64,000 bases of DNA, taken from IMG/VR virus record IMGVR_UViG_3300010396_000041. One strand, given 5' to 3'. The notes below the pieces were generated by a model. That model saw only the letters and a program-made list of their open reading frames with translations. It did no database searches and was not told where the DNA came from. The translations under genes and the position numbers were made by a program. Shown here one piece after another: positions 1 through 64,000 of this stretch; the stretch's first letter is position 1, and every line of letters starts with the position of its first letter. The stretch is from a virus (lineage: Duplodnaviria > Heunggongvirae > Uroviricota > Caudoviricetes).

Positions 1-2341
1 GCTGCGGCGCCCCGGTCGGAACCGGCGCCGCAATGATGTCGCTCGCCTTGTTCGACGGCGAGTCAGCAGCCCGGCCAGCGGTCAGGTAACCCCGGTCGAA
101 CTGGGCAGCGTCGATCGAAGACTGAGGCACCGAGTGCGTGTTCGGGCCGTCATAGTCCATACCCGGAACCGCGCGGCCAGCCGACTGGAACGGCCGGTTG
201 AACGACCCCGGCTTGATCTGCGTCGGGTTCGGGAAGTTCGCAGGCCCAGGGTTCGCGTCACGGAACGCCTTGTGCGCCTCCAACGCGGCACCGAAGTACG
301 AATCCGAGTCCATGCCCTTCAGCGCGGTGGCCTGACGCAGCAGCGCCGCAGCTACCCGCGCCTGCTCGAACGACCCGCCGTACACGGCGTTCTCGGCCTT
401 CTCCGACCAGTACCGCAGATCCAACGTCGGGAACGTCACACCCGGGTGGCACTTCGCTGCATCTACCGGGTGGAACCCAGCGCACAGCAGATCGTGCAAC
501 GCACCCAACTCATACGGCGCGCCTGCATCCTTGATCCGGCGTGCCGCCTTCATCTCCATCAGGTACGGGCCGTCAGGGTCCGTCGGCAGCTGGGCGTCGT
601 GCTCCAGCGACTCGATGAACGGACCGTCAGGCTCACGGTGCGCAGGCACCGGCTGAATATCCACCGCGCCGACACCGACCGCGTCGCCGTCAGGCGTGGG
701 CTTGCCTTTCTCCACAGTGCCTCCTTCCGCACCCTTGACCTTGTTGTCCGCCATCGGCAGGTAGCCAGGGTTCTGCTTGCCGCACCCCGGGCAGAACTTC
801 TCACCCTTATCCAGCTGCTTCTCGCAGCCAAGGCACGTGAAATCGTGGTTCTTCGACAAAGCCTTCTTAATCGGCTTCGCCTTCGCCATCGACCCACCAC
901 ACTCAGGGCAGAACGCGTGCTTCGCGTGAATGTTCGCGCCGCACCCCGGGCACATGTTCTTCGCCTTCGCAGCCTTCTCCGACGCGACCTCGGCGGCCTT
1001 GTTCGCCTTCGGGAGCTTCGTGCCGCAGTTCTCGCACGTCTTCTGCTTCGAATCCGCGTGATAGTTCTTCCCGCAGTTCGGGCAGGCCTTCGCGCCGGTC
1101 TTCTCGACGTCGGGCTCTTCCATCTCCTCGGTCGCCTTCGCGCCCTTCTTGGAGCTGCCCGGCTTCACCTTCGGTTCCTTGCCGGTGTCATCCAGCTTGG
1201 AACCAGGCTTATCAGCGTCGGTGCCATCACCGTCAGAGTCGGTGCCGTCGAACGCGGGAGCAGCGCCAGGGAACGCCTTCTTACCCTTAGTCGACTTCTC
1301 CTCGTCGTCGCTCTCCGGCTTCGACCCGCCCATGTTCGAGGTCGGGGTCTCGTCGTCCTCGGTATCGTCCTGAGCGCCGGAAGCAGCGTCAGCGTTCATT
1401 CCCTTGTTGCTGCTCATCTCGTCCTTCCACGCCTGTGGCAGCTCAGCGACAAACGACGGGCCCTTACGCTTGGCGATCCGGATGATGTTCGACTTCAGCT
1501 TGTCGCTGGAGTAGTTGTCCGGTCCTGCCCGCCCGATCGAGGAAGCAGCGTCGGAGACGTCGCCAGGGGTCACGATCGGGAACGAGCGGTCCTTGCCAGC
1601 GAAGTCCTCAGCCGGGATCTTGTCGCGGTCCACCCCGCCACCGACGTCCGGGTCCATCTTGCGCTTCTCTACCTCGACCTCAAGGTCCTTCTTCACACCG
1701 AGCAGCTTGGCCATATCGGCGGGAGAGAAGGCGGTGGAGATCTCTTCCGGCATCTCATACGTGGTGGTGGTGGTCTTCGTGATCGACTTGGTGATCATGC
1801 GGGGGGTCTCGTCCTCAACACCCCAGACCTTGCCCACCCACTCCGGCTCACCGCTGTCAGCGGACTTCACCAGCTGGATGCCACAGTTCTTATTTGCCGG
1901 ACGGTCTACGAGGGAAATCTCAACGATCTGCCCGTCCACGATCCGCCCACCCCGGGCGACACCATCACGCACGATCTTCGGCCGGGCGATACCCACGCTG
2001 TAAGCGCGCAGAGCGCCCTTCTCCACCAGCCGCTGCGCAACAGGCTCCACCACCAAGGACTTCACCCAGGTCGAGCCGTCAGCGTCCGTGTTTGCCTCAA
2101 CCCCCACACCGGCAGGGTCGCGCTGCGAATTGTGCTGAACCCGGACGTTAGCGCCCGACGCCAGCCAATCCTGAATGGCCTTCGAAGAGAAGTCGGGATC
2201 GACGATCTGCTCGTCAGAATCAACCGAGCCGTCAGTGGCCTTGCCGTATACAACCAGGTCACCGTCGTCGTTCTTCTCGAACTTAGTGATCGGGAACGAC
2301 AGGTACGTCAGCTCGTTGGTGTTGGTCAGCGTCGCTGCCAC
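1..2341 (-). CDS. capsid maturation (prohead) protease, HK97 family, with a long C-terminal extension carrying three CxxC..CxxC zinc ribbons; 3' end runs off window start
   Basis: Manual minus-strand translation from GTG at 2341-2339 (GAAGGAG 4 nt upstream, in-frame TGA just before) stays open to nt 1. Contains the prohead protease motif ...GRIVDGQIVEISLVDRPAN, then CPNCG..CENCG, CPGCG..CPECG, CLGCE..CPGCG. Absent from the ORF track because it is truncated by the window edge. The antisense + ORF 134..2386 is R-rich junk. Confidence 0.7.
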   Translation of the reverse strand, partial: MAATLTNTNELTYLSFPITKFEKNDDGDLVVYGKATDGSVDSDEQIVDPDFSSKAIQDWLASGANVRVQHNSQRDPAGVGVEANTDADGSTWVKSLVVEPVAQRLVEKGALRAYSVGIARPKIVRDGVARGGRIVDGQIVEISLVDRPANKNCGIQLVKSADSGEPEWVGKVWGVEDETPRMITKSITKTTTTTYEMPEEISTAFSPADMAKLLGVKKDLEVEVEKRKMDPDVGGGVDRDKIPAEDFAGKDRSFPIVTPGDVSDAASSIGRAGPDNYSSDKLKSNIIRIAKRKGPSFVAELPQAWKDEMSSNKGMNADAASGAQDDTEDDETPTSNMGGSKPESDDEEKSTKGKKAFPGAAPAFDGTDSDGDGTDADKPGSKLDDTGKEPKVKPGSSKKGAKATEEMEEPDVEKTGAKACPNCGKNYHADSKQKTCENCGTKLPKANKAAEVASEKAAKAKNMCPGCGANIHAKHAFCPECGGSMAKAKPIKKALSKNHDFTCLGCEKQLDKGEKFCPGCGKQNPGYLPMADNKVKGAEGGTVEKGKPTPDGDAVGVGAVDIQPVPAHREPDGPFIESLEHDAQLPTDPDGPYLMEMKAARRIKDAGAPYELGALHDLLCAGFHPVDAAKCHPGVTFPTLDLRYWSEKAENAVYGGSFEQARVAAALLRQATALKGMDSDSYFGAALEAHKAFRDANPGPANFPNPTQIKPGSFNRPFQSAGRAVPGMDYDGPNTHSVPQSSIDAAQFDRGYLTAGRAADSPSNKASDIIAAPVPTGAPQ

Positions 2342-2382
2342 AGAGCTCCTTCAAGTGAAAGGCGGGGCCCGTTGGCTGCCCG

Positions 2383-2598
2383 CTAAAGGTCGTCCTCTTC
2401 CAACGGCTCAAACTCTGTATACACCAAAGTTCGAGCTACCCACTCGGAATCAGTCGGAAGCACATACCCATAGTCGGTGAATACTGCATTGTGTCGTAGT
2501 TTGATTTTCATGCCCGCTGCTTCAAGGGCAGTCAGCGCCGCCGCCGCCTCCGTCAAAAGACGAGAGGCGACGGCAGGGTCAATGCGCTGCTTACCCAT
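2383..2598 (-). CDS. hypothetical protein (71 aa)
   Basis: ORF track. ATGA overlap with the upstream portal stop. Balanced composition. Confidence 0.5.
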   Translation of the reverse strand: MGKQRIDPAVASRLLTEAAAALTALEAAGMKIKLRHNAVFTDYGYVLPTDSEWVARTLVYTEFEPLEEDDL

Positions 2599-5500
2599 CA
2601 GTCATCCCGAGGGTTCGGCTTACCAGTGGCCTGGATGTGCCGCTCCTGGCAGAACCCCCACGCCTGGTCACTCGACATGTGCCGTGAGGCAATCGCGTGA
2701 CACGCCGTAAGGTCGCCAGGTCCACCCCAATTGATCGCCCCACCAGCGCCAGAGGCATACCAGTTACGCAGCGCCGTCGGGTTACCGCCATCCTTATGCA
2801 GCTGCTCCGCCATCTTCAGCACCGTAGGACTGATGCCCTTCGTTGCCTCCGGAGCCCACTCGTCACACACCATCTCCGGCAGGATGCTGCCTTCAACCAG
2901 AGTGCACGAATAGGTCTCGAAGTCCGGCGGGTTGATCCGGATCATCGAGCAGGTGCCGCACGCCCGCTCAGCGCTGGCAGACTCCCGGTAGTTCACCGAA
3001 GCCTTCGACACCTTGCCCTTGTTCGCAGGGTCATCACCCTGATGCAGCTGAGAGGAGTGCGTCTCTTCCCAGTCCTTATCACCAGCGGTAACCCGCGCGA
3101 TGTAGGCAGGTACCGGCTTACCCAGCGCCTTGTACGCCAGAGTGCGGTGGTGCCCATCGACGACCTTCAGCTTCGGATCGCCAGGCTCCTTCACCATGAT
3201 CGCCGGATGCAGCGCCTCACCAGCCTGGATCTTGTCCTTGAAGTGATCAACCTTGTCCCGCTGGTGATGAGCCGCCCACTTCTCCTCATCGTCGAAGTCG
3301 ATATCCGACAGCGCCACCTCGGTAGGGCCAGACCAGTCAGCCCGATCCACCCAGCCCAAAGCCGACGCCGGGAAGTTGCTGAGCATCAGCTCCTTCACCT
3401 TCGAACCGAGCGAGTCCTTCCGCGCGCCAGGGATACCCGTCACCGGTGAAGTACTCGTCCCGATCGAAGCCATCGACGGCGCCCCACCCCGAGGACCACC
3501 ACCCTGAGAAGGCTGCGGTGCCCTCGACTGCGGGTAGTCAGCGTCATCCTCGTCCGGCGGAGCGCTACGCACCCGCCGCCTCGGCTTCGACATCGTCTCA
3601 CCCGACGAGGTGCCCTCCGCAGGAGCCCAACGCGGCGGCTCTCCACCCGCACTGGGACCTGGCACCCCGCCGGGAACCTCCGGCTGCACCGGCTCATCCA
3701 TCACGACCCTACGTCCGGCACCCACCTCGATCCCGTTGACGTCGTGAGCTGGGAACACCCGGCCCCCACCGCCAGCAGGCACCCGCGCGGCAGCGGTCGG
3801 CAGCTCGTCATAGTCCGGGGCGGGTACCTCAACCACCTGCCCGTTCGTCAACACCCGCCGCAGCGTCGGACCCTTGGCGATCTCGATCGCCTGCTCGATC
3901 GACAGGCCCTTGGTCACATCCTCCTCGATGCTCATCAGCATCATCGAAGAGATGTGCTTCGGCTTCCACGAGATGATCGACCGACCCTTGCGGTAGTGCC
4001 GCGCCAGCGCAGCCAGCTCGGCATCCATCGCCTTGACCAGTCCGGGGATCAACTCGCCCTTGCCCATCTGGTCGACGACCTCGGCGATCTGAGCGGCGGT
4101 GATATCACCCCACTCCACCGACACGCCGTGGTAGCCGCCACCGGCACGGATCGCTTCGTTCTCCAGCGCAGCCAGCTCGGCGGCGATCTGGTCGCGGGTC
4201 ATCGCTTCCACAGCCGCCTGCTCGGGGATACCGGCGAGGAAGTCAGCGCGGTTAGCGATCGTCTGATCCCGCATCGCAGTAATGTCCTGCAACTGCTCGG
4301 CGTAGTAGTTCGACGCCCAGGGGCGCTGGACGTTCTCACCCCACAACGAGTCCATGTCCGGCTGGGTGTACTCCAGTGAGCAGTGGCAGTTCGGGCCGCC
4401 CAGACACACCGGGCCGCCGAACCCTCCGTTACCGGGGTAGCCAGGCAGGTTATCGAACGTGAACTTCTTGCCGTCCCGGGCGACACACAGCGAGCAGTGC
4501 TCTGCGTTCCCGAGATGCCAGATGATCGCGTACTCAGGGTGCGAGCCTTGGATCGTCTGCCCGAACGCCTGGTTGTACGCCATGTTCACGGTGTTCTCGT
4601 AGGCAGTAAGCCGGGAGTTGAGCCAGTCGAGCTCAGCCTGAGCCATACCCATCGCCGCGTAGAACAGCCCGCCGAGGAACGTCTGCTGGCTGGTCGCCAG
4701 CGTGACCGCGAGACCGGCAAAGTCCATCAGCGCGGTATCGGCATAGTCAGCGACAGCGTCTTCGCTGGCAGCGGCCATCGCCTGCTGATAGCCGTCGGCG
4801 AGGGTGTCGGTCGCGTCCGTCATCGCCTGGGCGTGAGTGATCTGCCCTGCCTGGTAGGCGGCGACAGTATCGCGCAGCGTCTGGCGCACCTGAGAGGCAG
4901 CGTCGTTCACCCGCTGCTCTCGACGGGCCTGGTGCGTCTCCTGAGCCTTGGAGATCACCGGGGTGATCGACTTCGAGGTGCCTGATGCGTCAGCTGCCTG
5001 CGCTGCCGCGTGCCCCGGGTTCGCTGATGCCCCACCCGACCCGCTCGGCTTCTTAGGGGCAGGCTTAGCGGGGGCGGAGCCGCCTCCTGAGGGCTTCCCC
5101 GGCCCGCCCGTGGGCTTGGCAGGGGCAGCGCCGTTTGCGGGCGGCTGACCGCCTCCAGCGGGCTTCGCTCCGGTCGCGCCAGGCTGCTGCCCGGCCGGGT
5201 TCTGCGCCGTCGGCTGCTGCCCCGGTGCCACATCTCCGGTCGTGGTGAGCTGACCCAGCGGAACAAACCCGGTCGCCGTCGCCCAACCCGGGTCGACAGT
5301 CTCGGGAAGACCCCACGGCTGGAGACCGAGTTCGCCGCGCGCCTCGTCAATCGAACGAAGACCCGCACCGATCTGAGTCACCAGCATCGTTGTCTGGCGC
5401 TCTTCGTCCTCGTCCTCCTCCAGGCCTTCGAAGACGAACTGCATGTCGTCCTGCTCGCAGACGTCCTGGAGCACCATGTTGAAGATCGAGGTGAGGAACG

Positions 5501-6884
5501 TCAGCAGCGGCTTGGTGGCCTTACGCTCCTGAGTCGACTGGCTTGCCTTCGCCATCTGGTTGGAAGCGCCAGGGGAGGTCGTGGTGCTCACCTTCGGCTG
5601 GATACCCAGCTCCATCGGCTGCACCCCGAATGCCATACACACCTGCGTCATGACGATCTCGTCGAACTGGTCCGCCAGCTCGGTCGGCTTCTGCGGCATC
5701 ACCTTCGAGTCGGCAGGCAGCACGATGATCTTGTGCTTCCAGGCGACATCACCAGCGATAGCGTTCAGCGCGTCCTGCAACTCACGGATCTGATTCGGCG
5801 TCATATTCGAGTTCGCGCCACCAGGCGAGACATATACCGCAGGGACCGTGCCCTCACGGAAGAAGTCCAGCTGATAGCCCTGCTTCTGCAAGCCAGCCAT
5901 CACCGGGATAAGCGCCTGCTCGATCGGCGCGAACCCGTACGGCGTCCACCGGCGAGGCGTCATCCGGTGATACAGCAGCTGATCGCCTCGGAACGCCGGA
6001 CCCTCCAGGCCCTTGTAACGCTCGATGTCCTCCTGCGTGATCATCGTCTGCAAGTCCGTACGCGGCACCCCGTACAGGTACTGCTGGAACGCCGGAGCAG
6101 GCGGGCGAGGCTTCGCGCCGTGCATATCCACCAGCGGGCGGATCGTCGGCGCCGTCACCAGACGAAGGTGCTTGAGATCAGTGCCGAACACGCCCTTGCT
6201 GTTTCCCCACGACGGCTGCATCAGCAGGGCGCAGGTGTCGTAGACCAAGACCTCTTCGAGGACCACACCGAGCCATTCAGTCCACGTATCATAGTCGGGG
6301 TCTGCGTGGTTGAAGAACTTGATCGCTTCGGCGCGGCGCTTACCGAAATCAGCTGCCTTCGTGGGGGAGCCGCGCATCGCTTTCGCGGCGTCCTTCGTCG
6401 GCATGATGTCCCAGTTCAGGCCCCGGATCTCGTTCTTACGCAGCTCGATACAAGCACGGGCGACCGAGTAGAGGTCTGCCAGGGTCCGCAGCGTCGAGAA
6501 GTCCGCCAGCTTGACCCCGCCCTCGGACCCAGGGGTGCCTACCGGAAGGTTCCAGCCGACCGGGTACTCCCACCAGCGCGGTTCCGCACGCGGGGTGTCC
6601 GGCGAGGCGGGAGCGTCAACAGGGACCGGCAGGATCGGGGAGAACGGCCCGAACGCGCCTTCAGTGAAGTCCTGAGGCAGCCGAGGCAGGAACCCGCCAT
6701 ACGCATACGACCATGACGGCCCCTGGCTGCCGCCGGTCTGGAGCTGCGCTGTCAGCGGTGAAAGCTGCCCGAAGTTGGGGTTAGCCATCTGCGGAGGCAT
6801 AGAGCCCTGGGCTCCGCCAGGGACGTGCTTAGAGAGCGGCGAGAGAGCACGAGCCACCCGGCGGGCATCCGAAGCCACAGACAA
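2598..6884 (-). CDS. portal protein fused to a MuF-like head-morphogenesis domain and a C-terminal ParB/Srx-like (DGHHR) nuclease domain (1428 aa)
   Basis: N-terminal portal-like region (GYQLDFFREGTVPAVYVSPG). G/P/A/K low-complexity linker. MuF-like region (HCSLCVARDGKKF, CLGGPNCHCSLEY). C-terminal KVVDGHHRTLAYKALG, a ParB/sulfiredoxin-type motif. Confidence 0.85.
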   Translation of the reverse strand: MSVASDARRVARALSPLSKHVPGGAQGSMPPQMANPNFGQLSPLTAQLQTGGSQGPSWSYAYGGFLPRLPQDFTEGAFGPFSPILPVPVDAPASPDTPRAEPRWWEYPVGWNLPVGTPGSEGGVKLADFSTLRTLADLYSVARACIELRKNEIRGLNWDIMPTKDAAKAMRGSPTKAADFGKRRAEAIKFFNHADPDYDTWTEWLGVVLEEVLVYDTCALLMQPSWGNSKGVFGTDLKHLRLVTAPTIRPLVDMHGAKPRPPAPAFQQYLYGVPRTDLQTMITQEDIERYKGLEGPAFRGDQLLYHRMTPRRWTPYGFAPIEQALIPVMAGLQKQGYQLDFFREGTVPAVYVSPGGANSNMTPNQIRELQDALNAIAGDVAWKHKIIVLPADSKVMPQKPTELADQFDEIVMTQVCMAFGVQPMELGIQPKVSTTTSPGASNQMAKASQSTQERKATKPLLTFLTSIFNMVLQDVCEQDDMQFVFEGLEEDEDEERQTTMLVTQIGAGLRSIDEARGELGLQPWGLPETVDPGWATATGFVPLGQLTTTGDVAPGQQPTAQNPAGQQPGATGAKPAGGGQPPANGAAPAKPTGGPGKPSGGGSAPAKPAPKKPSGSGGASANPGHAAAQAADASGTSKSITPVISKAQETHQARREQRVNDAASQVRQTLRDTVAAYQAGQITHAQAMTDATDTLADGYQQAMAAASEDAVADYADTALMDFAGLAVTLATSQQTFLGGLFYAAMGMAQAELDWLNSRLTAYENTVNMAYNQAFGQTIQGSHPEYAIIWHLGNAEHCSLCVARDGKKFTFDNLPGYPGNGGFGGPVCLGGPNCHCSLEYTQPDMDSLWGENVQRPWASNYYAEQLQDITAMRDQTIANRADFLAGIPEQAAVEAMTRDQIAAELAALENEAIRAGGGYHGVSVEWGDITAAQIAEVVDQMGKGELIPGLVKAMDAELAALARHYRKGRSIISWKPKHISSMMLMSIEEDVTKGLSIEQAIEIAKGPTLRRVLTNGQVVEVPAPDYDELPTAAARVPAGGGGRVFPAHDVNGIEVGAGRRVVMDEPVQPEVPGGVPGPSAGGEPPRWAPAEGTSSGETMSKPRRRVRSAPPDEDDADYPQSRAPQPSQGGGPRGGAPSMASIGTSTSPVTGIPGARKDSLGSKVKELMLSNFPASALGWVDRADWSGPTEVALSDIDFDDEEKWAAHHQRDKVDHFKDKIQAGEALHPAIMVKEPGDPKLKVVDGHHRTLAYKALGKPVPAYIARVTAGDKDWEETHSSQLHQGDDPANKGKVSKASVNYRESASAERACGTCSMIRINPPDFETYSCTLVEGSILPEMVCDEWAPEATKGISPTVLKMAEQLHKDGGNPTALRNWYASGAGGAINWGGPGDLTACHAIASRHMSSDQAWGFCQERHIQATGKPNPRDD

Positions 6885-6894
6885 CCCCTTCCTG

Positions 6895-9528
6895 TTAATC
6901 CAGCACCCAAGCTGTCGTGGGAGCCGTGCCGGTCGAAGCGTTGACCACCCACCAGCAGCCCGCAGGCACCCGGAACGTGATCAGCGGGAGCGCGCCAGCG
7001 GCCTGCGAGTAGATCGTCGTGAGCGCAGGAGCAGTAGCACTACCCGCCAGCGACGATACCTGGATGGAGGTGATATTGGTGCCGCCGGAAGCCACCACCG
7101 TGGCATCACGCCAGAACGTGTTGGCCTGTGCGGTGTTCAGAGTGAAGCTCGGCGAAGCGACCGCGCCGCGCACCTGCTGCTCTTTGATGATCCGCAGGTT
7201 CGTTGCGAACGTCGGGGTGATCGACGAAGGCGACCCGGTGAACCTGATCTCACCCGCTGCCGCCGCGAGGCTGGTGCCGGTGTTCGGGTTGTCGCGCAGC
7301 TGGACGGTGCCTTCAGTGTCGAGCACTGCGTGAACGATCGGGCCGATACCGGCGGCGCCGGGTCCGAAGAAGTTCAGGTGGTAGGTGCATGCCTCCACGC
7401 ACGCCTGGTCGAACCAGGAGGCGTGCAGCGCGGAGACCACTCCGGCCGAGCCGCCGTCGCCGTAGTTACCGACCGGGCACAGCCCAGACCAGCAGTACAG
7501 CAGGGTGACGTTGTTGCCGACGGTGTGTTCCATCGCCAGCAGGGCGTAGGTGTAGCCGCCGTTGCACACCACGTTGTTGAGGTAGTTCGAGGCGTTGTTG
7601 CCGTTCGACGGCATGATCAGCCCAGCCGACAGGCCGCCGGAGAACAATGTCACGTTCGTGAAGTCGCCGCTGTTGCCGTTGTACAGCTCGATCACGCCTG
7701 TGGTGCCGTACGCGAAGTTCCGGGCGTGGAAGCGGGCAGCGCCGAACATGTTCGCGGCGCTGTAGGTCCACCCGGCGTTCGAGTGCGTGGTCAGGATCGA
7801 GATGTCCTGGAAGACCACGCAGGTGTTCGAGTACACCGGGGTGGGGGTGCCGACCCCGAACCCGTTGAACCCGGTGCCGCAGCCGATCACCGAGGGGTTG
7901 CCTCCGAAGCCGCCAGAGGTTCCGGCGATTGATTGCGACTGAAGGGCGGCAGTGGTGAACACCCCGAAGGAGACCAGCGGCGACCCGGACCAGAACGGGT
8001 AGGAGGCGTTCCAGTAGCGGGTCTGCCCGCCGTCTCCTGCGCCCTTGAACACCAGGGTGACACCCGGGTTGCGTTCCGGGTTGATCGGAATGGTCAGCTG
8101 GGAATTAAACGCGATGTTGGTGCCGTCGGTGTGCTTGAGCGGGCCGCCGATCCCGAAGAACTTGCCCGTCGGGCTCGGGATGGTGATCTCTGCCAGCCCG
8201 TGCGCCTGGGCGTAGGTGTTCGCTGCCGCGATAGCCGACTGGAACGCGGCAGTGTCATCGGTGGCCCACAGCACCTGGAGACCGGACGCGGTCAGCGTGG
8301 GCGTGGTGTTCCAGGTGGCGGTGAAGCTGGTTGCGGAGTTCACGGCGGTGATGGTGCCCACCGAGGTGGTCTGCCCGCTGGTGGTCTGATTCTGGAGGGC
8401 GTTTTTGACCATGACGACCTTGCCGACGTCGCCGGAAGTCAGGACCGACTCGCCGATAGTGACGGTGCTGGAGGTCGCGGTGGTCGCCCCAGTGTTGCTG
8501 ACCTTCCCATCGCCTTTGGCGCCGTAGGCGTAGACGCTGAACTGGTAGGCCTGCAAGGGGTGGGTGTGCCCGAGGTCTGCTGCGGTGTTGGTGGTGCCGA
8601 GCGCGGCAGGTCCGTCAGGCTGAAGCAGCGTGGCGTTCGAGCCGTATTCCACTGCGCCTTGCGCGAGGGTGGTCGCGGCCGGGAGATCGGCTGCCTGGAT
8701 CGCTGCCAGCGCCGCGTTGACGCCATCGGAACGCAGGTAGTGCCCTGCCGACTGGGTGCCGGTGAGGGTGTTGATGGCTGCCTGCGCGGTGGCTGCTGCT
8801 GTACCGCCCTGGGCGAGGGGCAGCGGCGCGGCAAGGTGGGTGGCGGTGACCTGTGGGCTGCCTGCGATGCCGCCGAGGTCTCCGGTCAGCTGGACGATTC
8901 CTTCAGCGGCGTTCGTCGCGGCAGGTAGCTGGGTGGGGGTGGCGGTGCCGGAGATCTGCGCGAAGGAGTAGTCGCCGGTCTGTGCGGTGACGGCTCCGGT
9001 GCGGGTGAAGACGGAGGAGACTCCGCCGCTGATGGTGTGCCAGGTTCCGTCGCCTGCCAGGAACTCGGTGCTGATTCCTGGCGGGGTGGTGATGGGGGTG
9101 GTGCCGAGGGTGAAGGTGCCGGTGAAGGTGTTGGCACCGCTCCAGGTGTTGGGTCCTGCCAGGGTGCCGTAGGCGGTGAGGGTGGGCGCGGTGGAGTACT
9201 GGGCGAGGTCGGCGATATTGAGGGTGCCGGTGCCGGTGGGCTTGATGTAGTAGCTGGAGGTGACGGTGCTGATGGAGTTGTACTGGATGGTCTCGACGAC
9301 CTTGTAACCCCAGCCGGTGGGGGTGACGCCTGCGGTGTCGGTGGGTAGCAGCGCGACGGAGAGGGCTCCGTTGGTCAGGGCGGCGGTGATGGTCAGCTGC
9401 GGGAGCATGACGCCTTGGGTGGTGGCGGCGAGTTCTGCGGTGGGGGTGAAGGTGACGGTGCCTCGTACGGGGTTGCCGGAGGCGTCGCTGTAGGTGCCGA
9501 TCACGGTACAGGTCGGCGGAAAGCTCAT
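6895..9528 (-). CDS. tail fibre/tailspike-like protein with pectate-lyase-type right-handed beta-helix (877 aa)
   Basis: T/G/S/A-rich. Motif YAYGAKGDGKV...TDDTAAFQSAIAAANTY is typical of the pectate-lyase-3 / tailspike beta-helix N-cap. The + ORFs 6775..7932 and 7933..8928 are antisense artefacts. Confidence 0.7.
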   Translation of the reverse strand: MSFPPTCTVIGTYSDASGNPVRGTVTFTPTAELAATTQGVMLPQLTITAALTNGALSVALLPTDTAGVTPTGWGYKVVETIQYNSISTVTSSYYIKPTGTGTLNIADLAQYSTAPTLTAYGTLAGPNTWSGANTFTGTFTLGTTPITTPPGISTEFLAGDGTWHTISGGVSSVFTRTGAVTAQTGDYSFAQISGTATPTQLPAATNAAEGIVQLTGDLGGIAGSPQVTATHLAAPLPLAQGGTAAATAQAAINTLTGTQSAGHYLRSDGVNAALAAIQAADLPAATTLAQGAVEYGSNATLLQPDGPAALGTTNTAADLGHTHPLQAYQFSVYAYGAKGDGKVSNTGATTATSSTVTIGESVLTSGDVGKVVMVKNALQNQTTSGQTTSVGTITAVNSATSFTATWNTTPTLTASGLQVLWATDDTAAFQSAIAAANTYAQAHGLAEITIPSPTGKFFGIGGPLKHTDGTNIAFNSQLTIPINPERNPGVTLVFKGAGDGGQTRYWNASYPFWSGSPLVSFGVFTTAALQSQSIAGTSGGFGGNPSVIGCGTGFNGFGVGTPTPVYSNTCVVFQDISILTTHSNAGWTYSAANMFGAARFHARNFAYGTTGVIELYNGNSGDFTNVTLFSGGLSAGLIMPSNGNNASNYLNNVVCNGGYTYALLAMEHTVGNNVTLLYCWSGLCPVGNYGDGGSAGVVSALHASWFDQACVEACTYHLNFFGPGAAGIGPIVHAVLDTEGTVQLRDNPNTGTSLAAAAGEIRFTGSPSSITPTFATNLRIIKEQQVRGAVASPSFTLNTAQANTFWRDATVVASGGTNITSIQVSSLAGSATAPALTTIYSQAAGALPLITFRVPAGCWWVVNASTGTAPTTAWVLD

Positions 9529-9549
9529 GGTGGGCGCACCCTCTCCGTT

Positions 9550-9564
9550 ATGCTACGCTACTCA
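9550..9564 (+). promoter_or_regulatory. conserved 15-bp upstream motif ATGCTACGCTACTCA (plus orientation)
   Basis: 36 nt upstream of ATG 9601. One of about 27 copies. Confidence 0.6.
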
Positions 9565-9600
9565 CAGGCTGTCAGATCGGCAGCGCAGAAGGGTCCTGCT

Positions 9601-9930
9601 ATGACGTTGTTCCACATCGAAAACAAGCTCACCAGCGACCGGCACCGCTACGTCCAGTACCACCGCCTCGGCGGGTTGACGTTCTGCATCGACGTCACCT
9701 TCTACCCCGAGGGTATCGAGTACTCGCAGGCAGACATCTCGGTCCTGTCCGAAGGACGCGAGTGGACCGAGCTCGCCGAGTTCACCGCCGACAACTGGCA
9801 CGCCGGAGCCAAGGCCGTCGAAGGCGACGAGCGGATCGCGGTGTTCAAGCAGATCTGCGCGTTCCTCCTCGAAGTCGGCTGCCAGGCCACCGGGCTGATG
9901 GCCGCGACCGCAGCGGAGGACGAGGAGTAG
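9601..9930 (+). CDS. hypothetical protein (109 aa)
   Basis: ATG 9601 follows the motif plus a GAAGGG RBS. Balanced composition (MTLFHIENKLTSDRHRYVQYHRLGG...). Confidence 0.5.
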   Translation: MTLFHIENKLTSDRHRYVQYHRLGGLTFCIDVTFYPEGIEYSQADISVLSEGREWTELAEFTADNWHAGAKAVEGDERIAVFKQICAFLLEVGCQATGLMAATAAEDEE

Positions 9931-10175
9931 TGCGTACCCGGGTGCGCGCCTACCTGGCGCGGGTGATCAAAAGCACGTTCGGGTTCCACGCCCGGGGCGA
10001 CGTCGAGTTCTCCAACGCCGAGGTGGTCAACGGCATGGTCGTGATGACCATGACGATGACCGCGATCAACGCGACGCTGCGGCTGACCCTGAAGCCCGAG
10101 ACCGCGTGGCTGGTCGGCAACCGGCTGAGCGACGCGGGACACGAGGCGAGCAAGGACCGCGATGGCAGCCGGTGA
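9930..10175 (+). CDS. hypothetical protein (81 aa)
   Basis: GTG start overlapping the upstream stop (TAGTG). Real-looking part of ORF 9762..10175 (VRTRVRAYLARVIKSTFGFHARGD...). Confidence 0.45.
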   Translation: MRTRVRAYLARVIKSTFGFHARGDVEFSNAEVVNGMVVMTMTMTAINATLRLTLKPETAWLVGNRLSDAGHEASKDRDGSR

Positions 10176-10338
10176 CGTCTACAGCGTCACCTGGTTAGAA
10201 GAGGACCAGGAATGGGTGGCGACCCACAACGGGTTCCCCTCCCTCTCCTACCTCGCCCCGATGCCGGTGCACGCACTCGCTGGGCTCCAGCGGTTGATCG
10301 CTGACTACCGCAAGGAGCAGGCGCAGCAGCAGAAGTAG
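10162..10338 (+). CDS. hypothetical protein (58 aa)
   Basis: Manual: ATG 10162 to TAG 10336-10338 (MAAGDVYSVTWLEEDQEWVATHNGF...). Below the ORF-track length cutoff. Confidence 0.4.
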   Translation: MAAGDVYSVTWLEEDQEWVATHNGFPSLSYLAPMPVHALAGLQRLIADYRKEQAQQQK

Positions 10339-10345
10339 CGCAACG

Positions 10346-10370
10346 CCCCCGCCCGCCTGGGCGGGGGTTC
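10346..10370 (+). terminator. rho-independent terminator-like hairpin (CCCCCGCCC/GGGCGGGGG)
   Basis: Perfect 9-bp GC stem plus TT, immediately after the stop at 10338. Confidence 0.55.
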
Positions 10371-10393
10371 CTCATCTCAGAGATGGAGGCACC

Positions 10394-10543
10394 ATGACCA
10401 CCCCGCCTAAGAAGCCGCAGTCCGACAGCTACAAGACCCGGCGCGGCAAGGACGCGGTCTATCAGCAGGAGCGGGCGTACAAGAGCTCGCAGCGGGAGCG
10501 GCTGCCGCGCCTGCGTGAGAAGCGCGAGAAGAAGGACAAGTGA
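10394..10543 (+). CDS. hypothetical basic protein (49 aa)
   Basis: Manual: GGAGG RBS then ATG 10394 (MTTPPKKPQSDSYKTRRGKD...). TGATG overlap with the next gene. Confidence 0.4.
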   Translation: MTTPPKKPQSDSYKTRRGKDAVYQQERAYKSSQRERLPRLREKREKKDK

Positions 10544-10797
10544 TGGGGCGCGTCCGTAGCTGGTGGAACGGGTCGATCAAGCACGTTGGCTGGTCTCCGT
10601 GGCATGTCACGAAGGTGGTGTCGGTCACGGTGGAGGTCAACTCTGGCGGGGCGACTCCGCCTGGCCAGCGCGGACGCGTCATTCACTGCGCGATGACTCC
10701 CGAGCGGGCTCGGGTGCTGGCGCTGCTCTTGATGAAGTACGCGATGGAGGCGGAGGCTGAGCAGCGGCGACTTCTGGGTGGTGCCGACCCCGACTAG
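10543..10797 (+). CDS. hypothetical protein (84 aa)
   Basis: ORF 10540..10797. ATG at 10543. Confidence 0.5.
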   Translation: MGRVRSWWNGSIKHVGWSPWHVTKVVSVTVEVNSGGATPPGQRGRVIHCAMTPERARVLALLLMKYAMEAEAEQRRLLGGADPD

Positions 10798-10799
10798 TC

Positions 10800-10814
10800 A
10801 TGCTACGTTGCTCA
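10800..10814 (+). promoter_or_regulatory. conserved upstream motif variant ATGCTACGTTGCTCA
   Basis: Abuts ATG 10816. Confidence 0.5.
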
Positions 10815-10815
10815 C

Positions 10816-11034
10816 ATGACTTCGACAGTGCCCGCCGCCAAGCTCGCCAAGCTCACCACCGCCGCGCTCATCGAGCAGTACGAGATCGCCGTGGCCGACC
10901 GCGTCACCGTATTCGCCGCCGAGGGCTCGAAGCACGGCGGGCACTCCCCGAAGCAGAAGCGCGTCGACCGGATCGTGGACCTGCTCTCCACCCGCGCCGA
11001 TCAGGGAGACGCTGACGCGCTCGCCTGGTTCTAG
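10816..11034 (+). CDS. hypothetical protein (72 aa)
   Basis: ORF track. Motif immediately upstream, hairpin downstream. Confidence 0.55.
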   Translation: MTSTVPAAKLAKLTTAALIEQYEIAVADRVTVFAAEGSKHGGHSPKQKRVDRIVDLLSTRADQGDADALAWF

Positions 11035-11042
11035 ATCCACTA

Positions 11043-11075
11043 AGGCCCCCCGCCCGCAAAGGTGAGGGGCCTCCT
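11043..11075 (+). terminator. terminator-like GC hairpin (AGGCCCC...GGGGCCT)
   Basis: Follows the stop at 11034. Confidence 0.5.
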
Positions 11076-11127
11076 TCATGCCCAGAACGCTCGGAGAGCG
11101 CGTCTCCCGGTCTCCCAGCGCTTTCAG

Positions 11128-11319
11128 CTAGACCAGGGCGGGCGCGGGCTTGAAAGCGCCCTCACAGCGCCCCTCGTGCTCCTGACGGGAGCGCACCGCA
11201 TCCGCCCACACCTCGACGTGGTTCACCGTCCACGCCGCCTGGCAGCAGCGGTGACAGATCAACACCCACGGCAGCCGAGGCGGCAGCGTCGCAGTCTCGT
11301 CGTACTCTTCCTCGCTCAT
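11128..11319 (-). CDS. hypothetical Cys/His-containing protein (63 aa)
   Basis: Real part of ORF 11128..11424 from M36 (MSEEEYDETATLPPRLPWVLICHRCCQ...). Upstream part is a wrong-frame R-rich run. Confidence 0.45.
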   Translation of the reverse strand: MSEEEYDETATLPPRLPWVLICHRCCQAAWTVNHVEVWADAVRSRQEHEGRCEGAFKPAPALV

Positions 11320-11765
11320 GCCAACTCCGGTCCATCTCGAAAGATCACGTTCTCGGTAGGCCAGGCGCCGTCCGGCCAGTACTCCACCCGCTTGAGGGAG
11401 CCGTTCTCCTGATACTCGACGCACTTGACCCTAGGGCAGGCGCGGGCGTGGATGCCCTGGCAGTGCTGGCAGGCTTCGCCCTTGTCGAAGTACTCCATCA
11501 CCCGGTCGCGGTCAGCGCCTTCCAGCGCCACCTCGGGCGGCGCCATCGCCCGCAGCGCCATCAGGTAGGAGGCGGCGTCTTCCCCGACCGGGGTGGCCCC
11601 CTTCTCGTATGCCTCGATACGGGCGGGAGAGACCCCTAGGAGCTCCGCAAGCCGAGCGCGCGTGATACCCGCCCCCTCACGGGCTGCGCGCCGCTCCTGC
11701 GCGCTCATAGCGGTCAGCGCGCGATGAGCGACCGACCACTCAGCCAGCGTGTTCAGGACGCTCAC
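11316..11765 (-). CDS. XRE/Cro-CI-type helix-turn-helix transcriptional regulator (149 aa)
   Basis: HTH signature ITRARLAELLGVSPARIEAYEKG. Confidence 0.7.
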   Translation of the reverse strand: MSVLNTLAEWSVAHRALTAMSAQERRAAREGAGITRARLAELLGVSPARIEAYEKGATPVGEDAASYLMALRAMAPPEVALEGADRDRVMEYFDKGEACQHCQGIHARACPRVKCVEYQENGSLKRVEYWPDGAWPTENVIFRDGPELA

Positions 11766-12067
11766 GAACCCACCGCCTGATCGGTGCCGTCCCAGGTGAA
11801 CTCAGCCACCGGCAGATGCTTCGAGCAGGCGACGCAGTAGGTAGCGCCGTAGAACTTCGGATCACGTGCGTAGGTCTCTGCCAGCGCGGTACCCATCGTG
11901 GTGAGCGATCCGCAGGCCTTGTGGATGTAGGAGCGGCGAACCGGGCGCACGAAGCCCTTGGCACGTTCTTCCTCCGACAAGACAAGGTAGACCTCTGCTT
12001 GCGACACCTGGTGCTCATCGACGCCGTGAGTCAGGCGCGGGTCGTCAGGGTCAGTGGTCAGCGACAT
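11762..12067 (-). CDS. hypothetical protein (101 aa)
   Basis: ORF track, balanced composition. Confidence 0.55.
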   Translation of the reverse strand: MSLTTDPDDPRLTHGVDEHQVSQAEVYLVLSEEERAKGFVRPVRRSYIHKACGSLTTMGTALAETYARDPKFYGATYCVACSKHLPVAEFTWDGTDQAVGS

Positions 12068-12088
12068 CTAGGCTCCTTGGAACGAGCT

Positions 12089-12119
12089 GTAGGGCGCCCC
12101 GTCCCCGTGGGCGCCCTAC
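12089..12119 (-). terminator. perfect inverted repeat GTAGGGCGCCC..GGGCGCCCTAC
   Basis: 11-bp stem. Lies between the tRNA block and gene 11762..12067. Confidence 0.45.
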
Positions 12120-12126
12120 ATGATCA

Positions 12127-12203
12127 TGGTAGCGGTGACGGGGTTCGAACCCGTGCTCTCTGCATTGAAAGTGCAGTGTCTTAGGCCACTAGACGACACC
12201 GCC
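12127..12203 (-). tRNA. tRNA-Glu (anticodon TTC), CCA encoded
   Basis: Manual fold: acceptor GGCGGTG/CACCGCT, anticodon loop CTTTCAA, T-arm ACGGG-TTCGAAC-CCCGT. Confidence 0.65.
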
Positions 12204-12204
12204 G

Positions 12205-12279
12205 TACCCCCGGTCGGACTCGAACCGACGACCCGCGCATTAAGAGTGCGCTGCTCTAGACCAGCTGAGCTACAGAGGC
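12205..12279 (-). tRNA. tRNA-Lys (anticodon CTT)
   Basis: Acceptor GCCTCTG/CGGGGGT (3 G-U pairs), D-arm TAGCTCAGCTGGTCTAGAGC, loop CTCTTAA. Confidence 0.6.
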
Positions 12280-12289
12280 TTGCCTTGCG

Positions 12290-12364
12290 TACCCCGTACC
12301 GGACTTGAACCGGTGTCCTCCGCCTTGAGAGGGCGGCGTCCTAGACCATCTAGACCAACGGGGC
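12290..12364 (-). tRNA. tRNA-Glu (anticodon CTC)
   Basis: Acceptor GCCCCGT/ACGGGGT, loop CTCTCAA, T-loop TTCAAGT. Confidence 0.6.
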
Positions 12365-12381
12365 GCTGTCTGCTACGTGAC

Positions 12382-12687
12382 TCATTCTAGCTCAAAGCCG
12401 AGCGCGCCCGCCACCGCCTTCACCGTCGCACACGGCCAGGCAACCGCGTACTCATCCGGCACTCCGCATGCCGCGCACACCGCCCGCATCGGCCCGTACG
12501 TAGCCAGGTCAGTACCAAAGCCCATCCCGTGCTCCACGCAGTCGTGGATCTCCAGGACCGCCAGCAGCGCATCCACCGCCGCCGAGCACTGCTGGCAGCC
12601 ACAGTCGAACTCGCAGCCTTCACAATGCCCCCGATCGTCCGTCAGCGCTGCCAGCCGCTCACGCAAAGCTTCAACAGTGTTGATCAT
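12382..12687 (-). CDS. hypothetical Cys-rich protein (101 aa)
   Basis: ORF track (HCEGCEFDCGCQQCS...). Confidence 0.55.
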   Translation of the reverse strand: MINTVEALRERLAALTDDRGHCEGCEFDCGCQQCSAAVDALLAVLEIHDCVEHGMGFGTDLATYGPMRAVCAACGVPDEYAVAWPCATVKAVAGALGFELE

Positions 12688-12688
12688 G

Positions 12689-12776
12689 CGGAAGGGGGGA
12701 GGGTCGAACTCCCACGAGTGTTACCTCAAACGCTTTTCGAGAGCGTCGCCGCCGCCATCTATCGGCTGGCCCTTCC
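12689..12776 (-). tRNA. tRNA-Ser (anticodon CGA), class II
   Basis: Acceptor GGAAGGG/CCCTTCC, loop CTCGAAA, long variable arm. Confidence 0.6.
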
Positions 12777-12786
12777 AGGAACTACG

Positions 12787-12861
12787 TACCGTCGGCGAGA
12801 CTCGAACTCGCAACCACCGCCACCTGAAGACGGCGCCTCTACCAGATTGGGCTACGACGGC
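12787..12861 (-). tRNA. tRNA, anticodon read as CAG (identity uncertain; short variable arm, irregular D-stem)
   Basis: Acceptor GCCGTCG/CGACGGT, T-arm GCGAG-TTCGAGT-CTCGC, best loop TTCAGGT. Confidence 0.4.
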
Positions 12862-12862
12862 G

Positions 12863-12945
12863 CGGAGGGCACAGGGATCGAACCTGTGCTGGTGACCCAG
12901 GCCTCTGCTTAGCAAGCAGGCCCCTTACCTCTCGGGCAGCCCTCC
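12863..12945 (-). tRNA. tRNA-Ser (anticodon GCT), class II
   Basis: Acceptor GGAGGGC/GCCCTCC, loop TTGCTAA, variable arm GGCCTGGGTCACCAGC. Confidence 0.6.
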
Positions 12946-12948
12946 AAG

Positions 12949-13146
12949 TCACGAAGATCGTGACAGGAGACTCCGAAGGTCCTCGACCAGCAGCTCGTGG
13001 TAGAAGCCGTCCTCGCCCCGGACACCAGCGACGCCCGCAGGTTCCAGCGGCGACTTCTCCCGAGCCCCGACAGCATCCAGGAAAGCCTGCACCCGATCAC
13101 GGGGCGACTCACCGGGATACGGAGGCAGCTGGTTCACGCTTGGCAT
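12949..13146 (-). CDS. hypothetical protein (65 aa)
   Basis: ORF track. Confidence 0.4.
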   Translation of the reverse strand: MPSVNQLPPYPGESPRDRVQAFLDAVGAREKSPLEPAGVAGVRGEDGFYHELLVEDLRSLLSRSS

Positions 13147-13321
13147 CGTCGCACACCTTGTGGCACGGCGCCAGCTTTACCGGGTGCCGCAGGATCGCCG
13201 GTCGCCCGCAGTGCATACACGGCCCCGCGTAGTCCCTGGCAGCAACCGGAGCGTGAGACCAGTCGACAGTGCCCCACGTCGTACGACCCGGTTCCGTCGC
13301 GGTCGTCTTCCGTGGGGCCAT
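13109..13321 (-). CDS. hypothetical Cys/His protein (70 aa)
   Basis: ORF track (GPCMHCGRPAILRHPVKLAPCHKVCDD). Confidence 0.4.
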   Translation of the reverse strand: MAPRKTTATEPGRTTWGTVDWSHAPVAARDYAGPCMHCGRPAILRHPVKLAPCHKVCDDAKREPAASVSR

Positions 13322-13379
13322 GCCGTACTCCTTCGCGCTGAGGGCTTGGCATGCCCGGCACGCTGTCTAGAGCTCCAGC

Positions 13380-13589
13380 CTAGCTGGTAGGCCGGGAGAG
13401 CGCCTGATACGCCCGCTCCGCCCGCGCCCAGCGATCCAGCGGGTCAGAGTCAAGACCAAGCGCCTGATCCTGCGAGAGGAACCCGTCAGCGAGCAGCTTG
13501 GTCGCCGTATACCGCTGAAGGTCTTCCCACGTGGTCTCCGGCGGGTCAGGGTAGCGGCGCGCCTGCCAGCGGCCAGCCACCTCAGTCAC
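13380..13589 (-). CDS. hypothetical protein (69 aa)
   Basis: GTG start in a GTGA overlap with the upstream stop. Real part of ORF 13380..13715. Confidence 0.4.
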   Translation of the reverse strand: MTEVAGRWQARRYPDPPETTWEDLQRYTATKLLADGFLSQDQALGLDSDPLDRWARAERAYQALSRPTS

Positions 13590-13927
13590 TCGTCGCGTCC
13601 ATACGCGGCATCCCGAGCCTTGCGCAGCAGCCGGATCAGCCGGTTCAGCTGATCGCGCTCCAGGTTCGCGGTATACAGCTCGTCCTGCGGGGTCTCCGGC
13701 GGCGGAGGCCAGCACGTTGCCTGGTCGTAGTCTTCCTTCGACACCGGCGGGTAGGGCAGGATCGAGAGAGAGACCCCGCCACTGAGTTCCATGTCACTGG
13801 AGGACAACGTCGACCAGTGCAGCGTCAGGCGGGGGGAGGTGATCATCACCTTGCCGGTGACTTCGCCCAGCTCGTTCCAAGAGTTCGACTCTTCGCTGTG
13901 CGGCCATGCAATGACTTCTTTCGGCAT
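13586..13927 (-). CDS. hypothetical protein (113 aa)
   Basis: ORF track. Confidence 0.5.
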   Translation of the reverse strand: MPKEVIAWPHSEESNSWNELGEVTGKVMITSPRLTLHWSTLSSSDMELSGGVSLSILPYPPVSKEDYDQATCWPPPPETPQDELYTANLERDQLNRLIRLLRKARDAAYGRDE

Positions 13928-13937
13928 CGCGCCGAAC

Positions 13938-13988
13938 CTCCATCGCGGAGTAGAGGCAGCCTCGCGCCGCCTACTACTCCGCGATGGT
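13938..13988 (-). terminator. long inverted repeat CCATCGCGGAGTAG...CTACT(ACT)CCGCGATGG
   Basis: 14-bp stem between the genes ending at 14011 and starting at 13927. Confidence 0.4.
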
Positions 13989-14010
13989 ACTAGCTAGAGC
14001 TCACCCACGC

Positions 14011-14202
14011 TCAGGCTTCGAACTCTTCCCACTCGAAGCCGCAGCCAGGCTGAAGGCATCGCAGCAGGACGAGTACCTGCTTGTTCAGGGTCCGGCGGCT
14101 GACTGCGACGTTGCGGTTGTGCGAGCAGCCAGGTGCGGGCCTGGTCGACCCTGCGGGAGCCCCCGACCAGGTGTTCGGGGTCTCCTTCTTCCGCCAGCCC
14201 AT
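14011..14202 (-). CDS. hypothetical protein (63 aa)
   Basis: Real C-terminal part of ORF 14011..14436 from M79 (MGWRKKETPNTW...CLQPGCGFEWEEFEA). TGATG coupling. Confidence 0.45.
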   Translation of the reverse strand: MGWRKKETPNTWSGAPAGSTRPAPGCSHNRNVAVSRRTLNKQVLVLLRCLQPGCGFEWEEFEA

Positions 14203-14321
14203 CAGGCGTACTCCTCGTAGGTGCCCTGGCAGTCGTTGCACCGGTAAATGATGATCGTGTACCCGCCTTCGGTGCGGCGGGAGATCTCGGTGCGCGAGCC
14301 GGTGTGACGGCAGTTCGGCAT
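14202..14321 (-). CDS. zinc-ribbon mini-protein (39 aa)
   Basis: Manual: MPNCRHTGSRTEISRRTEGGYTIIIYRCNDCQGTYEEYA. TAG-ATG junction with the upstream gene. Confidence 0.4.
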   Translation of the reverse strand: MPNCRHTGSRTEISRRTEGGYTIIIYRCNDCQGTYEEYA

Positions 14322-14513
14322 CTAGATCGCCTCGTCCCAGTTCGAGCCGCAGGCCTGGCAGGTCATGTGCTTGATGCCCTTGGAGGCGTCGCGGCCGTAC
14401 TCGCTGACCGCGCCGACGTGGCTGTTGCCCTGGCACTGGGGCGGGGTGTACAGGTTCTCGGTGCCGGGGTTGCGGGTGTCGTAGTTGTTGTCGCCGCTGC
14501 GGTGCTTGGCCAT
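14322..14513 (-). CDS. hypothetical Cys-containing protein (63 aa)
   Basis: ORF track. Motif copy 49 nt upstream. Confidence 0.5.
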   Translation of the reverse strand: MAKHRSGDNNYDTRNPGTENLYTPPQCQGNSHVGAVSEYGRDASKGIKHMTCQACGSNWDEAI

Positions 14514-14562
14514 AGGTGGCCTCCCTTGTGGATCAGTGGTTTCTGATGGGCGTTCAGCCCTA

Positions 14563-14577
14563 TGAGTAATGTAGCAT
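14563..14577 (-). promoter_or_regulatory. conserved upstream motif TGAGTAATGTAGCAT (minus orientation)
   Basis: Upstream of ATG 14513. Confidence 0.55.
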
Positions 14578-14601
14578 CAGAACCCTGATCTTGCACGTAG
14601 G

Positions 14602-14677
14602 GCGGGCAGGCGGGACTCGAACCCGCAGAAGTACCACGCCAACTAAGGCGCCGCTCTACCAATTGAGCTACTGCCCG
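14602..14677 (-). tRNA. tRNA with atypical anticodon arm (apparent 6-nt loop TTAGTT); identity unresolved
   Basis: Acceptor CGGGCAG/CTGCCCG, D-arm TAGCTCAATTGGTAGAGC, T-arm GCGGG-TTCGAGT-CCCGC. Confidence 0.45.
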
Positions 14678-14680
14678 ACG

Positions 14681-14753
14681 TGCGCCTGAAGGGACTCGAA
14701 CCCCTGACTCGCCGCTTAGGACGCGGCAGCTCTATCCACTGAGCTACAGACGC
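14681..14753 (-). tRNA. tRNA-Arg (anticodon CCT)
   Basis: Acceptor GCGTCTG/CAGGCGC, loop GTCCTAA. Confidence 0.6.
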
Positions 14754-14758
14754 TTGCG

Positions 14759-14837
14759 TACGCTCGGCGGGAGTCGAACCCGCACCCCGAAGGAGCGGCT
14801 TTTGAGGCCGCCGTGTCTGCCGTTCCACCACGAGCGC
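14759..14837 (-). tRNA. tRNA-Leu (anticodon CAA), class II
   Basis: Loop CTCAAAA, variable arm TCCTTCGGGGT, T-arm GCGGG-TTCGACT-CCCGC. Confidence 0.6.
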
Positions 14838-14843
14838 CAGCGT

Positions 14844-14976
14844 CGGGCAGGGCAGGAGTTGAACCTGCCTCGGCGGGGCCAATCACCGCTGTCAACAACC
14901 GCAGGCCCCTATTCGGCCACTGCCATCCACCAGGACGCACCGGAATCGAACCGGCTACCGCCCACTCTGCCCGACG
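14844..14976 (-). ncRNA. about 132-nt tRNA-like structured element with two T-arm-like hairpins and paired termini GTCGGGCAG/CTGCCCGAC
   Basis: Contains GCAGG-TTCAACT-CCTGC and GCCGG-TTCGATT-CCGGT. No canonical cloverleaf found. Confidence 0.35.
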
Positions 14977-15049
14977 TAGGCGCTGAGAGACTTGAACTCC
15001 CGACATCCGGTTTGTAAGACCGGCGCTCTTCCAACTGAGCTAAGCACCC
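14977..15049 (-). tRNA. tRNA-Val (anticodon TAC)
   Basis: Acceptor GGGTGCT/AGCGCCT, loop CTTACAA. Confidence 0.6.
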
Positions 15050-15169
15050 ATCACCACCCACATTCTTAGCAGCACTTTGCGGGCCGCGCCCCACCATAGA
15101 CCTGGCCACGAAGACCTGGTCACAGGCGAGGTGCGAGTCTGCACCCGGAGGGTGGCCCCACCGTCCCGT

Positions 15170-15242
15170 TGGCGTAGAGGGAATTGCACCCCCGCGCAAC
15201 ACTGCTTATCAGGCAGCTGCTCTACTGCTGAGCTATACGCCT
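15170..15242 (-). tRNA. tRNA-Ile (anticodon GAT) with non-canonical T-loop TGCAATT
   Basis: D-arm TAGCTCAGCAGTAGAGC, loop CTGATAA. Confidence 0.5.
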
Positions 15243-15252
15243 TCGTCGTGCG

Positions 15253-15326
15253 TGGATGTGGGAGGAGTTGAACCTCCGACCCCTGCCTTATCAGGGCAGT
15301 GCTCTCACCACCTGAGCTACACATCC
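15253..15326 (-). tRNA. tRNA-Ile (anticodon GAT)
   Basis: Acceptor GGATGTG/CACATCC, loop CTGATAA. Confidence 0.6.
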
Positions 15327-15415
15327 GGGTGCGGGCGGCCGAGAGCTTCCGCGCGGTAGTCCTCTCGGTATCCGGCCCAGGCTTCGCCATGCACAGCTCA
15401 GCCAGCTTTCCCGCG

Positions 15416-15488
15416 TGGACGCTACAGGATTTGAACCTGCGACCCCCTGCTTGCAAGGCAGGTGCTCTACCAGCTGAGCTAAGCGCCC
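15416..15488 (-). tRNA. tRNA-Ala (anticodon TGC)
   Basis: Acceptor GGGCGCT/AGCGTCC with G3-U70, loop CTTGCAA. Confidence 0.65.
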
Positions 15489-15497
15489 TGGTGTGAC

Positions 15498-15553
15498 GGG
15501 CAGACGTTGCTTCCGTGGATGCGCCGTTCCCGGCTCATCGCCAACGTCTGCCC
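15498..15553 (-). other. 12-bp inverted repeat GGGCAGACGTTG...CAACGTCTGCCC with a 32-nt loop in a tRNA spacer
   Basis: Seen directly. Shares CAGACG with the hairpin at 16583-16620. Confidence 0.4.
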
Positions 15554-15557
15554 ATCG

Positions 15558-15631
15558 TGGCTGGAGGCGGGTTCGAACCGCCGACCCCTCGCTTTTCAGG
15601 CGAGTGCTCGTACCAACTGAGCTATCCAGCC
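15558..15631 (-). tRNA. tRNA-Phe (anticodon GAA)
   Basis: Acceptor GGCTGGA/TCCAGCC, loop CTGAAAA. Confidence 0.65.
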
Positions 15632-15733
15632 ATGCTGCGCCGCCTCTGATTCATGACGGATCGTCCCCCGCTCCTGGAAGGGGTGCCCACGCTGCCACAG
15701 GATCTCCCTGGACAACACAACAGCGGCGCTGCG

Positions 15734-15806
15734 CTGCCCACCGTGGATTCGAACCACGAACCGCCTGATTCAGAGTCAGGTGCGCTGCCAATTGCGCTAG
15801 CGGGCA
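15734..15806 (-). tRNA. tRNA-Gln (anticodon CTG)
   Basis: Loop CTCTGAA, T-arm CGTGG-TTCGAAT-CCACG. Confidence 0.6.
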
Positions 15807-15823
15807 TCGATATCAAGTTGTAG

Positions 15824-15898
15824 AGCTGATGGCCGGACTCGAACCGGCGACCGCCCGATTACGAGTCGGGTGCTCTAGGCCAGCTGAGCTACACCAGC
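15824..15898 (-). tRNA. tRNA-Thr (anticodon CGT)
   Basis: Acceptor GCTGGTG/CATCAGC, loop CTCGTAA. Confidence 0.6.
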
Positions 15899-15899
15899 G

Positions 15900-15972
15900 T
15901 CCGGATGGCAGGACTCGAACCTGCGATCTCCTGGTCCCAAACCAGGCGCCTTTCCAACTAGGCCACATCCAG
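15900..15972 (-). tRNA. tRNA-Pro (anticodon TGG)
   Basis: Anticodon stem CCTGG/CCAGG, loop TTTGGGA. Confidence 0.6.
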
Positions 15973-15995
15973 TCTTGCTATGTTTCTGTACTGCG

Positions 15996-16069
15996 TCGGG
16001 GTAGCCGGACTTGAACCGACGACCTCTTGTCCCCCAGACAAGCGCCCTACCAAGCTGGGCCATACCCCG
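15996..16069 (-). tRNA. tRNA-Pro (anticodon GGG)
   Basis: Acceptor CGGGGTA/TACCCCG, loop CTGGGGG. Confidence 0.6.
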
Positions 16070-16120
16070 GTGGAGCCGAAGGGGGCGGGGTTGCGCGCCC
16101 CGGCGCTTCCCCCCTCGACG

Positions 16121-16193
16121 CTCCCTCGGCAGGGCTCGAACCTGCGACCCACGGATTAACAATCCGTTGCTCTGCCAACTGAGCTACAAGGGA
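16121..16193 (-). tRNA. tRNA-Asn (anticodon GTT)
   Basis: Loop TTGTTAA. Confidence 0.6.
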
Positions 16194-16214
16194 ATGCTAT
16201 GAAGTTGGCAGGCC

Positions 16215-16312
16215 CGTTTCCCCTAACGCTGGTACGGCCAGCGCAAACAGGGCACGAACTGAGTTCGGACCTCAGCCTTCCGGCGTTCAAACCCCACGGG
16301 CCAACAGGGTCA
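16215..16312 (-). ncRNA. tRNA-like element without canonical T-arm (paired ends GGCCCG/CGGGCC, anticodon-like hairpin CTGAG-GTCCGAA-CTCAG reading CCG)
   Basis: Manual folding only. Confidence 0.3.
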
Positions 16313-16322
16313 TCGCCTTAGT

Positions 16323-16402
16323 GGCAGGAGCAGGATTCGAACCTGCGAAGCGTGAGCGATCGGTTTACAGCCGACTTCCATTGGCCACTCGGACACCCTG
16401 CC
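16323..16402 (-). tRNA. tRNA-Tyr (anticodon GTA), class II
   Basis: Acceptor GGCAGGG/TCCTGCC, loop CTGTAAA, variable arm CGCTCACGCTTCG. Confidence 0.6.
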
Positions 16403-16422
16403 ATTGCTGTTCAGTTGTAACG

Positions 16423-16493
16423 AGTCGCTGGCCGGATTTGAACCGGCGTCCACGGCTTTGCAGGCCGTTGCCTCGCCTCTCGGCCACAGCGAC
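16423..16493 (-). tRNA. tRNA-Cys (anticodon GCA)
   Basis: Acceptor GTCGCTG/CAGCGAC, loop CTGCAAA. Confidence 0.6.
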
Positions 16494-16503
16494 ACCTCTT
16501 GCG

Positions 16504-16576
16504 AGCCGAGGACGGGACTTGAACCCGCAACATCCTGATTGGAAGTCAGGCTCCCTACCAATTGGGCGACCTCGGC
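16504..16576 (-). tRNA. tRNA-Gly (anticodon TCC)
   Basis: Acceptor GCCGAGG/CCTCGGC, loop CTTCCAA. Confidence 0.65.
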
Positions 16577-16582
16577 GAGGTG

Positions 16583-16620
16583 AAGCAGACGTTCGCTGGG
16601 GTCAGCTGTCCTGGCTATCC
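16583..16620 (-). other. 10-bp inverted repeat GAAGCAGACG...CGTCTGCTTC in a tRNA spacer
   Basis: Seen directly. Confidence 0.35.
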
Positions 16621-16630
16621 GTCTGCTTCG

Positions 16631-16704
16631 CGGTCCTGACGGGACTTGAACCCGCGACCTCCACCTTGACAGGGTGGCGAGCACTCCAACTGCTCTACAG
16701 GACC
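16631..16704 (-). tRNA. tRNA-Asp (anticodon GTC)
   Basis: Acceptor GGTCCTG/CAGGACC, loop CTGTCAA. Confidence 0.65.
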
Positions 16705-16788
16705 TTGTGATGGCAGCACGGTGATCAGTGAACTGACGGAACAGCAGCGCCCTGGGATCTCTCCAGGTTCTACTCCGTACTGCCTTCG

Positions 16789-16864
16789 TAGCGGTGGTCG
16801 GATTCGAACCGACGATCTCAGGATTATGAGCCCTGCGGGGACGACCGAGCTCCCCTACACCGCG
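16789..16864 (-). tRNA. tRNA-Met (anticodon CAT); 1-72 mismatch and GGG in the anticodon stem hint at initiator-like features
   Basis: Loop CTCATAA, T-arm GTCGG-TTCGAAT-CCGAC. Confidence 0.55.
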
Positions 16865-16868
16865 TCGT

Positions 16869-16948
16869 TGGTGCCTGACCCCTACGAGAGTAGTCAGGCA
16901 CCGGGTCGGCTGGGAGCGCTTTTCCTCGGGCGAGGTTCGCTTTCGCCC
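16869..16948 (-). terminator. two tandem GC hairpins (GGTGCCTGAC...GTCAGGCACC and GGGCGAGGTTCGCTTTCGCCC)
   Basis: Directly downstream of the toxin-gene stop at 17003. Confidence 0.5.
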
Positions 16949-17002
16949 CGCTCCCTGCCGATGCCTCTATATTACGCTACTCGCTTCGGTGTACGCCAGT
17001 GA

Positions 17003-17239
17003 CTACGGGTGGGCGCGCTCAACCATACGGATGAACGTGATCGAGTCGGCGTGCAGAGCGAACACGGTGCGGTGCCGGTAGTCCTTGAAGTACACGAACC
17101 GCTTGTCGTCTCCCCGGGCGTCGTTGCCTGCCTGCCAGTACAGCGCGGTGATCTTCTCGACTACCGGGATGTTGTCCAGGCCGTGATGGACGTAGGAGAC
17201 CTCGAAGGTGTGCATGTCGCTGGCGACAGCTTCAGTCAT
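17003..17239 (-). CDS. YoeB/Txe-like (RelE superfamily) toxin (78 aa)
   Basis: Real part of ORF 17003..17296 from M20. ITALYWQAGNDARGDDKRFVY and HRTVFALHADSITFIRMVERAH resemble YoeB (DYLYWQETDKRIV; HRLVYAVTDDSLLIAACRYHY). AAGGAAAG RBS. Confidence 0.55.
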   Translation of the reverse strand: MTEAVASDMHTFEVSYVHHGLDNIPVVEKITALYWQAGNDARGDDKRFVYFKDYRHRTVFALHADSITFIRMVERAHP

Positions 17240-17249
17240 GAGCTTTCCT

Positions 17250-17534
17250 TCATGGTTGGTTGGTAGGCCACGACGGGTGCTCGTCTGACCAGTCATCTGG
17301 CAGCCGGTCCCAGCCGTGGGCGTCCTTGATCGCAGCGACCAGCATGCCGTACAGAGCGCCCGCAGGAGCCATGTGAAGCCCGCCAGAGGCTAGATGGATA
17401 TAGCGGGCTCTCTCAGCCTCGTAGAACGCCCTGTGAGAGCTCTCTAGGGCTACCGCATCCTGGGGCCCGTCTTCGGGCGGGAGACCCAGCGCGGCGAGGC
17501 GCTTGTGTCCCCTGACCTCTTCTGCCTGACTCAT
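17250..17534 (-). CDS. hypothetical protein (94 aa); position suggests a possible antitoxin
   Basis: Real part of ORF 17250..17594 from M21. No recognisable YefM/Phd motif. Confidence 0.4.
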   Translation of the reverse strand: MSQAEEVRGHKRLAALGLPPEDGPQDAVALESSHRAFYEAERARYIHLASGGLHMAPAGALYGMLVAAIKDAHGWDRLPDDWSDEHPSWPTNQP

Positions 17535-17666
17535 GGTTGCCACCTGCATCGGAGATGATAGATGTCCGGTTCTGTCATGGTTCAACCTGGGCACTGCCGC
17601 CTGCCGTAGGAGCAGCTTACGGAAACGCCCAGGTCGTCGTTATGCCACCTGCGGTTATGTGGCACC

Positions 17667-19097
17667 CTAGTTCTCGCAGCCGCACTTCGGGCAGCGGTCG
17701 TGAATCTCAGGCAGGTACGGGTGCTTGCACTCCTGACAGGTGATCGCCCCGTACCCCTCCATCCACGAGCCCTCCGTCAGCCCCGTCAGCTCCGTCGCCG
17801 CCCACACCAGCGCATCCATCCGGTCCGGGCTGCCCGAGAGGCCAGGCACGTAGGTGCACAGCTGGTCCTCCAGCTCCGGCAACGTCCCGACATGATGCAT
17901 ACGGCCCTGCTCGTACAGGGAAGAGATCGGCTCCGCCCTGATGGTCTTGCCCCTGGAGGCACGCACCTGCTTGTAAGGAACGTTACGGTCCACAGCCCGC
18001 AGAGTCCGGCCGATGTAGTCGCCGCCGTTGTTCACCTCAGCAACGATGCAGTCAGCTTTGAACTCCCGGTACACCCACAGGGCCCGGCGCATCACCTCGT
18101 CAGGGGTGCCCCGGAACGAGTAGTCACCCAGGACGTAGCCGTGATCACCCTGATGCCCGACCACGACGATGCCTGACTCGTCCGACTCATCGCCGGAGGT
18201 CACCGCAGGGTCGATCGCTACCACGACGCGGGTGAGGTTCGGGACCTCTTCCTTCCCGACCCGGTACTGGTCGATCACCGTGCGCGACCACAGGGCGCCC
18301 TCAATGTCCTCCAACAGCTCGCCTTCGAGCTCCTGGCGGCCCAGGCGGGAACCTTCGTAGCGATGCTTGAGCTCCGCCAGCGCTGTCGCCGAGAGGTTCA
18401 GCGCGTTCTCCCAGGTCGATCCCCGGGTGATGTGGACCGAGCCGTCCTTGCGGCCGAACAGGTCCCGGATCAGCTTCGTCGGGCGCGGGGTGGTGGTGAC
18501 CACGATGCGGGGTTTCTCGCCTTTACGCAGCGCAGGGACCAGTCCCTCATGCCAGGTGGCTTCGTAGCGCCAGGAGCCGAGCTCATCACACCAGGCGCCC
18601 CACAGGTTCGCGCCTCGGGCGCGTTCGGGCTGGTCGGCGGAGTAGCCGTAGATCACGGAGTTGTTCTTCAGCATGATCTGTAGCTCGTTGCGGCGGTAGT
18701 TCGCCAGCTGGTCCTCGCCGAGGGCTTTCAGCACGCCGGTGGAGCCTTCGAGGCAGGTCTTGCGCACGTCACGGAACGTGGGTGCGAACACCGCCCATTC
18801 GGAGCCGGGGAACTTCAGCGCCTGCTTCACCAGCCAGGTCGAGCCGACCAGGGACTTGCCGAATCCTCGGCCGGACATCAGCAGCCAGATCACGAAGTCG
18901 TCGTCTGGGCCTTGGCAGCCGCAGGTGAAGCCGTTGCCGTCAGGCTTGTGGTGGTCTGGGTGGTCGGGGGGTAGCTGCTTGGGTCGGAAGGTGTCGGGGT
19001 AGCGGGAAGCGCGAAGCACGCCGAGTCTGGCTTGTAGGGCCATGTACTCGGCGTGCTTCTGCTCTAGCAGGCGTTTAATCTCCCGTGGGTCATCCAC
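17667..19097 (-). CDS. terminase large subunit (476 aa)
   Basis: Terminase-like N-terminal region (SGRGFGKSLVGSTWLVKQALKFPGSEWAVFAPTF). C-terminal Zn ribbon (CQECK...CPKCGC). Confidence 0.9.
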   Translation of the reverse strand: MDDPREIKRLLEQKHAEYMALQARLGVLRASRYPDTFRPKQLPPDHPDHHKPDGNGFTCGCQGPDDDFVIWLLMSGRGFGKSLVGSTWLVKQALKFPGSEWAVFAPTFRDVRKTCLEGSTGVLKALGEDQLANYRRNELQIMLKNNSVIYGYSADQPERARGANLWGAWCDELGSWRYEATWHEGLVPALRKGEKPRIVVTTTPRPTKLIRDLFGRKDGSVHITRGSTWENALNLSATALAELKHRYEGSRLGRQELEGELLEDIEGALWSRTVIDQYRVGKEEVPNLTRVVVAIDPAVTSGDESDESGIVVVGHQGDHGYVLGDYSFRGTPDEVMRRALWVYREFKADCIVAEVNNGGDYIGRTLRAVDRNVPYKQVRASRGKTIRAEPISSLYEQGRMHHVGTLPELEDQLCTYVPGLSGSPDRMDALVWAATELTGLTEGSWMEGYGAITCQECKHPYLPEIHDRCPKCGCEN

Positions 19098-19593
19098 GCT
19101 GTTCCTCGGCGGCGATCTGCTCGTTGAGTTCGGCGATAGCGGCGTCGAACGCGGAGGAGATGTTCACCTCTGCCTTCACGTTGATCTTCAGGGCTGCGTC
19201 CAGGCCGAGGAGCTTGGCGCGGCGTTCCTGGATCGCCAGTAGGTCCCTACGGGCACGGGAGTTGGGTGCCGTGTCGTAGATGGGGGTGCCGTCGGGGTTG
19301 ACGGCGATGCGGCCTGACTGGGTGACGTGGGGGTGGCGGGTGAGGGCTTCGCGCCAGGCGATGGCGCGCAGGGAGTCGAGTTCTTCGAGCTGTTCGGCAA
19401 CGATCTCGTCGACGGTGGAGCGGAGTTCGGCGGCGCGCTGGGAGAAGCCGAGGGAGGCGTCTTTGCGTGCGGTGCCTTCGGTGATGCCGAGTTCGCGTGC
19501 GATGTCCGCGTATCGGGCGCCGCGTGCTTTCATGGCGATGACTCGGGTGCGGCGCTCGGCGACCTCGGCCTGCTTTGCGATGTTCGCAGGCAT
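19090..19593 (-). CDS. terminase small subunit (HTH) (167 aa)
   Basis: HTH ARGARYADIARELGITEGTARKDASLG. 8-nt overlap with terL. Confidence 0.75.
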   Translation of the reverse strand: MPANIAKQAEVAERRTRVIAMKARGARYADIARELGITEGTARKDASLGFSQRAAELRSTVDEIVAEQLEELDSLRAIAWREALTRHPHVTQSGRIAVNPDGTPIYDTAPNSRARRDLLAIQERRAKLLGLDAALKINVKAEVNISSAFDAAIAELNEQIAAEEQRG

Positions 19594-19629
19594 GGAGTTC
19601 TCCTGTATGTGTGAAGTGTTGTAGCTAGT

Positions 19630-19803
19630 TTACTGGTTGGGTGGCTGCTGTGTCGTGTTGATCTTGATGAGTGCGGCGATCAACTCGATAGCTTCGGAGC
19701 GGTCGAAGCCAGCGGCACGGTAATTCTTGTACATCTCGTAGGTGGCGATGGCTCCGGCGAGGGCGTCGGGGAGTGCTTCGTTGATGTGCTGTTCTTCGTC
19801 CAT
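19630..19803 (-). CDS. hypothetical protein (57 aa)
   Basis: Manual: MDEEQHINEALPDALAGAIATYEMYKNYRAAGFDRSEAIELIAALIKINTTQQPPNQ. Confidence 0.4.
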   Translation of the reverse strand: MDEEQHINEALPDALAGAIATYEMYKNYRAAGFDRSEAIELIAALIKINTTQQPPNQ

Positions 19804-19807
19804 TGGC

Positions 19808-19966
19808 CTAGTGGAAGTAGTCGCGGCGGGCGAAGTGCAGGGCGAGGAACGTCAGTCCTGCCAGCGCCAGGGTGGTGGGGGTGAACCAGGCGTTGTTGAT
19901 GTGCGCCTGGGTGCCTTGCAGGATCGTGGCGACGGCGAGGAGTACGGCTGCGACGACGGCGAACAT
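19808..19966 (-). CDS. small membrane protein (52 aa)
   Basis: Manual: MFAVVAAVLLAVATILQGTQAHINNAWFTPTTLALAGLTFLALHFARRDYFH. AAGGAGG RBS. Confidence 0.4.
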   Translation of the reverse strand: MFAVVAAVLLAVATILQGTQAHINNAWFTPTTLALAGLTFLALHFARRDYFH

Positions 19967-20242
19967 TTAGTCCTCCTTGGGGCGGCCACTGATCTTGTCC
20001 ATCAGGTTGTTGATGGCGTCAGTGTCCATGACCTGTGCCCCGTGGATCTTGAAAGTATGCTCGTCGCGCTTCGCCCGGTACTCCGTGACGATTTCGCCGA
20101 TGACATGCAGGATCATCTCGTCGTCCCAGTCATCGAACCTCGGGTCATCGAGGTTGCGGGCAAGAGACTTGATCGCCTGGCGTAGGGTCTTGCGGGCCAT
20201 CGCGTAGTTACCTCCGATGGGCCAGCGCTTCATGTCGCTCAT
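19967..20242 (-). CDS. hypothetical protein (91 aa)
   Basis: ORF track. Confidence 0.55.
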   Translation of the reverse strand: MSDMKRWPIGGNYAMARKTLRQAIKSLARNLDDPRFDDWDDEMILHVIGEIVTEYRAKRDEHTFKIHGAQVMDTDAINNLMDKISGRPKED

Positions 20243-20502
20243 CTGCTGCTCCGGTAGGTCGCGAGGGTCGCGTGGATCTGGGCTCTAGCGAGGGTCCAGG
20301 TCATGCCGATCTCGGACATGCGGGTCGGGTCGGCAGCGAGGAGGCGTTCAGCTTCCAGGTAGTGCTCTTCCGGGGTGAACGTGGGTGCCTCGGTGCGGCG
20401 GGTGACCCGTAGCTCGGTCATCTCCTGCTCCAGCTTCTCAACCCGGTAGGCCAGCGATTGGAGGAGCTGGGTGGGGTTGCGCGGCTCGGGCCAGTCTGTC
20501 AT
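20239..20502 (-). CDS. hypothetical protein (87 aa)
   Basis: ORF 20239..20568 from M23. Confidence 0.5.
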   Translation of the reverse strand: MTDWPEPRNPTQLLQSLAYRVEKLEQEMTELRVTRRTEAPTFTPEEHYLEAERLLAADPTRMSEIGMTWTLARAQIHATLATYRSSR

Positions 20503-20852
20503 CCGCCGATGATCCTGTATCCGGCTTGTGGGCGGGCGGCTGCTGCTTTCAACGCCTTGACTTCGCATTCGAGCTGGTGAAGGCGGGAGATCAGGGTGGA
20601 GGCGAGTTCTTTGGACACGTGGGTCAAGGCGACCTCTGCCGGGAACGGGATCACCACGACCTGGCGTTCCAGTTTGGCTTCGAGGTACTGCTGGTACTCG
20701 CGTGCCTGGTTCGGGGTCAGCGCCTGGTGTAGCGGGCGGATGAACACGATGTCGTCGGGGCCGATGTTCGCCGAGCCGATCGGTGCCCAGGCGGGTCCGG
20801 CTTCGATCTTGTCGAGGCGGGCGGCGAGGGTGTGGAGCGCTTCGTCGGTCAT
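20499..20852 (-). CDS. hypothetical protein (117 aa)
   Basis: ORF 20499..20942 from M31. Confidence 0.5.
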   Translation of the reverse strand: MTDEALHTLAARLDKIEAGPAWAPIGSANIGPDDIVFIRPLHQALTPNQAREYQQYLEAKLERQVVVIPFPAEVALTHVSKELASTLISRLHQLECEVKALKAAAARPQAGYRIIGG

Positions 20853-21112
20853 CCGGTCACCGCGATCGTGTGGGCATCGCAGAAGTACTCGCCGGTCTCG
20901 GCGGGGCGGGGGCAGCGGCCCAGGCCGAGCGGGCTCATGCACAGCCCTGCGTTGCGGTGCGCTTTCGCGCGGCGGCGGCCAGGCCCGGAAGTCGGGATGA
21001 GCCGGTCAGCGTTCTGCTGGAGTAGCCGCAGGGTACGACGGTGGTTGGCCAAGCGGGCTTCGACCTTGAACAGGGCTGCCTGGCGGTTGCGGTCGCGGTA
21101 GCGGGGGGTCAC
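20849..21112 (-). CDS. hypothetical protein (87 aa)
   Basis: ORF track. Confidence 0.45.
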   Translation of the reverse strand: MTPRYRDRNRQAALFKVEARLANHRRTLRLLQQNADRLIPTSGPGRRRAKAHRNAGLCMSPLGLGRCPRPAETGEYFCDAHTIAVTG

Positions 21113-21178
21113 GTGGCTGCCTCCGTGGTTGATGGTGGGGTGCCGACCGGCGGTGCTGATCCGCCGGTCGGCGGTGGG

Positions 21179-21400
21179 TCATGGTGCGTAGATGATGCGG
21201 GTGGCGCCGCCATGTCCGTGGATCGTCTCGACGTCTTCGATGCTGGCGTAGATCGCGGTTGAGGCGACCGTGGTGCGCCAGCGTAGGGCGCAGGCACCGT
21301 CGGTGAAGATGATCCCTTCGGCGACGGTGCCGGTGCCGGAGGTGCCGGTGACGTCTTCCTCGCGGTAGAGGTAGAAGATCCGCATGCTGGGGTCGTTCAC
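21179..21400 (-). CDS. hypothetical protein (73 aa)
   Basis: ORF track (GTG start). Confidence 0.5.
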   Translation of the reverse strand: MNDPSMRIFYLYREEDVTGTSGTGTVAEGIIFTDGACALRWRTTVASTAIYASIEDVETIHGHGGATRIIYAP

Positions 21401-21549
21401 GGCTCTCGGCCTGCTCCCTCGCAGCGGGGGGCGAATGGTAGGTGGCTGGTGAGGTTCTTGTTCACGTGGTGGCGTACCAGGCCTTTGCGGGTGAGTTGGA
21501 ATTCTCGTCCGCAGACCGGGCAGATCACCCGTTCGATGTGCCTGCTCAC
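21397..21549 (-). CDS. zinc-finger mini-protein (50 aa)
   Basis: Manual: VSRHIERVICPVCGREFQLTRKGLVRHHVNKNL... GTGA overlaps at both ends. Confidence 0.4.
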   Translation of the reverse strand: MSRHIERVICPVCGREFQLTRKGLVRHHVNKNLTSHLPFAPRCEGAGREP

Positions 21550-21788
21550 GCGTGCAGGTCGGTCACTGCCTGCTCAGCTGCCGCGATAACGGCAGGAGCG
21601 GCGTTCTCCGCTGCCTTCTCCGCGTCCTGGGCCAGACCCTCGCCTGCCTTCTCCGCGTCGGCCAGAACCGCTTCTCCGGCGGTTTCTGCCGCCTCCTCGG
21701 CGATCGGGGCGTCCTTCTTAAAGACGGCCTCGAACTTGTCGGCGAACTCGTGGATCAGGTCTGCGAGGTCGTGGAAGGGGTTAGCCAT
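21546..21788 (-). CDS. hypothetical acidic protein (80 aa)
   Basis: ORF track. Confidence 0.5.
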   Translation of the reverse strand: MANPFHDLADLIHEFADKFEAVFKKDAPIAEEAAETAGEAVLADAEKAGEGLAQDAEKAAENAAPAVIAAAEQAVTDLHA

Positions 21789-21972
21789 GGTGATCCTTAC
21801 GTTTCGCTGCCTGGCAGTCCGCTGCCTGGCGCAGGGCTGTTAGGTCGTACAGGCGGCGCCGGGGATGGCTCGGGTCCTTCTGGGAGGGGACCTTGTAGAT
21901 CGAGACCCAGTACCGGATGGTGCCCGGGGCGACCTTGAACATCACGGCTGCTGCTTGAGCGTCGGCGTACAA
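21781..21972 (-). CDS. excisionase/MerR-like HTH DNA-binding protein (63 aa)
   Basis: MFKVAPGTIRYWVSIYKVPS resembles Xis-type HTH. Confidence 0.45.
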   Translation of the reverse strand: MYADAQAAAVMFKVAPGTIRYWVSIYKVPSQKDPSHPRRRLYDLTALRQAADCQAAKRKDHHG

Positions 21973-21973
21973 C

Positions 21974-22105
21974 AGGCGCCTCCCCCGGTTACTCTCTGTC
22001 GCGGGGGCGCCCAGTTCGCGCCAACTAGCAGCACTATTGTTGGTGATCTTGAAACTGTCAAGCTGGGCAACGCGAAGACCCCCGGGCCGCTAGGGCACCG
22101 GGGGT
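21974..22105 (-). terminator. two GC hairpins (GGCGCCTCCCCCG...CGGGGGCGCC at 21974-22012; GACCCCCGG...CCGGGGGTC at 22076-22105) flanking a locally AT-rich island containing TTGACA
   Basis: The second hairpin directly follows the stop at 22120. The AT-rich 22020-22070 could hold a sigma70-like promoter reading leftward. Confidence 0.4.
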
Positions 22106-22119
22106 CTGGCAGGGGTAGA

Positions 22120-22548
22120 TCAGGGCTTCGGCGCAGCGTTGCGCAGCCGCTCAGGCTCCGCCACCATGCCCGCCACCCCAAGCAGGCACGACTCCTGCAC
22201 ATCCTTGAGCTCATCGGTCACCGTGATCAACACACCGCCGTTGATCCAGATCTCGCCGACCTTCTCGATCAACGACAGCTTGGACGCAGCCTGATGCAGC
22301 CCAGGCACCACCAGCGAACGCATATACACGTTCGTCAGCGGCCACAGCGCGTCCTTCGCCGCGTCCAGGTGCCGCGCCGCCCGCTGGTAGTCCTCGTCAT
22401 CGACCGCAGAGCCAGCGGCGCGCAGAGCCTTCGCTGCCGTACCCAGCGCCGCGTACTGCTCGGGGCGCTCCAGGATCAGCGCGTCGGCGCCCAGGGAGCA
22501 GCAGCGCGCCATCGACTCCAGGCGCAGGCGGGTGCTGGAGAGATCCAT
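22120..22548 (-). CDS. hypothetical protein (142 aa)
   Basis: ORF track. Confidence 0.55.
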   Translation of the reverse strand: MDLSSTRLRLESMARCCSLGADALILERPEQYAALGTAAKALRAAGSAVDDEDYQRAARHLDAAKDALWPLTNVYMRSLVVPGLHQAASKLSLIEKVGEIWINGGVLITVTDELKDVQESCLLGVAGMVAEPERLRNAAPKP

Positions 22549-22964
22549 CAGAACCCTCCGTTCAGCTTGAGGTACTTGGCCAGGGCGGTCAGCTCGGTCA
22601 CCATCGCCGAGCCGGTCGTGTTGATCCAGTCCTCGTCGGCGGCCACCTTCGGGTGCCCCTCGGAGTAGCCGAAGCCGGACAGCACCTCGGCGAACACGGC
22701 GACAGCGGCAATCTCGTCGCTCAGTCCGCCGCCCTGGAGCGCTTCCATCGCCATCGCCAGGTACATCGTCGCGGTGCCGCTAGCGTCGATGGAGGGGTTC
22801 GCCAGCAGGCCCGTCGCCGCGCGGTAGGGGGCGGCCATGCGGATCAGGCACAGCGTGATCTCGGCGGTCTGGATGTCGCAGGCGGCGTTCTCGAAGGCTT
22901 CGGCGACTCGGGCGAGGTAGGTCGCGGCCATCGCGCGCCGCTGCCAGCCGGGTGCGTCGCTCAT
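22548..22964 (-). CDS. hypothetical protein (138 aa)
   Basis: ORF track. Confidence 0.55.
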   Translation of the reverse strand: MSDAPGWQRRAMAATYLARVAEAFENAACDIQTAEITLCLIRMAAPYRAATGLLANPSIDASGTATMYLAMAMEALQGGGLSDEIAAVAVFAEVLSGFGYSEGHPKVAADEDWINTTGSAMVTELTALAKYLKLNGGF

Positions 22965-23122
22965 GACTGCACCTCGCCGTCGGTCAGCTCGATCACGGTG
23001 CCCTCCGGCACGAGCGCGTCCAGGGACTGCTCGAAGTCCCGAGCCGCCTTACGCGCCGGGTCGGGCATGCTGGCGGATGCGTCGATGATGAACCCGAGGT
23101 CGGGGTTGATCTCGTCGGTCAT
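22961..23122 (-). CDS. hypothetical protein (53 aa)
   Basis: ORF 22961..23188 from M23. GGAAGGAG RBS. Confidence 0.5.
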   Translation of the reverse strand: MTDEINPDLGFIIDASASMPDPARKAARDFEQSLDALVPEGTVIELTDGEVQS

Positions 23123-23154
23123 GGTTCTCCTTCCGGGGCGGGCATCTCCCGCTA

Positions 23155-23169
23155 TGAGTAGCGTAGCAT
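23155..23169 (-). promoter_or_regulatory. conserved upstream motif TGAGTAGCGTAGCAT
   Basis: 32 nt upstream of ATG 23122. Confidence 0.6.
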
Positions 23170-23214
23170 GACGAAAGCCCGCCAGCACGGGGCCAGCGGG
23201 CTTTGGGAAGTTGA

Positions 23215-23634
23215 TCAGGCGCGCTCGGCAGCGACGAACTCCGCCAGGATGACCCGAATCTCCGCCACTGTCACCACCCCGCGCATGCGGCCGATCACCT
23301 GCTTGATCGCCGAGGCGGCGTCAACGAGGTCGCGCACCCTCGGCTTCTCGCCAAGGTCGTCGACCAGCTGACGCAGCCAGGCGAACTGACCCGGGCGGCC
23401 ACTGCCGGAGATCAGCATCAGGTCCTCGGCGAGGATCATCAGGCGGTGCTCGTAGGAGCCCTCCTCGACCTCGACCAGGTCCTTGGCGAAGACCAGGCTC
23501 TGGAAGTTGGGGCGCGAAAGCCAGAAGGAGAGGTAGATCCGGTCGTTTCCGTCGATGTCGTTGTAGCCGTGGGCGACCCGACCCCACTCGGTACCGTCGG
23601 TGCTGACCATCAGCTTGCCGGTCATCTCGTTCAT
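23215..23634 (-). CDS. hypothetical protein (139 aa)
   Basis: ORF 23215..23790 from M53. GAGAGGAG RBS. Confidence 0.55.
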   Translation of the reverse strand: MNEMTGKLMVSTDGTEWGRVAHGYNDIDGNDRIYLSFWLSRPNFQSLVFAKDLVEVEEGSYEHRLMILAEDLMLISGSGRPGQFAWLRQLVDDLGEKPRVRDLVDAASAIKQVIGRMRGVVTVAEIRVILAEFVAAERA

Positions 23635-23668
23635 GTTCTGCTCCTCTCGGGTGAGCGTCCTTCGCTCT

Positions 23669-23683
23669 GTGAGCAATGTAGCA
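23669..23683 (-). promoter_or_regulatory. conserved motif variant TGAGCAATGTAGCAC
   Basis: 34 nt upstream of ATG 23634. Confidence 0.5.
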
Positions 23684-23711
23684 CAACCGACCGGGGTGCG
23701 CACCGGTCCTG

Positions 23712-23735
23712 CGGTTGGCCAACTGGCCAAACCCA
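23712..23735 (-). terminator. palindromic hairpin GGTTTGGCCAGTTGGCCAACC
   Basis: Follows the stop at 23842. Related palindrome at 27268-27300. Confidence 0.45.
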
Positions 23736-23841
23736 GGACCGTCAGCGAAGCGCCAGGAGCGCCGCTCCCGCGCTGGCGACCCCTGGGCAAGGCAATGCCC
23801 CCCGGGCGGCTCCCGAGGGGCGGAGAAGCGCTCCTGAAGGC

Positions 23842-24408
23842 TTAGAGCGCCTTGATAGCGGCGATGGCCGCCCGCGCCTGCCGCGTACGCAGCGGTGCCA
23901 GAACCTTGCGGGCCGCGACCAGCTCGTCAGTCTCGACCAGGCCCGCCGCCTCCTTCAGCGCGTCCTGCGAAGCCTTGGTCAGCGCCTTCGCCGAGGCCTC
24001 CAGCAGCGTCTCGACGATCGCCTTGCGCGCCCACTGGCGGGGGAAGATCTCTTCGTCCTCGACCGCCGCGTCCTCAGCCTCGGTGATCGTCTTGGCGACC
24101 TCGGCGACCGCCTTGACCAGCTCGACCTCGACCAGCGAAACCTGCCCGGCGCCTTCGAGGTCAGCCAGCTGAGCGCGCAGGCCCATCAGCTCGTACTCGA
24201 CCTCGGCGAGCTCGGCGGTCAGCTCCTTGATCTTGTCGTCCCACCGCAGCTCGGCCTGCGAGGCGACCCGGTGGGCCTGACCCTTGGCCCAACGGCGCTT
24301 GTCGCGGGCCAGGCCCCGGCGCCCCTCGGCGTTCTCGATCTGCTCGGCCAGGCGGGCGGAGCGGGCGGTGAGGGTCTGGATCTTCTTGGCGATCTGCGTG
24401 GCGTTCAT
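23842..24408 (-). CDS. PLRTR-tail family paralog 1 (188 aa), coiled-coil N-terminus
   Basis: C-terminus AARKVLAPLRTRQARAAIAAIKAL. Confidence 0.6.
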   Translation of the reverse strand: MNATQIAKKIQTLTARSARLAEQIENAEGRRGLARDKRRWAKGQAHRVASQAELRWDDKIKELTAELAEVEYELMGLRAQLADLEGAGQVSLVEVELVKAVAEVAKTITEAEDAAVEDEEIFPRQWARKAIVETLLEASAKALTKASQDALKEAAGLVETDELVAARKVLAPLRTRQARAAIAAIKAL

Positions 24409-24447
24409 GGTTTCTGCCTCCGTCTCTGTCGCGCGTCCTTCGCGCTA

Positions 24448-24462
24448 TGAGTAATATAGCAT
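24448..24462 (-). promoter_or_regulatory. conserved motif TGAGTAATATAGCAT
   Basis: 39 nt upstream of ATG 24408. Confidence 0.55.
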
Positions 24463-24490
24463 AGCGGCGCCGGAGGTCGCACCTCCCTCT

Positions 24491-25021
24491 CTACAGCGCC
24501 CGGATCAGCGCAATCGCCTTCAGGGCCGCCTTCGTGCGCAGCGGAATCAGCACCCGCCGAGCCGCCTGCGCATCGCCGCCCTGAAGCTCCATCGCCGCGT
24601 CCAGCAGCGCCTCCCGGCTGGCCTCGGTGCGCGCCGAGCACGCAGCAGAGAACACGAAGAACCGGATCTCGTCGAGCTCGGGAGTCTCGATCACCTCGGC
24701 GGGGGCAGGCGCCTCGGTGTTCTCGATGCACTCGATCATGGAGATGTTCTCCAGCAGCGCCAGCTCCTCGCGCAGCGCGGCGATGTGGCTGGTCAGCTGG
24801 GCGATACGCACCGAGGGGCGGGAGGTCTTGCGCGCCGCCTGATAGCGCACCAGCGCCCGACCGGCGACCGCGATGTCGTGGTACAGGCCGTTGATGTTCG
24901 CCTGCTCGGCTGCGGCACGCTGGGCGTCGGTCATGCTCGCGGCGTTGCGCTCGGCGCAAGCGGTGATCGCCGCGTAGCCGGAGTGGCGCTTGCCGCAGGT
25001 CACGCAGTACATCGCGCTCAT
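24491..25021 (-). CDS. PLRTR-tail family paralog 2 (176 aa)
   Basis: ORF 24491..25096 from M26. C-terminus AARRVLIPLRTKAALKAIALIRAL. Confidence 0.6.
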   Translation of the reverse strand: MSAMYCVTCGKRHSGYAAITACAERNAASMTDAQRAAAEQANINGLYHDIAVAGRALVRYQAARKTSRPSVRIAQLTSHIAALREELALLENISMIECIENTEAPAPAEVIETPELDEIRFFVFSAACSARTEASREALLDAAMELQGGDAQAARRVLIPLRTKAALKAIALIRAL

Positions 25022-25056
25022 GATCTTCTCCCTTCCGGCGAGCGTGTTTCGCTCTG

Positions 25057-25071
25057 TGAGTAGCGTAGCAT
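25057..25071 (-). promoter_or_regulatory. conserved motif TGAGTAGCGTAGCAT
   Basis: 35 nt upstream of ATG 25021. Confidence 0.6.
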
Positions 25072-25136
25072 TGCCGCACCTGGGCTGGCACGACAAAGGC
25101 GCCCGCCTCTTTCGAGGGGGCGCCTTCGCGCGGGTC

Positions 25137-25586
25137 TTACAGGGCCTTGATCGCCGCGATGCCCGCCAGCGCCACCCGGGTGCGCAGCGGCACGAGCACC
25201 TTGCGCGCCTCCTCGGTCTTGCCTTCGAGCACCAGCGCCGCCGCCTTGGTCAGCGCGCTCATCGACTCGTGCGTCTTCGCGGCGTGGGCGCCCTTGTCCA
25301 GCTTCTCGGCGATCTCCGCCAGCGCCGGGTTCACCGGGGCCTCGACCTCGACCGGAGCCGCCTCGGCGCCTTCGATCTTGACTTCGACCACCAGCGCGAC
25401 CGGGCCGTACTCGTTCTTGCGCGAGGCCTGAGCGGCGGAGCCGTGGAAGGTGACCCCGTAGCCGCCCGACTGGTACGGGCCGCGCACGGCCGCGTGGGTG
25501 TAGGCGCGGTGGCTGGTGCGGGTGGAGCGGATCTCGGTGCCGTTGATGGTGGCTTCGGCGATGTAGGTGATCTTCTTGGCGGCCAT
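25137..25586 (-). CDS. PLRTR-tail family paralog 3 (149 aa)
   Basis: ORF 25137..25715 from M44. C-terminus EEARKVLVPLRTRVALAGIAAIKAL. Confidence 0.6.
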   Translation of the reverse strand: MAAKKITYIAEATINGTEIRSTRTSHRAYTHAAVRGPYQSGGYGVTFHGSAAQASRKNEYGPVALVVEVKIEGAEAAPVEVEAPVNPALAEIAEKLDKGAHAAKTHESMSALTKAAALVLEGKTEEARKVLVPLRTRVALAGIAAIKAL

Positions 25587-25626
25587 TGTGATCTTCTCCT
25601 TCTCTGCGGCGCGTCCCTCGCGCACA

Positions 25627-25641
25627 TGAGTAATGTAGCAT
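25627..25641 (-). promoter_or_regulatory. conserved motif TGAGTAATGTAGCAT
   Basis: 40 nt upstream of ATG 25586. Confidence 0.6.
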
Positions 25642-25773
25642 GGCTGCACCTGGGCGCGCACCCCCCTGGCCACAGCGACTTTCCGCCCCTCTCCCACCCT
25701 GGCGAGCCCAGGCATGCGCGAAGCCCTCGGGAAGCTCTCCCGAGGGCTCCTAGCGCGCGCTCCGCGCCTCCTG

Positions 25774-26082
25774 CTAGCGGCGGAAGGCGATGGCGCTCTC
25801 TTCGATGTGAGCGGTCTTGCCGCTGGGCAGCTTCACGAAGATCTGGATGCCGTTGAAGCCAGCGTTCGAGGTGGAGAGCACTTCGACCTCGGCGCCCGCC
25901 TCGACCCACTCGTCATCGACGACCTCGTTGTTGACGAAGTTGGTGAAGTAGGCCCGCTGCATCGTCACCAGGGTCTTGCCCTTGAACAGCGTCGAGAGAA
26001 TCCAGGCCGCGTCGTGCGGGATCTTGCGGTTCTGGGCGATCTTGGCGGTGTCGACCCGGCTCAGCGTGATCAGCTCGGACAT
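25774..26082 (-). CDS. hypothetical protein (102 aa)
   Basis: ORF 25774..26121 from M14. GAGAGGAG RBS. Confidence 0.55.
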   Translation of the reverse strand: MSELITLSRVDTAKIAQNRKIPHDAAWILSTLFKGKTLVTMQRAYFTNFVNNEVVDDEWVEAGAEVEVLSTSNAGFNGIQIFVKLPSGKTAHIEESAIAFRR

Positions 26083-26120
26083 CGTCTGCTCCTCTCGGTG
26101 GGCGCCCCCTTGGCGCCACA

Positions 26121-26135
26121 TGAGTAATGTAGCAT
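26121..26135 (-). promoter_or_regulatory. conserved motif TGAGTAATGTAGCAT
   Basis: 38 nt upstream of ATG 26082. Confidence 0.6.
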
Positions 26136-26154
26136 CATGGCGCCGGTGCTGGCA

Positions 26155-26466
26155 CTACCGCATGCAGAGGCAGGTTCCGCCAGCAGGACCGCAAGCAGGG
26201 GTATCGTGCGGCCATTCGATCTTCGGCCAGGGCATCGCCTTGACCACCCGCTCCAGCTCATCACGCACCGCCTGCGCACGCTCGTACGTCTCCCGCGCCG
26301 AGCGGGCATGATCTTCCGGGATCTCCAGCTGCTTCGGCGGCTGCTCGAAGAACAGCGCATCGCTGCACAGCCGCTCCACCCCGGTGCCCAGCGCGTAGCG
26401 CAGCGCCAGCAGTTGATCGGCACTCAGCCTCAGTAGGTAGTCGCCTTGGTTGTAGCTGATCTCCAT
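26155..26466 (-). CDS. hypothetical protein (103 aa)
   Basis: ORF 26155..26769 from M102. AAGGAG RBS. No motif; lies behind the hairpin at 26476-26510. Confidence 0.5.
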   Translation of the reverse strand: MEISYNQGDYLLRLSADQLLALRYALGTGVERLCSDALFFEQPPKQLEIPEDHARSARETYERAQAVRDELERVVKAMPWPKIEWPHDTPACGPAGGTCLCMR

Positions 26467-26475
26467 CGTGCTCCT

Positions 26476-26510
26476 TAAAAGCGAGAGGGGCGCCCCCCTT
26501 GCGGAGGGCG
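26476..26510 (-). terminator. twin palindrome GGGCGCCC..GGGCGCCC hairpin
   Basis: Follows the stop at 26523. Confidence 0.45.
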
Positions 26511-26522
26511 CCCTGTGAGGGT

Positions 26523-26720
26523 TTAGAGGATCATGAACTCGTCGTCGTCGACCAGGACGTTCAGGCGCCGGTCGGCGTAGGGCGAGTCCCACTTGACCTC
26601 GATGACCTTGAGTGCCGGGTGCCAGGCCCTGATGATGCCGGTGGCGCCGTCGGGGATCGGGTCGGAGTCGGTGGAGTGCAGGAGCTTGATCTTTTGGCCC
26701 TTGAGGTACTGCTCGGTCAT
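26523..26720 (-). CDS. hypothetical protein (65 aa)
   Basis: ORF track. GGAAAGGA RBS. Confidence 0.55.
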   Translation of the reverse strand: MTEQYLKGQKIKLLHSTDSDPIPDGATGIIRAWHPALKVIEVKWDSPYADRRLNVLVDDDEFMIL

Positions 26721-26754
26721 GGAGATCCTTTCCGTCGCGGGACCTTCCCGCTAC

Positions 26755-26769
26755 GGAGTAGCGTAGCAT
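26755..26769 (-). promoter_or_regulatory. conserved motif variant GGAGTAGCGTAGCAT
   Basis: 34 nt upstream of ATG 26720. Confidence 0.55.
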
Positions 26770-26814
26770 GACGAGAGGGGTCCGGCACGAGGCACGGACC
26801 CCTCTCTTTGCAGG

Positions 26815-27189
26815 TCAGCTGGAGTGACTGGCGATCTCTCGCGCCCGCCCCAGCACAGCCACCAGCGCGTTCGACAGGTTCATCCGGACCGAGGTGACGA
26901 TGGCGTCAGCCTGCATCGCGGTGCCGTAAGCCAGCAGGGCCGCGCCGAGCTCGTCGAGGTTGAACCCGTGACCCTCCCAGCTGCGCACCGTGCCGCGCAG
27001 CAGCTCCAGCGCCAGCTCGTACTGCTCGGCTTCAATGTTGCTCACGATGCCGTAGAAGTCGAGCGCCAGGGCTTCCAGGGTCCGCTTCACCGAGGTGTCG
27101 GCGACCCCCGGCTCGTCCGCCACCTGCTCCAGGTGCCAGGCGCACGCGTTGAGGTGGGCGCGGGCGACGGTGGCGGTCAGTCGGTTCAT
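26815..27189 (-). CDS. hypothetical protein (124 aa)
   Basis: ORF 26815..27240 from M18. GAAGGGAG RBS. Confidence 0.55.
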   Translation of the reverse strand: MNRLTATVARAHLNACAWHLEQVADEPGVADTSVKRTLEALALDFYGIVSNIEAEQYELALELLRGTVRSWEGHGFNLDELGAALLAYGTAMQADAIVTSVRMNLSNALVAVLGRAREIASHSS

Positions 27190-27225
27190 GTTCGCTCCCT
27201 TCGTGAGCCGGCCTCTCCGGCTACG

Positions 27226-27240
27226 TGAGTAGCGTAGCAT
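27226..27240 (-). promoter_or_regulatory. conserved motif TGAGTAGCGTAGCAT
   Basis: 37 nt upstream of ATG 27189. Confidence 0.6.
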
Positions 27241-27267
27241 GACGGCCCATCAGATGGCACTACAACG

Positions 27268-27300
27268 GAAAGACCCCGCAGTTGGCCAGTTGGCCAACTG
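27268..27300 (-). terminator. 15-bp perfect palindromic hairpin CCCCGCAGTTGGCCA GT TGGCCAACTGCGGGG
   Basis: Follows the stop at 27381. Confidence 0.55.
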
Positions 27301-27380
27301 CGGGGCCCTACCCGGGGTCGGCTGAAGGGAGGAGCAGCCCGACCCATCTACCGCCGAGACGTCTAACCGGCGGGAACCTA

Positions 27381-27728
27381 TCAGGGAGTTACCAGCCCAA
27401 GATCCACCACACTGAACCCACGCGGCCCAGCCTGCTGCATCTCCGTGCCTTCACTCACCCGAGCCTGATAATCAACCGCGTGCGCCCCAATCGAAAGCAA
27501 CTGCATGTAGATCAGCCCATACTCCGTCGGGGCCTTCACCACCTCCGTGCCATCGATCACGAACCGCACCCACGCGTCCTCACCCAGACCCAGCACATAG
27601 CCCTGGAGCTGAACGACAAACCCCAAGCCCGTGATGGTCAGCGGACCGCCCACCAGCGAAACCCAGGCATCGTCCGTGACCAGAGTGCTGGTCGTCGAAG
27701 CGAAGGCGACATCAGTCAGCAGCGCCAT
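27381..27728 (-). CDS. hypothetical protein (115 aa)
   Basis: ORF track. Coupled to the upstream gene (TGATCATG). Confidence 0.5.
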   Translation of the reverse strand: MALLTDVAFASTTSTLVTDDAWVSLVGGPLTITGLGFVVQLQGYVLGLGEDAWVRFVIDGTEVVKAPTEYGLIYMQLLSIGAHAVDYQARVSEGTEMQQAGPRGFSVVDLGLVTP

Positions 27729-27730
27729 GA

Positions 27731-29758
27731 TCAGATCCGCATACCGGGATCGCGCGAGTCACGCGGGTCGCGGTCGTAGTCATCGCCAGCGCGCGAGGAA
27801 GCAGCGTACGAACGCGCCCGGTTCCAGTTCACGGACCGGTTCGAGTCCTCGATCACGACGTTCACGTACTGGCGCGGGTCATCGCGGTCGCGCTCACGCC
27901 GCCCGCCACACCCGCAGGGGTCTTCCTTCTTGCAGCAGCACGCCAGCTGCAACTCCAGCGTGTCGATCTTGGTCTTCAGCTGCGTCTCGGTCGCCAGACC
28001 CCGCGCAAAGCGCCGCTCAGCGCCTTCCTCGTCGAGGTGCCGGATAAGGCTGCGGGTGCGGTCCTCATCGTCGCGGGAACGGCGCTCGAAGCCGCGCATC
28101 TCATCCAGGTTGCGGTCAGCCAGAGCACGCAGCAGGTCGTGCGTGCGGTCCTCGCGGTCCCGGAGGTAAAGACGCGTCTCCAGGTCCGTCTTGGTGTTGT
28201 GCTCCCGCGTGCGGTCACCCTGGTGCCGCACCTCGTCGCTGATGTGGATCAGCCGCTCCGAGGTACGCCGGTCGTGGTCACCCAGCGACTCGGACAGTTC
28301 CTCCAGGTTGTGGGTGACCTGCCGCTCAATCTGGTGCTCGATGCGGCGCTCAGAGTCATCCAGGTTCTTGGTGGAACGACGCTCGAACGCATCCAGGTTG
28401 TGCGTCTGACGCCGCTCGGCGTCGTCCGCGTTCTTGGTGAGCCGCAGCTCCTCCTGGTAGATGTCGCGTTCGATGTTGCGCTGGACCATGTCCAGGCGCT
28501 CCTGATCGCGCCGTTCTGCGTCACGCTGGTAGTTGCTCAGGCGCCGCTCAGCGTCACCAAGCTGTTCCTGCGTTTCCTCACCCACGTGCCGCACCACGCC
28601 GTCGATCCGGCGTTCGGTGTCACACAGGTCCTTCTCCAGCGCACCGAACGCCTCGGCGTTCTCCTCGCCGTAGTGGTCGACCTTGTCACCAAGGCGCCGC
28701 TCGGAGTTGGTGATGTGCTCTGCCAGCCGCTCGCGGCCGAAAGCACCTTCACGGCGGTCCTCGTCGATATCGCGTTCGATCCGGCGTTCCGCGTTGGCAA
28801 GGTGCTCGTTGGTGTGACCGAAGCCGTGTACCGACTCGCGGCGACCGCCATCGATGTTGCCATCCAGCCAGCGGGCGTTGGCGTCAGCACCTTCGTGCAG
28901 GTAACGGGTGTTCGCACCGTTCTGCTCCGCCAGGCGCCACGCGTTCGCGTCCTGACCCGAGTGCAGCCAGCGGGCGTTGGCATCCTGTCCGGTGTGCAGC
29001 CAGCGCGCGCTATCGCCGACCTCGTCTTCGACGTCGTCGATCTCACGGGAAAGGTAGCGGGTGTTGGCATCGACGTTCGCGTCAGTGCGACGCTGCCCGT
29101 CACCAAGCCAGCGGGCGCTCTCCTCGACGCGGTGATCGGTGCGGCGCTGGCCTTCGTGCAGCCAGCGGCCGTTGGCGTTGACGTCCTTCTCTACGTCATC
29201 GACTTCACGCGCCACCCACCAGGCGTTCTGGTTGACGTTTGCGTCGGTCTGGCGCTGGCCGTCGCCGAGCCAGCGGGCTTCACTGTCGGACTGGCGCGAA
29301 GCGCCGAGGAATCCGTGATCGACGTTGCGGTCGGTCGCGGCCTGGCCCTTGGCGGTGCCGTAGAAGCCTGCTGCGGTCTCGGCGCTCATCGCGCGGTGCT
29401 CGCCCGACAGGAACCGGCCGTTGGCATCGACGTTACGGTCGGTCGCCGCCTGGCCTGCGGCGGTGTTCTGGAAGCCTCGGTCGATCTCGTTGTCGAGGAA
29501 CAGCGCGTCGCGGTTGATCTCAGCAGACAGGTGCTGGGTGTTACGGTTCGCCTCGGCGTCGATGTAGCCGGTGCTGTCGGCGATGGCACGGTTGGTGTGC
29601 AGGAATTCGTTGTCGACGTTGCGGAAGCCAGCGTCGACGTTGTTGTCCGTGTGGCGCTGGCCTTCAAGAATCAGGGCAGTGTCATAGGAGGGTACGGGTA
29701 CGGGGATGGGCACCGGGTGGTTGTGGTGGTGCCAGGGGCCCGGCATGGAATCGCTCAC
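27731..29758 (-). CDS. large D/E/R/N-rich tandem-repeat protein (about 675 aa) with C-terminal Cys cluster CCCKKEDPCGCGG
   Basis: About 10 repeats of ..ARWL..GQRRTD.NVD.N.. then ERR/coiled-coil-like repeats. N-content argues against a GC-driven spurious frame. Antisense + ORF 28037..29836 is junk. Start GTG 29758 (GGAGG 8 nt upstream) or ATG 29746; the ORF track's TTG 29827 start is less likely. Confidence 0.6.
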   Translation of the reverse strand: MSDSMPGPWHHHNHPVPIPVPVPSYDTALILEGQRHTDNNVDAGFRNVDNEFLHTNRAIADSTGYIDAEANRNTQHLSAEINRDALFLDNEIDRGFQNTAAGQAATDRNVDANGRFLSGEHRAMSAETAAGFYGTAKGQAATDRNVDHGFLGASRQSDSEARWLGDGQRQTDANVNQNAWWVAREVDDVEKDVNANGRWLHEGQRRTDHRVEESARWLGDGQRRTDANVDANTRYLSREIDDVEDEVGDSARWLHTGQDANARWLHSGQDANAWRLAEQNGANTRYLHEGADANARWLDGNIDGGRRESVHGFGHTNEHLANAERRIERDIDEDRREGAFGRERLAEHITNSERRLGDKVDHYGEENAEAFGALEKDLCDTERRIDGVVRHVGEETQEQLGDAERRLSNYQRDAERRDQERLDMVQRNIERDIYQEELRLTKNADDAERRQTHNLDAFERRSTKNLDDSERRIEHQIERQVTHNLEELSESLGDHDRRTSERLIHISDEVRHQGDRTREHNTKTDLETRLYLRDREDRTHDLLRALADRNLDEMRGFERRSRDDEDRTRSLIRHLDEEGAERRFARGLATETQLKTKIDTLELQLACCCKKEDPCGCGGRRERDRDDPRQYVNVVIEDSNRSVNWNRARSYAASSRAGDDYDRDPRDSRDPGMRI

Positions 29759-29917
29759 GTGAGATGCCTCCGGAAAGAGATGTGCCGTGGCTCGGAGGTA
29801 GCCAGGCGCTGGCACATTATCACGCAAAGAATGTAACGATCTTGGGATTGAGTGAACCCTTCGTGGACAGCTTAGAACCCCAGCCCGAAGGCTGGGGTTG
29901 CGCAGGTCAGAGGCCTA

Positions 29918-30220
29918 TCACGACTCGTTGTTCAGCACCCTGCGATTGACCATCAGAACTGCCGCCGCGTTCCGCGCCAGCTCGAATATCCACTCGCTGG
30001 TGTCCTGCCGCGTGATCGATTCGAGGGTGGTGCGGGCCAGCTCCAGGTGCTCGCTGGCGGCGATTGGGGTGCGGGTGAGGTGCACGGCGGCCAGTCGGGT
30101 CTCCCCAGCTGCCTTGGTGAGCTTCACGGCGGTCTGATAGGAGACATCGTCGCGGGAAACGAGCTGGTCAAGGGAGGTAGCCCAGTGGCGCAGCTGGGTC
30201 GCGTCGCTGCCGAGGTTCAT
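29918..30220 (-). CDS. hypothetical protein (100 aa)
   Basis: ORF 29918..30424 from M69. GAAGGAG RBS lies inside the end of the upstream mini-gene. GC hairpin AACCCCAGCC..GGCTGGGGTT downstream. Confidence 0.55.
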   Translation of the reverse strand: MNLGSDATQLRHWATSLDQLVSRDDVSYQTAVKLTKAAGETRLAAVHLTRTPIAASEHLELARTTLESITRQDTSEWIFELARNAAAVLMVNRRVLNNES

Positions 30221-30222
30221 CT

Positions 30223-30369
30223 TTAGTTCTCCTTCACGCGCAGAACGTAAACGGTGACCGTTGCGACCGCGCCGAGGATCAGGGTGGGCATGGCGTAGCG
30301 CCACTCGACGAAGTCGGTCAGCGCGGTGCCGACGCCGTTGAAGACGTCGGAGAGCAGGCGGGTGATCAT
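30223..30369 (-). CDS. small membrane protein (48 aa)
   Basis: Manual: MITRLLSDVFNGVGTALTDFVEWRYAMPTLILGAVATVTVYVLRVKEN. Confidence 0.4.
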   Translation of the reverse strand: MITRLLSDVFNGVGTALTDFVEWRYAMPTLILGAVATVTVYVLRVKEN

Positions 30370-30409
30370 GGTTCACTCCTTTCGGTGGCTCGGGCGGTCC
30401 GAGCGGATA

Positions 30410-30424
30410 TGAGTAACGTAGCAC
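30410..30424 (-). promoter_or_regulatory. conserved motif TGAGTAACGTAGCAC
   Basis: 40 nt upstream of ATG 30369. Confidence 0.55.
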
Positions 30425-30605
30425 AGCGCCACGGGGGACGCACTATCAGCCCTACCTCGCCCCTTCCCGCCTCGGAGCGGGCTTCTGCGCCCCTCCCAGC
30501 CCGCCCCCTTGCCCCAGGGCTAGAGCCCTCTCGGGAGCGCGGGAGAGCGCCCCATGGCAGCGCGAAGGCCCCCGCCCGGGTGAGGGGCGGGGGCCTTCGG
30601 TCAGG

Positions 30606-30914
30606 CTAGTTCGAGTCCGGACGGTTCGCCTTGATCAGGTTCATCACCCAGCGCGGGACGTTCTCCATCTTCGAGTAGCGCCAGATGATCCGGTCGTTCG
30701 GACGAAGCTCGCCGCGCACGATGTGAGCACCGACGACGGAGACCGCAACCGGTGCCCAGTCACCCTTGTTCACCCGCGACCAGGTGGCCATGATCGTGTC
30801 GGCCTCCATCTTGGTCCGGCCCTGCTCCATCACCTTGTCGGGGTGATCGATGACTTCGATCTCCACCGAGCAGGCGTAGCTCTTGGTGATGGCGCCGACC
30901 TCGTAAGCCGTCAT
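30606..30914 (-). CDS. hypothetical protein (102 aa)
   Basis: ORF 30606..30992 from M27. GAGAGGAG RBS. Confidence 0.55.
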   Translation of the reverse strand: MTAYEVGAITKSYACSVEIEVIDHPDKVMEQGRTKMEADTIMATWSRVNKGDWAPVAVSVVGAHIVRGELRPNDRIIWRYSKMENVPRWVMNLIKANRPDSN

Positions 30915-30953
30915 GTGCTGCTCCTCTCCGCTGCCCGGCGCTTCCGGGCTACG

Positions 30954-30968
30954 TGAGTAGCGTAGCAT
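30954..30968 (-). promoter_or_regulatory. conserved motif TGAGTAGCGTAGCAT
   Basis: 40 nt upstream of ATG 30914. Confidence 0.6.
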
Positions 30969-30988
30969 TGCTGCACGCTCGGTGGCAC

Positions 30989-31129
30989 TCACGGCTTCTT
31001 TTCCCGCTCCGCCTGCTCCCGAGCCTCCTCCTCCGCCAGCCTCCGCCGACCCTCCTCGGCAACCCGCACCGCCTCAGCAATCTGCCGCGCAGTCTCACGC
31101 GAGTACTCCGCATCGCTCTGCTCGCCCAC
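30989..31129 (-). CDS. possible small E/R-rich protein (46 aa)
   Basis: Manual. GTG start with GGAGGTG RBS. Low-complexity. Confidence 0.3.
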   Translation of the reverse strand: MGEQSDAEYSRETARQIAEAVRVAEEGRRRLAEEEAREQAEREKKP

Positions 31130-31131
31130 GA

Positions 31132-31464
31132 CTACACCTCCGAATTCAGCAGCTGAGCACGGCTCGCCGCCTCCAGCCGCGCCTTAAGCACCTGGTCTTC
31201 CCAATCCTCAGCGCCATCCGGGACGCTCGCCACCACCACCCGGCCCAGCACCTCACCCTCGTCCGTCACCCGCTGCACCACAATCAGCATCGCCTGACGC
31301 GTCGAGATATCAGCCACCTGCCACTGCGCCGACCGCTTGACCTCCGCACGCTTCACCGCCTCCACCCGCGTCTGGCCACGCACGGCCCGGCCGATGACAA
31401 GGATCGTCACGGCCAGGCCGACGCACAGCAGCCCGATGGACATGGCTGCCAAAACTACATCCAT
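31132..31464 (-). CDS. membrane-anchored protein (110 aa)
   Basis: ORF track. N-terminal TM helix. Confidence 0.5.
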   Translation of the reverse strand: MDVVLAAMSIGLLCVGLAVTILVIGRAVRGQTRVEAVKRAEVKRSAQWQVADISTRQAMLIVVQRVTDEGEVLGRVVVASVPDGAEDWEDQVLKARLEAASRAQLLNSEV

Positions 31465-32456
31465 TACTTCGCGCCCACCGCGAGACCAGCACCCGGCGCA
31501 TACGTCGTGATACCCGGCGGCAGCGCCTGCTCCTCAGCGATCACCCCGCACACCGGGCACGCGCTGTAGCCCTGCTGAGTGATCTCGTTCGCCTGTGCCG
31601 TGAGCTTCGCAGCGTTCACCTTCGCCTGCGCCGTGGAGACCTGAGCGAACGCGGCCTGAGCCGAGTCGATCGCCGACTGGACCCCACCAGGCAGCGTCAC
31701 CGTCGAGATCGTGAACCGCAGACCCGTCAGGTAGTTACCGCCGAGCTGGGACTTCAAGTCGCTCGCCAGCTCGGTGTTGATCGTGTTCTGGATGTTCGCC
31801 AGATTCCCGTTGCTCGACGCGCTCGCCACCGCCGCCACCGACGTGTTCGTCGCGTTCTTCACCAGCGCACACGCAGGGTCCACGTCAGCGCAGCTGACCG
31901 CGCTCATCGCGGTGCGCAGCTCGTTCTGGAGCGTCGGGCGAACCACCGCGTTGATGAACGCGTTCCAGCCGTCGCTCCCGTCGTACGGGTGCAGCGCCTT
32001 CCCATCCCACACGTAGGTCTGGGTACCGTACGAGTCATCGAACGTACCGAGCACATCGTGCTTGAGGTTCAGCGAGTAGTACAACGTTCCCTGGATCGTG
32101 ATCTCCACCCCGTCGCTCGACGGGACGTTGATCGAGTCGGAGGAGTTCGTCTGCCCCTGCTTCGGGTCAGCGCTGATCGTGTACACCTGCTGCTGCGCCG
32201 GGTAGATGTGCTCCGTGCTGTAAAGCCCGGTGTAGGTCATTCCGGCGCCCGGGTCCAAGAACCCCCGGACGTTCTGGTTGGCGAAGCCGCCGTTGCGCAG
32301 CACCGCGATGTGCCCGCCGTCGATCGAGTCGAGCGACCCGACCGCCGCGAAGCAGACCGACAGGCCCACGATCAGTCCGGTGGCGCCGAGGACCGATCCC
32401 ACGCCCCACCGAGCCACACGGCCCGGGGTCCACTCCTTGTCATAGCTCATGGTCAA
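31464..32456 (-). CDS. membrane-anchored/exported hypothetical protein (330 aa)
   Basis: ORF track. N-terminal TM helix; S/T/N/Q-rich body. Confidence 0.6.
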   Translation of the reverse strand: MTMSYDKEWTPGRVARWGVGSVLGATGLIVGLSVCFAAVGSLDSIDGGHIAVLRNGGFANQNVRGFLDPGAGMTYTGLYSTEHIYPAQQQVYTISADPKQGQTNSSDSINVPSSDGVEITIQGTLYYSLNLKHDVLGTFDDSYGTQTYVWDGKALHPYDGSDGWNAFINAVVRPTLQNELRTAMSAVSCADVDPACALVKNATNTSVAAVASASSNGNLANIQNTINTELASDLKSQLGGNYLTGLRFTISTVTLPGGVQSAIDSAQAAFAQVSTAQAKVNAAKLTAQANEITQQGYSACPVCGVIAEEQALPPGITTYAPGAGLAVGAK

Positions 32457-32515
32457 TCCTTGATAGATGGTTGATAGGAGAAGGGCGGGCCCCCGAAGGA
32501 ACCCGCCCGTGGTGC

Positions 32516-34129
32516 CTAGAACGGCCAGGTGCCGTTACGACCCGCCTCCAGCAGCGGAATCAGGCGGAACGCCTGGTCCGTCAGCCCGCCGAAGGTGTGC
32601 CGGTTCTCACTGCCCGACGGAGCGTGCCCGTAGCGGTAGCCCGCCAGGTTCCAGGTGTAGACCGGCACCGTCTTCGGGACCGCTGCCGTCACATCCCAGG
32701 CGCCGTGGTAATCCGCCTGCTCGTCCGTCAGGATGATCACCCGGTCGTGTGCCTTGTAGTGCGTCGAGACCGCCTGCTGCGTCGAGGTACCACCCAGGTC
32801 GGTGAACCGGTCGATCAGCTTGAGCACCGAGTCGCCCGTGCGGAAACGCACCTCATGCGAGGAGGAGCCGAACTGAACGAGGTCAGCCTTCTCCGCGCGC
32901 AGCGCCAGCGCCGTACCGAACAAGGCTGCCGAGTCGGCGCGGTTCAACTGCGTCTTCTCGGAGATCCCGCCGAACATCGATCCGGAGCGGTCTACCAGCA
33001 CCAGAGTGCGGCCCGGCAAGCTCGGGACGTTCTCCAGCGACATGTTCAGCGCCTGCTCCAGCGGCCACGCCCAGCGCAGCCCGGAGTGCTTGTACGCGGC
33101 GAGGAACCGGAACGGGAACTGGCGCGACTTGCGGACCTCGTCGAGGTTGGCGATCCGCGCGGCGACCGCGTTCGCGGCGCCTTCGCTGATCTTCTTCTCG
33201 TCGAAGTTACGCAGGTTCCTGATCAAGGCCATATAGCCCATGGTCGGGATCTGCTTCTCCCAGGTGGCGCCGTCCATCGCGCCCTGCTTCCACCCGGCCG
33301 TCGCCTCCCAGGTCATGCCAGCCTTCGCCAGCTGCTCCGAAGCGTCGTCCGAGGCGAGCAGAGCCGCCTTCTCCTCGGCGTCGAGGGACGTCAGCTCCTT
33401 ACGGGCGGTGATGGTCTTGAGCCGTGCCGACGCCGGGTTCTCCGGGTCCTCACGGTCGTGACGGCGGTCGATCGCGTGCTCGAACAGGTCACCCTGCCAG
33501 GCCTTACCGACCGCCGGGCCCGGGTGCACCAGCTCCAGCACATCGCCCATACGCACCGCGTCGCCCTTGCTGTCGTACTTGAGCAGGCTGCGCTCGTTGT
33601 ACAGGCGCCGGGTCGCGTCGCCGAGACCGCGCTTGACCGGCTTCGGCATGGCCTTGCCGTACTTCGAGATCCAGTACGCCAGCAGCTCGGCAGGCTCGTC
33701 GGCGCGCTGGCAGGCAGCGTCGATCGCGCGGCGGTTGAAGCCGCGCACCTCGAAGACGGTGCCGACTCCCTCGCCGTCCTCGACCACCTTCGCGTCGATA
33801 CGGGCCTTCACCAGCTCGGCGGCCATGACCAGAGAAGCCGAGCGCATGTTGGCCTCGTTGCGCAGCCACGGGATCATCCGGACCAGCCAGTCCGGGTCCT
33901 CCAGCGCCACCTGGTGCACCAGCTGCTCGAAACGCGCGTCGCGCTGGTCGGCGCGCTCGTAGTAGGTGTTCTCGCCCACCATGTTGGTCACCGCGAGCAG
34001 GAACAGCTCAGACTTCGCGTCGCGGGCGAAGCCGGGGGCGCCGTTGAAGGTACGGCCGGTCGGGGTCTTCGCGGTCTTCACCGGGGAAGTGGTACGCGGC
34101 TTGGCGGTGGCGGTGTTGAACTTCGACAT
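32516..34129 (-). CDS. rsr: Ro60/Rsr ortholog (TROVE domain + C-terminal vWA/MIDAS), about 537 aa
   Basis: MSKFNT...TNMVGENTYYE TROVE-type N-terminus. C-terminal LVLVDRSGSM MIDAS. ATG 34129 with GAGGGGAG RBS; alternative GTG 34165. Confidence 0.85.
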   Translation of the reverse strand: MSKFNTATAKPRTTSPVKTAKTPTGRTFNGAPGFARDAKSELFLLAVTNMVGENTYYERADQRDARFEQLVHQVALEDPDWLVRMIPWLRNEANMRSASLVMAAELVKARIDAKVVEDGEGVGTVFEVRGFNRRAIDAACQRADEPAELLAYWISKYGKAMPKPVKRGLGDATRRLYNERSLLKYDSKGDAVRMGDVLELVHPGPAVGKAWQGDLFEHAIDRRHDREDPENPASARLKTITARKELTSLDAEEKAALLASDDASEQLAKAGMTWEATAGWKQGAMDGATWEKQIPTMGYMALIRNLRNFDEKKISEGAANAVAARIANLDEVRKSRQFPFRFLAAYKHSGLRWAWPLEQALNMSLENVPSLPGRTLVLVDRSGSMFGGISEKTQLNRADSAALFGTALALRAEKADLVQFGSSSHEVRFRTGDSVLKLIDRFTDLGGTSTQQAVSTHYKAHDRVIILTDEQADYHGAWDVTAAVPKTVPVYTWNLAGYRYGHAPSGSENRHTFGGLTDQAFRLIPLLEAGRNGTWPF

Positions 34130-34171
34130 GGTGGTGCTCCCCTCTTTCTGGGTGGCAGAGGGCACACGAAA

Positions 34172-34313
34172 GGGTGATGCCCGAGATCAAATCGTCGACT
34201 GTGTTAGCGCTCTACCGTTGAGCTATACGGCCCGAAGGCCATAACCGGATTCGAACCAGCAACCTCTTCATTACAAGTGAAGTAACAGTCAACATACGCA
34301 CCGGGCATCACCC
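34172..34313 (-). ncRNA. Y-RNA-like unit A with tRNA-like module (T-arm, loop-closed acceptor GGCCATA-TTCG-GGCCGTATA, D-arm)
   Basis: Termini GGGTGATGCCCGG/TCGGGCATCACCC pair (13 bp). Shares the GAAGTAAC...CGCACCGGG and GAGATCAAATCG blocks with units B-F. Confidence 0.5.
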
Positions 34314-34323
34314 TGACGTGGTC

Positions 34324-34447
34324 CCTCCCGAGATCAATTCGACGACGGTTTTAGAGTTCTGCGCTCAGTTGCGCGGAACGGGATTCGAACCCGAAGCCCC
34401 CGAAGGAGCTGTTCACCAGAAGTAACCGTCATCTGCGCACCGGGAGG
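34324..34447 (-). ncRNA. Y-RNA-like unit B with tRNA-like T-arm GGGTTCGAATCCCG
   Basis: Termini CCTCCCG/CGGGAGG plus GAUGACGG/CCGUCGUC pair around an internal loop. Confidence 0.5.
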
Positions 34448-34470
34448 TGCAAGTCTGTGGGTGCTGCGGT

Positions 34471-34569
34471 GGGAGGTCCCGCCTGAGATCAAATCGGCTG
34501 GGGTGTCTTGTTTTTGAATTGCGATCAATTGAAGTAACCCCGTCCTGCGCACCAGGCAGGACCTCCCAC
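34471..34569 (-). ncRNA. Y-RNA-like unit C (short, no tRNA-like module)
   Basis: Termini GGGAGGTCC/GGGACCTCCC pair. Same conserved end blocks. Confidence 0.4.
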
Positions 34570-34582
34570 TTTTCCGCGACGG

Positions 34583-34726
34583 GGCGTCCCCGAGATCAAA
34601 TCGGCGACGGGCTTTTTTACTAATGCTCTACCAGCTGAGCTATCCGGCGGCGAGCCGCCGGACTAGGACTCGAACCTAGGACCCTTAGTGCCTCATGAAG
34701 TATCCGTCGCCTGCGCACCGGGAACT
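34583..34726 (-). ncRNA. Y-RNA-like unit D with tRNA-like module (T-arm CCTAGGTTCGAGTCCTAG, loop-closed stem TCCGGCGGC-TCG-CCGCCGGA, D-arm TAGCTCAGCTGGTAGAGC)
   Basis: Manual folding. Confidence 0.45.
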
Positions 34727-34744
34727 CCCTATCAGCGGAATGAG

Positions 34745-34893
34745 GTCTCGCCAGAGATCAAATCGGGGAAGGAGACGTAGCGTGCTATCCATTACACTAC
34801 CCCTGCTTGTTCTGGTGCAGGGGGCGGGAATCGAACCCACTCTGCCGGTTCCGTAGACCGAAGTAGCCTTCTCCTACGCACCTGGCGAACCTC
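34745..34893 (-). ncRNA. Y-RNA-like unit E with tRNA-like module (GGGTTCGATTCCC T-arm, loop-closed CCCCTGC...GCAGGGG, D-arm-like TAGTGTAATGGATAGCAC)
   Basis: Manual folding. Confidence 0.45.
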
Positions 34894-34914
34894 ATATGCA
34901 GTTATCAAGAATCA

Positions 34915-34995
34915 GCCTGGCCAGAGATCATCATGGCTCTGGTGTTGGTTTCTTTAGCGAAGAAGTAACCAGTGCCTTCGCACCTAGCCAGGCAA
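34915..34995 (-). ncRNA. Y-RNA-like unit F (short)
   Basis: Variant end blocks GAGATCATCATGG and GAAGTAACCAGTGCCTTCGCACCTAGCCAGG. Confidence 0.35.
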
Positions 34996-34999
34996 GCTA

Positions 35000-35040
35000 G
35001 CGAGGCGGGGGGCGGAGCGCTTCGGGGTTGCCCCCCGCTC
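35000..35040 (-). other. GC hairpin GCGGGGGGC...GCCCCCCGC between the motif copy and the Y-RNA array (5' leader structure)
   Basis: Seen directly. Confidence 0.35.
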
Positions 35041-35050
35041 CCTGCCTCTG

Positions 35051-35065
35051 AAAGTAGCGTAGCAC
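35051..35065 (-). promoter_or_regulatory. conserved motif variant AAAGTAGCGTAGCAC heading the Y-RNA array/rsr unit
   Basis: Only copy followed by noncoding RNAs rather than an RBS. Confidence 0.5.
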
Positions 35066-35195
35066 AGCGCCAGAGCGCCCCGCCAATCGCTTTAGCGCCT
35101 ACCCCGCACGCCCCGCGTCCCGAGCGCTCTAAGCCCCCTCTCCGAGGCTCCCAGCGCCCTTCTCCCGCCCTGCCGCGCCCCGGGCATAGCGAGAG

Positions 35196-35216
35196 CCCAC
35201 GGGCGCGACCCGTGGA
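35196..35216 (-). terminator. hairpin CCACGGGCGCGACCCGTGG
   Basis: Follows the stop at 35237. Confidence 0.4.
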
Positions 35217-35236
35217 CTCTCAGAGCTCGATTGTAC

Positions 35237-35515
35237 TTACAGCTGGTTGGGCAGGCGCCCTATCGCCTCTAGCCGAGCCAGCGCCAGGCGCGAAGCGCGG
35301 GTGCGCAGCGGCCCCAGGAACTCCCGCGCCCGGTCCAGATTCTCGTTCGCCTCGATGGTCTTGCCCACCTTGATCCAGTCGGCTGCCGAATTCAGGTACA
35401 GATGGCAGACCCACAGGGTCACCTTCGCGCGTTCTCGCCTGGCCGAGCTGGAGGCGGTGGCGAGTTCTTCGCTCGCCCCCTCCAGCTCGATCAGCGTGGT
35501 CTGACGGCGGGTCAC
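35237..35515 (-). CDS. PLRTR-tail family divergent member (92 aa)
   Basis: C-terminus REFLGPLRTRASRLALARLEAIGRL. ATGA-coupled to the upstream paralog. Confidence 0.5.
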   Translation of the reverse strand: MTRRQTTLIELEGASEELATASSSARRERAKVTLWVCHLYLNSAADWIKVGKTIEANENLDRAREFLGPLRTRASRLALARLEAIGRLPNQL

Positions 35516-36069
35516 AGCAGACCCAGCGTCTTGATGTCCTTGATCGCCTTGGTGCTCACGCGGGTGCGCAGGGGACTGAGGATCTTGTGGGCGACGTGCA
35601 GGCGGACGTTCGCGTCGCCGTTGACCCCGCGCAGCAGGAACCCGCGCGCCAAGCGCACCTCGTGGGCGGCGCTGGCCAGCTGCGACTCGGCCTCGTAGGT
35701 GCGGGCGCGCTTCGAGCCGTCCATGAGCGCGAGGAACATCTGATCCAGCTTCTCCATCGCCGCCGCCTTCAGCGCGCTCGGCTGGTGCTCGGCGATGGCT
35801 TCCAGCGCCTCGGTCACCTGCCCGTCGGGCACCTCCTGCGGGTAGAAGCAGTTGAAGACCTGGTCCCAGTCGGCGAGCTCCAGCGTCGAGGTGCGCAGGT
35901 TGGACTTGTCGCGCAGGTACTGCTTCGCGTTGATCTCGAACGCGGCGCGCTCGGTGCCCATGTGCTCGAAGGCACGGCCGTAGCGGGAGCTGCGGTCGGC
36001 GCCTCCGTCGGGCCAGAAGTCCATGTCGAGGTTGCGGATCACCGCGCGGGTGGCGCCCTTGTTCGCCAT
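35512..36069 (-). CDS. PLRTR-tail family paralog 5 (185 aa)
   Basis: ORF 35512..36147 from M27. C-terminus HKILSPLRTRVSTKAIKDIKTLGLL. AAAGGAGA RBS. Confidence 0.6.
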   Translation of the reverse strand: MANKGATRAVIRNLDMDFWPDGGADRSSRYGRAFEHMGTERAAFEINAKQYLRDKSNLRTSTLELADWDQVFNCFYPQEVPDGQVTEALEAIAEHQPSALKAAAMEKLDQMFLALMDGSKRARTYEAESQLASAAHEVRLARGFLLRGVNGDANVRLHVAHKILSPLRTRVSTKAIKDIKTLGLL

Positions 36070-36106
36070 GATCGTCTCCTTTCTGTGGGCTGGTCTCTCC
36101 AGCCTA

Positions 36107-36121
36107 TGAGTAACGTAGCAG
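36107..36121 (-). promoter_or_regulatory. conserved motif TGAGTAACGTAGCAG
   Basis: 38 nt upstream of ATG 36069. Confidence 0.55.
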
Positions 36122-36210
36122 AGCGCGCGGGAGGTGGCACCATTCACTTCGCCGCCCCCTCAAAGTGAATGAGCCCGCCCCCGTGCTGGGGGCGGGCTCG
36201 GCGACCTGTC

Positions 36211-36708
36211 TTACAGGGCCTTGATCATGTGAATCGCCTTCAGGGCGACCCGGGTGCGGATCGGGTAGAGCGTCTTGCGCGCGTCGTCGAGCTGGCCCGC
36301 CTTCAGCTGCCCGGCCGCCTTGGTCAGCACCGTCTTGGACACGTCGGTCTTCGCGGTCTGCACCCCGCCGAGCACGAACTGGATGATCTCGGCGACCGCC
36401 GAGGGCACTTCGGGCTTCGCGGCCTTGCGGATGCGCTTGGCCGGAGCCTTGGGCGCCTCGACGACCGGCTCGGCCGGGGTCTCGGCGACCCTCGCCTGCG
36501 CCTTGGCCTCGTTCTTCGCGCACATCTGGCAGAAGCGACCGCCCTTGGCCATCAGCCGCTCGACCTCGGCGGGGGTGATGTGCTTGCCGCTGACGTCGCC
36601 GTAGCCCCGAGAGACCATGGAACGCGAGGCGGTGGGGCAGTAGGTCGTGTGGACGGTGCCGGTGCCGGTGAGGATGGCGTACTCGTTGTTCTGGCCGTCG
36701 ATCATCAT
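36211..36708 (-). CDS. PLRTR-tail family paralog 6 (165 aa)
   Basis: ORF 36211..36807 from M34. C-terminus DARKTLYPIRTRVALKAIHMIKAL. AGGAGGAAG RBS. Confidence 0.6.
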   Translation of the reverse strand: MMIDGQNNEYAILTGTGTVHTTYCPTASRSMVSRGYGDVSGKHITPAEVERLMAKGGRFCQMCAKNEAKAQARVAETPAEPVVEAPKAPAKRIRKAAKPEVPSAVAEIIQFVLGGVQTAKTDVSKTVLTKAAGQLKAGQLDDARKTLYPIRTRVALKAIHMIKAL

Positions 36709-36748
36709 CTGAATCTTCCTCCTGTTCGGGGCCCGTCTCTCGGGCACA

Positions 36749-36763
36749 TGAGTAATGTAGCAC
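36749..36763 (-). promoter_or_regulatory. conserved motif TGAGTAATGTAGCAC
   Basis: 41 nt upstream of ATG 36708. Confidence 0.55.
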
Positions 36764-36806
36764 AGCCGCAAGAGATGCCGCACCCCCATCTTGAACAGGG
36801 GAAACA

Positions 36807-37196
36807 CTACTTCGTGCGCTCCGGGCGGTCAGGATCAATCGAGACAGTCAGCCACACCCCGTGCAGCTCGAACGCCCTTAACTGGGCAAACATCGCCAGC
36901 TTGAACGCGTCCTCATACGAGTAGCACAGCAGGTGAAGGTCATCGCCCCACGGGACCACCACATTCACCATGTAGTCCTCCCGCAGCACCTTCGGCTCCT
37001 TCGGCGCCGGAAAGAAGATCGAGCCCATCGCCAGCAGCGTGCAGTACCCGCCCAGTGCAGCGATCACCACTGAAACCCGGGTGCCGCCATCCCACGCCGT
37101 GCCCCAAGCCCAGTAAGCGCCAGCGCCGCACAAGCCAGTGACGAACCCCATATAGCCATACGCCTGCCAGGGGCGTCGCCAGGCTGGGTACTTCAT
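36807..37196 (-). CDS. membrane protein (129 aa)
   Basis: ORF 36807..37445 from M84. AAAGGAGG RBS. W/G-rich TM helices. Confidence 0.5.
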   Translation of the reverse strand: MKYPAWRRPWQAYGYMGFVTGLCGAGAYWAWGTAWDGGTRVSVVIAALGGYCTLLAMGSIFFPAPKEPKVLREDYMVNVVVPWGDDLHLLCYSYEDAFKLAMFAQLRAFELHGVWLTVSIDPDRPERTK

Positions 37197-37287
37197 GATC
37201 AAACCTCCTTTCCGTTCCGGACCTTCCGGACTAGGCGGGCGCCGCCCCCCGGGGGGAAAGGGGGCGGTTCCCACCTGGCCCGTTCTG

Positions 37288-37638
37288 TCAGCAGGCCAAG
37301 CCTTCCGGCGAGAAGCGCACCGGCAGTTCATACAGTCGAGGGCTGAAGTCGTACACCCGCACCCCGCCATCGTCCGAGGCGGGCGCGAGCACTTCTGCCA
37401 CCACCAGCTCACGCACCACGCGGGCCATCGCATCCTCCCGGTCAAGGCGGCGCAGCGCTTCGGTCAGCGCGTCCTCGGGCACCTCGACCGGCCCGGTGAC
37501 CTTGCGTGCCTCAGCACACTGATCCCGCCGCGCCTCAGCCAGGCCCCAATACTCGGCCATCGCCTCTCGTCCTTCCTGCGTGCCCGCCAGCGCGACAGCG
37601 CGTTCGTAGGCTGCTTGCAGGTCGTCCTCAGTCACCAT
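37288..37638 (-). CDS. hypothetical protein (116 aa)
   Basis: ORF 37288..37761 from M42. Confidence 0.5.
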   Translation of the reverse strand: MVTEDDLQAAYERAVALAGTQEGREAMAEYWGLAEARRDQCAEARKVTGPVEVPEDALTEALRRLDREDAMARVVRELVVAEVLAPASDDGGVRVYDFSPRLYELPVRFSPEGLAC

Positions 37639-37643
37639 GGCGA

Positions 37644-38027
37644 TCACCGGTTCGGGATGTCGATCGGGTCCATCGGCAGCAGCGTGAAGCCGATGATCGT
37701 GACAGTCCTGGGGTCGCTCACGCGCACCTCGGCGGCGATCTCGTCGCGCATGCGCATGCACAGGTGCGCGGTGGTCTCACCCTCCTGTACCCGCAGCGCA
37801 CCGAAGGAGCTGTGCAGCCGGTGCACCCCAGCGCCCTCAGTCAGCGGGTAGGACACCTGCGCCTGGTAGAGCAGCCAGAGCACCGAGCGGAACTCCCGGC
37901 GGCAGTCGAGGCAGTCGACGTCGCTGTAGGTGGTGCTGGCGCCTTCAGAGGCGACCTCTTCCGGGTCGAACGGTTCGCCAAGCAGGGTGCAGACTGCGGC
38001 GGAGTTGTCGAAGAACTTCAAGTGCAC
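37644..38027 (-). CDS. hypothetical protein (127 aa)
   Basis: ORF track. GTG start with GAGGGAGG RBS. Confidence 0.5.
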   Translation of the reverse strand: MHLKFFDNSAAVCTLLGEPFDPEEVASEGASTTYSDVDCLDCRREFRSVLWLLYQAQVSYPLTEGAGVHRLHSSFGALRVQEGETTAHLCMRMRDEIAAEVRVSDPRTVTIIGFTLLPMDPIDIPNR

Positions 38028-38065
38028 GGTGCCTCCCTCGCTGTTTGCCCGGACCGTCCGGACTA

Positions 38066-38085
38066 GCCGAGCGCCACCCGGTGGG
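38066..38085 (-). terminator. palindrome CCACCCGGTGGGTGG
   Basis: Follows the stop at 38109. Confidence 0.4.
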
Positions 38086-38108
38086 TGGTTCTCAGCTGAC
38101 CCGGACAG

Positions 38109-38396
38109 TTACCGGCACATCGCGTAGGCGAGCAGCGGGACCTGGATCGTGATCGGCTCGTTGAAGGTGCGCATCGCGCCGGTCGGCATCGGGTCGCGCA
38201 TCAGCGCATAGGAGCCGAGGTTGGTGGTGTCGATGAACTCGGCGGCCTGGAGCAGGGTGGGGAACTCGATGTCGACGATGCCGTTCTGGTCGGTGCCGCC
38301 GTGGCGTACGCCGTTGTAGATCTGGGCGGCGGTGGACAGGTCGGTGAGCAGCTGCTCCTCGGCGGCCTTGGCGCGCTCGTTGATGTCGGTGGCCAT
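38109..38396 (-). CDS. hypothetical protein (95 aa)
   Basis: ORF 38109..38813 from M140. AAAGGAGAA RBS. Confidence 0.55.
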   Translation of the reverse strand: MATDINERAKAAEEQLLTDLSTAAQIYNGVRHGGTDQNGIVDIEFPTLLQAAEFIDTTNLGSYALMRDPMPTGAMRTFNEPITIQVPLLAYAMCR

Positions 38397-38431
38397 GGGG
38401 GTTCTCCTTTCGGGGCCCGTACCTCGGGCTA

Positions 38432-38446
38432 TGAGTAACGTAGCAT
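38432..38446 (-). promoter_or_regulatory. conserved motif TGAGTAACGTAGCAT
   Basis: 36 nt upstream of ATG 38396. Confidence 0.6.
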
Positions 38447-38477
38447 GCCTGACGGGGGAGGGGAACCCCCCGGAAGG

Positions 38478-38512
38478 GACAGGGCCCCGGGTAATGCCCC
38501 CCGGGGCCCTGC
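38478..38512 (-). terminator. 10-bp GC hairpin GGGCCCCGGG...CCCGGGGCCC
   Basis: Follows the stop at 38519. Confidence 0.5.
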
Positions 38513-38518
38513 TTGGCG

Positions 38519-38683
38519 CTACTTGCGGCGCCGCTCGACGGCGGCAGCCGCGTCGGCGACGTCCACCTTGGCGTTGGCCACCGCGATGGTGTCGGGGTCG
38601 GCGTTGTCGAGCATCGCCTGCGCCCGCTCCAGGTGCGCGTCGGCCTGGGCCGGGGTGGTCTCGCCCCGGTTGTCGGTGGGCAT
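38519..38683 (-). CDS. hypothetical protein (54 aa)
   Basis: ORF 38519..38758 from M26. GAGAGGAGA RBS. Confidence 0.5.
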   Translation of the reverse strand: MPTDNRGETTPAQADAHLERAQAMLDNADPDTIAVANAKVDVADAAAAVERRRK

Positions 38684-38723
38684 ATGGTCTCCTCTCGTTC
38701 GCGCTCGACAGTTCCGAGCGATA

Positions 38724-38738
38724 CGAGTAACGTAGCAT
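38724..38738 (-). promoter_or_regulatory. conserved motif variant CGAGTAACGTAGCAT
   Basis: 41 nt upstream of ATG 38683. Confidence 0.55.
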
Positions 38739-38764
38739 AGGGCTGCGAGGGGCGGCACGTCCCC

Positions 38765-39226
38765 CTACCAGCGCCGACGCCACCAGAACCCATGGCAGCG
38801 AACCGCCCCGCACATGTCGCAGTGCTCATGCCCAAAGCACTGATCCGCCGAGAACCCACATCCATCAGTGCAATCACGCAGACACCGCCGAGGTTCGCCA
38901 TGCCGCGTCGGACAGGCAGAGATCGGCCCCAGCCACGCCACGATCCGCCCCTGCCTGATGTACATCTGAGCCAGCGTCTTGCTATTGAGCTTCCAATGCT
39001 CCAGATCCTTCTGGAGCCTGCGCACCCACGCCAGGTGTGCCGTCGCCTCCGCCCGCGCCGCCGTCACCTGACCAGTCAGACGGGCACAACGAGCCCTCTC
39101 CGTGGCCAGAGCCTCCTCCGCCCTCTCACGGGCAAGCCGCTCCGCTTTCAGCTCGGCAACCGCGCTCTCCGCCCGCTCCCGCCAGGCATCCCGGCGGCGG
39201 GTCATCTCCTCAACGCCGGTCATCAT
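38765..39226 (-). CDS. coiled-coil protein with Cys/His-rich C-terminus (about 153 aa)
   Basis: ORF 38765..39259; start likely M12 (GGAGGA RBS). C-terminal CLRDCTDGCGFSADQCFGHEHCDMCGAVRCHG. Confidence 0.5.
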   Translation of the reverse strand: MMTGVEEMTRRRDAWRERAESAVAELKAERLARERAEEALATERARCARLTGQVTAARAEATAHLAWVRRLQKDLEHWKLNSKTLAQMYIRQGRIVAWLGPISACPTRHGEPRRCLRDCTDGCGFSADQCFGHEHCDMCGAVRCHGFWWRRRW

Positions 39227-39467
39227 CCATCCTCCACCGTGCGTCATAGCGCTCAGCACACCTCTTACACTGCTTCATCCGCCACCAATGCGGGTTATCG
39301 CTATTGACCTCACTGTCATACGGGCTGACGACCAATGATCGGTAAAACTCGCCGACCTTAATCGAACGAGCATCGCAAGGGTCACACCAGTGCGGCTTAC
39401 GTGCCTTGCGGACCGTCGCCTTGATCACGGCGCCTCGTACAGCTCGTAGCGCACCTTCTGAAGCCAC
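39210..39467 (-). CDS. hypothetical Cys-containing protein (85 aa)
   Basis: ORF track. Confidence 0.5.
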   Translation of the reverse strand: MASEGALRAVRGAVIKATVRKARKPHWCDPCDARSIKVGEFYRSLVVSPYDSEVNSDNPHWWRMKQCKRCAERYDARWRMDDDRR

Positions 39468-40108
39468 TGCTCGATCATCCAGAAGTCAGGCTCCTGCGGC
39501 AGCACCGTCGTAGCGCGCTTGAACGCCTCCTCAGCCGTCGCCATGAACGGCACCGCCGCCTGCGGGTCCTTCTCCACCGCCTCCCCGAAATCCCGGTACC
39601 GCTGCGGGTCAGCCAGACGCACTGTCAGCTCGCCCGTGGTGTAAAGCGAGAACCCTTGATCCACCAGGCGCATCAGATGACGGGCGTGCTTGGCCACCCG
39701 ACGCTCCGGAACATCACTGTCGAACTTCCCCCGGTTCAGCAGTCTGCGGAATTGCTCGGTGGCGTACCCCAGGTACGCGCCCTTGACCCGGTGAGCGCAC
39801 AGGAACGAGCTACGAATCCCGATCAGTTCAGAACCCAGCGGCGTGGTGACCTCGTACTCCTCCAGCCACAAGATCTCATTGACCGTCGGGTTCCCACCCA
39901 GCAGCAGCCGCACCGCCTTCCCAGCCTCGTGCAGGCAGATATCCGGGTCGTGCGAGTCCAGGGTGCTCTTCGGCACCACCAGCCCAAGCAGCCGGGAAGT
40001 GGGCCAAGCGAAGATCCCGAGCCGGTCCACGTCCGACTCCGGGGTCGCCAGCCCATATGCGGTCGAACCGACCACGCCCTGAAGCAGGACCTGCTCTCTC
40101 ACCTTCAC
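39425..40108 (-). CDS. nucleotidyltransferase-fold protein (Pol-beta-like NTase), about 227 aa
   Basis: GSTAYGLATPESDVD matches the GS-x9-13-[DE]x[DE] NTase signature. GTG start with GGAGG RBS (ORF 39425..40222 trimmed). Confidence 0.6.
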   Translation of the reverse strand: MKVREQVLLQGVVGSTAYGLATPESDVDRLGIFAWPTSRLLGLVVPKSTLDSHDPDICLHEAGKAVRLLLGGNPTVNEILWLEEYEVTTPLGSELIGIRSSFLCAHRVKGAYLGYATEQFRRLLNRGKFDSDVPERRVAKHARHLMRLVDQGFSLYTTGELTVRLADPQRYRDFGEAVEKDPQAAVPFMATAEEAFKRATTVLPQEPDFWMIEQWLQKVRYELYEAP

Positions 40109-40695
40109 GGCGCCTCCTTCGCCAACTCGATCAGCTGCTCCTGCGACACCGGCGTGTAATCCCACTGGTCCACCCCTACGTTGATCATCAGCGTGCCTGC
40201 CTCGGTACGCTTGGTTTTCCATGCCTCATGCACATGCCCGCACAGCAGAAGCTTGCCGTCGTCCTCTAGACGCTGCTCGCTGTAACGTTCGGTCCTGGTG
40301 TGATCCCCCGTCCCGCGATACGGCAGATGTGCGATATTCACGCGATCCCGACCAAGCGCGTAGCCCACGGCGGTGCCTTCGGTGTGGATGATGGAGAACC
40401 CTGCCTCCATGTACTCCCGTACCCACCGCTTCCACCGCTTGTGATACTCCCAGCAGGCGTCGTGGTTCCCGGCGACCAGGATCTTCGTTCCGTTCAAGCG
40501 GTTGACGTTGAGCAGACCAGGGCGCCCGATCGCAACGTCGCCGAGCACCCACACCATGTCCTCGGGAGCGACCACCTGGTTCCAGCGGTAGACCATCTCG
40601 TCGTTCATCTGCGTCACCGTCTTGAACGGCCGGTAGCACAACTCGATGATCCGCTCGTGGCCGAAGTGATGGTCCGAGGTGTAGAACACGTTCAT
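40105..40695 (-). CDS. calcineurin-like metallophosphoesterase (196 aa)
   Basis: GDVAIG...GNHD...GHVH motifs. ATGA-coupled to the NTase gene. Confidence 0.8.
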   Translation of the reverse strand: MNVFYTSDHHFGHERIIELCYRPFKTVTQMNDEMVYRWNQVVAPEDMVWVLGDVAIGRPGLLNVNRLNGTKILVAGNHDACWEYHKRWKRWVREYMEAGFSIIHTEGTAVGYALGRDRVNIAHLPYRGTGDHTRTERYSEQRLEDDGKLLLCGHVHEAWKTKRTEAGTLMINVGVDQWDYTPVSQEQLIELAKEAP

Positions 40696-41021
40696 CCCTG
40701 CTTACCCTCCCTCTTCTCCTTACGCTCCCGCGCCGCCTTCGCCTTCGAGTAGCGGTCCCAGCGGTTGAGCTTGTGCGGCCTGGTGCGCTGATACTCCCGG
40801 TTCGCGGTCGTGCACAGCTCACACCGGCACTTCCAGTTGACATAGCCGTTGTATGTTCCATGTGGAACAAGCTCCGGGTTCGCCTCGGTGATCGCCTTCT
40901 GCTTCTCCCGGCGCTCCCGCGATGCCCTAGCTGCCGCAGCCCTGCACTCCTGACAGCGACAGCCCTTCGTGTACATCGACCGGGTGCCGTGCTCAGCAGT
41001 GCCTTTCTTGCCCGCCGCCAT
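40692..41021 (-). CDS. tandem CRC-motif zinc-ribbon protein (109 aa)
   Basis: HGTRSMYTKGCRCQEC and HGTYNGYVNWKCRCELC; K/R-rich tail. Confidence 0.55.
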   Translation of the reverse strand: MAAGKKGTAEHGTRSMYTKGCRCQECRAAAARASRERREKQKAITEANPELVPHGTYNGYVNWKCRCELCTTANREYQRTRPHKLNRWDRYSKAKAARERKEKREGKQG

Positions 41022-41280
41022 CCCGCTTCTCCCTCCGCTTCCTGTTCCCGATGCTGCCCACCGCCTTGCAGCGCTCGCAGCGGCACCCCCAGTTGAAGTA
41101 GCCGCTATCAGTACCGTGCGGAACCCGGGAGTCGCCAGCGGCGACCATTGCCGTGCGCTGCGCCCGGTAGTGCTTCATGCGGTCCGAGTGGCCTGCCTTG
41201 CATGCCTCGCACCGGCAGCCCTTGGCGTAGGCGGAAGGAGTGCCGTGCTTCAGGTCACGCTCTTTCTTCACGCGAGCCAT
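40993..41280 (-). CDS. tandem CRC-motif zinc-ribbon protein (95 aa)
   Basis: ORF 40993..41304 from M9. HGTPSAYAKGCRCEAC, HGTDSGYFNWGCRCERC. Confidence 0.55.
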   Translation of the reverse strand: MARVKKERDLKHGTPSAYAKGCRCEACKAGHSDRMKHYRAQRTAMVAAGDSRVPHGTDSGYFNWGCRCERCKAVGSIGNRKRREKRDGGGQERHC

Positions 41281-41447
41281 CCGTCCTTCACCAGCTCGTA
41301 GCACAAGTCGAGTCGTACTACGAGGTCAGGGTCAAGGTATTTCGACCAGTCGACCTTCTCGCCGCACGCCCCGCAGGTGGCCCCTTCGCCAGGGACGACC
41401 TCGATCTCACACGTCGGGTGCCAGCAGGCGCCTATCTCTTGTCCCAT
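41268..41447 (-). CDS. Cys-rich mini-protein (59 aa)
   Basis: Manual: MGQEIGACWHPTCEIEVVPGEGATCGACGEKVDWSKYLDP... Confidence 0.4.
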   Translation of the reverse strand: MGQEIGACWHPTCEIEVVPGEGATCGACGEKVDWSKYLDPDLVVRLDLCYELVKDGWLA

Positions 41448-41863
41448 CCAAGATCACGCTCCATCAGCTCGATCTCCTTCGCCTTCTCCTGCGCTGCCGC
41501 CTCCCGCTGGCGCTTCGAGCTACGCCCCGACCCTGTCGCGAACCGCGCCACGCCCTTAAGCCACCAGCGCGACCCGATGAACATCCACGCCAGCGGCCAG
41601 AAGAACCCAAATACTGACGCGCCGATCAAATCGCTTTTGTGCTCGTTCTTCTGATAGTGGCGCTGTGCTTCAGAAAGGTTCGGGAACTTCTGGCGGTACT
41701 GAACGCTCCCGCCCCAGGTGCGACCATCAGGCACGTGAATGCCGCACTCCAGGTAGTTGTCGATCGTCACTGAACGCCACAGCCCGTAGAGGTACCGCGT
41801 CGTGAGAAGGCTGGCGCCGCCCTGCGCGGCCACCAGCCCAAGCACGAGTAAAGCAGTGCTCAT
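41432..41863 (-). CDS. membrane protein (about 143 aa)
   Basis: ORF 41432..41890, likely from M10. Confidence 0.5.
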   Translation of the reverse strand: MSTALLVLGLVAAQGGASLLTTRYLYGLWRSVTIDNYLECGIHVPDGRTWGGSVQYRQKFPNLSEAQRHYQKNEHKSDLIGASVFGFFWPLAWMFIGSRWWLKGVARFATGSGRSSKRQREAAAQEKAKEIELMERDLGWDKR

Positions 41864-42072
41864 CGCACCCCCAGGCCTTTGTAAAGCCACTCGATTGCCG
41901 CACCGACTCGATCATCCAGGTAGAACGGGTCGATACCTGCTTCCCGCATCCGGTTGGCCAGCTCCACATCCAACGTGCTGACCGCGTTGAACAGAGCCTG
42001 ACCCACCCGATACTGCGGGTAGCGTTCCAACATCTCCCGCCACAGGTTGAAGATCTCTTCCATCGAGTTCAT
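41860..42072 (-). CDS. hypothetical protein (70 aa)
   Basis: ORF track. Confidence 0.5.
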   Translation of the reverse strand: MNSMEEIFNLWREMLERYPQYRVGQALFNAVSTLDVELANRMREAGIDPFYLDDRVGAAIEWLYKGLGVR

Positions 42073-42875
42073 CGGACCGGCTTCGTCGGGTGCGGCGGGT
42101 ACTCGATCTCAGCCCAGTGCGTCACCTCGTCATCCAGGTGCGTGCCATTGCACTCGATGAAGCTGTCGCCGTCGAAGTAGCCGATCTCAACCGGGTAGTA
42201 GTCACCGTCCATCTTCTGCCGAGGCTTGAGCGCCAGCCACAGCGGCTCATCCCAGATGATCGCCGCCCGGTCCGTCACCGACCGCCAGGTCACCGTATGC
42301 GGGTGCGCCACCCGGATCGGGCCGAGCCAGCCAGGCGGAGGCGCCGTCACCACCACCTGCGGGCCGCGTGCGTCGATGTCGTCCAACGCTTCGTTGAACT
42401 TCTTACGCAGCTCGACGGTATGCGGGTGATCGTCTGGAAGGAACCGCCACGGGCCAGCCAGCAGCTCCTCCAGGTCCTTGTCGCCGTCAGCGTCGTACGG
42501 CTGGGATTCGACGAACTTCTTCAGCGCCTCGGTCTCCTCCGCCGTGATCGGCTTCTTCGGGTCGCGGCAGCAGCCGTCGCAGCCATGGACCGATTCGGTG
42601 CTGGCGAACTCCTCACCGCCGTTACGACGGGCGAAAGCAAGCGAGTCCGGGTCCGGATGCCCGCAGCCGTGCGGGCAGGTGCGCTCCGCCAGAACGAACA
42701 CCGGGCCGCGTACCACCGCCGTCGCGGTAGAGCCTTCGATGGTGATGGCAGGCATCTCCACCGCGCGGTCGATGCGGTAGACGATCGGCCATTCGTTCAT
42801 GTGGTGATCACTTGGGTTGTGCACCACGCAGGGATGCCCGTCACACTGCATCGGGCTGTGCGTCCTTACCGTCAT
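42069..42875 (-). CDS. hypothetical protein with Cys/His clusters (268 aa)
   Basis: ORF 42069..42920 from M16. Confidence 0.55.
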   Translation of the reverse strand: MTVRTHSPMQCDGHPCVVHNPSDHHMNEWPIVYRIDRAVEMPAITIEGSTATAVVRGPVFVLAERTCPHGCGHPDPDSLAFARRNGGEEFASTESVHGCDGCCRDPKKPITAEETEALKKFVESQPYDADGDKDLEELLAGPWRFLPDDHPHTVELRKKFNEALDDIDARGPQVVVTAPPPGWLGPIRVAHPHTVTWRSVTDRAAIIWDEPLWLALKPRQKMDGDYYPVEIGYFDGDSFIECNGTHLDDEVTHWAEIEYPPHPTKPVR

Positions 42876-43326
42876 CGGCGTGTTCCTCTCTGTTGATCTG
42901 CCGCTGCCGCCATGCCTCATATGCGTTCAACACCTCAGCAAACCCGTGCATGATCGAGCCGTTGCGGCGGTGATCTTTACCGGCGACCCGATCGAACACC
43001 GTCTTCACCTCATCGGGCACCGTCTGCGCGGTGAACGTCATCTGCTGCATCGCCGCCAGCCGTGCCGCTTTCGCTTTCGCTCGGCGGGCACGGTCGTACT
43101 CCCGTGCGTAGGCCTTGCATTCCTCACACCGGCACCGCCACATCGCGTACGCGGTAAGCGTGCCGTGCTCAGGTACCTGATTCGGGTCTACTGCCGCCAG
43201 CGCCTGGCATACCTTCCGCTGCTTCGCCGAGACCTCGGCGTTCGCGGTCTTGCACGGTTGGCAGCGGCACCCCTGGGCGTAGCGCTCAGGAGTACCGCAC
43301 TGCCGCTCGATCTTGCGAGCTACCAC
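42841..43326 (-). CDS. tandem CRC-motif zinc-ribbon protein (161 aa)
   Basis: CGTPERYAQGCRCQPC, HGTLTAYAMWRCRCEEC. Confidence 0.55.
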   Translation of the reverse strand: MVARKIERQCGTPERYAQGCRCQPCKTANAEVSAKQRKVCQALAAVDPNQVPEHGTLTAYAMWRCRCEECKAYAREYDRARRAKAKAARLAAMQQMTFTAQTVPDEVKTVFDRVAGKDHRRNGSIMHGFAEVLNAYEAWRQRQINREEHADDGKDAQPDAV

Positions 43327-43327
43327 A

Positions 43328-43501
43328 TCACTCCTTGCTCTCCTCGTAGTTGAACGAGGACCAACCGCCGAGCACAGCGGCGAACCCGGTCACGGCCGAG
43401 TACTGCCACGTGTGCAGATGCAGCACGAACCTACCGATCACGAAGGCGACCACGCCCCACACGATCAAGCCGATGAGTCCGTAGGTGAGTTTCTGCCTCA
43501 C
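43328..43501 (-). CDS. small membrane protein (57 aa)
   Basis: GTG start in a GTGA overlap. Real part of ORF 43328..43669. Confidence 0.4.
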   Translation of the reverse strand: MRQKLTYGLIGLIVWGVVAFVIGRFVLHLHTWQYSAVTGFAAVLGGWSSFNYEESKE

Positions 43502-43689
43502 TGATGCGCACCCTTCGTCAGCTTGCGGCGCAGCATGAACGCCGCGAAGATCGCCAGCACCGCGTCGGCGGCAGCCACGTACCACGAGCCGCCGGTCCCG
43601 GCCTCGATGACCGCCGAGAGCACCATGGCGCCGAGGAAGAACCCCCACACCCCGGCACGGACCTGCCACACGAACCTAACCTTCGGCAT
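43498..43689 (-). CDS. small membrane protein (63 aa)
   Basis: ORF track. Confidence 0.45.
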   Translation of the reverse strand: MPKVRFVWQVRAGVWGFFLGAMVLSAVIEAGTGGSWYVAAADAVLAIFAAFMLRRKLTKGAHQ

Positions 43690-43846
43690 GCTTGACCTCC
43701 ACGATGTGGTAGTAGCCGCACTGACAGACCTTGACCTCGTGGTCCTTGCCCGTCAGCGCCGAGCGCTTCTCGCAGGGACCGCCCGGTCCTTCAGCGTCCT
43801 CACGGCGCGAGAACTTGAACGCGCCGGGGTGCTCACACTCGCCCAT
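43676..43846 (-). CDS. Cys-containing mini-protein (56 aa)
   Basis: Manual: MGECEHPGAFKFSRREDAEGPGGPCEKRSALTGKDHEVKVCQCGYYHIVEVKHAEG. Confidence 0.4.
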   Translation of the reverse strand: MGECEHPGAFKFSRREDAEGPGGPCEKRSALTGKDHEVKVCQCGYYHIVEVKHAEG

Positions 43847-44133
43847 CACTTACCTACCAAGACCTGGTGGATACCGGGGGCCAGCTTCTGCTCGAAGAAC
43901 ACGACGATCTCGTCGTCGCCGACCTTCACCCTGATCTCGTTGTCGGGCACCGAGATGCACCGGTCGTCCTGGGCATTGATCCGCGCGGTCTCCTGGTTCA
44001 GCTCCAGCCACTTCGTCTTGGCCTGGTTGATGGCCCGCTGAACCTCGTTCCAGCAGGCGCCGAAGCCGGGGTCGACCGGCACCACCCACTCATGCCGCAG
44101 CGTGACGGCGCTGCGGTGGTACACATCAGTCAT
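43846..44133 (-). CDS. hypothetical protein (95 aa)
   Basis: ORF 43846..44169 from M13. AGGAGGAAC RBS. Confidence 0.5.
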   Translation of the reverse strand: MTDVYHRSAVTLRHEWVVPVDPGFGACWNEVQRAINQAKTKWLELNQETARINAQDDRCISVPDNEIRVKVGDDEIVVFFEQKLAPGIHQVLVGK

Positions 44134-44441
44134 TCGGTTCCTCCTGTTCCGGGGTGGGGGGGTTCCCACCTGCTAAGGATCGGTGCGGGCTTCGGTACCC
44201 GCGCCGGTGTCGAGTGCACCACGCGGTCAAAGAACCGGCACAGGCACAGATCGCAGATGTTGATCACCAGACGGGAGCCGTCCATCTCGTCGAAGACAGC
44301 CGATCCGAAGTTGCCGGGAGAGGAGAACATCACCGCGCCCCATGCCTGGGTCGAGGGGAAGTCGCCGTCAGGTACGTCGAACGCGGCAGGCAGCTCCTTG
44401 CCGCAGGTGAAGCACGGCGGGGGCAGCGTCAGGTCAGTCAT
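44130..44441 (-). CDS. hypothetical protein (103 aa)
   Basis: ORF track. Confidence 0.5.
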   Translation of the reverse strand: MTDLTLPPPCFTCGKELPAAFDVPDGDFPSTQAWGAVMFSSPGNFGSAVFDEMDGSRLVINICDLCLCRFFDRVVHSTPARVPKPAPILSRWEPPHPGTGGTE

Positions 44442-44766
44442 CGATCCCTTCCGTCCAGTACTCGTTGAGGATGTAGCCGGTGGCGAACATGTCGCCGGTG
44501 AAGCCCAGGCGCTTGGCTCCGGGGCGTCGCTCGGCGAACAGAGACCAGAACCGGTTGGCGAACCCGAAGCCTCTCGGAGAGGTCTGCTCGCGCCATTCCA
44601 GGCGCTGCGGGGTCGAGTTGGGGTTGCGTTCGCGGTCGCGTCGGACGTAATGCTCTTCTGCGTCGCGCTGTGCCTGTTCGAGGGTGCCGCGCAGACGCGG
44701 GCAGATCACCACTCCCGATTTGCCGTAGGACCAGCCGTAGGCGACCTTGTGGGCTACTTCACCCAT
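44434..44766 (-). CDS. hypothetical protein (110 aa)
   Basis: ORF 44434..44817 from M18. Confidence 0.5.
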   Translation of the reverse strand: MGEVAHKVAYGWSYGKSGVVICPRLRGTLEQAQRDAEEHYVRRDRERNPNSTPQRLEWREQTSPRGFGFANRFWSLFAERRPGAKRLGFTGDMFATGYILNEYWTEGIDD

Positions 44767-44939
44767 GGGCCGGTCACCCCCATATGCCGGTGCTGGGTGC
44801 GCAGGCAGCGCGAGCACAGGCGCGCCTCGGTCTCCGGGTCGCCGGTGGGGTACCAGGGCTCGGGCGTGTGGGCGCGGTGCTTACAGATGAGGTAGTAAGC
44901 CAGCCACTCGATCACGTCCAAGATCCATTCAGGCACCAT
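44754..44939 (-). CDS. hypothetical protein (61 aa)
   Basis: ORF 44754..45044 from M36. GAGGAGACC RBS. Confidence 0.45.
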   Translation of the reverse strand: MVPEWILDVIEWLAYYLICKHRAHTPEPWYPTGDPETEARLCSRCLRTQHRHMGVTGPWVK

Positions 44940-45075
44940 CGTCGGTCTCCTCGTCCTCGCGCGGCAGGCAGGCTGCATCGAGCCGGTTGCAGATCCAGTA
45001 GCGGATCGGCTTGGGCAGGTGAAGCCGGTGGCTGGTCTGGTCAATGAAGATCCAGGCCCGCAGGGGCAGCCGCAT
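44929..45075 (-). CDS. hypothetical protein (48 aa)
   Basis: ORF 44929..45282 from M70. GAGAGGAGAG RBS. Confidence 0.4.
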   Translation of the reverse strand: MRLPLRAWIFIDQTSHRLHLPKPIRYWICNRLDAACLPREDEETDDGA

Positions 45076-45090
45076 GATCTCTCCTCTCTC

Positions 45091-45105
45091 GGAGTAGCGT
45101 AGCAT
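45091..45105 (-). promoter_or_regulatory. conserved motif variant GGAGTAGCGTAGCAT
   Basis: Only 16 nt upstream of ATG 45075, the shortest spacer of the family. Confidence 0.5.
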
Positions 45106-45259
45106 TGCCCAGCCTGAGTACGCGAGGACCGCTACTAGGAGCCCTTCTCCCGCGCTCTCCCCCCGCCCGTGGGGCATGAGCCCAGAGAGCTCGGGAAAGC
45201 GCGGGAGAAGCCCGGAGAACGCCGCAGGGCCCCCGTAGGGGCCCTGGGCTTCGAGCGGG

Positions 45260-46078
45260 TCAGCTGCCGAGCGCGTGGTCAAGCTCCTTCAGCGCGGTCT
45301 CGTACTGCCCCGCCTCGATGTACTCGACCGCCTTGTCCATCGACGCGCACTGCTCTGGGAAGGCTGAACGCCACTCGTTCGCCAGCTCCATCAGCTTCAT
45401 GGTGATGTCGTCCGCGTGCACACCCGCCGCCTGCCCCGGCCAGATCTTGGCGGCGATCTTGTCGAGCATGTCGCGGTCGGCCGAGCGCACGACCTCGACG
45501 TTGTCAGCCGAGGTGAACACCCGCTGCCCCTGGTAGTCGAAGCCGACCCGGTAGAAGCTCGCCCAGCGGCTGGAGCGGTACTTGTCCTCGCCGAACCAGG
45601 TGATCACCAGCTCGGTGCCTACCGGGATGTTCAGCCCGCCCTTGTTCTTCGGGGTCTTGATCACCTTGACCGTCTTGACGGTACGACCGGCACGGGGGGT
45701 GTTCGCCTCCTGCTCGAACGCCCGCTCACGCTGCGCCCTGCGCTGCTCGACCTGATAGGCCTTGTACGCGGCCTTGACCTCCTCGGTCGCGTCCACGCTG
45801 GCGCTGTTGGCATAGGTCCAGCCTCGGGTGGTCGCGTACTCGATCTCGCGCGGGCCGCCGAGCTCAGCGTCCCAGACGATCGCGTAGAAGTCGCTGTCGT
45901 CATGGTGGTTGTGCTCGCCGAGGGAGAGCACGCAGCCGACCCATGTGGTCTCGAAGTACTCGGGCTTGGAGTGCTTGACGCTGGTCAGGCGCTCCAGCTC
46001 GGCGGGGTTGACCAGCTCGTAGGTCGGGCTGCCGAGGCGGGTGGGGTCCTGCTGGCTGGTCAGCCGCTTGATCGCCAT
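45260..46078 (-). CDS. hypothetical protein (272 aa)
   Basis: ORF track. GGAAGGAG RBS. Confidence 0.6.
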   Translation of the reverse strand: MAIKRLTSQQDPTRLGSPTYELVNPAELERLTSVKHSKPEYFETTWVGCVLSLGEHNHHDDSDFYAIVWDAELGGPREIEYATTRGWTYANSASVDATEEVKAAYKAYQVEQRRAQRERAFEQEANTPRAGRTVKTVKVIKTPKNKGGLNIPVGTELVITWFGEDKYRSSRWASFYRVGFDYQGQRVFTSADNVEVVRSADRDMLDKIAAKIWPGQAAGVHADDITMKLMELANEWRSAFPEQCASMDKAVEYIEAGQYETALKELDHALGS

Positions 46079-46115
46079 GGTGTTCGTCTCCTTCCGGGCG
46101 CGTCTCTCGCGCTAT

Positions 46116-46130
46116 GGAGTAGCGTAGCAT
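46116..46130 (-). promoter_or_regulatory. conserved motif variant GGAGTAGCGTAGCAT
   Basis: 38 nt upstream of ATG 46078. Confidence 0.55.
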
Positions 46131-46193
46131 AGCCCGCCTGGTCTGGCACAACGCCCAAAGACCCCGCCGTAGCGGGGCCCCCGGGGTCCTAGC

Positions 46194-47108
46194 TCACGCC
46201 GAGGCGTGGGCCGCGTTGTACAGGTCGTACAGCTTGACCGGCACGTAGTTCGGGCCGAGCTCGTCCTTCTTCACGTGCCCCTGCTCGATCGCCCAGTTGC
46301 GCACCTGCGCCTTGGTCGGGGCCTTGCCCTCGGCCGCCGGGCGAGCCGAGCGCACCGCCGGAGCGGTCGGGTTCCAGCTGGCCGGGTCCTTGACGTAGTC
46401 GTTGAACAGGCGCACCGCCCGCTTGAACGCGTCCTTGTACGACCGGCGGGTCGACTCCAGCAGCTCCTGCTTGGCCGCGTCGAACTTCGTCAGCGTCGCC
46501 GCCACGTCGATCGTGGTCAGGTCGGTCTTCTCCAGGTCACCGCCAGTCGCCACCAGCACCGCCTTGACCTTGAGCCGGTAGGCGCTCAGGGCACCGTCCG
46601 GCAGCTTGCCGTCGGCGTCGGCCTTGGCGAAGACCTCGAACAGGCTGATCGCGTTCTTGCCGTTGCCCTTGCCCTCGACCTTGGCGGGCTTGGCGGGCTT
46701 CGCCTCAGCCGCCGGGGTCTCGGTCTTCGGCTCCGGCTTGGCCGCCGCCGCCTTCTTGGCCGCCTTGGCGGGCTTGGCCTCGGGCTTCGCGCTCTCCAGC
46801 ACCGCGACGTCGCCGTTGGTCAGCTCCGGCAGGCCGGGGATGTTCGCCGACTCGGCCGCCTTCTTCTCGGCCTCCTGCTGCGCGATCTTCACGCACATCC
46901 CGCAGTGCTGCGCGCCCTTGGTGACCCGCTCGAACGCGTCGGTCAGGGAGATCTTCATGGCGCCGACCTTGGCCTGCTGCGCCGGGGTGACCGCCTTCTC
47001 GATCTGCTTGAAGTTCATGCAGAGCGGCTGCGTGTGGATCATGCCCGACTTGGCCAGGTAGGCGTAGGGCTCGGTCTCGACGACCTCGGTGTTCGGCTGC
47101 TCGGTCAT
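46194..47108 (-). CDS. Lsr2-like nucleoid-associated protein with K/A/P-rich linker (304 aa)
   Basis: ORF 46194..47183 from M26. Linker AKPAKAAKKAAAAKPEPKTE. C-terminus AQVRNWAIEQGHVKKDELGPNYVPVKLYDLYNAAH resembles the Lsr2 DNA-binding domain. Confidence 0.6.
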   Translation of the reverse strand: MTEQPNTEVVETEPYAYLAKSGMIHTQPLCMNFKQIEKAVTPAQQAKVGAMKISLTDAFERVTKGAQHCGMCVKIAQQEAEKKAAESANIPGLPELTNGDVAVLESAKPEAKPAKAAKKAAAAKPEPKTETPAAEAKPAKPAKVEGKGNGKNAISLFEVFAKADADGKLPDGALSAYRLKVKAVLVATGGDLEKTDLTTIDVAATLTKFDAAKQELLESTRRSYKDAFKRAVRLFNDYVKDPASWNPTAPAVRSARPAAEGKAPTKAQVRNWAIEQGHVKKDELGPNYVPVKLYDLYNAAHASA

Positions 47109-47147
47109 GGTCTCTAGCTCCTCTCGTTCGCCCCCCTGTGGGGCGAT

Positions 47148-47162
47148 GTGAGTACAGTAGCA
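47148..47162 (-). promoter_or_regulatory. conserved motif variant TGAGTACAGTAGCAT
   Basis: 40 nt upstream of ATG 47108. Confidence 0.5.
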
Positions 47163-47210
47163 TGACCGACAGGCAGGCCACACCCCCTGCCTGAACAGGG
47201 GGAATGGGGA

Positions 47211-47792
47211 CTAGCAGCAGCGAGTATGAGCCAAGAACTCGGCTCGCGTGGGGTCCTGCTCGCGGAAAACCCCCGTCAGCGACGTGGTCCGCATGATCGA
47301 CCCAGGCTTACGCGCGCCGCGCGTGACCATACAGCTATGGGTCGCGTGAATCGCGCAGGCAGCGCCGAGCACATCCAGATGCTTCTCTATAGCGCCCGTC
47401 ACCTGAGCCGTCAGCCGCTCCTGGATCTGGAGCGACCGCGCATACCAGTCGACCAGCCGAGCCAGCTTAGACAGACCAACCACCGCGCCGGTCGGGCCAG
47501 GGATGTACGCGACGAAGGCGTGACCCCAGAACGGCAGCAGGTGATGCTCACAGGTGCTGGAGAACTCGATCGGGCCGAGCGTGATCATCTGATCCGGCGC
47601 AGGTGAAGCGTCCGAGAACGTCACCGCCAACAGCTCCTCAGGAGCTGGCCCCGTGGGGGTCGTCGCCTCGATCAGAGCCTTCAGTACCCGACGCGGGGTA
47701 TCGAAAAGGCCCGGGCGGTCCGGGTCCTGGCCCGCCGCGATCAGAAGATCGCGCACCCCGTCGAGCGCGAACCCCTCGGTCACATGATCCAT
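47211..47792 (-). CDS. folE: GTP cyclohydrolase I (193 aa)
   Basis: ORF 47211..48026 from M79. [33 protein letters not shown]. Confidence 0.8.
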
Positions 47793-48205
47793 GCTGCCTC
47801 GTTCACATGAGTCTCCCGAACCACGCACCGAGAGATCACCGCATAGGGGGCACGCACCAAATCGCGCAGCACCTTCTGCCCCTCCTCGGCGATCATCGCG
47901 GCAACGTTCTCCACCGTCGGCCAGCCGTGCACCACGTAGACCTTGCAGCCCTCGGCGCGCAACAGCGGCACCAGCGGGTCGTCCGGGCCGAGCATCGACC
48001 CGTGATCCAGATTGTGGTCGATCCACTGGCGAAGCCCAGCCTTGAACGGCCCGAACTCAACCAGCACCCCGCCCGAAGCCAGCTGCGGCGCCTGCGCGGT
48101 CACCTCAACCCACCATGAATGACCGTGCAGAGACTTGCACTTTCCCTCAAGGTGCGGCAGCCGATGCGCGGTCTCGAAGTTATGACGCACCGTCACCTCA
48201 TGCAT
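47780..48205 (-). CDS. queD: 6-carboxy-5,6,7,8-tetrahydropterin synthase (141 aa)
   Basis: ORF 47780..48256 from M18. [12 protein letters not shown]...[13 protein letters not shown]. Confidence 0.8.
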
Positions 48206-48944
48206 CTGCCAGCACCCCCTCGGCGAAGTCGCGGTCCTCGTACTCGGTCGGGTCAATCAGTCCAGCGTCGCGGAACGCTTCGATCCGCTCGACGCAGGTG
48301 CCACACCGGCCGCAGTGCTTCGCTGGCGCTCCGTCAGTCAGGTAGGCATCGCCGTGCTTCGGAACCTGCCCGCCCTTGTAGCACGACCAGGTCAATCCGA
48401 GGGGCACCCCGAGCCGAGCCCCCTCACGGGCGATATCAGCCTTCGACCAAGTCACGAACGGCGTCACGATCCGGGGAACGTGGAACCCGTCGAGTCCCTG
48501 CGCTGCCAACTCCCGAAGCGCACCAACCCACTGCGGGCGGCAGTCGGGGTACACGGCGTGATCTCCCGCGTGGATGCCGAGCGCAACCAGCTCAGCACCG
48601 CGCGCCGAAGCAATCCCGATAGCGATATTCGCCATGATCGAGTTGCGGTTCGGCACGACCGTGGCACGCATGTTCTCTTCGGCATAGTGCCCTTCCGGGA
48701 CCTCGATCGACTTGTCGGTCAAAGCCGAGCCAGTCAGCTGCTTCCCAACCGACCGCAGATCGATCTCGTGCCACTCGGCGTCGTAATGATCGGCGATCTG
48801 AACCGCTGCCGTGAGCTCACGCTCGTGCCGCTGCCCATAGTTGAACGACAGCGCCAAGACGTCATACGTCTGATGGATGTGCGCCAAGAGCGTCGAGGAG
48901 TCCATACCCCCCGACAGCGACACAACCGCGAGTGCCCTGCCCAT
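48198..48944 (-). CDS. queC: 7-cyano-7-deazaguanine (preQ0) synthase (248 aa)
   Basis: SLSGGMDSSTLLA PP-loop. C-terminal CGRCGTC zinc site. Confidence 0.85.
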   Translation of the reverse strand: MGRALAVVSLSGGMDSSTLLAHIHQTYDVLALSFNYGQRHERELTAAVQIADHYDAEWHEIDLRSVGKQLTGSALTDKSIEVPEGHYAEENMRATVVPNRNSIMANIAIGIASARGAELVALGIHAGDHAVYPDCRPQWVGALRELAAQGLDGFHVPRIVTPFVTWSKADIAREGARLGVPLGLTWSCYKGGQVPKHGDAYLTDGAPAKHCGRCGTCVERIEAFRDAGLIDPTEYEDRDFAEGVLADA

Positions 48945-48991
48945 CTAGTGCTCCTTAGTTCGTAGTACGACCACTGTATTCGCTACATGCC

Positions 48992-50116
48992 TCATGTGCC
49001 ATCGACGGCTTCGAGGTGACCGGCGACAGTCTTCAAGTTCACCGGGATCGTCTCGGCGAGGAACACCTGCGTGCCCTCCTGCTCGCTGGCGTACTGACCG
49101 GCGCCCTTCAAGTTGAATGACAGAGAGTTCGCCAGGTACACGTTCGTGCCCGCCTCAGCCTGGTTCGTGATCTCGATCGCGTCCTTCAGGCAGTTGCCTC
49201 CCTGATCGGCGGCGAGGAACACCCCGGTGCCGTTGACCACCGGCGCGGCGGTGATCAGGTGCTGTGAGGCATCGACCGCCAGGTAGACCGAGGTGCCGCG
49301 CTGCGTGAGCGACTTCGGGGCGGGTACCTTGTGTCGCTTGGCGAGGTAGTCGCCCATGCGCAGGTAGGCGATAGCGGGAGCGCCGCGCATCATCGCGACC
49401 TCCTTGCGGAACTGAGGTTCAGTACGCTGCGACTTCTGGGCGAACCCGGGACGTCCGACCAGAGCGGGGTCAGCGCCGTGAGCGCGCAGCAGACGGGCGT
49501 GCTTGCGGGCGGCGAGCCGGTCACCTCCCTGGAGCTGGATCAGCTTGTTGGCACGGTCATCCCACAGCGTGATGGTGCCGTAGCGCATCCCTGATGCCCA
49601 GGCGGAAGAGTCCACGCTGTAGAACGGCAGCTTGCGCAGCGTCTCCAGGCGGGTCTGGCCGAAGCCGTGGAACACCGTGCCGGTCTCCTGGGCGATCTTG
49701 AAGCATTGGATCAGCCAGCGCAGCACCGCAGGGGCGTCCTTCGCGTGCGGCACCATCCCGCCAAGCGCCATGTAGTCGTACTGCTTGACTAGCTTCTCCA
49801 GCTCCGCATAGGGGGTGCCGGTGTGGAACACTGGCAGCACCGGGAGACCCTGCCGTTCGAGGGCAGCCGTGTTACGCGCGGTAGCGGCAGGGTCCCCGAT
49901 CACATCCAAGGTCGCCCGCACCGTCAGCAGGTGGTCCCATTCCTTCAGCCACGCGGCGTAGTCCGCCAGCTTGATCGTCGCGCCCAGGGTTGCTGCCGAG
50001 AACGCCCCGGAGTCAGCGAACACCTCGCACGGCCCGTGGTAGGAGTCGACGATCTCTTGAAGGTTGGTCTTCTGGTGATAGTGGAACGAGACCAGGAACC
50101 GGAATACCCCGCTCAC
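48992..50116 (-). CDS. tRNA-guanine transglycosylase-like (DpdA-like) paralog 1 (374 aa) with C-terminal about 20-aa repeats
   Basis: TGT-like FADSGAFS and ALGGMVP. C-terminal repeats TSVYLAVDAS/TGVFLAADQG/TNVYLANSLS/TQVFLAETIP. Confidence 0.6.
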   Translation of the reverse strand: MSGVFRFLVSFHYHQKTNLQEIVDSYHGPCEVFADSGAFSAATLGATIKLADYAAWLKEWDHLLTVRATLDVIGDPAATARNTAALERQGLPVLPVFHTGTPYAELEKLVKQYDYMALGGMVPHAKDAPAVLRWLIQCFKIAQETGTVFHGFGQTRLETLRKLPFYSVDSSAWASGMRYGTITLWDDRANKLIQLQGGDRLAARKHARLLRAHGADPALVGRPGFAQKSQRTEPQFRKEVAMMRGAPAIAYLRMGDYLAKRHKVPAPKSLTQRGTSVYLAVDASQHLITAAPVVNGTGVFLAADQGGNCLKDAIEITNQAEAGTNVYLANSLSFNLKGAGQYASEQEGTQVFLAETIPVNLKTVAGHLEAVDGT

Positions 50117-50994
50117 AGCTCACCCGCCGAGATCGCCGCTGGAACGTCGTCGGGGAACACCGCGAGATATAGCACGGTGCCTTTCGTCCGCCAGCCCTCC
50201 GGCGGCGTGACCTTGTGGCGAACGGCCATAGCCTCCCCCATTTTCATGTGCGCGACCATACCTGCTCGTTTCAGCATCGCACGTTCTAACTTGAATTGTT
50301 CAGGTGTGCGACGCTTCGCCTGGGCGAACCCGACCGCGCCGATCAGGTGAGTGGAGATCCCGTGCGCGGTCAGCAGCTGCCGGTCCGTTGGCGACCTGAC
50401 GGGCCGCCCACATAGCACCACCCTGAACCGGCGGGTCGAAGGGTTCCACAGCCGTGCCTCGCCGAAGCGCACCCCAGCCGACCAGGTACTGGAGTCGACG
50501 CTGTAGAACGGTAGGGCGCTAAGAAGCTGCGGGGAGGTCTGTCCGAAGCCGTGGAAGCGGGTGCCGTACTGCTCGCCGATCTTGAAGCAGCGGATCAGCC
50601 AGCGGCCCAGCGTCGAGACCTGGTTGCCGAACGGCACCATCCCGCCGAGCGCGATGTACGGGTACTCCTGACACAGCTTCTCCAGCCGGTCGAACCCGGA
50701 GCCGGTGTGGAACACCGGGATCACCTTCAGGCCGTCAGCGTTGAGTTTCACGGTGTTGCGTTGGGTGGCCTCGGGGTCGCCGATCACGTCCAAGGTGGCT
50801 GCGGTGGTGATGAACCGGCGGTGCTCGCCCAGCCAGGCCTTGTAGTCGGCGAGCTTCACCTGAGCGCCGATCGAGGCAGCCGAATACGCCCCCGAGTCGG
50901 CGAAGATCTCCGAACCCGGGGGCAGCTTGCGACTCAGCGCCGCGACGTCGGTATCACGGTGATAGTGAAAGGAGAGCAGGACCCGGACTCTCAC
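50113..50994 (-). CDS. tRNA-guanine transglycosylase-like (DpdA-like) paralog 2 (293 aa)
   Basis: Alignable with paralog 1 over about 270 aa (FADSGAYSAASIGAQVKLADYKAWL..., ALGGMVPFG...). Confidence 0.6.
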   Translation of the reverse strand: MRVRVLLSFHYHRDTDVAALSRKLPPGSEIFADSGAYSAASIGAQVKLADYKAWLGEHRRFITTAATLDVIGDPEATQRNTVKLNADGLKVIPVFHTGSGFDRLEKLCQEYPYIALGGMVPFGNQVSTLGRWLIRCFKIGEQYGTRFHGFGQTSPQLLSALPFYSVDSSTWSAGVRFGEARLWNPSTRRFRVVLCGRPVRSPTDRQLLTAHGISTHLIGAVGFAQAKRRTPEQFKLERAMLKRAGMVAHMKMGEAMAVRHKVTPPEGWRTKGTVLYLAVFPDDVPAAISAGEL

Positions 50995-51599
50995 GCATCG
51001 GCCCGCGCCTTCTGGATCAGATGCATAAACCGGTCATTGTCGTCGTTCGGGTTCATACAGCCGTTGGTCAGCTCATAGAAGTCATCGCGGACGTTCGGGG
51101 GGACCTTGAACCGCAGGGTGGGCCAGAGGTCTTCCTCGTCGTGCTCGCCGAACTCGGTCTCCAGGTCGTCGAGGGAAGGCGGCTCATCGCCTTCCTCACC
51201 GCCGAGGAGCGCTGCCAGCTCCTCGAAGTCCTCGGCGTGGTAGCCGGTGCCGGAGAAGTCGCCGTCCAGCCGCTCCAGGAGCACCAGGAGGGCGTCGTCG
51301 TCGTAGGTGGCGATGTCGCTGGTGCGGTTCGCCGAGAGCATGATCTTCAGGGCGCGGGCGTCGTCCACGTCGACCAGTACCACGTCGATGGTGTCCCAGC
51401 CGAGCTGGCGCGCGGCCAGCAGGGTGTGGTTACCCGACAGTACATATCGGGTGGATGCCTGGACGACCAGGGGGGAGTACTGGCCGTTCTCTTTCAGCGA
51501 CTCGGCGATGATGTTCGGGTCGCCCCGGCGTGCATTCTCGGGATGCGTGATGAGTGAGTCGGTTTCTACCGTCTCGATATTGTCAAGGAGGGAACCCAT
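50991..51599 (-). CDS. ParB-like nuclease-domain protein (202 aa)
   Basis: LITHPENARRGD...VLSGNHTLLAARQLG ParB N-terminal motifs. Acidic C-terminus. Confidence 0.7.
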   Translation of the reverse strand: MGSLLDNIETVETDSLITHPENARRGDPNIIAESLKENGQYSPLVVQASTRYVLSGNHTLLAARQLGWDTIDVVLVDVDDARALKIMLSANRTSDIATYDDDALLVLLERLDGDFSGTGYHAEDFEELAALLGGEEGDEPPSLDDLETEFGEHDEEDLWPTLRFKVPPNVRDDFYELTNGCMNPNDDNDRFMHLIQKARADA

Positions 51600-51656
51600 G
51601 GCGCCCAGGGTAGCGAACCCTGGGCGCCATGCTCCTGATCTGGCTCCGCTGAAGGT

Positions 51657-51821
51657 CTAGAAGGCGACCAGGCGCCGACGAGCGGCACGGCGGGCACGAA
51701 GATCGTGCATATAGTCGGTGTTGGCCTGGGTGCAGCGGGGGCAGCGGCACTTGTGGTTCACATAGCCGTTGCGCGTCCCGTGCTTGATGTCAGGAGCGAC
51801 GTACCGCTTGGTGGTGGTCAT
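51657..51821 (-). CDS. single CRC-motif zinc-ribbon protein (54 aa)
   Basis: ORF 51657..51992 from M58. HGTRNGYVNHKCRCPRC. GAGGAGAC RBS. Confidence 0.5.
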   Translation of the reverse strand: MTTTKRYVAPDIKHGTRNGYVNHKCRCPRCTQANTDYMHDLRARRAARRRLVAF

Positions 51822-52414
51822 GCCTTGTCTCCTCGGGCCTTGACGAAGTCCCCGAGCCGCGCCCGTGCCCATTGAGAGGGTAGGGCGCTGATGTCCGCAG
51901 GCTGAACATTGTCGGTGCCCAGACGCATGGCGAGCTTGGCCAGGGAGTCGGCGCACTCGTTGAGAGGGTGGCCGATGTGACCGGGCTGCCACAGGTAGTC
52001 GATCTCCGGGTGCGTAGCGACGAGCGCTGCGAAGTCTTCCAGTCTCGGCTGGGGGACGTTCTCCGGCTGATAGAACAGGGGACGGTGGCGCTTGTACTCC
52101 GGGGGGAGTATGTCCTGGTCACCGTTGCGCCAGGCCGTCAAGAACTTCACCGCGTCCTGAGAGTCAGTCAGTACGGTGATACGTGCGCCGAGCCCACGCT
52201 TGTGGAGCGCGTAGTAAACGGCGTACAGCTCATATACGGCGTTGTCAGCGAGCACCGGTTTCACGGTGCGTAGACGTGCCGCCCACGTGCCGTCAGTGGC
52301 GACGTGGGCAAGACCGATGCAGCCGGTCTCTGAACTGATGGCAGCGTCAGCGGCGATGATCAGATCGCCGGGGATGGGCTCGACGGCGCCGTCCATGGTG
52401 TATCGACGCCGCAT
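51818..52414 (-). CDS. ribonuclease H (198 aa)
   Basis: DGA...GC.G...TDSQ...QPGHIGHPLNECADSLAK. Confidence 0.7.
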   Translation of the reverse strand: MRRRYTMDGAVEPIPGDLIIAADAAISSETGCIGLAHVATDGTWAARLRTVKPVLADNAVYELYAVYYALHKRGLGARITVLTDSQDAVKFLTAWRNGDQDILPPEYKRHRPLFYQPENVPQPRLEDFAALVATHPEIDYLWQPGHIGHPLNECADSLAKLAMRLGTDNVQPADISALPSQWARARLGDFVKARGDKA

Positions 52415-52427
52415 GGAGGTCTCCTTT

Positions 52428-52598
52428 CTAGGTGCGTGCCCGGTGGCGGGCGCGCGCGGCGGTCAGGCTTTCGGGGGTGGTGACTGAGCAGTAGATGGTC
52501 GGGTCTACCTGGGAGCGCAATTCTTTGAGCGCCGCTCGCACGCTGGCGTGATTGAGCTTGCCAGCGCGCTGGAGCAACAGCGTCGGGTCCTTACGCAA
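52428..52598 (-). CDS. possible small protein (about 56 aa, TTG start)
   Basis: GGAAGGAG 10 nt upstream of TTG, downstream of the motif copy at 52647. Weak. Confidence 0.25.
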   Translation of the reverse strand: MRKDPTLLLQRAGKLNHASVRAALKELRSQVDPTIYCSVTTPESLTAARARHRART

Positions 52599-52646
52599 GG
52601 TTGCCGAGCTCCTTCCGCTTAATCGGTAGCGGCGGGAATGCCGCTT

Positions 52647-52661
52647 TGAGTAGCGTAGCAC
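52647..52661 (-). promoter_or_regulatory. conserved motif TGAGTAGCGTAGCAC (leftward member of a divergent pair)
   Basis: Back-to-back with 52706-52720. Confidence 0.55.
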
Positions 52662-52705
52662 GCGAGAGGGGGTGTACCCCAGAGTCAGGCCCTCGCGCTG
52701 GTCTC

Positions 52706-52720
52706 ATGCTACGCTACTCA
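52706..52720 (+). promoter_or_regulatory. conserved motif ATGCTACGCTACTCA (rightward member of a divergent pair)
   Basis: 31 nt upstream of GTG 52752 (queE). Confidence 0.6.
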
Positions 52721-52751
52721 GGTAAGGATCAGCTCACCCCGAAAGGCCCCC

Positions 52752-53495
52752 GTGGACAACCTTCTCGTCAACGAGATCTTCGGACCCACCATTCAAGGAG
52801 AGGGCGCAGCCGCTGGCAGGCACTGCCTGTTCGTGCGCCTGGCCCTGTGCAACCTCGAATGCTCCTGGTGCGACACCCCCTACACCTGGGCGCTGACCCC
52901 GCAGAAGGCAGCCAAGCACGCCAGCGGCAAGCAGTACGACAAGACCACCCAGGTACGCGAGATGACTCCGGGCCAGGTCATCGACGCACTCACCAACCTG
53001 TGGAACATCAAGGTCAGTCCGACCATGGTGGTGGTCTCCGGCGGCGAACCGCTGATGCAGCGCAATCAGCTTCCCGAGCTGGCGCGCAGGCTTCATGACC
53101 TGGGCTGCCCGCTGCACATCGAAACTGCGGGCACGCTCATTCCCCCGAGTGAGCTCACCGACGGGGTCGCTCAGTACAACGTCTCGCCCAAGCTGGCCAA
53201 CAGCGGCAATGTGTTGACCAAGCGGTTCAAGCCCTCCGTGCTCGCTCACTTCGCCAGCCTCGATCAGGCGTGGTTCAAGTTCGTCGCGACCTCTCCCGCT
53301 GACCTCGATGAGATCGATGGGATTGTGGCGATGACCGGCATTCGTGCCGATCGGGTCATGATCATGCCTGAGGGGGTGACCCCTGGCGGGAACCTGGCCG
53401 TGGGCAGGGCAATCGCCGATGCTGTGATCGGCCGTGGCTTTGGTCTGACCTTGAGGAGCCATATCTTGCTTTGGGGCGATGAGAGAGGGCGCTAG
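52752..53495 (+). CDS. queE: 7-carboxy-7-deazaguanine synthase, radical SAM (247 aa)
   Basis: CNLECSWCDTPYTW cluster. SGGEPL. Confidence 0.85.
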   Translation: MDNLLVNEIFGPTIQGEGAAAGRHCLFVRLALCNLECSWCDTPYTWALTPQKAAKHASGKQYDKTTQVREMTPGQVIDALTNLWNIKVSPTMVVVSGGEPLMQRNQLPELARRLHDLGCPLHIETAGTLIPPSELTDGVAQYNVSPKLANSGNVLTKRFKPSVLAHFASLDQAWFKFVATSPADLDEIDGIVAMTGIRADRVMIMPEGVTPGGNLAVGRAIADAVIGRGFGLTLRSHILLWGDERGR

Positions 53496-53534
53496 AGAAA
53501 GCTGGGCGGGCCTCTTTGCGGAAGCCCGCCCGCC

Positions 53535-53549
53535 ATGCTACGCTACTCG
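53535..53549 (+). promoter_or_regulatory. conserved motif variant ATGCTACGCTACTCG
   Basis: 63 nt upstream of GTG 53613. Confidence 0.5.
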
Positions 53550-53612
53550 ACATCGGCAACGCCCCCACAGCTGAACCTCCATTCACCACAACCCAGCGAA
53601 AGGACACCACTG

Positions 53613-54461
53613 GTGCCCGAAACCCTGATCAACCCGGTCGTCAACGCGCCGGACCCCACGTGGGTGCTCATCACTCCCGAGATGGCCGCAGAGTGGCTGA
53701 AGGAGCTCAACACCCACAACCGGCGGCTCAACATGGGCCACGTCGAGTCGCTGTCGCGCGACATGATGGCCGGTAAGTGGCTGCCGAACAACAACGCCAT
53801 CGCCTTCGGCATCAACCCGGAAGGCCGGGAAGTCCTCCTCGACGGACAGCACCGCCTGGCCGCCATCCGCCGCGCCGGGGTCGCCATCCCGATGCTGGTC
53901 CAGCGTGGCCTGCCCATGGACTCGCAGAAGGCCATGGACATCAACCGGGCGCGCACCTACAAGGACCAGCTGCACCTGGACGACATCAAGAACTCCTCGA
54001 CCATCGCCGCCGTGCTCCGGCGCATCTGCCTGTGGGAGGCAGGGTCCTACCGTTCCAACAACTCGACGTTCAAGCCCACGCGCGCCGAGATGGACGAGAT
54101 GTTCGCCGCGCACCCCGACCTCGTCAAGGACGCGGACTGGGCACGGGGCCGGGCAGCTTCACTCCAGCTGGCCCCGACGGTGGCAACCTTCGTGCGGTGG
54201 CTGCTGCGCGAGACCAACGAGAAGGAAGGCATCTGGTTCACCGACCGGATGTACGACCTGCACGAGCTGCCGCGCGACCACATCATCCAGGTGCTTCACC
54301 GGCGTATCTCTCGGGAGCGGGAGATGCGCGCGTACGGGCCGGATGACTACACGGCTCTGATCATCAGGGCCTGGAACTACTACCGGCGCGGCGAGACCCC
54401 CGTGAAGATCCAGATGCCGGGAATGCTGACCAACGAGACGTTCCCGCGTCCGGTGGTCTGA
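53613..54461 (+). CDS. DGQHR-domain (DndB/ParB-like) protein (282 aa)
   Basis: ORF 53535..54461 trimmed to GTG 53613 (GAAAGGA RBS). LLDGQHRLAAIRRAG. Confidence 0.6.
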   Translation: MPETLINPVVNAPDPTWVLITPEMAAEWLKELNTHNRRLNMGHVESLSRDMMAGKWLPNNNAIAFGINPEGREVLLDGQHRLAAIRRAGVAIPMLVQRGLPMDSQKAMDINRARTYKDQLHLDDIKNSSTIAAVLRRICLWEAGSYRSNNSTFKPTRAEMDEMFAAHPDLVKDADWARGRAASLQLAPTVATFVRWLLRETNEKEGIWFTDRMYDLHELPRDHIIQVLHRRISREREMRAYGPDDYTALIIRAWNYYRRGETPVKIQMPGMLTNETFPRPVV

Positions 54462-54473
54462 ACGCACGTTCGC

Positions 54474-54500
54474 TCTGGCCCCCTGCTTCGGCGGGGGGCC
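54474..54500 (+). terminator. hairpin GGCCCCCTGCTTCGGCGGGGGGCC
   Basis: Follows the stop at 54461. Confidence 0.55.
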
Positions 54501-54520
54501 AGCGTCATATAGGGGTAATC

Positions 54521-55012
54521 ACTGTGTTGATTTCACGGGGCGACGCGATCGTCGCCATCGCCATGTCCATCGAAGCCGGTCAGTATGTGATCTCTATCCC
54601 ACCGGCTATAGCCGTGTCGGTGATGGAGTCGCTGACGGAACTCAATCCGACGCACTATCTGGATAAGGGCGCGCCGGAGATCATGGTCGCTGACGGGGAG
54701 AATGCGATCACCGCCGTAGGGGCGATGGGCATGTATCAATCGATCTTCGGAGAGCAGAACATCGCCTCGGTGGCGGTGCTGCCCCCTGGCACCCCGCCGG
54801 AGCGGGTGAAGGCGGCGATCTCACGGGGGAGCATCGCGCCGGTGGAGCAGGTGCCGAGCCTGATTCTGCTCTCGCAGCCGGACGCGGCGGACCCGGAGAT
54901 CACCTATGTGGTGGACCTGATGATCGAGGCGCTGGCGGCCTCGGAGCCTGAGCACGCGGCGTACCTGAAGGAGGCCGCGAAGGCATACGAGGAGAAGTAC
55001 GGCGACGAGTAA
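54521..55012 (+). CDS. hypothetical protein (163 aa)
   Basis: ORF 54524..55012 extended to GTG 54521 (AGGGG RBS). Confidence 0.5.
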   Translation, partial: TVLISRGDAIVAIAMSIEAGQYVISIPPAIAVSVMESLTELNPTHYLDKGAPEIMVADGENAITAVGAMGMYQSIFGEQNIASVAVLPPGTPPERVKAAISRGSIAPVEQVPSLILLSQPDAADPEITYVVDLMIEALAASEPEHAAYLKEAAKAYEEKYGDE

Positions 55013-55025
55013 CGCTGGTGCCGGT

Positions 55026-55052
55026 GGCGCCCTATCGATCTTGGTAGGGCGC
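55026..55052 (+). terminator. hairpin GGCGCCCTA TCGATCTTGG TAGGGCGC
   Basis: Follows the stop at 55012. Confidence 0.5.
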
Positions 55053-55102
55053 TACTGTGTCATGCCGGGAGGTGGCCGAGCGGGAACGTCGCCCGGCCCG
55101 AT

Positions 55103-55117
55103 AGAGTGACGTAGCAT
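55103..55117 (-). promoter_or_regulatory. conserved-motif-like sequence AGAGTGACGTAGCAT in the minus orientation, upstream of a + gene (anomalous orientation)
   Basis: Seen directly. No convincing minus-strand gene to its left. Confidence 0.3.
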
Positions 55118-55207
55118 GACATGAGATCCGAAAGAGAGGCCCCCGGGTCAGTGGGGGCCGCTCTCGGATGCACAGGATCACGCACAACCAGCAACAGGGA
55201 GGCTAGC

Positions 55208-56401
55208 ATGACCAACGGGCAGCCGCAGCCCATCGCCCGCCAGACCCATGGGCCCGAAAGCGCCCCAGAAACGCCCGGAGAGCGCTTCTCCGCCGCTCCC
55301 GACCCCGCCGCCGCCCCTGACATCGCTCAGGCAGTAATCGCCTCTCAGCTGCCTTCCTCGTCCAAGCTGACGATGCTCACGCTCGCCGCGCTCGGCGACG
55401 TCGTTCAGATCGGCCTGGAGAGCCTGGTGAAGCTCACCGGGTTGACCAAGCCGACGGTACGGGTGCATTTGTCCGCCCTGGAGAACGACGGCTGGTTGCT
55501 GATTGACCGGCCCAGCGCCGAGGACAGCGCCCGTCGTATCCCCCCTATTTACCGCCTCGCCGTACCGGCCGAGATCTTTCACACGGGTCAAATGGCTTGC
55601 CCTGTTAACGTGTTTACAGGTCAAGCCATTATCCCCGTCACGGGTGAAATGACTTACCCTGTTAAGGCCTTTACAGGTCAAGTCATTTCACCCCCGCGCG
55701 GGAGCGCGCGCGCGCACTGCCTTTCTGAAAACCTAGATATCTATACTTCAGTTAGTTCTTCTCTCTCAGTGAGCGAAGCGAACGGTAACGCGCGAGGAGT
55801 GATCGACGAAGCGGCTGCGCCGCTGCCGCTCCCTTCGGTCGCTGAGATCGAACTCCGCACGGTGCCGTCGAAGCCCACCCGCAAGGCCACCCCGAACGAC
55901 TCGATGGAGTTCGACCGGTTCTGGAAGGGCTACCCCCGGAAGATCGGCAAGGGCGCCGCCCGCCAGGCCTGGGCGAAGCACGTCATCGCCGCCCGGATCG
56001 ACGTCGAACTGGTGATCTCCGCCGCCGAGTTCTTCGGACTCACCCGGGCCGGGCAGGACCCGAAGTACACCCCGCATGCCTCGACCTGGCTTAGCCAGCA
56101 GCGCTGGGAGGACACCCCGGACCCCGAGTACCGGGAGCTGAACAAGGCTGAGCAGCGTACGGCGCACAACCTGTCGCTGGTCGTCGCCGCTGCCGAGCGC
56201 GAAGGCACCAACCCGTTGTCGCTGCTCTTCCCGGACGAGGCTGAGCAGGCGCGGCTGAAGGCGGAGGCCGATGCCTGGTACCGGGGAGAGCCGCTGCCGC
56301 CGCGCCCGGTCGCCCCCAGTGCCCCCCAGGAGGCGCGGAGAGGCGGCTCTCCCGCCCTCGAAGGGGCAGAGTGGGGCCAGGGAAGGGGTCGCCTTTTCTG
56401 A
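55208..56401 (+). CDS. replication-initiator/replisome-organiser-like protein (397 aa)
   Basis: ORF 55121..56401 from M30 (GGGAGG RBS). Winged-HTH (LTMLTLAALGDVVQIGLESLVKLTGLTKPTVRVHLSALENDGWL). Three about 12-aa repeats (xPVxxFTGQ). C-terminal FDRFWKGYPRKIGKGAARQAWAKH. Confidence 0.55.
   Translation: MTNGQPQPIARQTHGPESAPETPGERFSAAPDPAAAPDIAQAVIASQLPSSSKLTMLTLAALGDVVQIGLESLVKLTGLTKPTVRVHLSALENDGWLLIDRPSAEDSARRIPPIYRLAVPAEIFHTGQMACPVNVFTGQAIIPVTGEMTYPVKAFTGQVISPPRGSARAHCLSENLDIYTSVSSSLSVSEANGNARGVIDEAAAPLPLPSVAEIELRTVPSKPTRKATPNDSMEFDRFWKGYPRKIGKGAARQAWAKHVIAARIDVELVISAAEFFGLTRAGQDPKYTPHASTWLSQQRWEDTPDPEYRELNKAEQRTAHNLSLVVAAAEREGTNPLSLLFPDEAEQARLKAEADAWYRGEPLPPRPVAPSAPQEARRGGSPALEGAEWGQGRGRLF
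55560..55770 (+). repeat. two about 55-bp direct repeats, each an inverted repeat (AATGGCTTG..CAAGCCATT; GAAATGACTT..AAGTCATTTC), followed by a locally AT-rich patch (55731-55770)
   Basis: Seen directly. Lies inside the initiator-like gene. Confidence 0.55.
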
Positions 56402-56450
56402 GCGCTCCTAGCCCCCGGTTGTACCGATCGACCAGAGACCAGGAGTGATC

Positions 56451-56975
56451 ATGAACCAGGACCAGGCGGCAGCCCTGCTCGCCTACATCTCGGCCATCGA
56501 CCGCCGCCCGATCCAGGACGGCGACTCGGTGCTATGGGCCGATCTGCTTGACGACATTCCGTATGACCCGGCCAAGGCGGCGGTGCGGGCTCACTACCGC
56601 GAAGAGTCGCGGTGGATTACTCCGGCAGAGGTTCGGCGGCGGGCGCTGGCGAGCCGAGCCGAGGCGACTCGCCGCCCCCTACCGCCCGGGCCCGAAGCCG
56701 TGCCAGACGCTGACCCAGACGATGAGCCCGGATACAGGCGGGCGCTGGCTGAAGGCCGCTGGCGCGAACCCGACCCGGAGGCAAGACCGCGCCCGGTCGC
56801 CGAGCTTCTGGCGGGCTACGGCGCAGTCACCGTGATCCCGCCAGAAGAGCCCTCCGGCCCGCTGGCGGTGCCCTGCCCGATGCGCTCGTGCGGCGCGAAG
56901 GCGGGCGAGGCCTGCCGGAATATGTTCGGGCGGGAAAGGGACCCGCATCCGGTACGACGCCGCGACCCTGGGTGA
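56451..56975 (+). CDS. hypothetical protein (174 aa)
   Basis: ORF 56445..56975. ATG 56451 with AGGAGTG RBS. Confidence 0.5.
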   Translation: MNQDQAAALLAYISAIDRRPIQDGDSVLWADLLDDIPYDPAKAAVRAHYREESRWITPAEVRRRALASRAEATRRPLPPGPEAVPDADPDDEPGYRRALAEGRWREPDPEARPRPVAELLAGYGAVTVIPPEEPSGPLAVPCPMRSCGAKAGEACRNMFGRERDPHPVRRRDPG

Positions 56976-57028
56976 TCTTGACCATTGGTCAATGATTTGG
57001 CTACACTGCTCCCGAAAGGAGGGGCGCC

Positions 57029-57463
57029 ATGGAAAAGCCCGTTACCTCAAAGGCCTGTAGTCGGTGCGGGAAGATGCGTCCCGCCAACCAGTACCGAGTG
57101 ATCCGTTCCCGCAAGACCGGGAAAACCCGGCTCCACTCGTGGTGTATGCAATGCCAGAGCGAATACATGGCATTGAAATGGGAGGCCACTGATACGCCCG
57201 CGCGGCGCACCAGTGAAGCCAAGCGAGTGCGCGCCTACCAGAAGGACCCGAAGGTAGCCGCACGGCGCTCCGCACGCTCGGGAGCCCAGTACCGGGCTCT
57301 CGCAGCGCTGCGGGTGCGTCACCCTGATGAGTACGAGGTCTTGCGCACCCGCCTCGGTGCACGCTCGTACCCGGCTCTCGCCGCTCTGCGCGAAGCGCAC
57401 CGCGACGAATACCAGCAGCTGTACGACGAGCAGCTGCGGGTGGCCGGAATTGAGCTGGCGTAA
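57029..57463 (+). CDS. zinc-ribbon protein (144 aa)
   Basis: CSRCGK...CMQCQ. GAAAGGAGGGG RBS. Confidence 0.5.
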   Translation: MEKPVTSKACSRCGKMRPANQYRVIRSRKTGKTRLHSWCMQCQSEYMALKWEATDTPARRTSEAKRVRAYQKDPKVAARRSARSGAQYRALAALRVRHPDEYEVLRTRLGARSYPALAALREAHRDEYQQLYDEQLRVAGIELA

Positions 57464-57674
57464 GTCAGCCGCGTGCCTCGCTGTCGAGGAGAAATGGATC
57501 TTCAATGAGATCCGCCCCGACAGCGAGGACGCATATCGTGCCGGTAGAATCTGTGCTGATTGTCCAGTCCTCCGTGAGTGCTACCAGTGGGCATTGGACG
57601 AGAAACATTACGAGGGAATCGCCGCCGGTTGGATCTGGCTCGATTCGGCATGGCATCGGAGGCAGCGGTGTTGA
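57450..57674 (+). CDS. WhiB-like Fe-S transcription factor (74 aa, TTG start)
   Basis: Frame of ORF 57327..57674. C-x19-C-x2-C-x5-C (CLAV...ICADCPVLREC). No ATG/GTG in frame after the upstream stop. Confidence 0.5.
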   Translation: MSWRKSAACLAVEEKWIFNEIRPDSEDAYRAGRICADCPVLRECYQWALDEKHYEGIAAGWIWLDSAWHRRQRC

Positions 57675-58042
57675 AGCGTAAGTCTCGGCGCCCCACGGGC
57701 CCGAGCGTCGGGGTACGCGAAGAGGTCTGGGAGCGCGCCGGGGGGTACTGCGAGAGGTGCGGGAAGGCGATCGGCACCTCTGCTATGTCAGTGCATCACC
57801 GGCGCCCCCGCCGCATGGGGGGCACCACTGATCCGACGGTGAACACCCCCGCCAATCTGGCGATCTTGTGCGGGTCGGGCACCACGGGGTGTCACGGGGA
57901 GATCGAAAGCCACCGCACCGAGGCGTACGCCGACGGCTGGCTGCTGCATGCAGGACAGGACCCTGCTGACGTTCCGGTGCGCCTGCGCGGCGGGCCGATG
58001 ATCTTCCTGACCCCCGACGGCGGGTACCGCTCTCTGGTCTAA
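57650..58042 (+). CDS. HNH endonuclease (130 aa)
   Basis: ORF 57578..58042 from M25. CERCGK...HHRRPRRMGG...N...CGSGTTGCHGEIE. Confidence 0.75.
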   Translation: MASEAAVLKRKSRRPTGPSVGVREEVWERAGGYCERCGKAIGTSAMSVHHRRPRRMGGTTDPTVNTPANLAILCGSGTTGCHGEIESHRTEAYADGWLLHAGQDPADVPVRLRGGPMIFLTPDGGYRSLV

Positions 58043-58043
58043 A

Positions 58044-58066
58044 GGGTGGTGCGTTGAGCCACCCGC
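58044..58066 (+). terminator. hairpin GGGTGGTGCGTTGAGCCACCC
   Basis: Follows the stop at 58042. Confidence 0.45.
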
Positions 58067-58073
58067 TTGCGCT

Positions 58074-58088
58074 ATGCTACGCTACTCC
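58074..58088 (+). promoter_or_regulatory. conserved motif variant ATGCTACGCTACTCC
   Basis: 34 nt upstream of ATG 58123. Confidence 0.55.
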
Positions 58089-58122
58089 CGTGCCAGAGAG
58101 CCTGGCATGCGAAGGAGTACGC

Positions 58123-58374
58123 ATGAAGATCTACCTGCTCAGAGAATCCAGCGGAGCGCCCGAAGACTTCTGGCCGCTCTCCGCCCACCGCACCAAGGAC
58201 GGCGCGGTCACCCGCATGCGCGAAAAGGCCGACGAGTACGGCCTGACCGTACGTCCCTACGGGCCCAACGACGGACCCAGCGGACCCGACGGCTACACCG
58301 GCGAGCTCCAGGCGTTCCCCAAGTACCACGACGGGCGACACCTGTTCATCGGCGAGATGGAGCTGGAGGACTGA
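58123..58374 (+). CDS. hypothetical protein (83 aa)
   Basis: ORF 58054..58374 from M24. GAAGGAG RBS. Confidence 0.55.
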   Translation: MKIYLLRESSGAPEDFWPLSAHRTKDGAVTRMREKADEYGLTVRPYGPNDGPSGPDGYTGELQAFPKYHDGRHLFIGEMELED

Positions 58375-58790
58375 TGCCAACCGCAACCGACATGCGGGTC
58401 ATCCTCGACCCGGTCCTGAAGCCAACCGTCTCCTACGGCGACGGCTACACCATCTACCGCGAGATCGAATCAGCCTTCGGTCAAGCGATCCGCCGTTCCA
58501 TCACCATGGACGTCCGGCCGTTCTTCGTGCGCATGCACGCCGACATGACCGTACGGCCCTTCACCGACCCGCTTACCGGCACAGAGCGCTGGGCGCTGGT
58601 CGTCGACAATGACGACGTCGTGATCATGCGCGACTTCCCGGCCAAGCGACACGCGATCCGCTTCTACGAGCAGCTGGCCCGCGACCTCTCCGCCGACCAT
58701 CGCGCCATCCACGGCGACCGCGCCCACGTCTGGGACTTCAGCGACGTCACGGGCGTGCCAACCAACGGAAGGCACTCCGATGGTTGGTGA
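58374..58790 (+). CDS. hypothetical protein (138 aa)
   Basis: ORF 58074..58790 from M101. TGATG coupling. Confidence 0.55.
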   Translation: MPTATDMRVILDPVLKPTVSYGDGYTIYREIESAFGQAIRRSITMDVRPFFVRMHADMTVRPFTDPLTGTERWALVVDNDDVVIMRDFPAKRHAIRFYEQLARDLSADHRAIHGDRAHVWDFSDVTGVPTNGRHSDGW

Positions 58791-59085
58791 CCTCATCGAG
58801 CACCTGACCTCCCTGGGCATCCCGATCAAGGAATCCATAGAGGCCAGGCGACGCGGCGGCGTCACCGCCCGCTGGGTCGGCACCGAACTGCACGTCAGCG
58901 TGTACTACGGGTTCGACCGCTCCCCCGACTCCTGGGACATCAACGTCGTCGACTACACCGCGCAACTCGCCACCATCCTGCGCTCCCTTGGCAGGCACGT
59001 GGCGATGGTGAAGATGGACGAGCAACACGGGGCGATGCACACCTTCGTCCCGCCCACCGATCCCTGGAGCCCTCGTGCATCCTGA
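58780..59085 (+). CDS. hypothetical protein (101 aa)
   Basis: ORF track. Confidence 0.5.
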   Translation: MVGDLIEHLTSLGIPIKESIEARRRGGVTARWVGTELHVSVYYGFDRSPDSWDINVVDYTAQLATILRSLGRHVAMVKMDEQHGAMHTFVPPTDPWSPRAS

Positions 59086-59533
59086 CGAGATTGCCACCCT
59101 GCGACTCAACGGCCAGTTCTACGGCGAAGCCGGACTAGCTGAGCTACGAGAGTTCAGGATCGATCTCAACAGCAAGGACTGGGTAGTGCGCTGCCGCGAC
59201 TGCCGCACCGAGATCGTCGAGTACGCAGGCGGCCTTTGGGCGGACGTCAACGGCGAACACGCCTGCCAAGGTCTTGACGGCGATGGCACGCTACGCCCGC
59301 ACCAGCCAGGCGAGAAGCCTGTCCCGCTCGACTGGTGCGAGCGTGCCCTGATCATCCCCGACACCGCTCAGGACTCGGTCACCGCCCGCATCGACTTGCC
59401 AGGGGCAGCGTTCTGCCTGACCCTGCGGCGCGAAAGCGACGGGACCATCACCCTGCACCTGCCCCACCCCGAACACGCCAGCAGCCGCAAGCTCATCGAG
59501 CAGGCCCCTGGCATCTACGAAATCACCGAATAA
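59075..59533 (+). CDS. hypothetical Cys-containing protein (152 aa)
   Basis: ORF track, GTG start. Confidence 0.5.
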   Translation: MHPDEIATLRLNGQFYGEAGLAELREFRIDLNSKDWVVRCRDCRTEIVEYAGGLWADVNGEHACQGLDGDGTLRPHQPGEKPVPLDWCERALIIPDTAQDSVTARIDLPGAAFCLTLRRESDGTITLHLPHPEHASSRKLIEQAPGIYEITE

Positions 59534-59543
59534 GGAGCTACAC

Positions 59544-60074
59544 ATGGTTCAGAGCCCGAAGGTCCACCCCGACAAGGCCGCCAAGCGGATCGAGGAACTG
59601 CTGCGGGGAGGAGCGTCCATCAAGACCATCGCCGACGCGGCTGGCCTGCACCCGACCGTGCTCCACCGTATCCGCTCCGGCCGTATCGACCTGATCGAGC
59701 GCGAGACCCAGACGAAGATCCTCGCCGCGAAGCCGAAGATCGGCCCGCAGATCGAAGTCACCGGCACCCGCCGCCGCCTCCAGGCGATTGCCGCGCTCGG
59801 CTACTCGCTGGAAGACGCGTGCGGCGGCACCGGCATTAAGCAGCCGCTGATCACCAACATCCGCACCGGCAAGAACGTCACCACCTCGCCCGAGAACGCG
59901 GCGGCAGTTGCCGAGTTCTACGAGATCATCAAGGACACCCCGGCGGCGAACACCGCTGGCTCCCGCCGCGCGATCTCCTTCGCCCACAAGCACGGCTGGG
60001 TGCCCCCGCAGGCCTGGGAAGGGCTCGACATCGACGACCCGAATGTCGTACCCGGGGAATACGATGCCGACTAG
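59544..60074 (+). CDS. hypothetical protein, possible HTH (176 aa)
   Basis: ORF track. AAGGAG RBS. Confidence 0.55.
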   Translation: MVQSPKVHPDKAAKRIEELLRGGASIKTIADAAGLHPTVLHRIRSGRIDLIERETQTKILAAKPKIGPQIEVTGTRRRLQAIAALGYSLEDACGGTGIKQPLITNIRTGKNVTTSPENAAAVAEFYEIIKDTPAANTAGSRRAISFAHKHGWVPPQAWEGLDIDDPNVVPGEYDAD

Positions 60075-60306
60075 GGCAGGCGACGTCAGGCAGTTCATCC
60101 GTCGCGCCCGCAAGGCAGGAGTCGTGATCACCGGCCCCGATGGCTCCGGCCATTGGGCGGTGATACACGAAGGCCACAGATGCTCCACCATCGCTGGCTC
60201 ACCCAGCGACCACCGGTGGTTGAAGAACGCCGTCGCCGACATCAGAAGGTTCACAGGCATCGACCTGCGACCCGAGCACCAAAAGCGCAAACCCGCAACC
60301 CAGTGA
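60064..60306 (+). CDS. hypothetical protein (80 aa)
   Basis: ORF 59908..60306 from M53. Confidence 0.45.
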   Translation: MPTRAGDVRQFIRRARKAGVVITGPDGSGHWAVIHEGHRCSTIAGSPSDHRWLKNAVADIRRFTGIDLRPEHQKRKPATQ

Positions 60307-60313
60307 GGTAACT

Positions 60314-61321
60314 GTGCCGAACCCGCTCCACCTGATCGCCCCGGGTGTGCGGGTGCTGTCTGAGCCAGAGACCCCCCGACCGGAATGGCTAGAACTCCGG
60401 AAGGGGGGCCTTGGTGGCTCCGACGCACTCGCCATCGCCAACCTCGACCAGTACCGCAGCCCCTTGCGGGTGTGGCTGGAGAAGACCGGCGAAGACCTCA
60501 ACGAGGAAGGCGACAACCCGCTGCTGCACTGGGGTCGGATGATGGAGGCGCCGCTAGCCGACTGGTTCGCCGAGACCAGTGGTATCGAGATCTTCGAATG
60601 CGGGATGCTCGGGCACCCCTCCATCGACTGGATGCGCTTTTCTCCCGACCGGCTTACCGCCGACGACGCCATCTTGGAAATCAAGACTGTCGGTCCGTAC
60701 GCGGTTGCCGCTGCCTGGGAGAATGGAAAGACCCCCGACCGCGCGGTGGTACAGGTGCACCACGGCATGCACGTCACCGGCAAGCAGCGCGCCTACGTCG
60801 TCGGCGGGGTCTGGGGAGCCGAGCCGCAGCTGCGCGTCATCGAACGCGACGAGTCGATCATCGAAGAACTGGTGAAGCTGGAGACCGAGTTCTGGCAGTA
60901 CGTCATCGACCTCACTCCGCCGCCCCTGGGCCAACACCCCGACGAAGCAGCCCTCCTGCGCCTGCTCTACCCCCTCGGAGACCCCGACCTAGCCGTAGAG
61001 CTCTCCCCCCGCGCGTTCGCGGCTCTGAGCGCCTATCAGAAGCTCGGAGAGCAGGCTAAGACGCTCGACGCGCAGCGCCTGGCGATGCAGGCGATCGTTA
61101 CCGCCGAGCTCGGCGAAGCCACCGAAGGCACCTGGCAGGGCAAGCCGGTCGTCAGCTGGCGCAACAACGCCCCGCTTTCGGAGAAGACGCTGCGCACCGA
61201 ACACCCCGACCTCGCCACCGAGTACACGATCCAGAAAGACGCACTCGACCGGGATCGGCTCTACCGCGATCATCCCGAGCTGACCGCCCGCTTGCGGGCG
61301 CGCCGGTTCCTCGTCAACTAA
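60314..61321 (+). CDS. YqaJ-like (lambda-Exo family) viral recombinase exonuclease (335 aa)
   Basis: LRKGGLGGSDALAIANLDQY YqaJ signature. GTG start with GAGG RBS. Confidence 0.8.
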   Translation: MPNPLHLIAPGVRVLSEPETPRPEWLELRKGGLGGSDALAIANLDQYRSPLRVWLEKTGEDLNEEGDNPLLHWGRMMEAPLADWFAETSGIEIFECGMLGHPSIDWMRFSPDRLTADDAILEIKTVGPYAVAAAWENGKTPDRAVVQVHHGMHVTGKQRAYVVGGVWGAEPQLRVIERDESIIEELVKLETEFWQYVIDLTPPPLGQHPDEAALLRLLYPLGDPDLAVELSPRAFAALSAYQKLGEQAKTLDAQRLAMQAIVTAELGEATEGTWQGKPVVSWRNNAPLSEKTLRTEHPDLATEYTIQKDALDRDRLYRDHPELTARLRARRFLVN

Positions 61322-61329
61322 GGACACGC

Positions 61330-62382
61330 ATGGCCAGCCAGCGCGACACCACCAGCCGTCAGTCGCAGAACTACATCAACCACATCGTCATGGTGCTCGA
61401 CATGTCGTACTCGATGATGCCGCACCGTAGCAACCTGATCGCCGTCGCGGACGGTCAGATCTCCCACCTGGCCCGCCGCTCGAAGGAGCTCGACCAGGAG
61501 ACCCGCATCACCGTCTACGTCTTCGACGACGTCAACGAGTGCGTGATCTACGACAAGGACGTGCTGCGTCTTCCGTCGATCGCGAAGTTCTACCACCCGC
61601 GCGGCGGTACCGCGCTGCGCGACGCCACCGGTCAGGCGCTGATCGAGCTGGCCGAGACCCCGGAGCGTTACGGCGACCACGCGTTCCTGGTATACGTGCT
61701 GACTGACGGCGAGGAGAACCGCTCCCGGATGGTCAGCGCCGCGCAGCTGAAGTCCTCGATCGCGGCGCTGCCCGATCACTGGACGGTCGCGGCGCTGGTA
61801 CCGAACGCCATGGGCAAGCACGAGGCCAAGCAGTGCGGGTTCCCCTCGGACAACATCGCCATCTGGAACCCGGACGACAAGGGCGGTGTCGCCGAAGTCG
61901 GCGAAACGATCAAGCAGGCGACCGAGAACTTCATGACCAACCGCGCCAAGGGTGTACGCGGCTCGAAGTCCCTGTTCTCCGTCGGCGCGGACGTTCTCAA
62001 CACGCAGACCGTTGCCGCTGCCGGTCTCACGCCGTTGGACGTCGACTCCTACAACATCCTGCACATCGACCCCAAGCTGCCCGAGAAGACTCCCGTGAAG
62101 CAGTACATCGAGGATGAGCTTGGGCTCAAGTTCCGGATCGGCTCCGTGTACTACGAGCTGACCCGCACCGAGCGCATCCAGCCGGGCAAGAAGGTGCTGG
62201 TGCAGAACAAGAAGTCCGGACATGTCTACGGAGGTCAGCAGGCCCGTGACCTGCTCGGCCTGCCCGACATGCAGGTCACCGTGAAGCCCGACGGGGTCAA
62301 CAAGGACTATCGGGTGCTGATCCAGTCCACGTCCAGCAACCGGCACATGGACCCGAACACCACCGTGCTCATCATGAAGTAG
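61330..62382 (+). CDS. von Willebrand factor A domain protein (350 aa)
   Basis: IVMVLDMSYSM MIDAS (DxSxS) and downstream VLTDGEEN. Confidence 0.65.
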   Translation: MASQRDTTSRQSQNYINHIVMVLDMSYSMMPHRSNLIAVADGQISHLARRSKELDQETRITVYVFDDVNECVIYDKDVLRLPSIAKFYHPRGGTALRDATGQALIELAETPERYGDHAFLVYVLTDGEENRSRMVSAAQLKSSIAALPDHWTVAALVPNAMGKHEAKQCGFPSDNIAIWNPDDKGGVAEVGETIKQATENFMTNRAKGVRGSKSLFSVGADVLNTQTVAAAGLTPLDVDSYNILHIDPKLPEKTPVKQYIEDELGLKFRIGSVYYELTRTERIQPGKKVLVQNKKSGHVYGGQQARDLLGLPDMQVTVKPDGVNKDYRVLIQSTSSNRHMDPNTTVLIMK

Positions 62383-62428
62383 CACCTTGAGAATCGCTCC
62401 CAGCATCACTTCGTGGTAGTGTTGTGCC

Positions 62429-62677
62429 GTGGAGGAAATGACTGGGAGCCAGCTCAAGGCTCTTGAAAACCGGATGCGGCGCGTCGCCGAGCGGCAGGGA
62501 CTAACCCTGACCAAGTCTCGGCGACGCGACCCGCGCGCTATCGGCTATGGCACGTTCACCCTCACGGACGGAATCGTCGTCCTCGGGGAACGGCTCACCC
62601 TGACTCAGGTGGGCCAGCTCCTCCGCGAAGACCCGGCACCCGGACCTTCGAAGGAGCGCAACGTTGCCTACTACTGA
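62429..62677 (+). CDS. hypothetical protein (82 aa)
   Basis: ORF track. Confidence 0.45.
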   Translation: MEEMTGSQLKALENRMRRVAERQGLTLTKSRRRDPRAIGYGTFTLTDGIVVLGERLTLTQVGQLLREDPAPGPSKERNVAYY

Positions 62678-63563
62678 ACTCGCCCAGCGCCTGGCCAACC
62701 GACCCGTCGAACAGGTTGACCTTCGTACGCAGCTGATGGGCATGACCGAGCAGTTCCAGCTGGCCATGCCGCGCGGCTTCGAAGCCAAGCAGCTGGTACG
62801 CGACGCCCTGACCTGCCTGCGCGAGACCCCTAAGCTCGCGCAGTGCGACCCCGCGTCGGTGCTCGGTGGCCTGATGACCGCCGCGCAGCTGGGACTTCGC
62901 CCGGCAGTACTCGGACAGTGCTGGCTGCTGCCGATGTGGAACCGGCGCGCTGGCGGACATCAGGCGACGCTCGTAGTCGGCTACCTCGGCTACCTGGAGC
63001 TGATCAACCGCTCCCAGCGGGTCGCGAAGATCACCGCGCGGAAGGTCTACGAGTTCGATAAGTTTGACGTCGAATACGGCGACAGCGAGCGGTTGAAGCA
63101 CAAGCCGATGCTCTTCGGCGACCGGGGCAGTGTCGTGGCGTACTACGCCACCGCTCAGCTGGTCCCGAAGGCCACCACCTTCCACGTGATGACGAAGGCT
63201 GAGGTCGAGGAGCACCGCGACAAGTTCGCTATGGCCAAGACCAAGGACGGCACCGTCATCGGGCCGTGGCGGGATCACTTCGACCAGATGGCGTTGAAGA
63301 CCGTCATCCTGCGTCTGGTCCGGCTGCTGCCGAAGACCCCGGAGCTGGCAGCGGCGAGCATCGCTGACGGAGCGGTACGCCAGGATCACGACCCGCGCGC
63401 CGATGTGATCACGGTGACGCAGGACGAGCCGCTGGAGGAGCCGACCCCGGCGCTGTCGCTGGAAGCAGCGAAAGCGGCACTCGGCCCGGTCAGCGACGAG
63501 GTGTGGGCTCGGGCCGAGGAGCAGGCGAAGCAGGCTGCCGCCGAAGCAGGATACGAGTCCTGA
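62664..63563 (+). CDS. RecT-family single-strand annealing recombinase (299 aa)
   Basis: GHQATLVVGYLGYLELINRS... TTG start with AAGGAG RBS. Confidence 0.8.
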   Translation: MPTTELAQRLANRPVEQVDLRTQLMGMTEQFQLAMPRGFEAKQLVRDALTCLRETPKLAQCDPASVLGGLMTAAQLGLRPAVLGQCWLLPMWNRRAGGHQATLVVGYLGYLELINRSQRVAKITARKVYEFDKFDVEYGDSERLKHKPMLFGDRGSVVAYYATAQLVPKATTFHVMTKAEVEEHRDKFAMAKTKDGTVIGPWRDHFDQMALKTVILRLVRLLPKTPELAAASIADGAVRQDHDPRADVITVTQDEPLEEPTPALSLEAAKAALGPVSDEVWARAEEQAKQAAAEAGYES

Positions 63564-63614
63564 CGTGGGTGTACCGCCACAGTGGGGGGGAGGCTGTGGC
63601 GGTACGCTCCCCAG

Positions 63615-64000
63615 TATGGTCCCTTGTGTGCGCTGCCGCCATTCGAACGAGAAGCGGCTGTGCCAGCGCTGCACCCAGGCAGTCGATGAACAACTCGCCT
63701 CTCTCCCGGGCTTCTATGCCGACCTGGCCCGGTTCCTCGCTCCAGGCTCGTCAGCGGGCGGAGAGGGCTTCTCCAAGCGCGTAGAGGCCCCCTTGCCTGC
63801 CAGGCTAGGGCCGCTCTCTTTGCGCGGCGCAGGGGGCATCGTAGGGGTTCTGGGGGCGTGGGAAGCAGACTGGCGTGACACCCTCGGCTGGTCGTCGACT
63901 CCGGCGCGTGGGCGGATTGAGCGCGCAGTTGAAGGTCATGCGACATTTCTGCGCAACAACCTGCTGTGGTGCGTCGATGAGCACCCGGCGGTCAAGGAGT
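63615..64000 (+). CDS. hypothetical zinc-finger protein, 3' end beyond the window
   Basis: Manual frame MVPCVRCRHSNEKRLCQRCTQAVDEQLASLPGFYADLARFLAPG... open to the window end. Alternative GTG start at 63582. Not in the ORF track (edge-truncated). Confidence 0.45.

What the first reader, a model, noticed from the sequence alone, without database searches (positions are those of the whole stretch)
32516..35065. rsr (Ro60: TROVE + vWA) followed on the same strand by an array of six Y-RNA-like units, four carrying permuted tRNA-like modules
Seen in sequence. Downstream of motif copy 35051 and a leader hairpin lie six units of about 80-150 nt, bounded by the conserved blocks GAAGTAAC..C..CGCACC(G/A)GG and (C)GAGATCAAATCG. 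In minus-strand RNA sense each unit's ends pair (for example unit B 5'-CCUCCCGG...GAUGACGG / CCGUCGUC...CGGGAGG-3') around an internal loop. Units A, B, D and E contain a T-arm (GGGUUCGAAUCCC), an acceptor-like stem closed by a loop (GGCCAUA-UUCG-GGCCGUAUA) and a D-arm (UAGCUCAACGGUAGAGC). The Ro60-like gene follows directly. Established knowledge: bacterial and phage Rsr genes are typically adjacent to Y RNAs whose effector module mimics tRNA (the YrlA class). The six-unit array with two short armless variants, driven by the phage motif, is unusual.
Basis: partly seen in the sequence, partly recalled or inferred. Interest (0 to 1): 0.75.

Follow-up and report, generated by a model that had tools for sequence, protein, structure and literature searches.

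The report
Phage Ro60 gene with six Y RNAs
An uncultivated actinobacterial phage carries a Ro60 (Rsr) gene preceded on the same strand by six tandem Y-RNA genes, three with complete tRNA-like modules; this is a well-supported but large example of a known Ro60/Y-RNA system, not a new kind of element.

Summary
The gene at 32516-34129 (-) encodes a Ro60/Rsr protein with TROVE and vWA domains and a DxSxS metal-binding motif. It matches the solved phage phiLo Ro60. Directly upstream on the same strand lie exactly six units, 34176-34992. All share one architecture: a lower stem with a bulged U, a conserved GGUGCG.A / GAUUUGAUCUC core, an 8-10 bp upper stem, then YUAC-UUC and a variable module.

A stem-only covariance model finds only these six in the 64 kb window. 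In 35 related viral and actinobacterial loci its hits are on the rsr strand and, apart from two in phage Atuin, upstream of rsr. Fifteen of 18 stem pairs show compensatory changes.

U2, U3 and U6 carry T arm, acceptor stem and D arm, and give Rfam YrlA hits below the curated threshold. U5 has a T arm but no D arm. U1 and U4 are short.

A phage-wide promoter-like motif (27 copies) heads the array, and no terminator precedes rsr.

Six units are the upper end of a continuum. Relatives have 2-4, and two other viral contigs also have six, one with the same unit order.

Verdict: a new member of the YrlA/YrlB-type Y RNA kind. Expression and Rsr binding are untested.

The parts
35053..35064 (-). Promoter-like phage motif TGCTACGCTACT (extended -10-like TGc-TACGCT) heading the array. 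Inferred transcription start near 35045.
   Evidence: 27 copies with <=2 mismatches in the window against 2.9 expected, oriented with the genes. Most have GTGCC(A) 16-21 nt upstream and a short hairpin downstream. The same motif plus leader hairpin heads the six-unit array of L011. Promoter function is inferred.
34995..35046 (-). GC-rich leader hairpin between the motif and the first unit.
   Evidence: Paired in the MFE and centroid fold of the 917-nt transcript. Analogous 5' hairpins follow most other motif copies.
34917..34992 (-). Motif GGUGCGAAGG, small loop with one hairpin, no tRNA-like arms.
   Evidence: R1 55.2 bits, R2 61.3 bits. MFE -33.5, z -4.2. Positional counterpart L011:474-553.
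34747..34890 (-). U2 (E): tRNA-like Y RNA. Anticodon-like hairpin CGGU-CUACGGA-ACCG. T arm 34824-34840. 7-bp acceptor with 3' strand CCCCUGC 34817-34823, encoded ACCA 34813-34816, 6-nt linker 34807-34812 and 5' strand GCAGGGG 34800-34806. D arm 34782-34797.
   Evidence: R1 57.1, R2 62.6 bits. Rfam YrlA 21.1 bits over T, acceptor and D. ARAGORN accepts the re-permuted module, with its native ACCA, as a cloverleaf. Ortholog L011:580-721, identity score 0.81.
34585..34727 (-). U3 (D): tRNA-like Y RNA with T arm CCUAGGUUCGAGUCCUAG, 8-bp acceptor closed by CUCG, and D arm UAGCUCAGCUGGUAGAGC.
   Evidence: Rfam YrlA full-length match, 46.6 bits, E=5.5e-9, below the gathering score of 69. R1 60.5, R2 70.1 bits. 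Fold.
34478..34561 (-). U4 (C): short Y RNA, 84 nt, no tRNA-like arms. Its lower stem extends to 17-18 bp with the flanks.
   Evidence: R1 64.3, R2 72.2 bits. Folds.
34323..34449 (-). U5 (B): Y RNA with a UUCG hairpin, T arm CGGGUUCGAAUCCCG and an acceptor-like stem, but no D arm.
   Evidence: R1 59.9, R2 70.2 bits. Fold. The D-arm pattern is absent. Counterpart L011:1035-1143 has the identical lower stem.
34176..34310 (-). U6 (A): tRNA-like Y RNA. Anticodon-like hairpin CUUCA-CUUGUAA-UGAAG 34266-34282, AGGUU, T arm 34244-34260, 7-bp acceptor closed by UUCG 34226-34243, UA, D arm 34209-34223.
   Evidence: Rfam YrlA 33.4 bits. Rfam tRNA gives 27 bits on the 5' half, below its gathering score of 29. 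R1 54.8, R2 62.6 bits. ARAGORN calls the re-permuted module tRNA-Thr(tgt)-like. Ortholog L011:1156-1293.
32516..34129 (-). rsr: Ro60 ortholog, 537 aa, with a TROVE ring, a vWA domain and the MIDAS motif DRSGS. Shine-Dalgarno GAGGGGAG at 34137-34144.
   Evidence: Pfam, PDB phiLo Ro60, tblastn to phage Ro-like proteins, translation.
32483..32508 (-). GC-rich hairpin GGGCGGG...CCCGCCC followed by UUCUCCU just after the rsr stop. Possible terminator or attenuator before the SPFH gene.
   Evidence: Read directly. It was not called by the consensus terminator scan because it lacks a T-run.

Best explanation
This is a phage-encoded Ro60 ribonucleoprotein module. One transcription unit starts at the phage promoter motif (35053-35064, minus strand). 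It runs through a leader hairpin, six tandem Y-RNA genes and the rsr coding sequence.

The precursor is cut in the 12-28 nt spacers and trimmed back to the base of each terminal stem. This releases six RNAs of about 75-145 nt. Each is expected to bind the phage Rsr ring through the conserved bulged helix: 5' GGUGCG(N)A, 3' GAUUUGAUCUC, a bulged U, and stems on both sides.

The variable module of each RNA then serves as the effector-binding end.
- U2, U3 and U6 present an L-shaped tRNA mimic with T arm, acceptor, D arm and an anticodon-arm-like hairpin.
- U5 presents a T arm only.
- U1 and U4 present a small loop.

By analogy with the Deinococcus, Salmonella and Thermus-phage systems, the RNAs would gate the Rsr cavity and tether Rsr to host partners. 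These partners would be PNPase for loop-type modules and tRNA-binding enzymes for tRNA-like modules. The effect would be to redirect structured-RNA or tRNA surveillance and decay during infection by a phage that brings 24 tRNAs of its own.

U2 has a 7-bp acceptor followed by an encoded ACCA and a 6-nt linker. It is probably cleaved by RNase P, like M. smegmatis YrlA, to give a two-piece RNA with a free CCA end.

Shown here: the sequence anatomy, the covariation of the stems, the synteny with rsr, the tRNA-likeness and the promoter-motif enrichment. Inferred: transcription, processing, Rsr binding, RNase P cleavage and the identity of the effectors.
For: Protein.
- TROVE + vWA, phiLo Ro60 at 1.8e-27, MIDAS motif DRSGS.

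RNA anatomy and covariation.
- All six MFE folds share the same architecture, and it persists in the 917-nt fold at z = -7.4.
- Stem-only model R1 gives six hits in the window. In loci it was not built from, hits lie 0-900 nt upstream of rsr on the same strand.
- The broader model R2 gives 63 hits in viral loci and 43 in actinobacterial genomes, all on the rsr strand.
- On 26 sequences, 93.3% of cells pair against <=50% when the partner is slid, with 13/18 pairs changed on both sides and 0/500 shuffles reaching the score.
- On 61 sequences the figures are 89.5% and 15/18 pairs.

YrlA link.
- Rfam RF02553 matches at E=5.5e-9, 3.7e-5 and 0.13.
- The units show the YUAY motif, the UA linker between acceptor and D arm, GG in the D loop, UUCRA in the T loop, and R15:Y48 in U3 and U6 (searches compared).
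- ARAGORN accepts the Y-stem-excised, re-permuted U2, U3 and U6 as cloverleaf tRNAs and rejects the native units.

Transcription unit.
- The motif is enriched and oriented.
- No promoter motif and no terminator call lie between the array and rsr.
- The same promoter-leader-six-unit layout occurs in L011, with positional orthology of U1, U2, U5 and U6.

Precedents.
- Phage phiLo Ro60 binds two upstream Yrl RNAs and host PNPase (PMC12135203).
Against: - No expression, end-mapping or binding data exist for this locus.
- None of the units reaches Rfam's YrlA gathering score (best 46.6 against 69), and none does in 18 related loci.
- The 5' motif is GUGCG(N)AGG rather than the published GNCGAA(N)G. 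Only U1 contains CGAA.
- The promoter is inferred from motif enrichment only. The sigma-70 consensus scan found nothing, and this copy has a weak -35-like element.
- U5's lower stem is not in the MFE of the full transcript.
- No PNPase, RtcB or other obvious partner gene lies next to the locus.
- The covariation alignments were fitted to the model structure.
Confidence: 0.85

Rival explanations
1. The six units act mainly in cis, as a structured 5' UTR of the rsr mRNA. They would serve, for example, as Rsr autoregulatory binding sites or as stabilisers, rather than as stable trans-acting Y RNAs.
For: The array sits between the promoter motif and the rsr start with no intervening promoter motif or terminator call. 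A possible hairpin CCCUCU...AGAGGG overlaps the Shine-Dalgarno sequence (read).
Against: In Arthrobacter phage Atuin, two units lie downstream of rsr. M. smegmatis, Salmonella and phiLo homologous arrangements yield discrete RNAs that bind Rsr. Complete and conserved tRNA-like modules are not needed for a cis site. Positional orthology of distinct module types between the window and L011 argues for individual functions.
Confidence: 0.07
2. The units are decaying tRNA-derived repeats, that is pseudogenes left by rearrangement of the phage tRNA arrays, with no function of their own.
For: Related phages embed rsr inside tRNA arrays. The 5' half of U6 scores 27 bits against Rfam tRNA. The re-permuted modules are generically tRNA-like, at identity scores of 0.66-0.72 to the phage's tRNAs.
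Against: Fifteen of 18 stem pairs carry compensatory changes across 61 sequences. The non-tRNA core motifs are conserved from Streptomyces chromosomes to phages. Linkage to rsr, and its strand, is strict. No specific parent tRNA exists in the window.
Confidence: 0.03
3. U2, U3 and U6 are functional circularly permuted or split tRNA genes used in translation.
For: All four arms are present. U2 has a 7-bp acceptor with encoded ACCA.
Against: The acceptors of U3 and U6 are closed by tetraloops. A 25-30-bp Y stem interrupts the D/anticodon junction. The 'anticodon' differs between orthologous units: UGU in U6 against GCU in L011 unit 6. ARAGORN and Rfam tRNA reject the native sequences.
Confidence: 0.02

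Closest known systems
Mycobacterium smegmatis YrlA and YrlB (Chen et al. 2014, PMC4201824)
   Same: Y RNAs encoded just 5' of rsr on the same strand. One is tRNA-like (T arm, D arm, 7-bp acceptor that is cut by RNase P and receives CCA). One is a smaller RNA that keeps a T arm. From the published probe, the sequence UUACCACUUCUAAUGG matches the UUACUUC block and the 7-nt CU-NNN-AA hairpin seen here.
   Different: Two RNAs there, six here. The locus here is phage-borne, headed by a phage promoter motif, and mixes three full mimics, one T-arm-only unit and two short units. Binding and processing are shown there and only inferred here.
Salmonella Typhimurium YrlA (Rfam RF02553; crystal structure 6CU1, bioRxiv 10.1101/312249)
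   Same: Circularly permuted tRNA mimic with a closed acceptor stem, T and D arms, the UA linker and a Levitt pair. The stem to the Rsr-binding module takes the place of the anticodon stem. U3 aligns full length to the family model.
   Different: All units score below the family threshold. The Salmonella RNA lacks any anticodon-loop-like hairpin. The Rsr motif there is GNCGAA(N)G against GUGCG(N)AGG here. The Salmonella gene is in an RtcR-controlled rsr-rtcBA operon; no rtcB or rtcA is present here.
Thermus phage phiLo Ro60 with Yrl1 and Yrl2 (PMC12135203, 2025)
   Same: Phage-encoded Ro60 with Y-like RNAs directly upstream. It is the best solved-structure match of this protein. The proposed role is capture of host PNPase.
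   Different: Two RNAs there, identified by their CGAA motif and stem-bulge-stem shape, with no tRNA-like module described in the passages read. The protein similarity is distant: tblastn gives 26.6% identity.
YrlA-like RNAs of mycobacteriophages (e.g. ET08; 22 phages in Chen et al. 2014)
   Same: Precedent that actinobacteriophages with rsr carry YrlA-type RNAs within 4 kb on the same strand.
   Different: The numbers per phage could not be read because the supplementary tables are not held. The Rsr protein here is closest to those of Streptomyces, Gordonia and Arthrobacter phages, and Mycobacterium is not among the commonly matched organisms.
Deinococcus radiodurans Yrn1, Yrn2 and small RNAs a-d upstream of rsr
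   Same: Several small RNAs are encoded upstream of rsr, and the Y RNA tethers Rsr to PNPase.
   Different: A different lineage of Y RNA, with the T and D elements in a different orientation and both strands of the metazoan-like Ro-binding helix retained.

Membership tests
Ro60/Rsr protein | TROVE (HEAT-repeat ring) domain followed by a vWA domain with a MIDAS motif | tested here: met
   Pfam TROVE 51.6 bits (cutoff 23) and VWA_2 28.3 bits (cutoff 27). DRSGS motif in the translation. phiLo Ro60 9KOP at E=1.8e-27.
YrlA-type Y RNA (Chen 2014; Rfam RF02553) | Encoded within 4 kb of rsr on the same strand | tested here: met
   All six units lie 47-863 nt upstream of the rsr ATG on the minus strand.
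YrlA-type Y RNA (Chen 2014; Rfam RF02553) | 5' and 3' ends pair into a long stem carrying a conserved Ro-binding-like motif near the 5' end (GNCGAA(N)G, resembling the metazoan GGUCCGA) | tested here: inconclusive
   The stem is present and covaries. The motif is GGUGCG(A/C/U)AGG, which matches GGUCCGAAGG at 8-9 of 10 positions. It fits the published GNCGAA string only loosely, and only U1 has CGAA.
YrlA-type Y RNA (Chen 2014; Rfam RF02553) | Conserved T stem-loop and D stem-loop with an acceptor-like stem-loop between them, plus YUAY before the V region and the UA linker | tested here: met
   Met for U2, U3 and U6. U5 has the T arm and an acceptor-like stem only. U1 and U4 have none, so they are YrlB-like or generic Y RNAs rather than YrlA.
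YrlA-type Y RNA (Chen 2014; Rfam RF02553) | Score at or above Rfam's gathering threshold (69 bits) | tested here: not met
   Best scores are 46.6 (U3), 33.4 (U6) and 21.1 (U2) bits. No unit in 18 related loci reaches the threshold either. The whole actinophage/actinobacterial subgroup sampled here sits below it.
YrlA-type Y RNA (Chen 2014; Rfam RF02553) | Stable RNA bound by Rsr in vivo, carrying tRNA modifications (pseudouridine 55, dihydrouridine) | not testable with these tools
   Needs RNA-seq or northern blots, Rsr immunoprecipitation and modification mapping.
Canonical tRNA gene | Recognised as a contiguous cloverleaf by tRNA finders at their thresholds | tested here: not met
   ARAGORN finds none in 34176-34992. 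Rfam tRNA at its gathering score finds none there; the best sub-threshold hit is 27 bits against 29.

The most novel reading that the evidence does not exclude
The array is a panel of near-complete tRNA mimics deployed by the phage in the conflict over tRNAs. Each full unit carries an acceptor, D arm, T arm and an anticodon-arm-like hairpin: 5 bp, a 7-nt loop of the form YU-NNN-RA, consensus CUGYUAA. U2 may expose a CCA end after RNase P cleavage.

Bound to phage Rsr, the mimics could work in either of two ways. They could decoy host tRNA-targeting defence nucleases or tRNA-modifying enzymes. Or they could steer Rsr with an exonuclease onto damaged or host tRNAs while the phage's own 24 tRNAs take over translation. 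Different units would address different partners.

A related evolutionary reading is that these units are near-intact fossils of the proposed origin of Y RNAs from dimeric tRNA transcripts.
Probability: 0.1. Interest if true: 0.8.

Novelty: new member of a known kind. Interest (0 to 1): 0.42.

Why it matters
Ro60/Y-RNA particles are conserved from bacteria to humans, yet the effectors that bind the tRNA-like end of bacterial Y RNAs are still unknown.

A phage that keeps six distinct Y RNAs offers a compact natural panel for pull-downs and genetics. The panel holds three full tRNA mimics, one T-arm-only form and two minimal forms. Their order is shared with a related phage.

The analysis also has three practical consequences.
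- Tandem Y-RNA arrays are the rule next to rsr in actinobacteria and their phages.
- The curated Rfam threshold misses all of them.
- Several deposited phage genomes label parts of them as tRNAs or small proteins.

Tried and rejected
Searches that gave nothing useful.
- Megablast of the locus against 50,697 phage records gave no match, so no annotated near-relative could be used.
- Rfam at gathering thresholds returned only tRNAs, both in the window and in 18 related loci.
- ARAGORN found nothing in the native units.
- The sigma-70 and terminator consensus scan found no promoter. Its only 'terminator' in the array is the U1 stem itself.
- The supplementary tables of Chen et al. 2014, which give the number of YrlAs per phage, are not held. 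Two reviews are also not held.
- Literature searches for Y RNAs in actinobacteriophages or Streptomyces found nothing.
- Pfam and PHROGs on about 30 neighbouring ORFs found no PNPase, RtcB/RtcA or RNA ligase. They found only an SPFH protein downstream and an RlaP-family nucleotidyltransferase 4.4 kb upstream.
- Looking for a parent tRNA among the phage's 24 tRNAs found none. Similarity is no higher than between the tRNAs themselves.

Explanations considered and rejected.
- Small ORFs overlapping the units (34334-34552 and 34685-34840). They have no Shine-Dalgarno sequence, and the conservation pattern is that of paired RNA.
- REP-like or terminator repeats.
- Genuine tRNA genes.

Method note. 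The first search model (R1) used synthetic AAAA loops in place of the modules. It served only for detection.
Full report
**What is there**

The window is 63-68% G+C, phage-like DNA. It encodes a portal protein, a large terminase, 24 tRNAs and 7-deazaguanine genes. No phage record matches the locus at the DNA level. The terminase is less than 50% identical to anything in the phage collection.

On the minus strand, 32516-34129 encodes a 537-aa protein. Pfam gives a TROVE domain (E=1.1e-13) and a vWA domain (E=2.8e-6). The protein has a DRSGS MIDAS motif. It matches the crystal and cryo-EM chains of Thermus phage phiLo Ro60 at E=1.8e-27. It is 41-51% identical to 'Ro-like RNA binding protein' genes of Streptomyces, Gordonia and Arthrobacter phages.

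**The six units**

Upstream in gene sense, the repeat finder recovers six copies of the GAGATCAAATCG block. It also recovers five copies plus one variant of the GAAGTAAC...CGCACC block.

Read as minus-strand RNA, every unit has the following layout:
- a lower stem;
- GGUGCG(N)A;
- an upper stem of 8-10 bp;
- (Y)UAC-UUC;
- a variable module;
- the upper-stem 3' strand;
- GAUUUGAUCUC;
- the lower-stem 3' strand.

Folded separately, all six give the same minimum-energy shape. It has a 7-10 bp lower stem with a bulged U on the 3' side. Next come a 2x2 loop (UG/AU), two pairs (CG/UG), an asymmetric loop, and then the upper stem. Five of the six keep this fold when the whole 917-nt putative transcript is folded (z = -7.4).

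I call the units U1 to U6 in transcript order:

| Unit | Coordinates |
|---|---|
| U1 | 34917-34992 |
| U2 | 34747-34890 |
| U3 | 34585-34727 |
| U4 | 34478-34561 |
| U5 | 34323-34449 |
| U6 | 34176-34310 |

**More than chance**

I built a covariance model of the stem only (R1). It finds exactly these six in 64 kb. That result alone is circular, because the model came from them.

The independent test is on other loci.
- In 11 IMG/VR loci retrieved through the protein, every hit at E below 1e-4 lies upstream of rsr on the same strand.
- A second model built from those hits (R2) finds 63 units in 19 viral sources and 43 units in 17 actinobacterial genome loci. All are on the rsr strand. All are upstream except two in phage Atuin.

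Covariation supports the stems.
- On 26 sequences, 93.3% of cells form pairs, against 36-50% when the partner column is slid. Thirteen of 18 pairs change on both sides, and no shuffle out of 500 reaches the observed score.
- On 61 sequences the figures are 89.5% and 15 of 18 pairs.

The alignments are model-fitted, which favours the structure. The slid controls and the many pair types (up to six per position) still make a chance origin untenable.

**The modules**

- U3 aligns end to end to Rfam YrlA: 46.6 bits, E=5.5e-9 in a 1.2-kb search.
- U6 gives 33.4 bits and U2 gives 21.1 bits, both over the T-acceptor-D core. All three are below the curated threshold of 69.

U2, U3 and U6 have the features listed for YrlA by Chen et al. 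2014 and Wang et al. 2018:
- a UUCRA T loop;
- a GG-containing D loop;
- the UA dinucleotide between acceptor and D arm;
- the YUAY motif;
- an R15:Y48 combination in U3 and U6.

U5 has a T arm and an acceptor-like stem but no D arm. This resembles what was reported for M. smegmatis YrlB. U1 and U4 have none of these elements. So three units, not four, carry a complete tRNA-like module.

U2 is special. Its 7-bp acceptor 3' strand is followed by an encoded ACCA and a 6-nt linker. [quoted passage not shown] The orthologous unit of L011 has ACC at the same place.

**An extra observation on the 'V' hairpin**

The hairpin between YUAC and the T arm is called V (variable arm) in the literature. In U6 it is CUUCA-CUUGUAA-UGAAG followed by AGGUU. 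That is the geometry of an anticodon arm plus a class-I variable loop.

If the Y stem is excised and the module is re-opened at the acceptor loop, ARAGORN accepts three units as ordinary cloverleaves. It calls U6 tRNA-Thr(tgt)-like and U2 Arg(acg)-like. U3 passes more weakly. It rejects all the native sequences. I chose the cut points, so this shows compatibility and is not a statistical test.

Across 61 distinct T-loop-bearing units, 42 have a 5-bp stem with a 7-nt loop ending 4-5 nt before the T stem.
- U is at loop position 2 in 36 of 42.
- A purine is at position 6 in 37 of 42.
- The recurrent loop is CUGYUAA.

The 'anticodon' is not conserved between orthologous units. The modules are no closer to any one of the phage's tRNAs than those tRNAs are to each other. 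This fits the published idea that YrlA arose from dimeric tRNA transcripts. It also explains why annotators have called tRNAs inside such units.

**Transcription unit**

The motif TGCTACGCTACT occurs 27 times with two or fewer mismatches, against 2.9 expected. It is almost always oriented with the genes. It usually has GTGCC(A) 16-21 nt upstream and a short hairpin plus ribosome-binding site downstream. It reads as an extended -10 (TGc-TACGCT).

The copy at 35053-35064 is followed by a longer hairpin and the six units instead of a ribosome-binding site. No further motif copy and no terminator call lie before rsr. Co-transcription of the array and rsr is therefore the simplest reading, but it is inferred.

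The closest relative is L011, whose Rsr is 74% identical. It has the same motif, a leader hairpin and six units. U1, U2, U5 and U6 find their best match at the same rank in L011.

**How unusual is six?**

Counts with model R2, supplemented by a pattern search for LuckySocke:

| Group | Units per locus |
|---|---|
| Most Streptomyces and other actinobacterial loci | 2-3 |
| Nonomuraea, Actinomadura and Peterkaempfera loci | 4 |
| LuckySocke | about 5 (R2 plus pattern search) |
| VanLee | 2-4 (two with E below 0.01) |
| Rabbitrun, Atuin | 3 |
| Kela | 3, weak hits only (E 0.05-0.4) |
| Window, L011, L012 | 6 |

L012 has a divergent Rsr (45% identical) and a different 5' block, so large arrays exist in at least two lineages. 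Six is the top of a continuum rather than a singular feature.

**Comparison with what is known, and verdict**

Y RNAs next to phage rsr genes have been known since 2014: 355 putative YrlAs in 254 bacteria and 22 phages. A phage Ro60 with two upstream Y-like RNAs has been characterised structurally.

The present locus is a new, well-supported member of that kind. It is distinguished by the number and diversity of its units, by its own phage promoter, and by falling below the Rfam threshold.

I found no paper in the searchable library that describes such arrays in actinobacteriophages. The key supplementary tables were not available.

Function beyond 'Rsr-bound Y RNAs' is inference by analogy: gating of Rsr, and tethering to PNPase or to tRNA-binding proteins. 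No partner gene is adjacent. The nearest RNA-related gene is an RlaP-family nucleotidyltransferase 4.4 kb upstream.

Noticed in passing
window, 27 sites, e.g. 9551(+), 23157(-), 25059(-), 26757(-), 30956(-), 35053(-), 46118(-), 52649(-), 52707(+), 58075(+): Phage-wide promoter-like module. It consists of GTGCC(A), about 16 nt, then TGCTACGCTACT(CA). Most copies are followed by a short hairpin, often with a GAGA-type loop, and then a ribosome-binding site. There are 27 copies against 2.9 expected, oriented with the genes. A divergent pair sits at 52649(-)/52707(+).
   Followed up: partly
L001:2774-2847 (LuckySocke gene 36), L018:2769-2843 (GiJojo gene 29), L003:2707-2778 (VanLee gene 125): Deposited annotations call tRNA-Ser(gct), tRNA-Arg(cct) and tRNA-Arg(tct) immediately upstream of the Ro-like gene. 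None reaches the Rfam tRNA gathering score. The LuckySocke and VanLee calls fall inside listed Y-unit hits of model R2. The GiJojo call sits at the position equivalent to LuckySocke's, but no R2 hit is listed there. They look like Y-RNA 5' halves (Y-stem strand, anticodon-like hairpin, T arm, acceptor 3' strand) misread as tRNAs.
   Followed up: partly
L016:2421-2778 (Gordonia phage Rabbitrun gp93, gp94): Two small 'hypothetical protein' CDSs overlap three Y-unit hits (2478-2595, 2601-2678, 2686-2883) upstream of the Ro-like gene. They are probably over-called ORFs across a Y-RNA array.
   Followed up: no
42 of 61 T-loop-bearing units in the window and L001-L035; e.g. window 34266-34282: The 'V' hairpin of this Y-RNA subgroup has anticodon-arm geometry: 5 bp, a 7-nt loop with U at position 2 and a purine at position 6, and the recurrent loop CUGYUAA. 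It is followed by a 4-5-nt AGGUY-type variable loop.
   Followed up: partly
window 39425-40222 (-): RlaP-family (RNA-repair-associated, DNA polymerase beta-like) nucleotidyltransferase. Pfam E=1.4e-18; PHROG 388 E=1.5e-30. It lies 4.4 kb upstream of the Y array. Its neighbours have no family match.
   Followed up: no
window 47211-48026 (-) and 48198-48944 (-): GTP cyclohydrolase I (FolE, E=1.5e-55) and QueC (E=6.1e-58). These are 7-deazaguanine (preQ0) pathway genes, as used by phages for DNA modification.
   Followed up: no
window 31464-32456 (-): An SPFH/Band 7 family protein (E=1.3e-15) is encoded directly downstream of rsr. No promoter motif lies between them, so it may share the transcript.
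   Followed up: no
window 14600-14677 (-): ARAGORN reports a tRNA with an undetermined identity and a two-base 'anticodon' (ag). Rfam tRNA scores it at 49 bits. The anticodon loop is unusual.
   Followed up: no
window 34478-34561 and 34176-34310 with flanks: In the 917-nt fold, the lower stems of U4 and U6 extend into the spacers, to about 17-18 bp and 13 bp. These long duplexes could be processing sites for a double-strand-specific nuclease.
   Followed up: no
L017:2229-2981 (Streptomyces phage Kela gene 137): An annotated RNA ligase gene sits between three weak Y-unit hits (1729-2148) and the Ro-like gene. This links the phage Ro/Y module to RNA repair in that lineage.
   Followed up: no

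What the first reader, a model, noticed from the sequence alone, without database searches (positions are those of the whole stretch)
52647..52720. Back-to-back divergent copies of the 15-bp motif marking the switch between the leftward and rightward gene arms
Seen in sequence. TGAGTAGCGTAGCAC (52647-52661) and ATGCTACGCTACTCA (52706-52720) face away from each other 44 bp apart. To the right start queE and the replication/recombination arm; to the left run RNase H, the CRC protein and the dpd/que genes. This is the architecture expected of a divergent early promoter/operator region.
Basis: partly seen in the sequence, partly recalled or inferred. Interest (0 to 1): 0.55.

Follow-up and report, generated by a model that had tools for sequence, protein, structure and literature searches.

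The report
Back-to-back phage promoter pair
The two inverted 15-bp boxes are most likely two back-to-back promoters, read by the host RNA polymerase, that start the leftward and rightward non-structural gene arms of an uncultured high-GC phage; this is well supported by sequence, but it is an ordinary kind of element.

Summary
TGAGTAGCGTAGCAC (52647-52661) and ATGCTACGCTACTCA (52706-52720) are an inverted pair, 44 nt apart, at the only left/right gene-strand switch in this part of the window.

The box TGCTACGYTACTCA occurs 24 times at ≤2 mismatches, against 0.26 expected. It is almost always intergenic and co-oriented with the next gene.

- **Promoter signature.** The box reads as an actinobacterial housekeeping-sigma promoter: extended -10 TGn-TANNNT, variation confined to the NNN positions, and a purine about 7 nt downstream.
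- **Flanking elements.** A weak GTGCC -35-like element lies 18 nt upstream in most copies, but in neither copy of this pair. Most copies are followed by a 5'-terminal hairpin, a Shine-Dalgarno sequence and a start codon.
- **One leaderless case.** In one copy the predicted start site is the A of an ATG.
- **Distribution.** Portal, tail-fibre-like and terminase genes have no copies.
- **Conservation.** The back-to-back pair sits at the same junction in six related metagenomic contigs. Both boxes are invariant, while the spacer differs in sequence and length (46, 54 and 83 nt).

No operator is detectable, and "early" timing is inferred only. No transcript data exist. This is a new member of a known kind, of modest interest.

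The parts
52647..52661 (-). Leftward promoter box P_L. It reads GTGCTACGCTACTCA on the - strand: TG at 52660-52659 and -10 hexamer TACGCT at 52657-52652.
   Evidence: Invariant in six related contigs.
52706..52720 (+). Rightward promoter box P_R, ATGCTACGCTACTCA: TG at 52707-52708 and -10 hexamer TACGCT at 52710-52715.
   Evidence: Conserved in six related contigs.
52662..52705 (.). Spacer between the boxes. It holds both -35 regions, but neither matches the family's GTGCC element well. It contains the small palindrome GGGGT-GT-ACCCC at 52669-52680.
   Evidence: The palindrome is unique in the window as an exact match. The spacer is not conserved between clades.
52645..52646 (-). Predicted transcription start of P_L: an A, 6-7 nt after the -10 hexamer.
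   Evidence: Inference from family position 15, a purine in 34 of 41 copies, and from the leaderless ATG at the same position in the copy at 10801.
52721..52722 (+). Predicted transcription start of P_R: a G.
   Evidence: Same inference.
52628..52645 (-). 5'-terminal hairpin of the P_L transcript: AGCGGC-ATTCCC-GCCGCT.
   Evidence: Orthologous promoters in relatives keep a hairpin here with different stem sequences.
52609..52616 (-). Shine-Dalgarno sequence GGAAGGAG for the first leftward gene.
   Evidence: Conserved in relatives.
52428..52598 (-). Small conserved ORF (56 aa, TTG start), the first gene of the leftward arm. Function unknown.
   Evidence: No Pfam or PHROG hit. Differences between the window and L028 in the conserved N- and C-terminal parts are synonymous. 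It is called as a 55-aa gene in L036.
51818..52414 (-). RNase H gene, second gene of the leftward arm.
   Evidence: Pfam PF00075, E=7e-11.
52741..52746 (+). Shine-Dalgarno-like GAAAGG in front of queE. This 30-nt leader has no 5' hairpin.
52752..53495 (+). queE (radical-SAM 7-carboxy-7-deazaguanine synthase-like), first gene of the rightward arm.
   Evidence: Pfam Radical_SAM and Fer4_12. 90% nt identity over 230 nt to the QueE gene of Gordonia phage Sour.
53536..53549 (+). Next family copy in the rightward arm (TGCTACGCTACTCG). It follows a terminator-like hairpin and precedes the ParB-like gene, whose real start is 53613.
47149..47162 (-). Next family copy in the leftward arm (TGCTACTGTACTCA), after folE.
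   Evidence: Conserved in L032.
10801..10814 (+). Family copy whose predicted start site is the A of the ATG at 10816 (ORF 10816-11034, GC3 0.92): a leaderless mRNA.
23155..46129 (-). Stretch holding 16 further - strand copies at <=2 mismatches, starting at 23155, 25057, 25627, 26121, 26755, 27226, 30410, 30954, 35051, 36107, 36749, 38432, 38724, 45091, 46116, plus 14563 outside this stretch. Each lies in front of a gene.

Best explanation
The two boxes are two independent, back-to-back promoters of one phage promoter family. The family is recognised by the host's housekeeping sigma factor (SigA/HrdB type) as extended -10 promoters (TGn + TANNNT).

- **P_L (- strand).** It starts transcription near 52645. 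The transcript opens with a 5'-terminal hairpin, followed by an SD, a 56-aa ORF, RNase H, ParB_N, the two dpdA paralogues and the que/folE genes.
- **P_R (+ strand).** It starts near 52722, 30 nt ahead of queE, and heads the replication and recombination arm.
- **Dependence on the extended -10.** Neither copy has the family's -35-like GTGCC, so both probably rely on the extended -10 alone.
- **Temporal class.** The same promoter type is reused in front of most non-structural genes and is missing from the packaging and structural genes. It is therefore the pre-late (early/middle) promoter class.

What is shown: sequence anatomy, statistics and conservation. What is inferred: sigma identity, start sites and timing.
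For: 1. **Abundance and orientation.** There are 24 copies against 0.26 expected. Orientation tracks gene strand across the window plus 9.5 kb of right flank.

2. **Mismatch spectrum.** Positions 0-5 (TGCTAC) and 10 are invariant. Variation falls at positions 6 and 7, the NNN of TANNNT, and at 13. This matches the -10 reported for mycobacteria (TANNNT, no bias in NNN; PMC6448022). It also matches Streptomyces: TANNNT, -35 NTGAC, 18-19 nt spacer, purine start, C at -1 and T at +2 (PMC6614810). In the family, position 14 is C or T, position 15 is A or G in 34 of 41 copies, and position 16 is T or G. A T-G dinucleotide lies at -20/-19, giving an 18-nt spacer.

3. **Fixed downstream module.** A stem of >=5 bp closing a 5-nt loop begins 0-6 nt after the box in 22 of 41 copies, against 6.5% at random positions (p=5e-16). 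The stems all differ in sequence. The SD lies at +22 to +26 and the ATG at +32 to +40.

4. **Leaderless case.** In the copy at 10801 the predicted start site is the A of the ATG of a high-GC3 ORF with no SD.

5. **Upstream structure.** The upstream 60 nt are more structured than random (-24.3 vs -19.0 kcal/mol, p=2e-6), consistent with terminator-like hairpins ending the previous unit.

6. **Absence from late genes.** There are no copies in the portal, tail-fibre-like or terminase regions (1-9528 and 17003-22964).

7. **Conservation of the pair.** The back-to-back pair is present at the syntenic junction in L032, L035, L036, L034, L028 and L025. RNase H identity to the window runs from about 91% down to 40%. 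The boxes are 100% conserved blocks in otherwise divergent DNA.
Against: - There are no transcript or 5'-end data.
- A generic sigma-70 scan does not call the boxes, because TACGCT matches TATAAT at only 3 of 6 positions.
- Neither copy of the pair has a convincing -35.
- Positions that SigA is not known to require (C2, C5, and A9-C12 'ACTC') are as conserved as the -10 itself, even across clades. An additional or different reader cannot be excluded.
- The host is unknown; an actinobacterial host is suggested only by GC content and a WhiB-like gene.
- About 33 kb of the ~106-kb genome was not examined for a phage RNA polymerase or sigma factor.
Confidence: 0.8

Rival explanations
1. The box is primarily, or additionally, the binding site of a phage-encoded factor. 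This could be an asymmetric repressor site of the stoperator type, or a promoter class read by a phage-specific sigma or appropriator such as the WhiB-like protein. The pair would then be a regulated control point rather than two plain host promoters.
For: - The 14-bp box is conserved well beyond TGnTANNNT. TGCTAC and C10 are invariant, and A9/T11/C12 nearly so, in 41 copies from three clades.
- The sites are asymmetric and oriented with transcription, as Cluster A stoperators are (PMC4351075).
- The phage encodes XRE-type, WhiB-like and other HTH proteins.
- The spacer length of 46 nt is kept in four contigs although the sequence falls to 46% identity.
Against: - The variation pattern is exactly that of a -10 hexamer.
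- The -35-like element, purine start site, 5'-hairpin/SD module and one leaderless ATG all sit at promoter-appropriate distances.
- Many copies follow terminator-like hairpins, so a new promoter is needed there.
- No integrase or immunity repressor was identified in the window, and no sigma factor was found among the proteins scanned.
Confidence: 0.13
2. The boxes are promoters for a phage-encoded single-subunit RNA polymerase. The core TACG..ACTCA loosely recalls the T7 promoter TACGACTCAC.
For: Only the length and strict conservation of the box, plus a resemblance to the T7 promoter recalled from memory.
Against: - No RNA polymerase gene was found in the 73.5 kb examined.
- The 877-aa ORF (6895-9528) is a Thr/Gly-rich tail-fibre-like protein, and the 698-aa ORF is a repetitive charged protein. 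Neither has a Pfam hit, the 877-aa ORF has only one weak PHROG hit, and neither has a PDB sequence match.
- Genes needed immediately after infection carry this box, so a virion-delivered polymerase would be required.
Confidence: 0.03
3. The inverted repeat acts as a DNA structure (a cruciform), for example as a replication origin, packaging signal or partition signal at the strand switch, rather than through its two halves separately.
For: - The 88-nt segment folds as single-stranded DNA at -24 kcal/mol, z = -4.1.
- It lies at the strand switch, 2.4 kb from a replication-initiator gene, and ParB-like genes flank it.
Against: - The complementarity is essentially the two boxes themselves.
- The same box occurs about 30 times singly.
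- Relatives keep the boxes but change spacer length and sequence.
- There is no GC-skew inflection at the site.
- The box is not palindromic, as parS sites are.
Confidence: 0.03

Closest known systems
Actinobacterial SigA/HrdB extended -10 promoters (TGn-TANNNT)
   Same: The TG at -15/-14, invariant T-12, A-11 and T-7, free NNN positions, a purine start about 7 nt downstream, C/T at -1, and an 18-nt spacer to a TG-containing -35-like element in most copies.
   Different: C at -13 and -10 and the discriminator ACTC are also near-invariant. Cellular promoter sets do not show this. The two copies of the pair lack the -35-like element.
Arrays of near-identical early promoters in lytic phages (T4, T5, SPO1-type), and the divergent SigA-like promoters PL1/PR2 of Cluster O mycobacteriophages
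   Same: Many copies of one strong host-type promoter lie in front of small non-structural genes. A divergent pair in one intergenic region starts two arms (PMC4351075). The T4, T5 and SPO1 comparison rests on general knowledge.
   Different: - The phage lineage is unrelated: the best cultured TerL match is <48% identical.
- The box sequence was not found in the literature library.
- The Cluster O pair is AT-rich and leaderless, whereas here both transcripts have leaders.
Stoperators of Cluster A mycobacteriophages
   Same: Short asymmetric sites, tens per genome, intergenic and oriented with transcription.
   Different: Stoperators are repressor sites in temperate phages and do not carry a -10 signature. 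Here the site has promoter anatomy, and no immunity repressor or integrase was identified in the window.
Lambda-type divergent promoter/operator control regions (PR/PRM with OR)
   Same: Two divergently oriented promoters share one short intergenic region.
   Different: There are no repeated operator half-sites, no conserved spacer, and no adjacent recognisable repressor or Cro gene.
5'-terminal stem-loop mRNA stabilisers (ompA leader type; phage SP82 and B. subtilis 5' stabilisers)
   Same: A hairpin begins within about 2 nt of the predicted 5' end, with purine-rich, SD-like loops (AGAGA, AAGGA). The comparison rests on general knowledge.
   Different: The function is untested here. P_R of the pair lacks the hairpin.

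Membership tests
Sigma-70-family (SigA/HrdB) extended -10 promoter | -10 hexamer TANNNT with invariant T, A and T | tested here: met
   T3 and A4 are present in 41 of 41 copies and T8 in 40 of 41. Variation is confined to positions 6 and 7. Both copies of the pair read TACGCT.
Sigma-70-family (SigA/HrdB) extended -10 promoter | TG dinucleotide one base upstream of the -10 hexamer | tested here: met
   TGC precedes TAC in 41 of 41 copies at <=2 mismatches.
Sigma-70-family (SigA/HrdB) extended -10 promoter | -35 element 17-19 nt upstream (optional for extended -10 promoters) | tested here: inconclusive
   The family shows T/G at -20/-19 (GTGCC, 18-nt spacer). P_L has only cTGGGG and P_R has nothing convincing.
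Sigma-70-family (SigA/HrdB) extended -10 promoter | Intergenic position, co-oriented with the downstream gene | tested here: met
   The exceptions are 55116(-), 16970(+) and 12371(+).
Sigma-70-family (SigA/HrdB) extended -10 promoter | Transcripts initiate 6-8 nt downstream, dependent on the holoenzyme | not testable with these tools
   Indirect only: a purine at position 15 and one leaderless ATG at that position.
Divergent promoter/operator control region (lambda OR type) | Repeated, usually dyad-symmetric, operator sites between or over the promoters | tested here: not met
   The spacer palindrome GGGGTGTACCCC is unique in the window as an exact match. No further repeat family maps to the spacer.
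Divergent promoter/operator control region (lambda OR type) | Operator sequence and geometry conserved among relatives | tested here: not met
   Spacers are 46, 54 and 83 nt. Ungapped identity falls to 46% within the 46-nt group.
Divergent promoter/operator control region (lambda OR type) | Cognate regulator binds the region | not testable with these tools
   The adjacent 56-aa ORF has no recognisable DNA-binding domain.
Cluster A-type stoperator | Asymmetric site oriented with transcription, many per genome | tested here: met
Cluster A-type stoperator | Temperate phage with an immunity repressor that binds the site | tested here: inconclusive
   No integrase or immunity repressor was recognised among the proteins scanned. 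Not all ORFs, and not the whole genome, were scanned.
T7-like single-subunit RNAP promoter | Phage encodes the cognate RNA polymerase | tested here: not met
   None was found in the 73.5 kb examined. The two large unassigned ORFs are not polymerase-like. About 33 kb of the genome was not seen.

The most novel reading that the evidence does not exclude
The box may be more than a host-type -10. Its invariant extra positions (C at -13 and -10, discriminator ACTC) are kept across three diverged clades. They could mark a phage-specific promoter class read by host RNAP together with a phage or host specificity factor, for example a WhiB-like or sigma-appropriating protein. Coupled to it would be a dedicated 5'-terminal hairpin with an A-initiated purine pentaloop, acting as a post-transcriptional module. 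The divergent pair, with its clade-fixed 46-nt spacing, would then be the master switch of that regulon.
Probability: 0.15. Interest if true: 0.6.

Novelty: new member of a known kind. Interest (0 to 1): 0.33.

Why it matters
The result gives a working transcription map for an uncultured lineage of ~106-115-kb high-GC phages with no cultured relative. These phages carry 7-deazaguanine DNA-modification genes and 24 tRNAs.

It identifies one reusable, compact expression cassette: terminator hairpin, extended -10 promoter, 5' hairpin and SD. It also corrects gene starts: several ORFs that appear to begin 'MLRYS' are artefacts of translating the box.

The promoter could serve as a strong portable promoter for high-GC Actinobacteria if the host is confirmed. 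It does not change any general concept.

Tried and rejected
- **Generic sigma-70 scan.** It does not call the boxes, because its criterion is E. coli TATAAT. This says little for high-GC hosts.
- **Exact 15-mer scan of IMG/VR.** Most hits were single chance matches. One contig, L006, turned out to be a true relative.
- **Closest assemblies L016-L018.** They are identical in the junction, so they carry no information.
- **RNase H and FolE of the window as queries in IMG/VR.** They found nothing, and the relative's own FolE had to be used instead.
- **Pair pattern in GTDB genomes.** There were no hits, so no prophage or host clue.
- **Rfam on 52300-52900.** No hits.
- **GC skew.** There is no inflection at the switch, so an origin is not supported.
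- **Large unassigned ORFs as candidate RNA polymerases.** Rejected.
- **Spacer palindrome as a recurrent operator.** Rejected.
- **Literature search for the box sequence.** No paper in the library holds it.
- **Portal ORF look-up for the left flank.** It failed, so about 27 kb on the left and about 6 kb on the right of the contig remain unseen.

Full report
**Observation.** One search shows TGAGTAGCGTAGCAC at 52647-52661 and ATGCTACGCTACTCA at 52706-52720. They are reverse complements at 14 of 15 positions, with 44 nt between them. The left copy reads leftward on the - strand and the right copy reads rightward on the + strand, so they are back to back.

The 14-mer TGCTACGCTACTCA has 24 matches at ≤2 mismatches in the 64-kb window, against 0.26 expected and a maximum of 3 in 100 shuffles. 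At ≤3 mismatches there are 29. A GC3-based gene map shows that copy orientation follows gene orientation. Copies are + at 9551-12371, - from 14563 to 52647, and + from 52707 onward. Four more + copies lie in the 9.5 kb beyond the right end of the window (L030). The pair sits exactly where gene orientation flips.

**Genes on either side.**
- Leftward arm: a 56-aa ORF (52428-52598), RNase H (51818-52414), a ParB_N protein, two DpdA/TGT-like paralogues, QueC, QueD/PTPS and GTP cyclohydrolase I.
- Rightward arm: QueE (52752-53495), a ParB-like protein whose real start is 53613, a replication initiator, a zinc-finger protein, an endonuclease VII-like protein, a WhiB-like protein, YqaJ and RecT.

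**Source of the window.** It matches an ENA metagenome contig of 106.5 kb. It has 65% GC, 24 tRNA genes and no close cultured relative. Only 230 nt of queE match Gordonia phage Sour, and the best TerL match is below 48% identity.

**What the box is.** The position table gives the consensus a-TGC-TAC-(G/A)(C/T)-T-ACTC-A-y-R.
- Positions 0-5 and 10 never vary in 41 copies from three genomes.
- Nearly all variation is at positions 6 and 7 and at 13.
- This is the pattern expected of an extended -10 promoter, TGn-TANNNT. TG, T-12, A-11 and T-7 are fixed and the middle of the hexamer is free.
- Genome-wide start-site maps report TANNNT with no base preference in NNN for mycobacteria (PMC6448022).
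- For Streptomyces they report TANNNT, a weaker NTGAC -35, a preferred 18-19-nt spacer, a purine start, C at -1 and T at +2 (PMC6614810).
- The family fits these values. Seven nt after the hexamer there is a purine in 34 of 41 copies, preceded by C/T and followed by T/G. A T-G (GTGCC/GTGCG) lies 18 nt upstream of the hexamer in most copies.
- The E. coli-type scan does not call the boxes, because TACGCT matches TATAAT at only three positions.

**Downstream and upstream context.**
- Most copies are followed, 2-3 nt after the box, by a 5-7-bp stem closing a 5-nt loop. The SD then lies at +22 to +26 and the ATG at +32 to +40.
- Such a hairpin occurs in 22 of 41 copies, against 6.5% of random positions (p=5e-16). 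The stems all differ in sequence. The loops start with A in 21 of 22 cases and are 79% purine.
- With a start at position 15, the hairpin sits at the very 5' end of the mRNA. That is the geometry of known 5' stabilisers; this last point is inference.
- In the copy at 10801, position 15 is the A of the ATG of a 72-aa, high-GC3 ORF with no SD. This looks like a leaderless mRNA and is an independent pointer to the start site.
- The 60 nt upstream of the boxes are more structured than random (-24.3 vs -19.0 kcal/mol, p=2e-6). Several contain obvious terminator-like hairpins. Many genes are therefore separate units that need their own promoter.
- No copy lies in the portal, tail-fibre-like or terminase regions. 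The box therefore marks the non-structural, pre-late class.

**The pair itself.**
- P_L has TG at 52660-52659, TACGCT at 52657-52652 and a predicted start at about 52645. Its hairpin AGCGGC/ATTCCC/GCCGCT spans 52645-52628. The SD GGAAGGAG lies at 52616-52609 and the TTG at 52598.
- P_R has TG at 52707-52708, TACGCT at 52710-52715 and a predicted start at about 52722. It has no hairpin. The SD-like GAAAGG lies at 52741-52746 and the GTG of queE at 52752.
- Neither has the family's GTGCC at the -35 position, so both probably depend on the extended -10.
- The predicted starts are about 77 bp apart.

**Comparative evidence.** Relatives came from three searches:
- the box itself (L006);
- the relative's FolE and a DpdA alignment (L025, L028);
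- homologues of the RNase H (P0001-P0005; L032-L036).

Every contig that spans the junction has the back-to-back pair. These are L032, L035 and L036 (46-nt spacer, as in the window), L034 and L028 (54 nt), and L025, a 115-kb IMG/VR contig (83 nt). In L025 queE has moved and the ParB-like gene abuts the pair, and its proteins are 37-69% identical to the window's.

In the six-way alignment the two boxes are blocks of complete identity within variable DNA. Within the 46-nt group the spacer falls to 46% ungapped identity without changing length. The orthologous RNase H-side promoters keep a 5' hairpin with different stems, and the queE-side promoters never have one.

**Operator question.**
- The spacer's small palindrome GGGGTGTACCCC (52669-52680) is unique in the window as an exact match.
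- A loose G-run/C-run pattern in the spacers resembles the general G-rich -35 and C-rich spacer composition of the whole family, not a specific site.
- Spacer length differs between clades, and the helical phase is not kept.
- The long DNA hairpin predicted for the segment is simply the two boxes pairing.
- There is no Rfam match and no GC-skew signal.

There is thus no positive evidence for an operator, an origin or a structural role.

**What remains open.** C at -13 and -10 and the ACTC discriminator are conserved as strictly as the -10 itself, which SigA recognition does not explain. No RNA polymerase or sigma gene was found in the 73.5 kb examined. About 33 kb of the genome was not seen. 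A phage-specific reader or a shut-off regulator acting on the box therefore stays possible, at about 0.15.

**Verdict.** The element is a new member of a known kind: a phage host-type promoter array with a divergent pair at the arm switch. It is comparable to the divergent SigA-like PL1/PR2 of Cluster O mycobacteriophages, and distinct from Cluster A stoperators (PMC4351075).

Noticed in passing
window 55047-55116: A face-to-face (convergent) promoter-like pair, conserved in L028, L032 and L034. The + strand carries GGGCGCTACTGTGTCATGCC (-10 TACTGT, no TG). The - strand carries a family copy, TGCTACGTCACTCT (55116-55103). The predicted starts are about 36 nt apart. The - strand transcript has a strong hairpin (-18.7 kcal/mol) and no SD or ORF. 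It is a candidate antisense RNA against the leader of the replication-initiator gene.
   Followed up: partly
window 52428-52598 (-): A 56-aa ORF with a TTG start is the first gene after P_L, and the ENA gene caller missed it. Its N terminus (MRKDPTLLL) and C terminus (LTAARARHRxRT) are conserved in relatives with only synonymous differences, while the middle is variable. No family match; function unknown.
   Followed up: partly
window 53535-53612 and 52601-52751: ORFs that appear to begin 'MLRYS...' are artefacts. ATGCTACGCTACTCA translates as M-L-R-Y-S. The true start of the ParB-like gene is 53613, after an SD.
   Followed up: yes
window 10801-10816 (+): A family copy whose predicted start site coincides with the ATG of ORF 10816-11034, apparently a leaderless mRNA.
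   Followed up: partly
window 23215-25715 and 35512-36807 (-): A paralogous family of ~190-aa genes of unknown function. Each has its own promoter/hairpin/SD cassette, so some box copies spread by gene duplication.
   Followed up: no
window 32516-34165 (-): A TROVE (Ro60-like) plus VWA domain protein, conserved at 45% identity in the 115-kb relative. An SPFH/Band 7 protein lies next to it (31464-32456).
   Followed up: no
window 12127-16864 (-): An array of 24 tRNA genes, one with an odd anticodon call. No family promoter lies directly upstream of it. A weak opposite-strand copy, TATTACGCTACTCG, sits at 16970.
   Followed up: no
window 2598-6884 (-): A 1428-aa ORF with a portal domain in the N-terminal part and a ParB-like segment near residue 1200, an unusually long portal fusion. 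Two DpdA/TGT paralogues lie in tandem at 48992-50994.
   Followed up: no
window 9529-9600: A second divergent junction. The + copy at 9551 lies 23 nt from the start (9528) of the leftward tail-fibre-like gene. There is no - strand copy, so the late operon must use a different promoter type.
   Followed up: no
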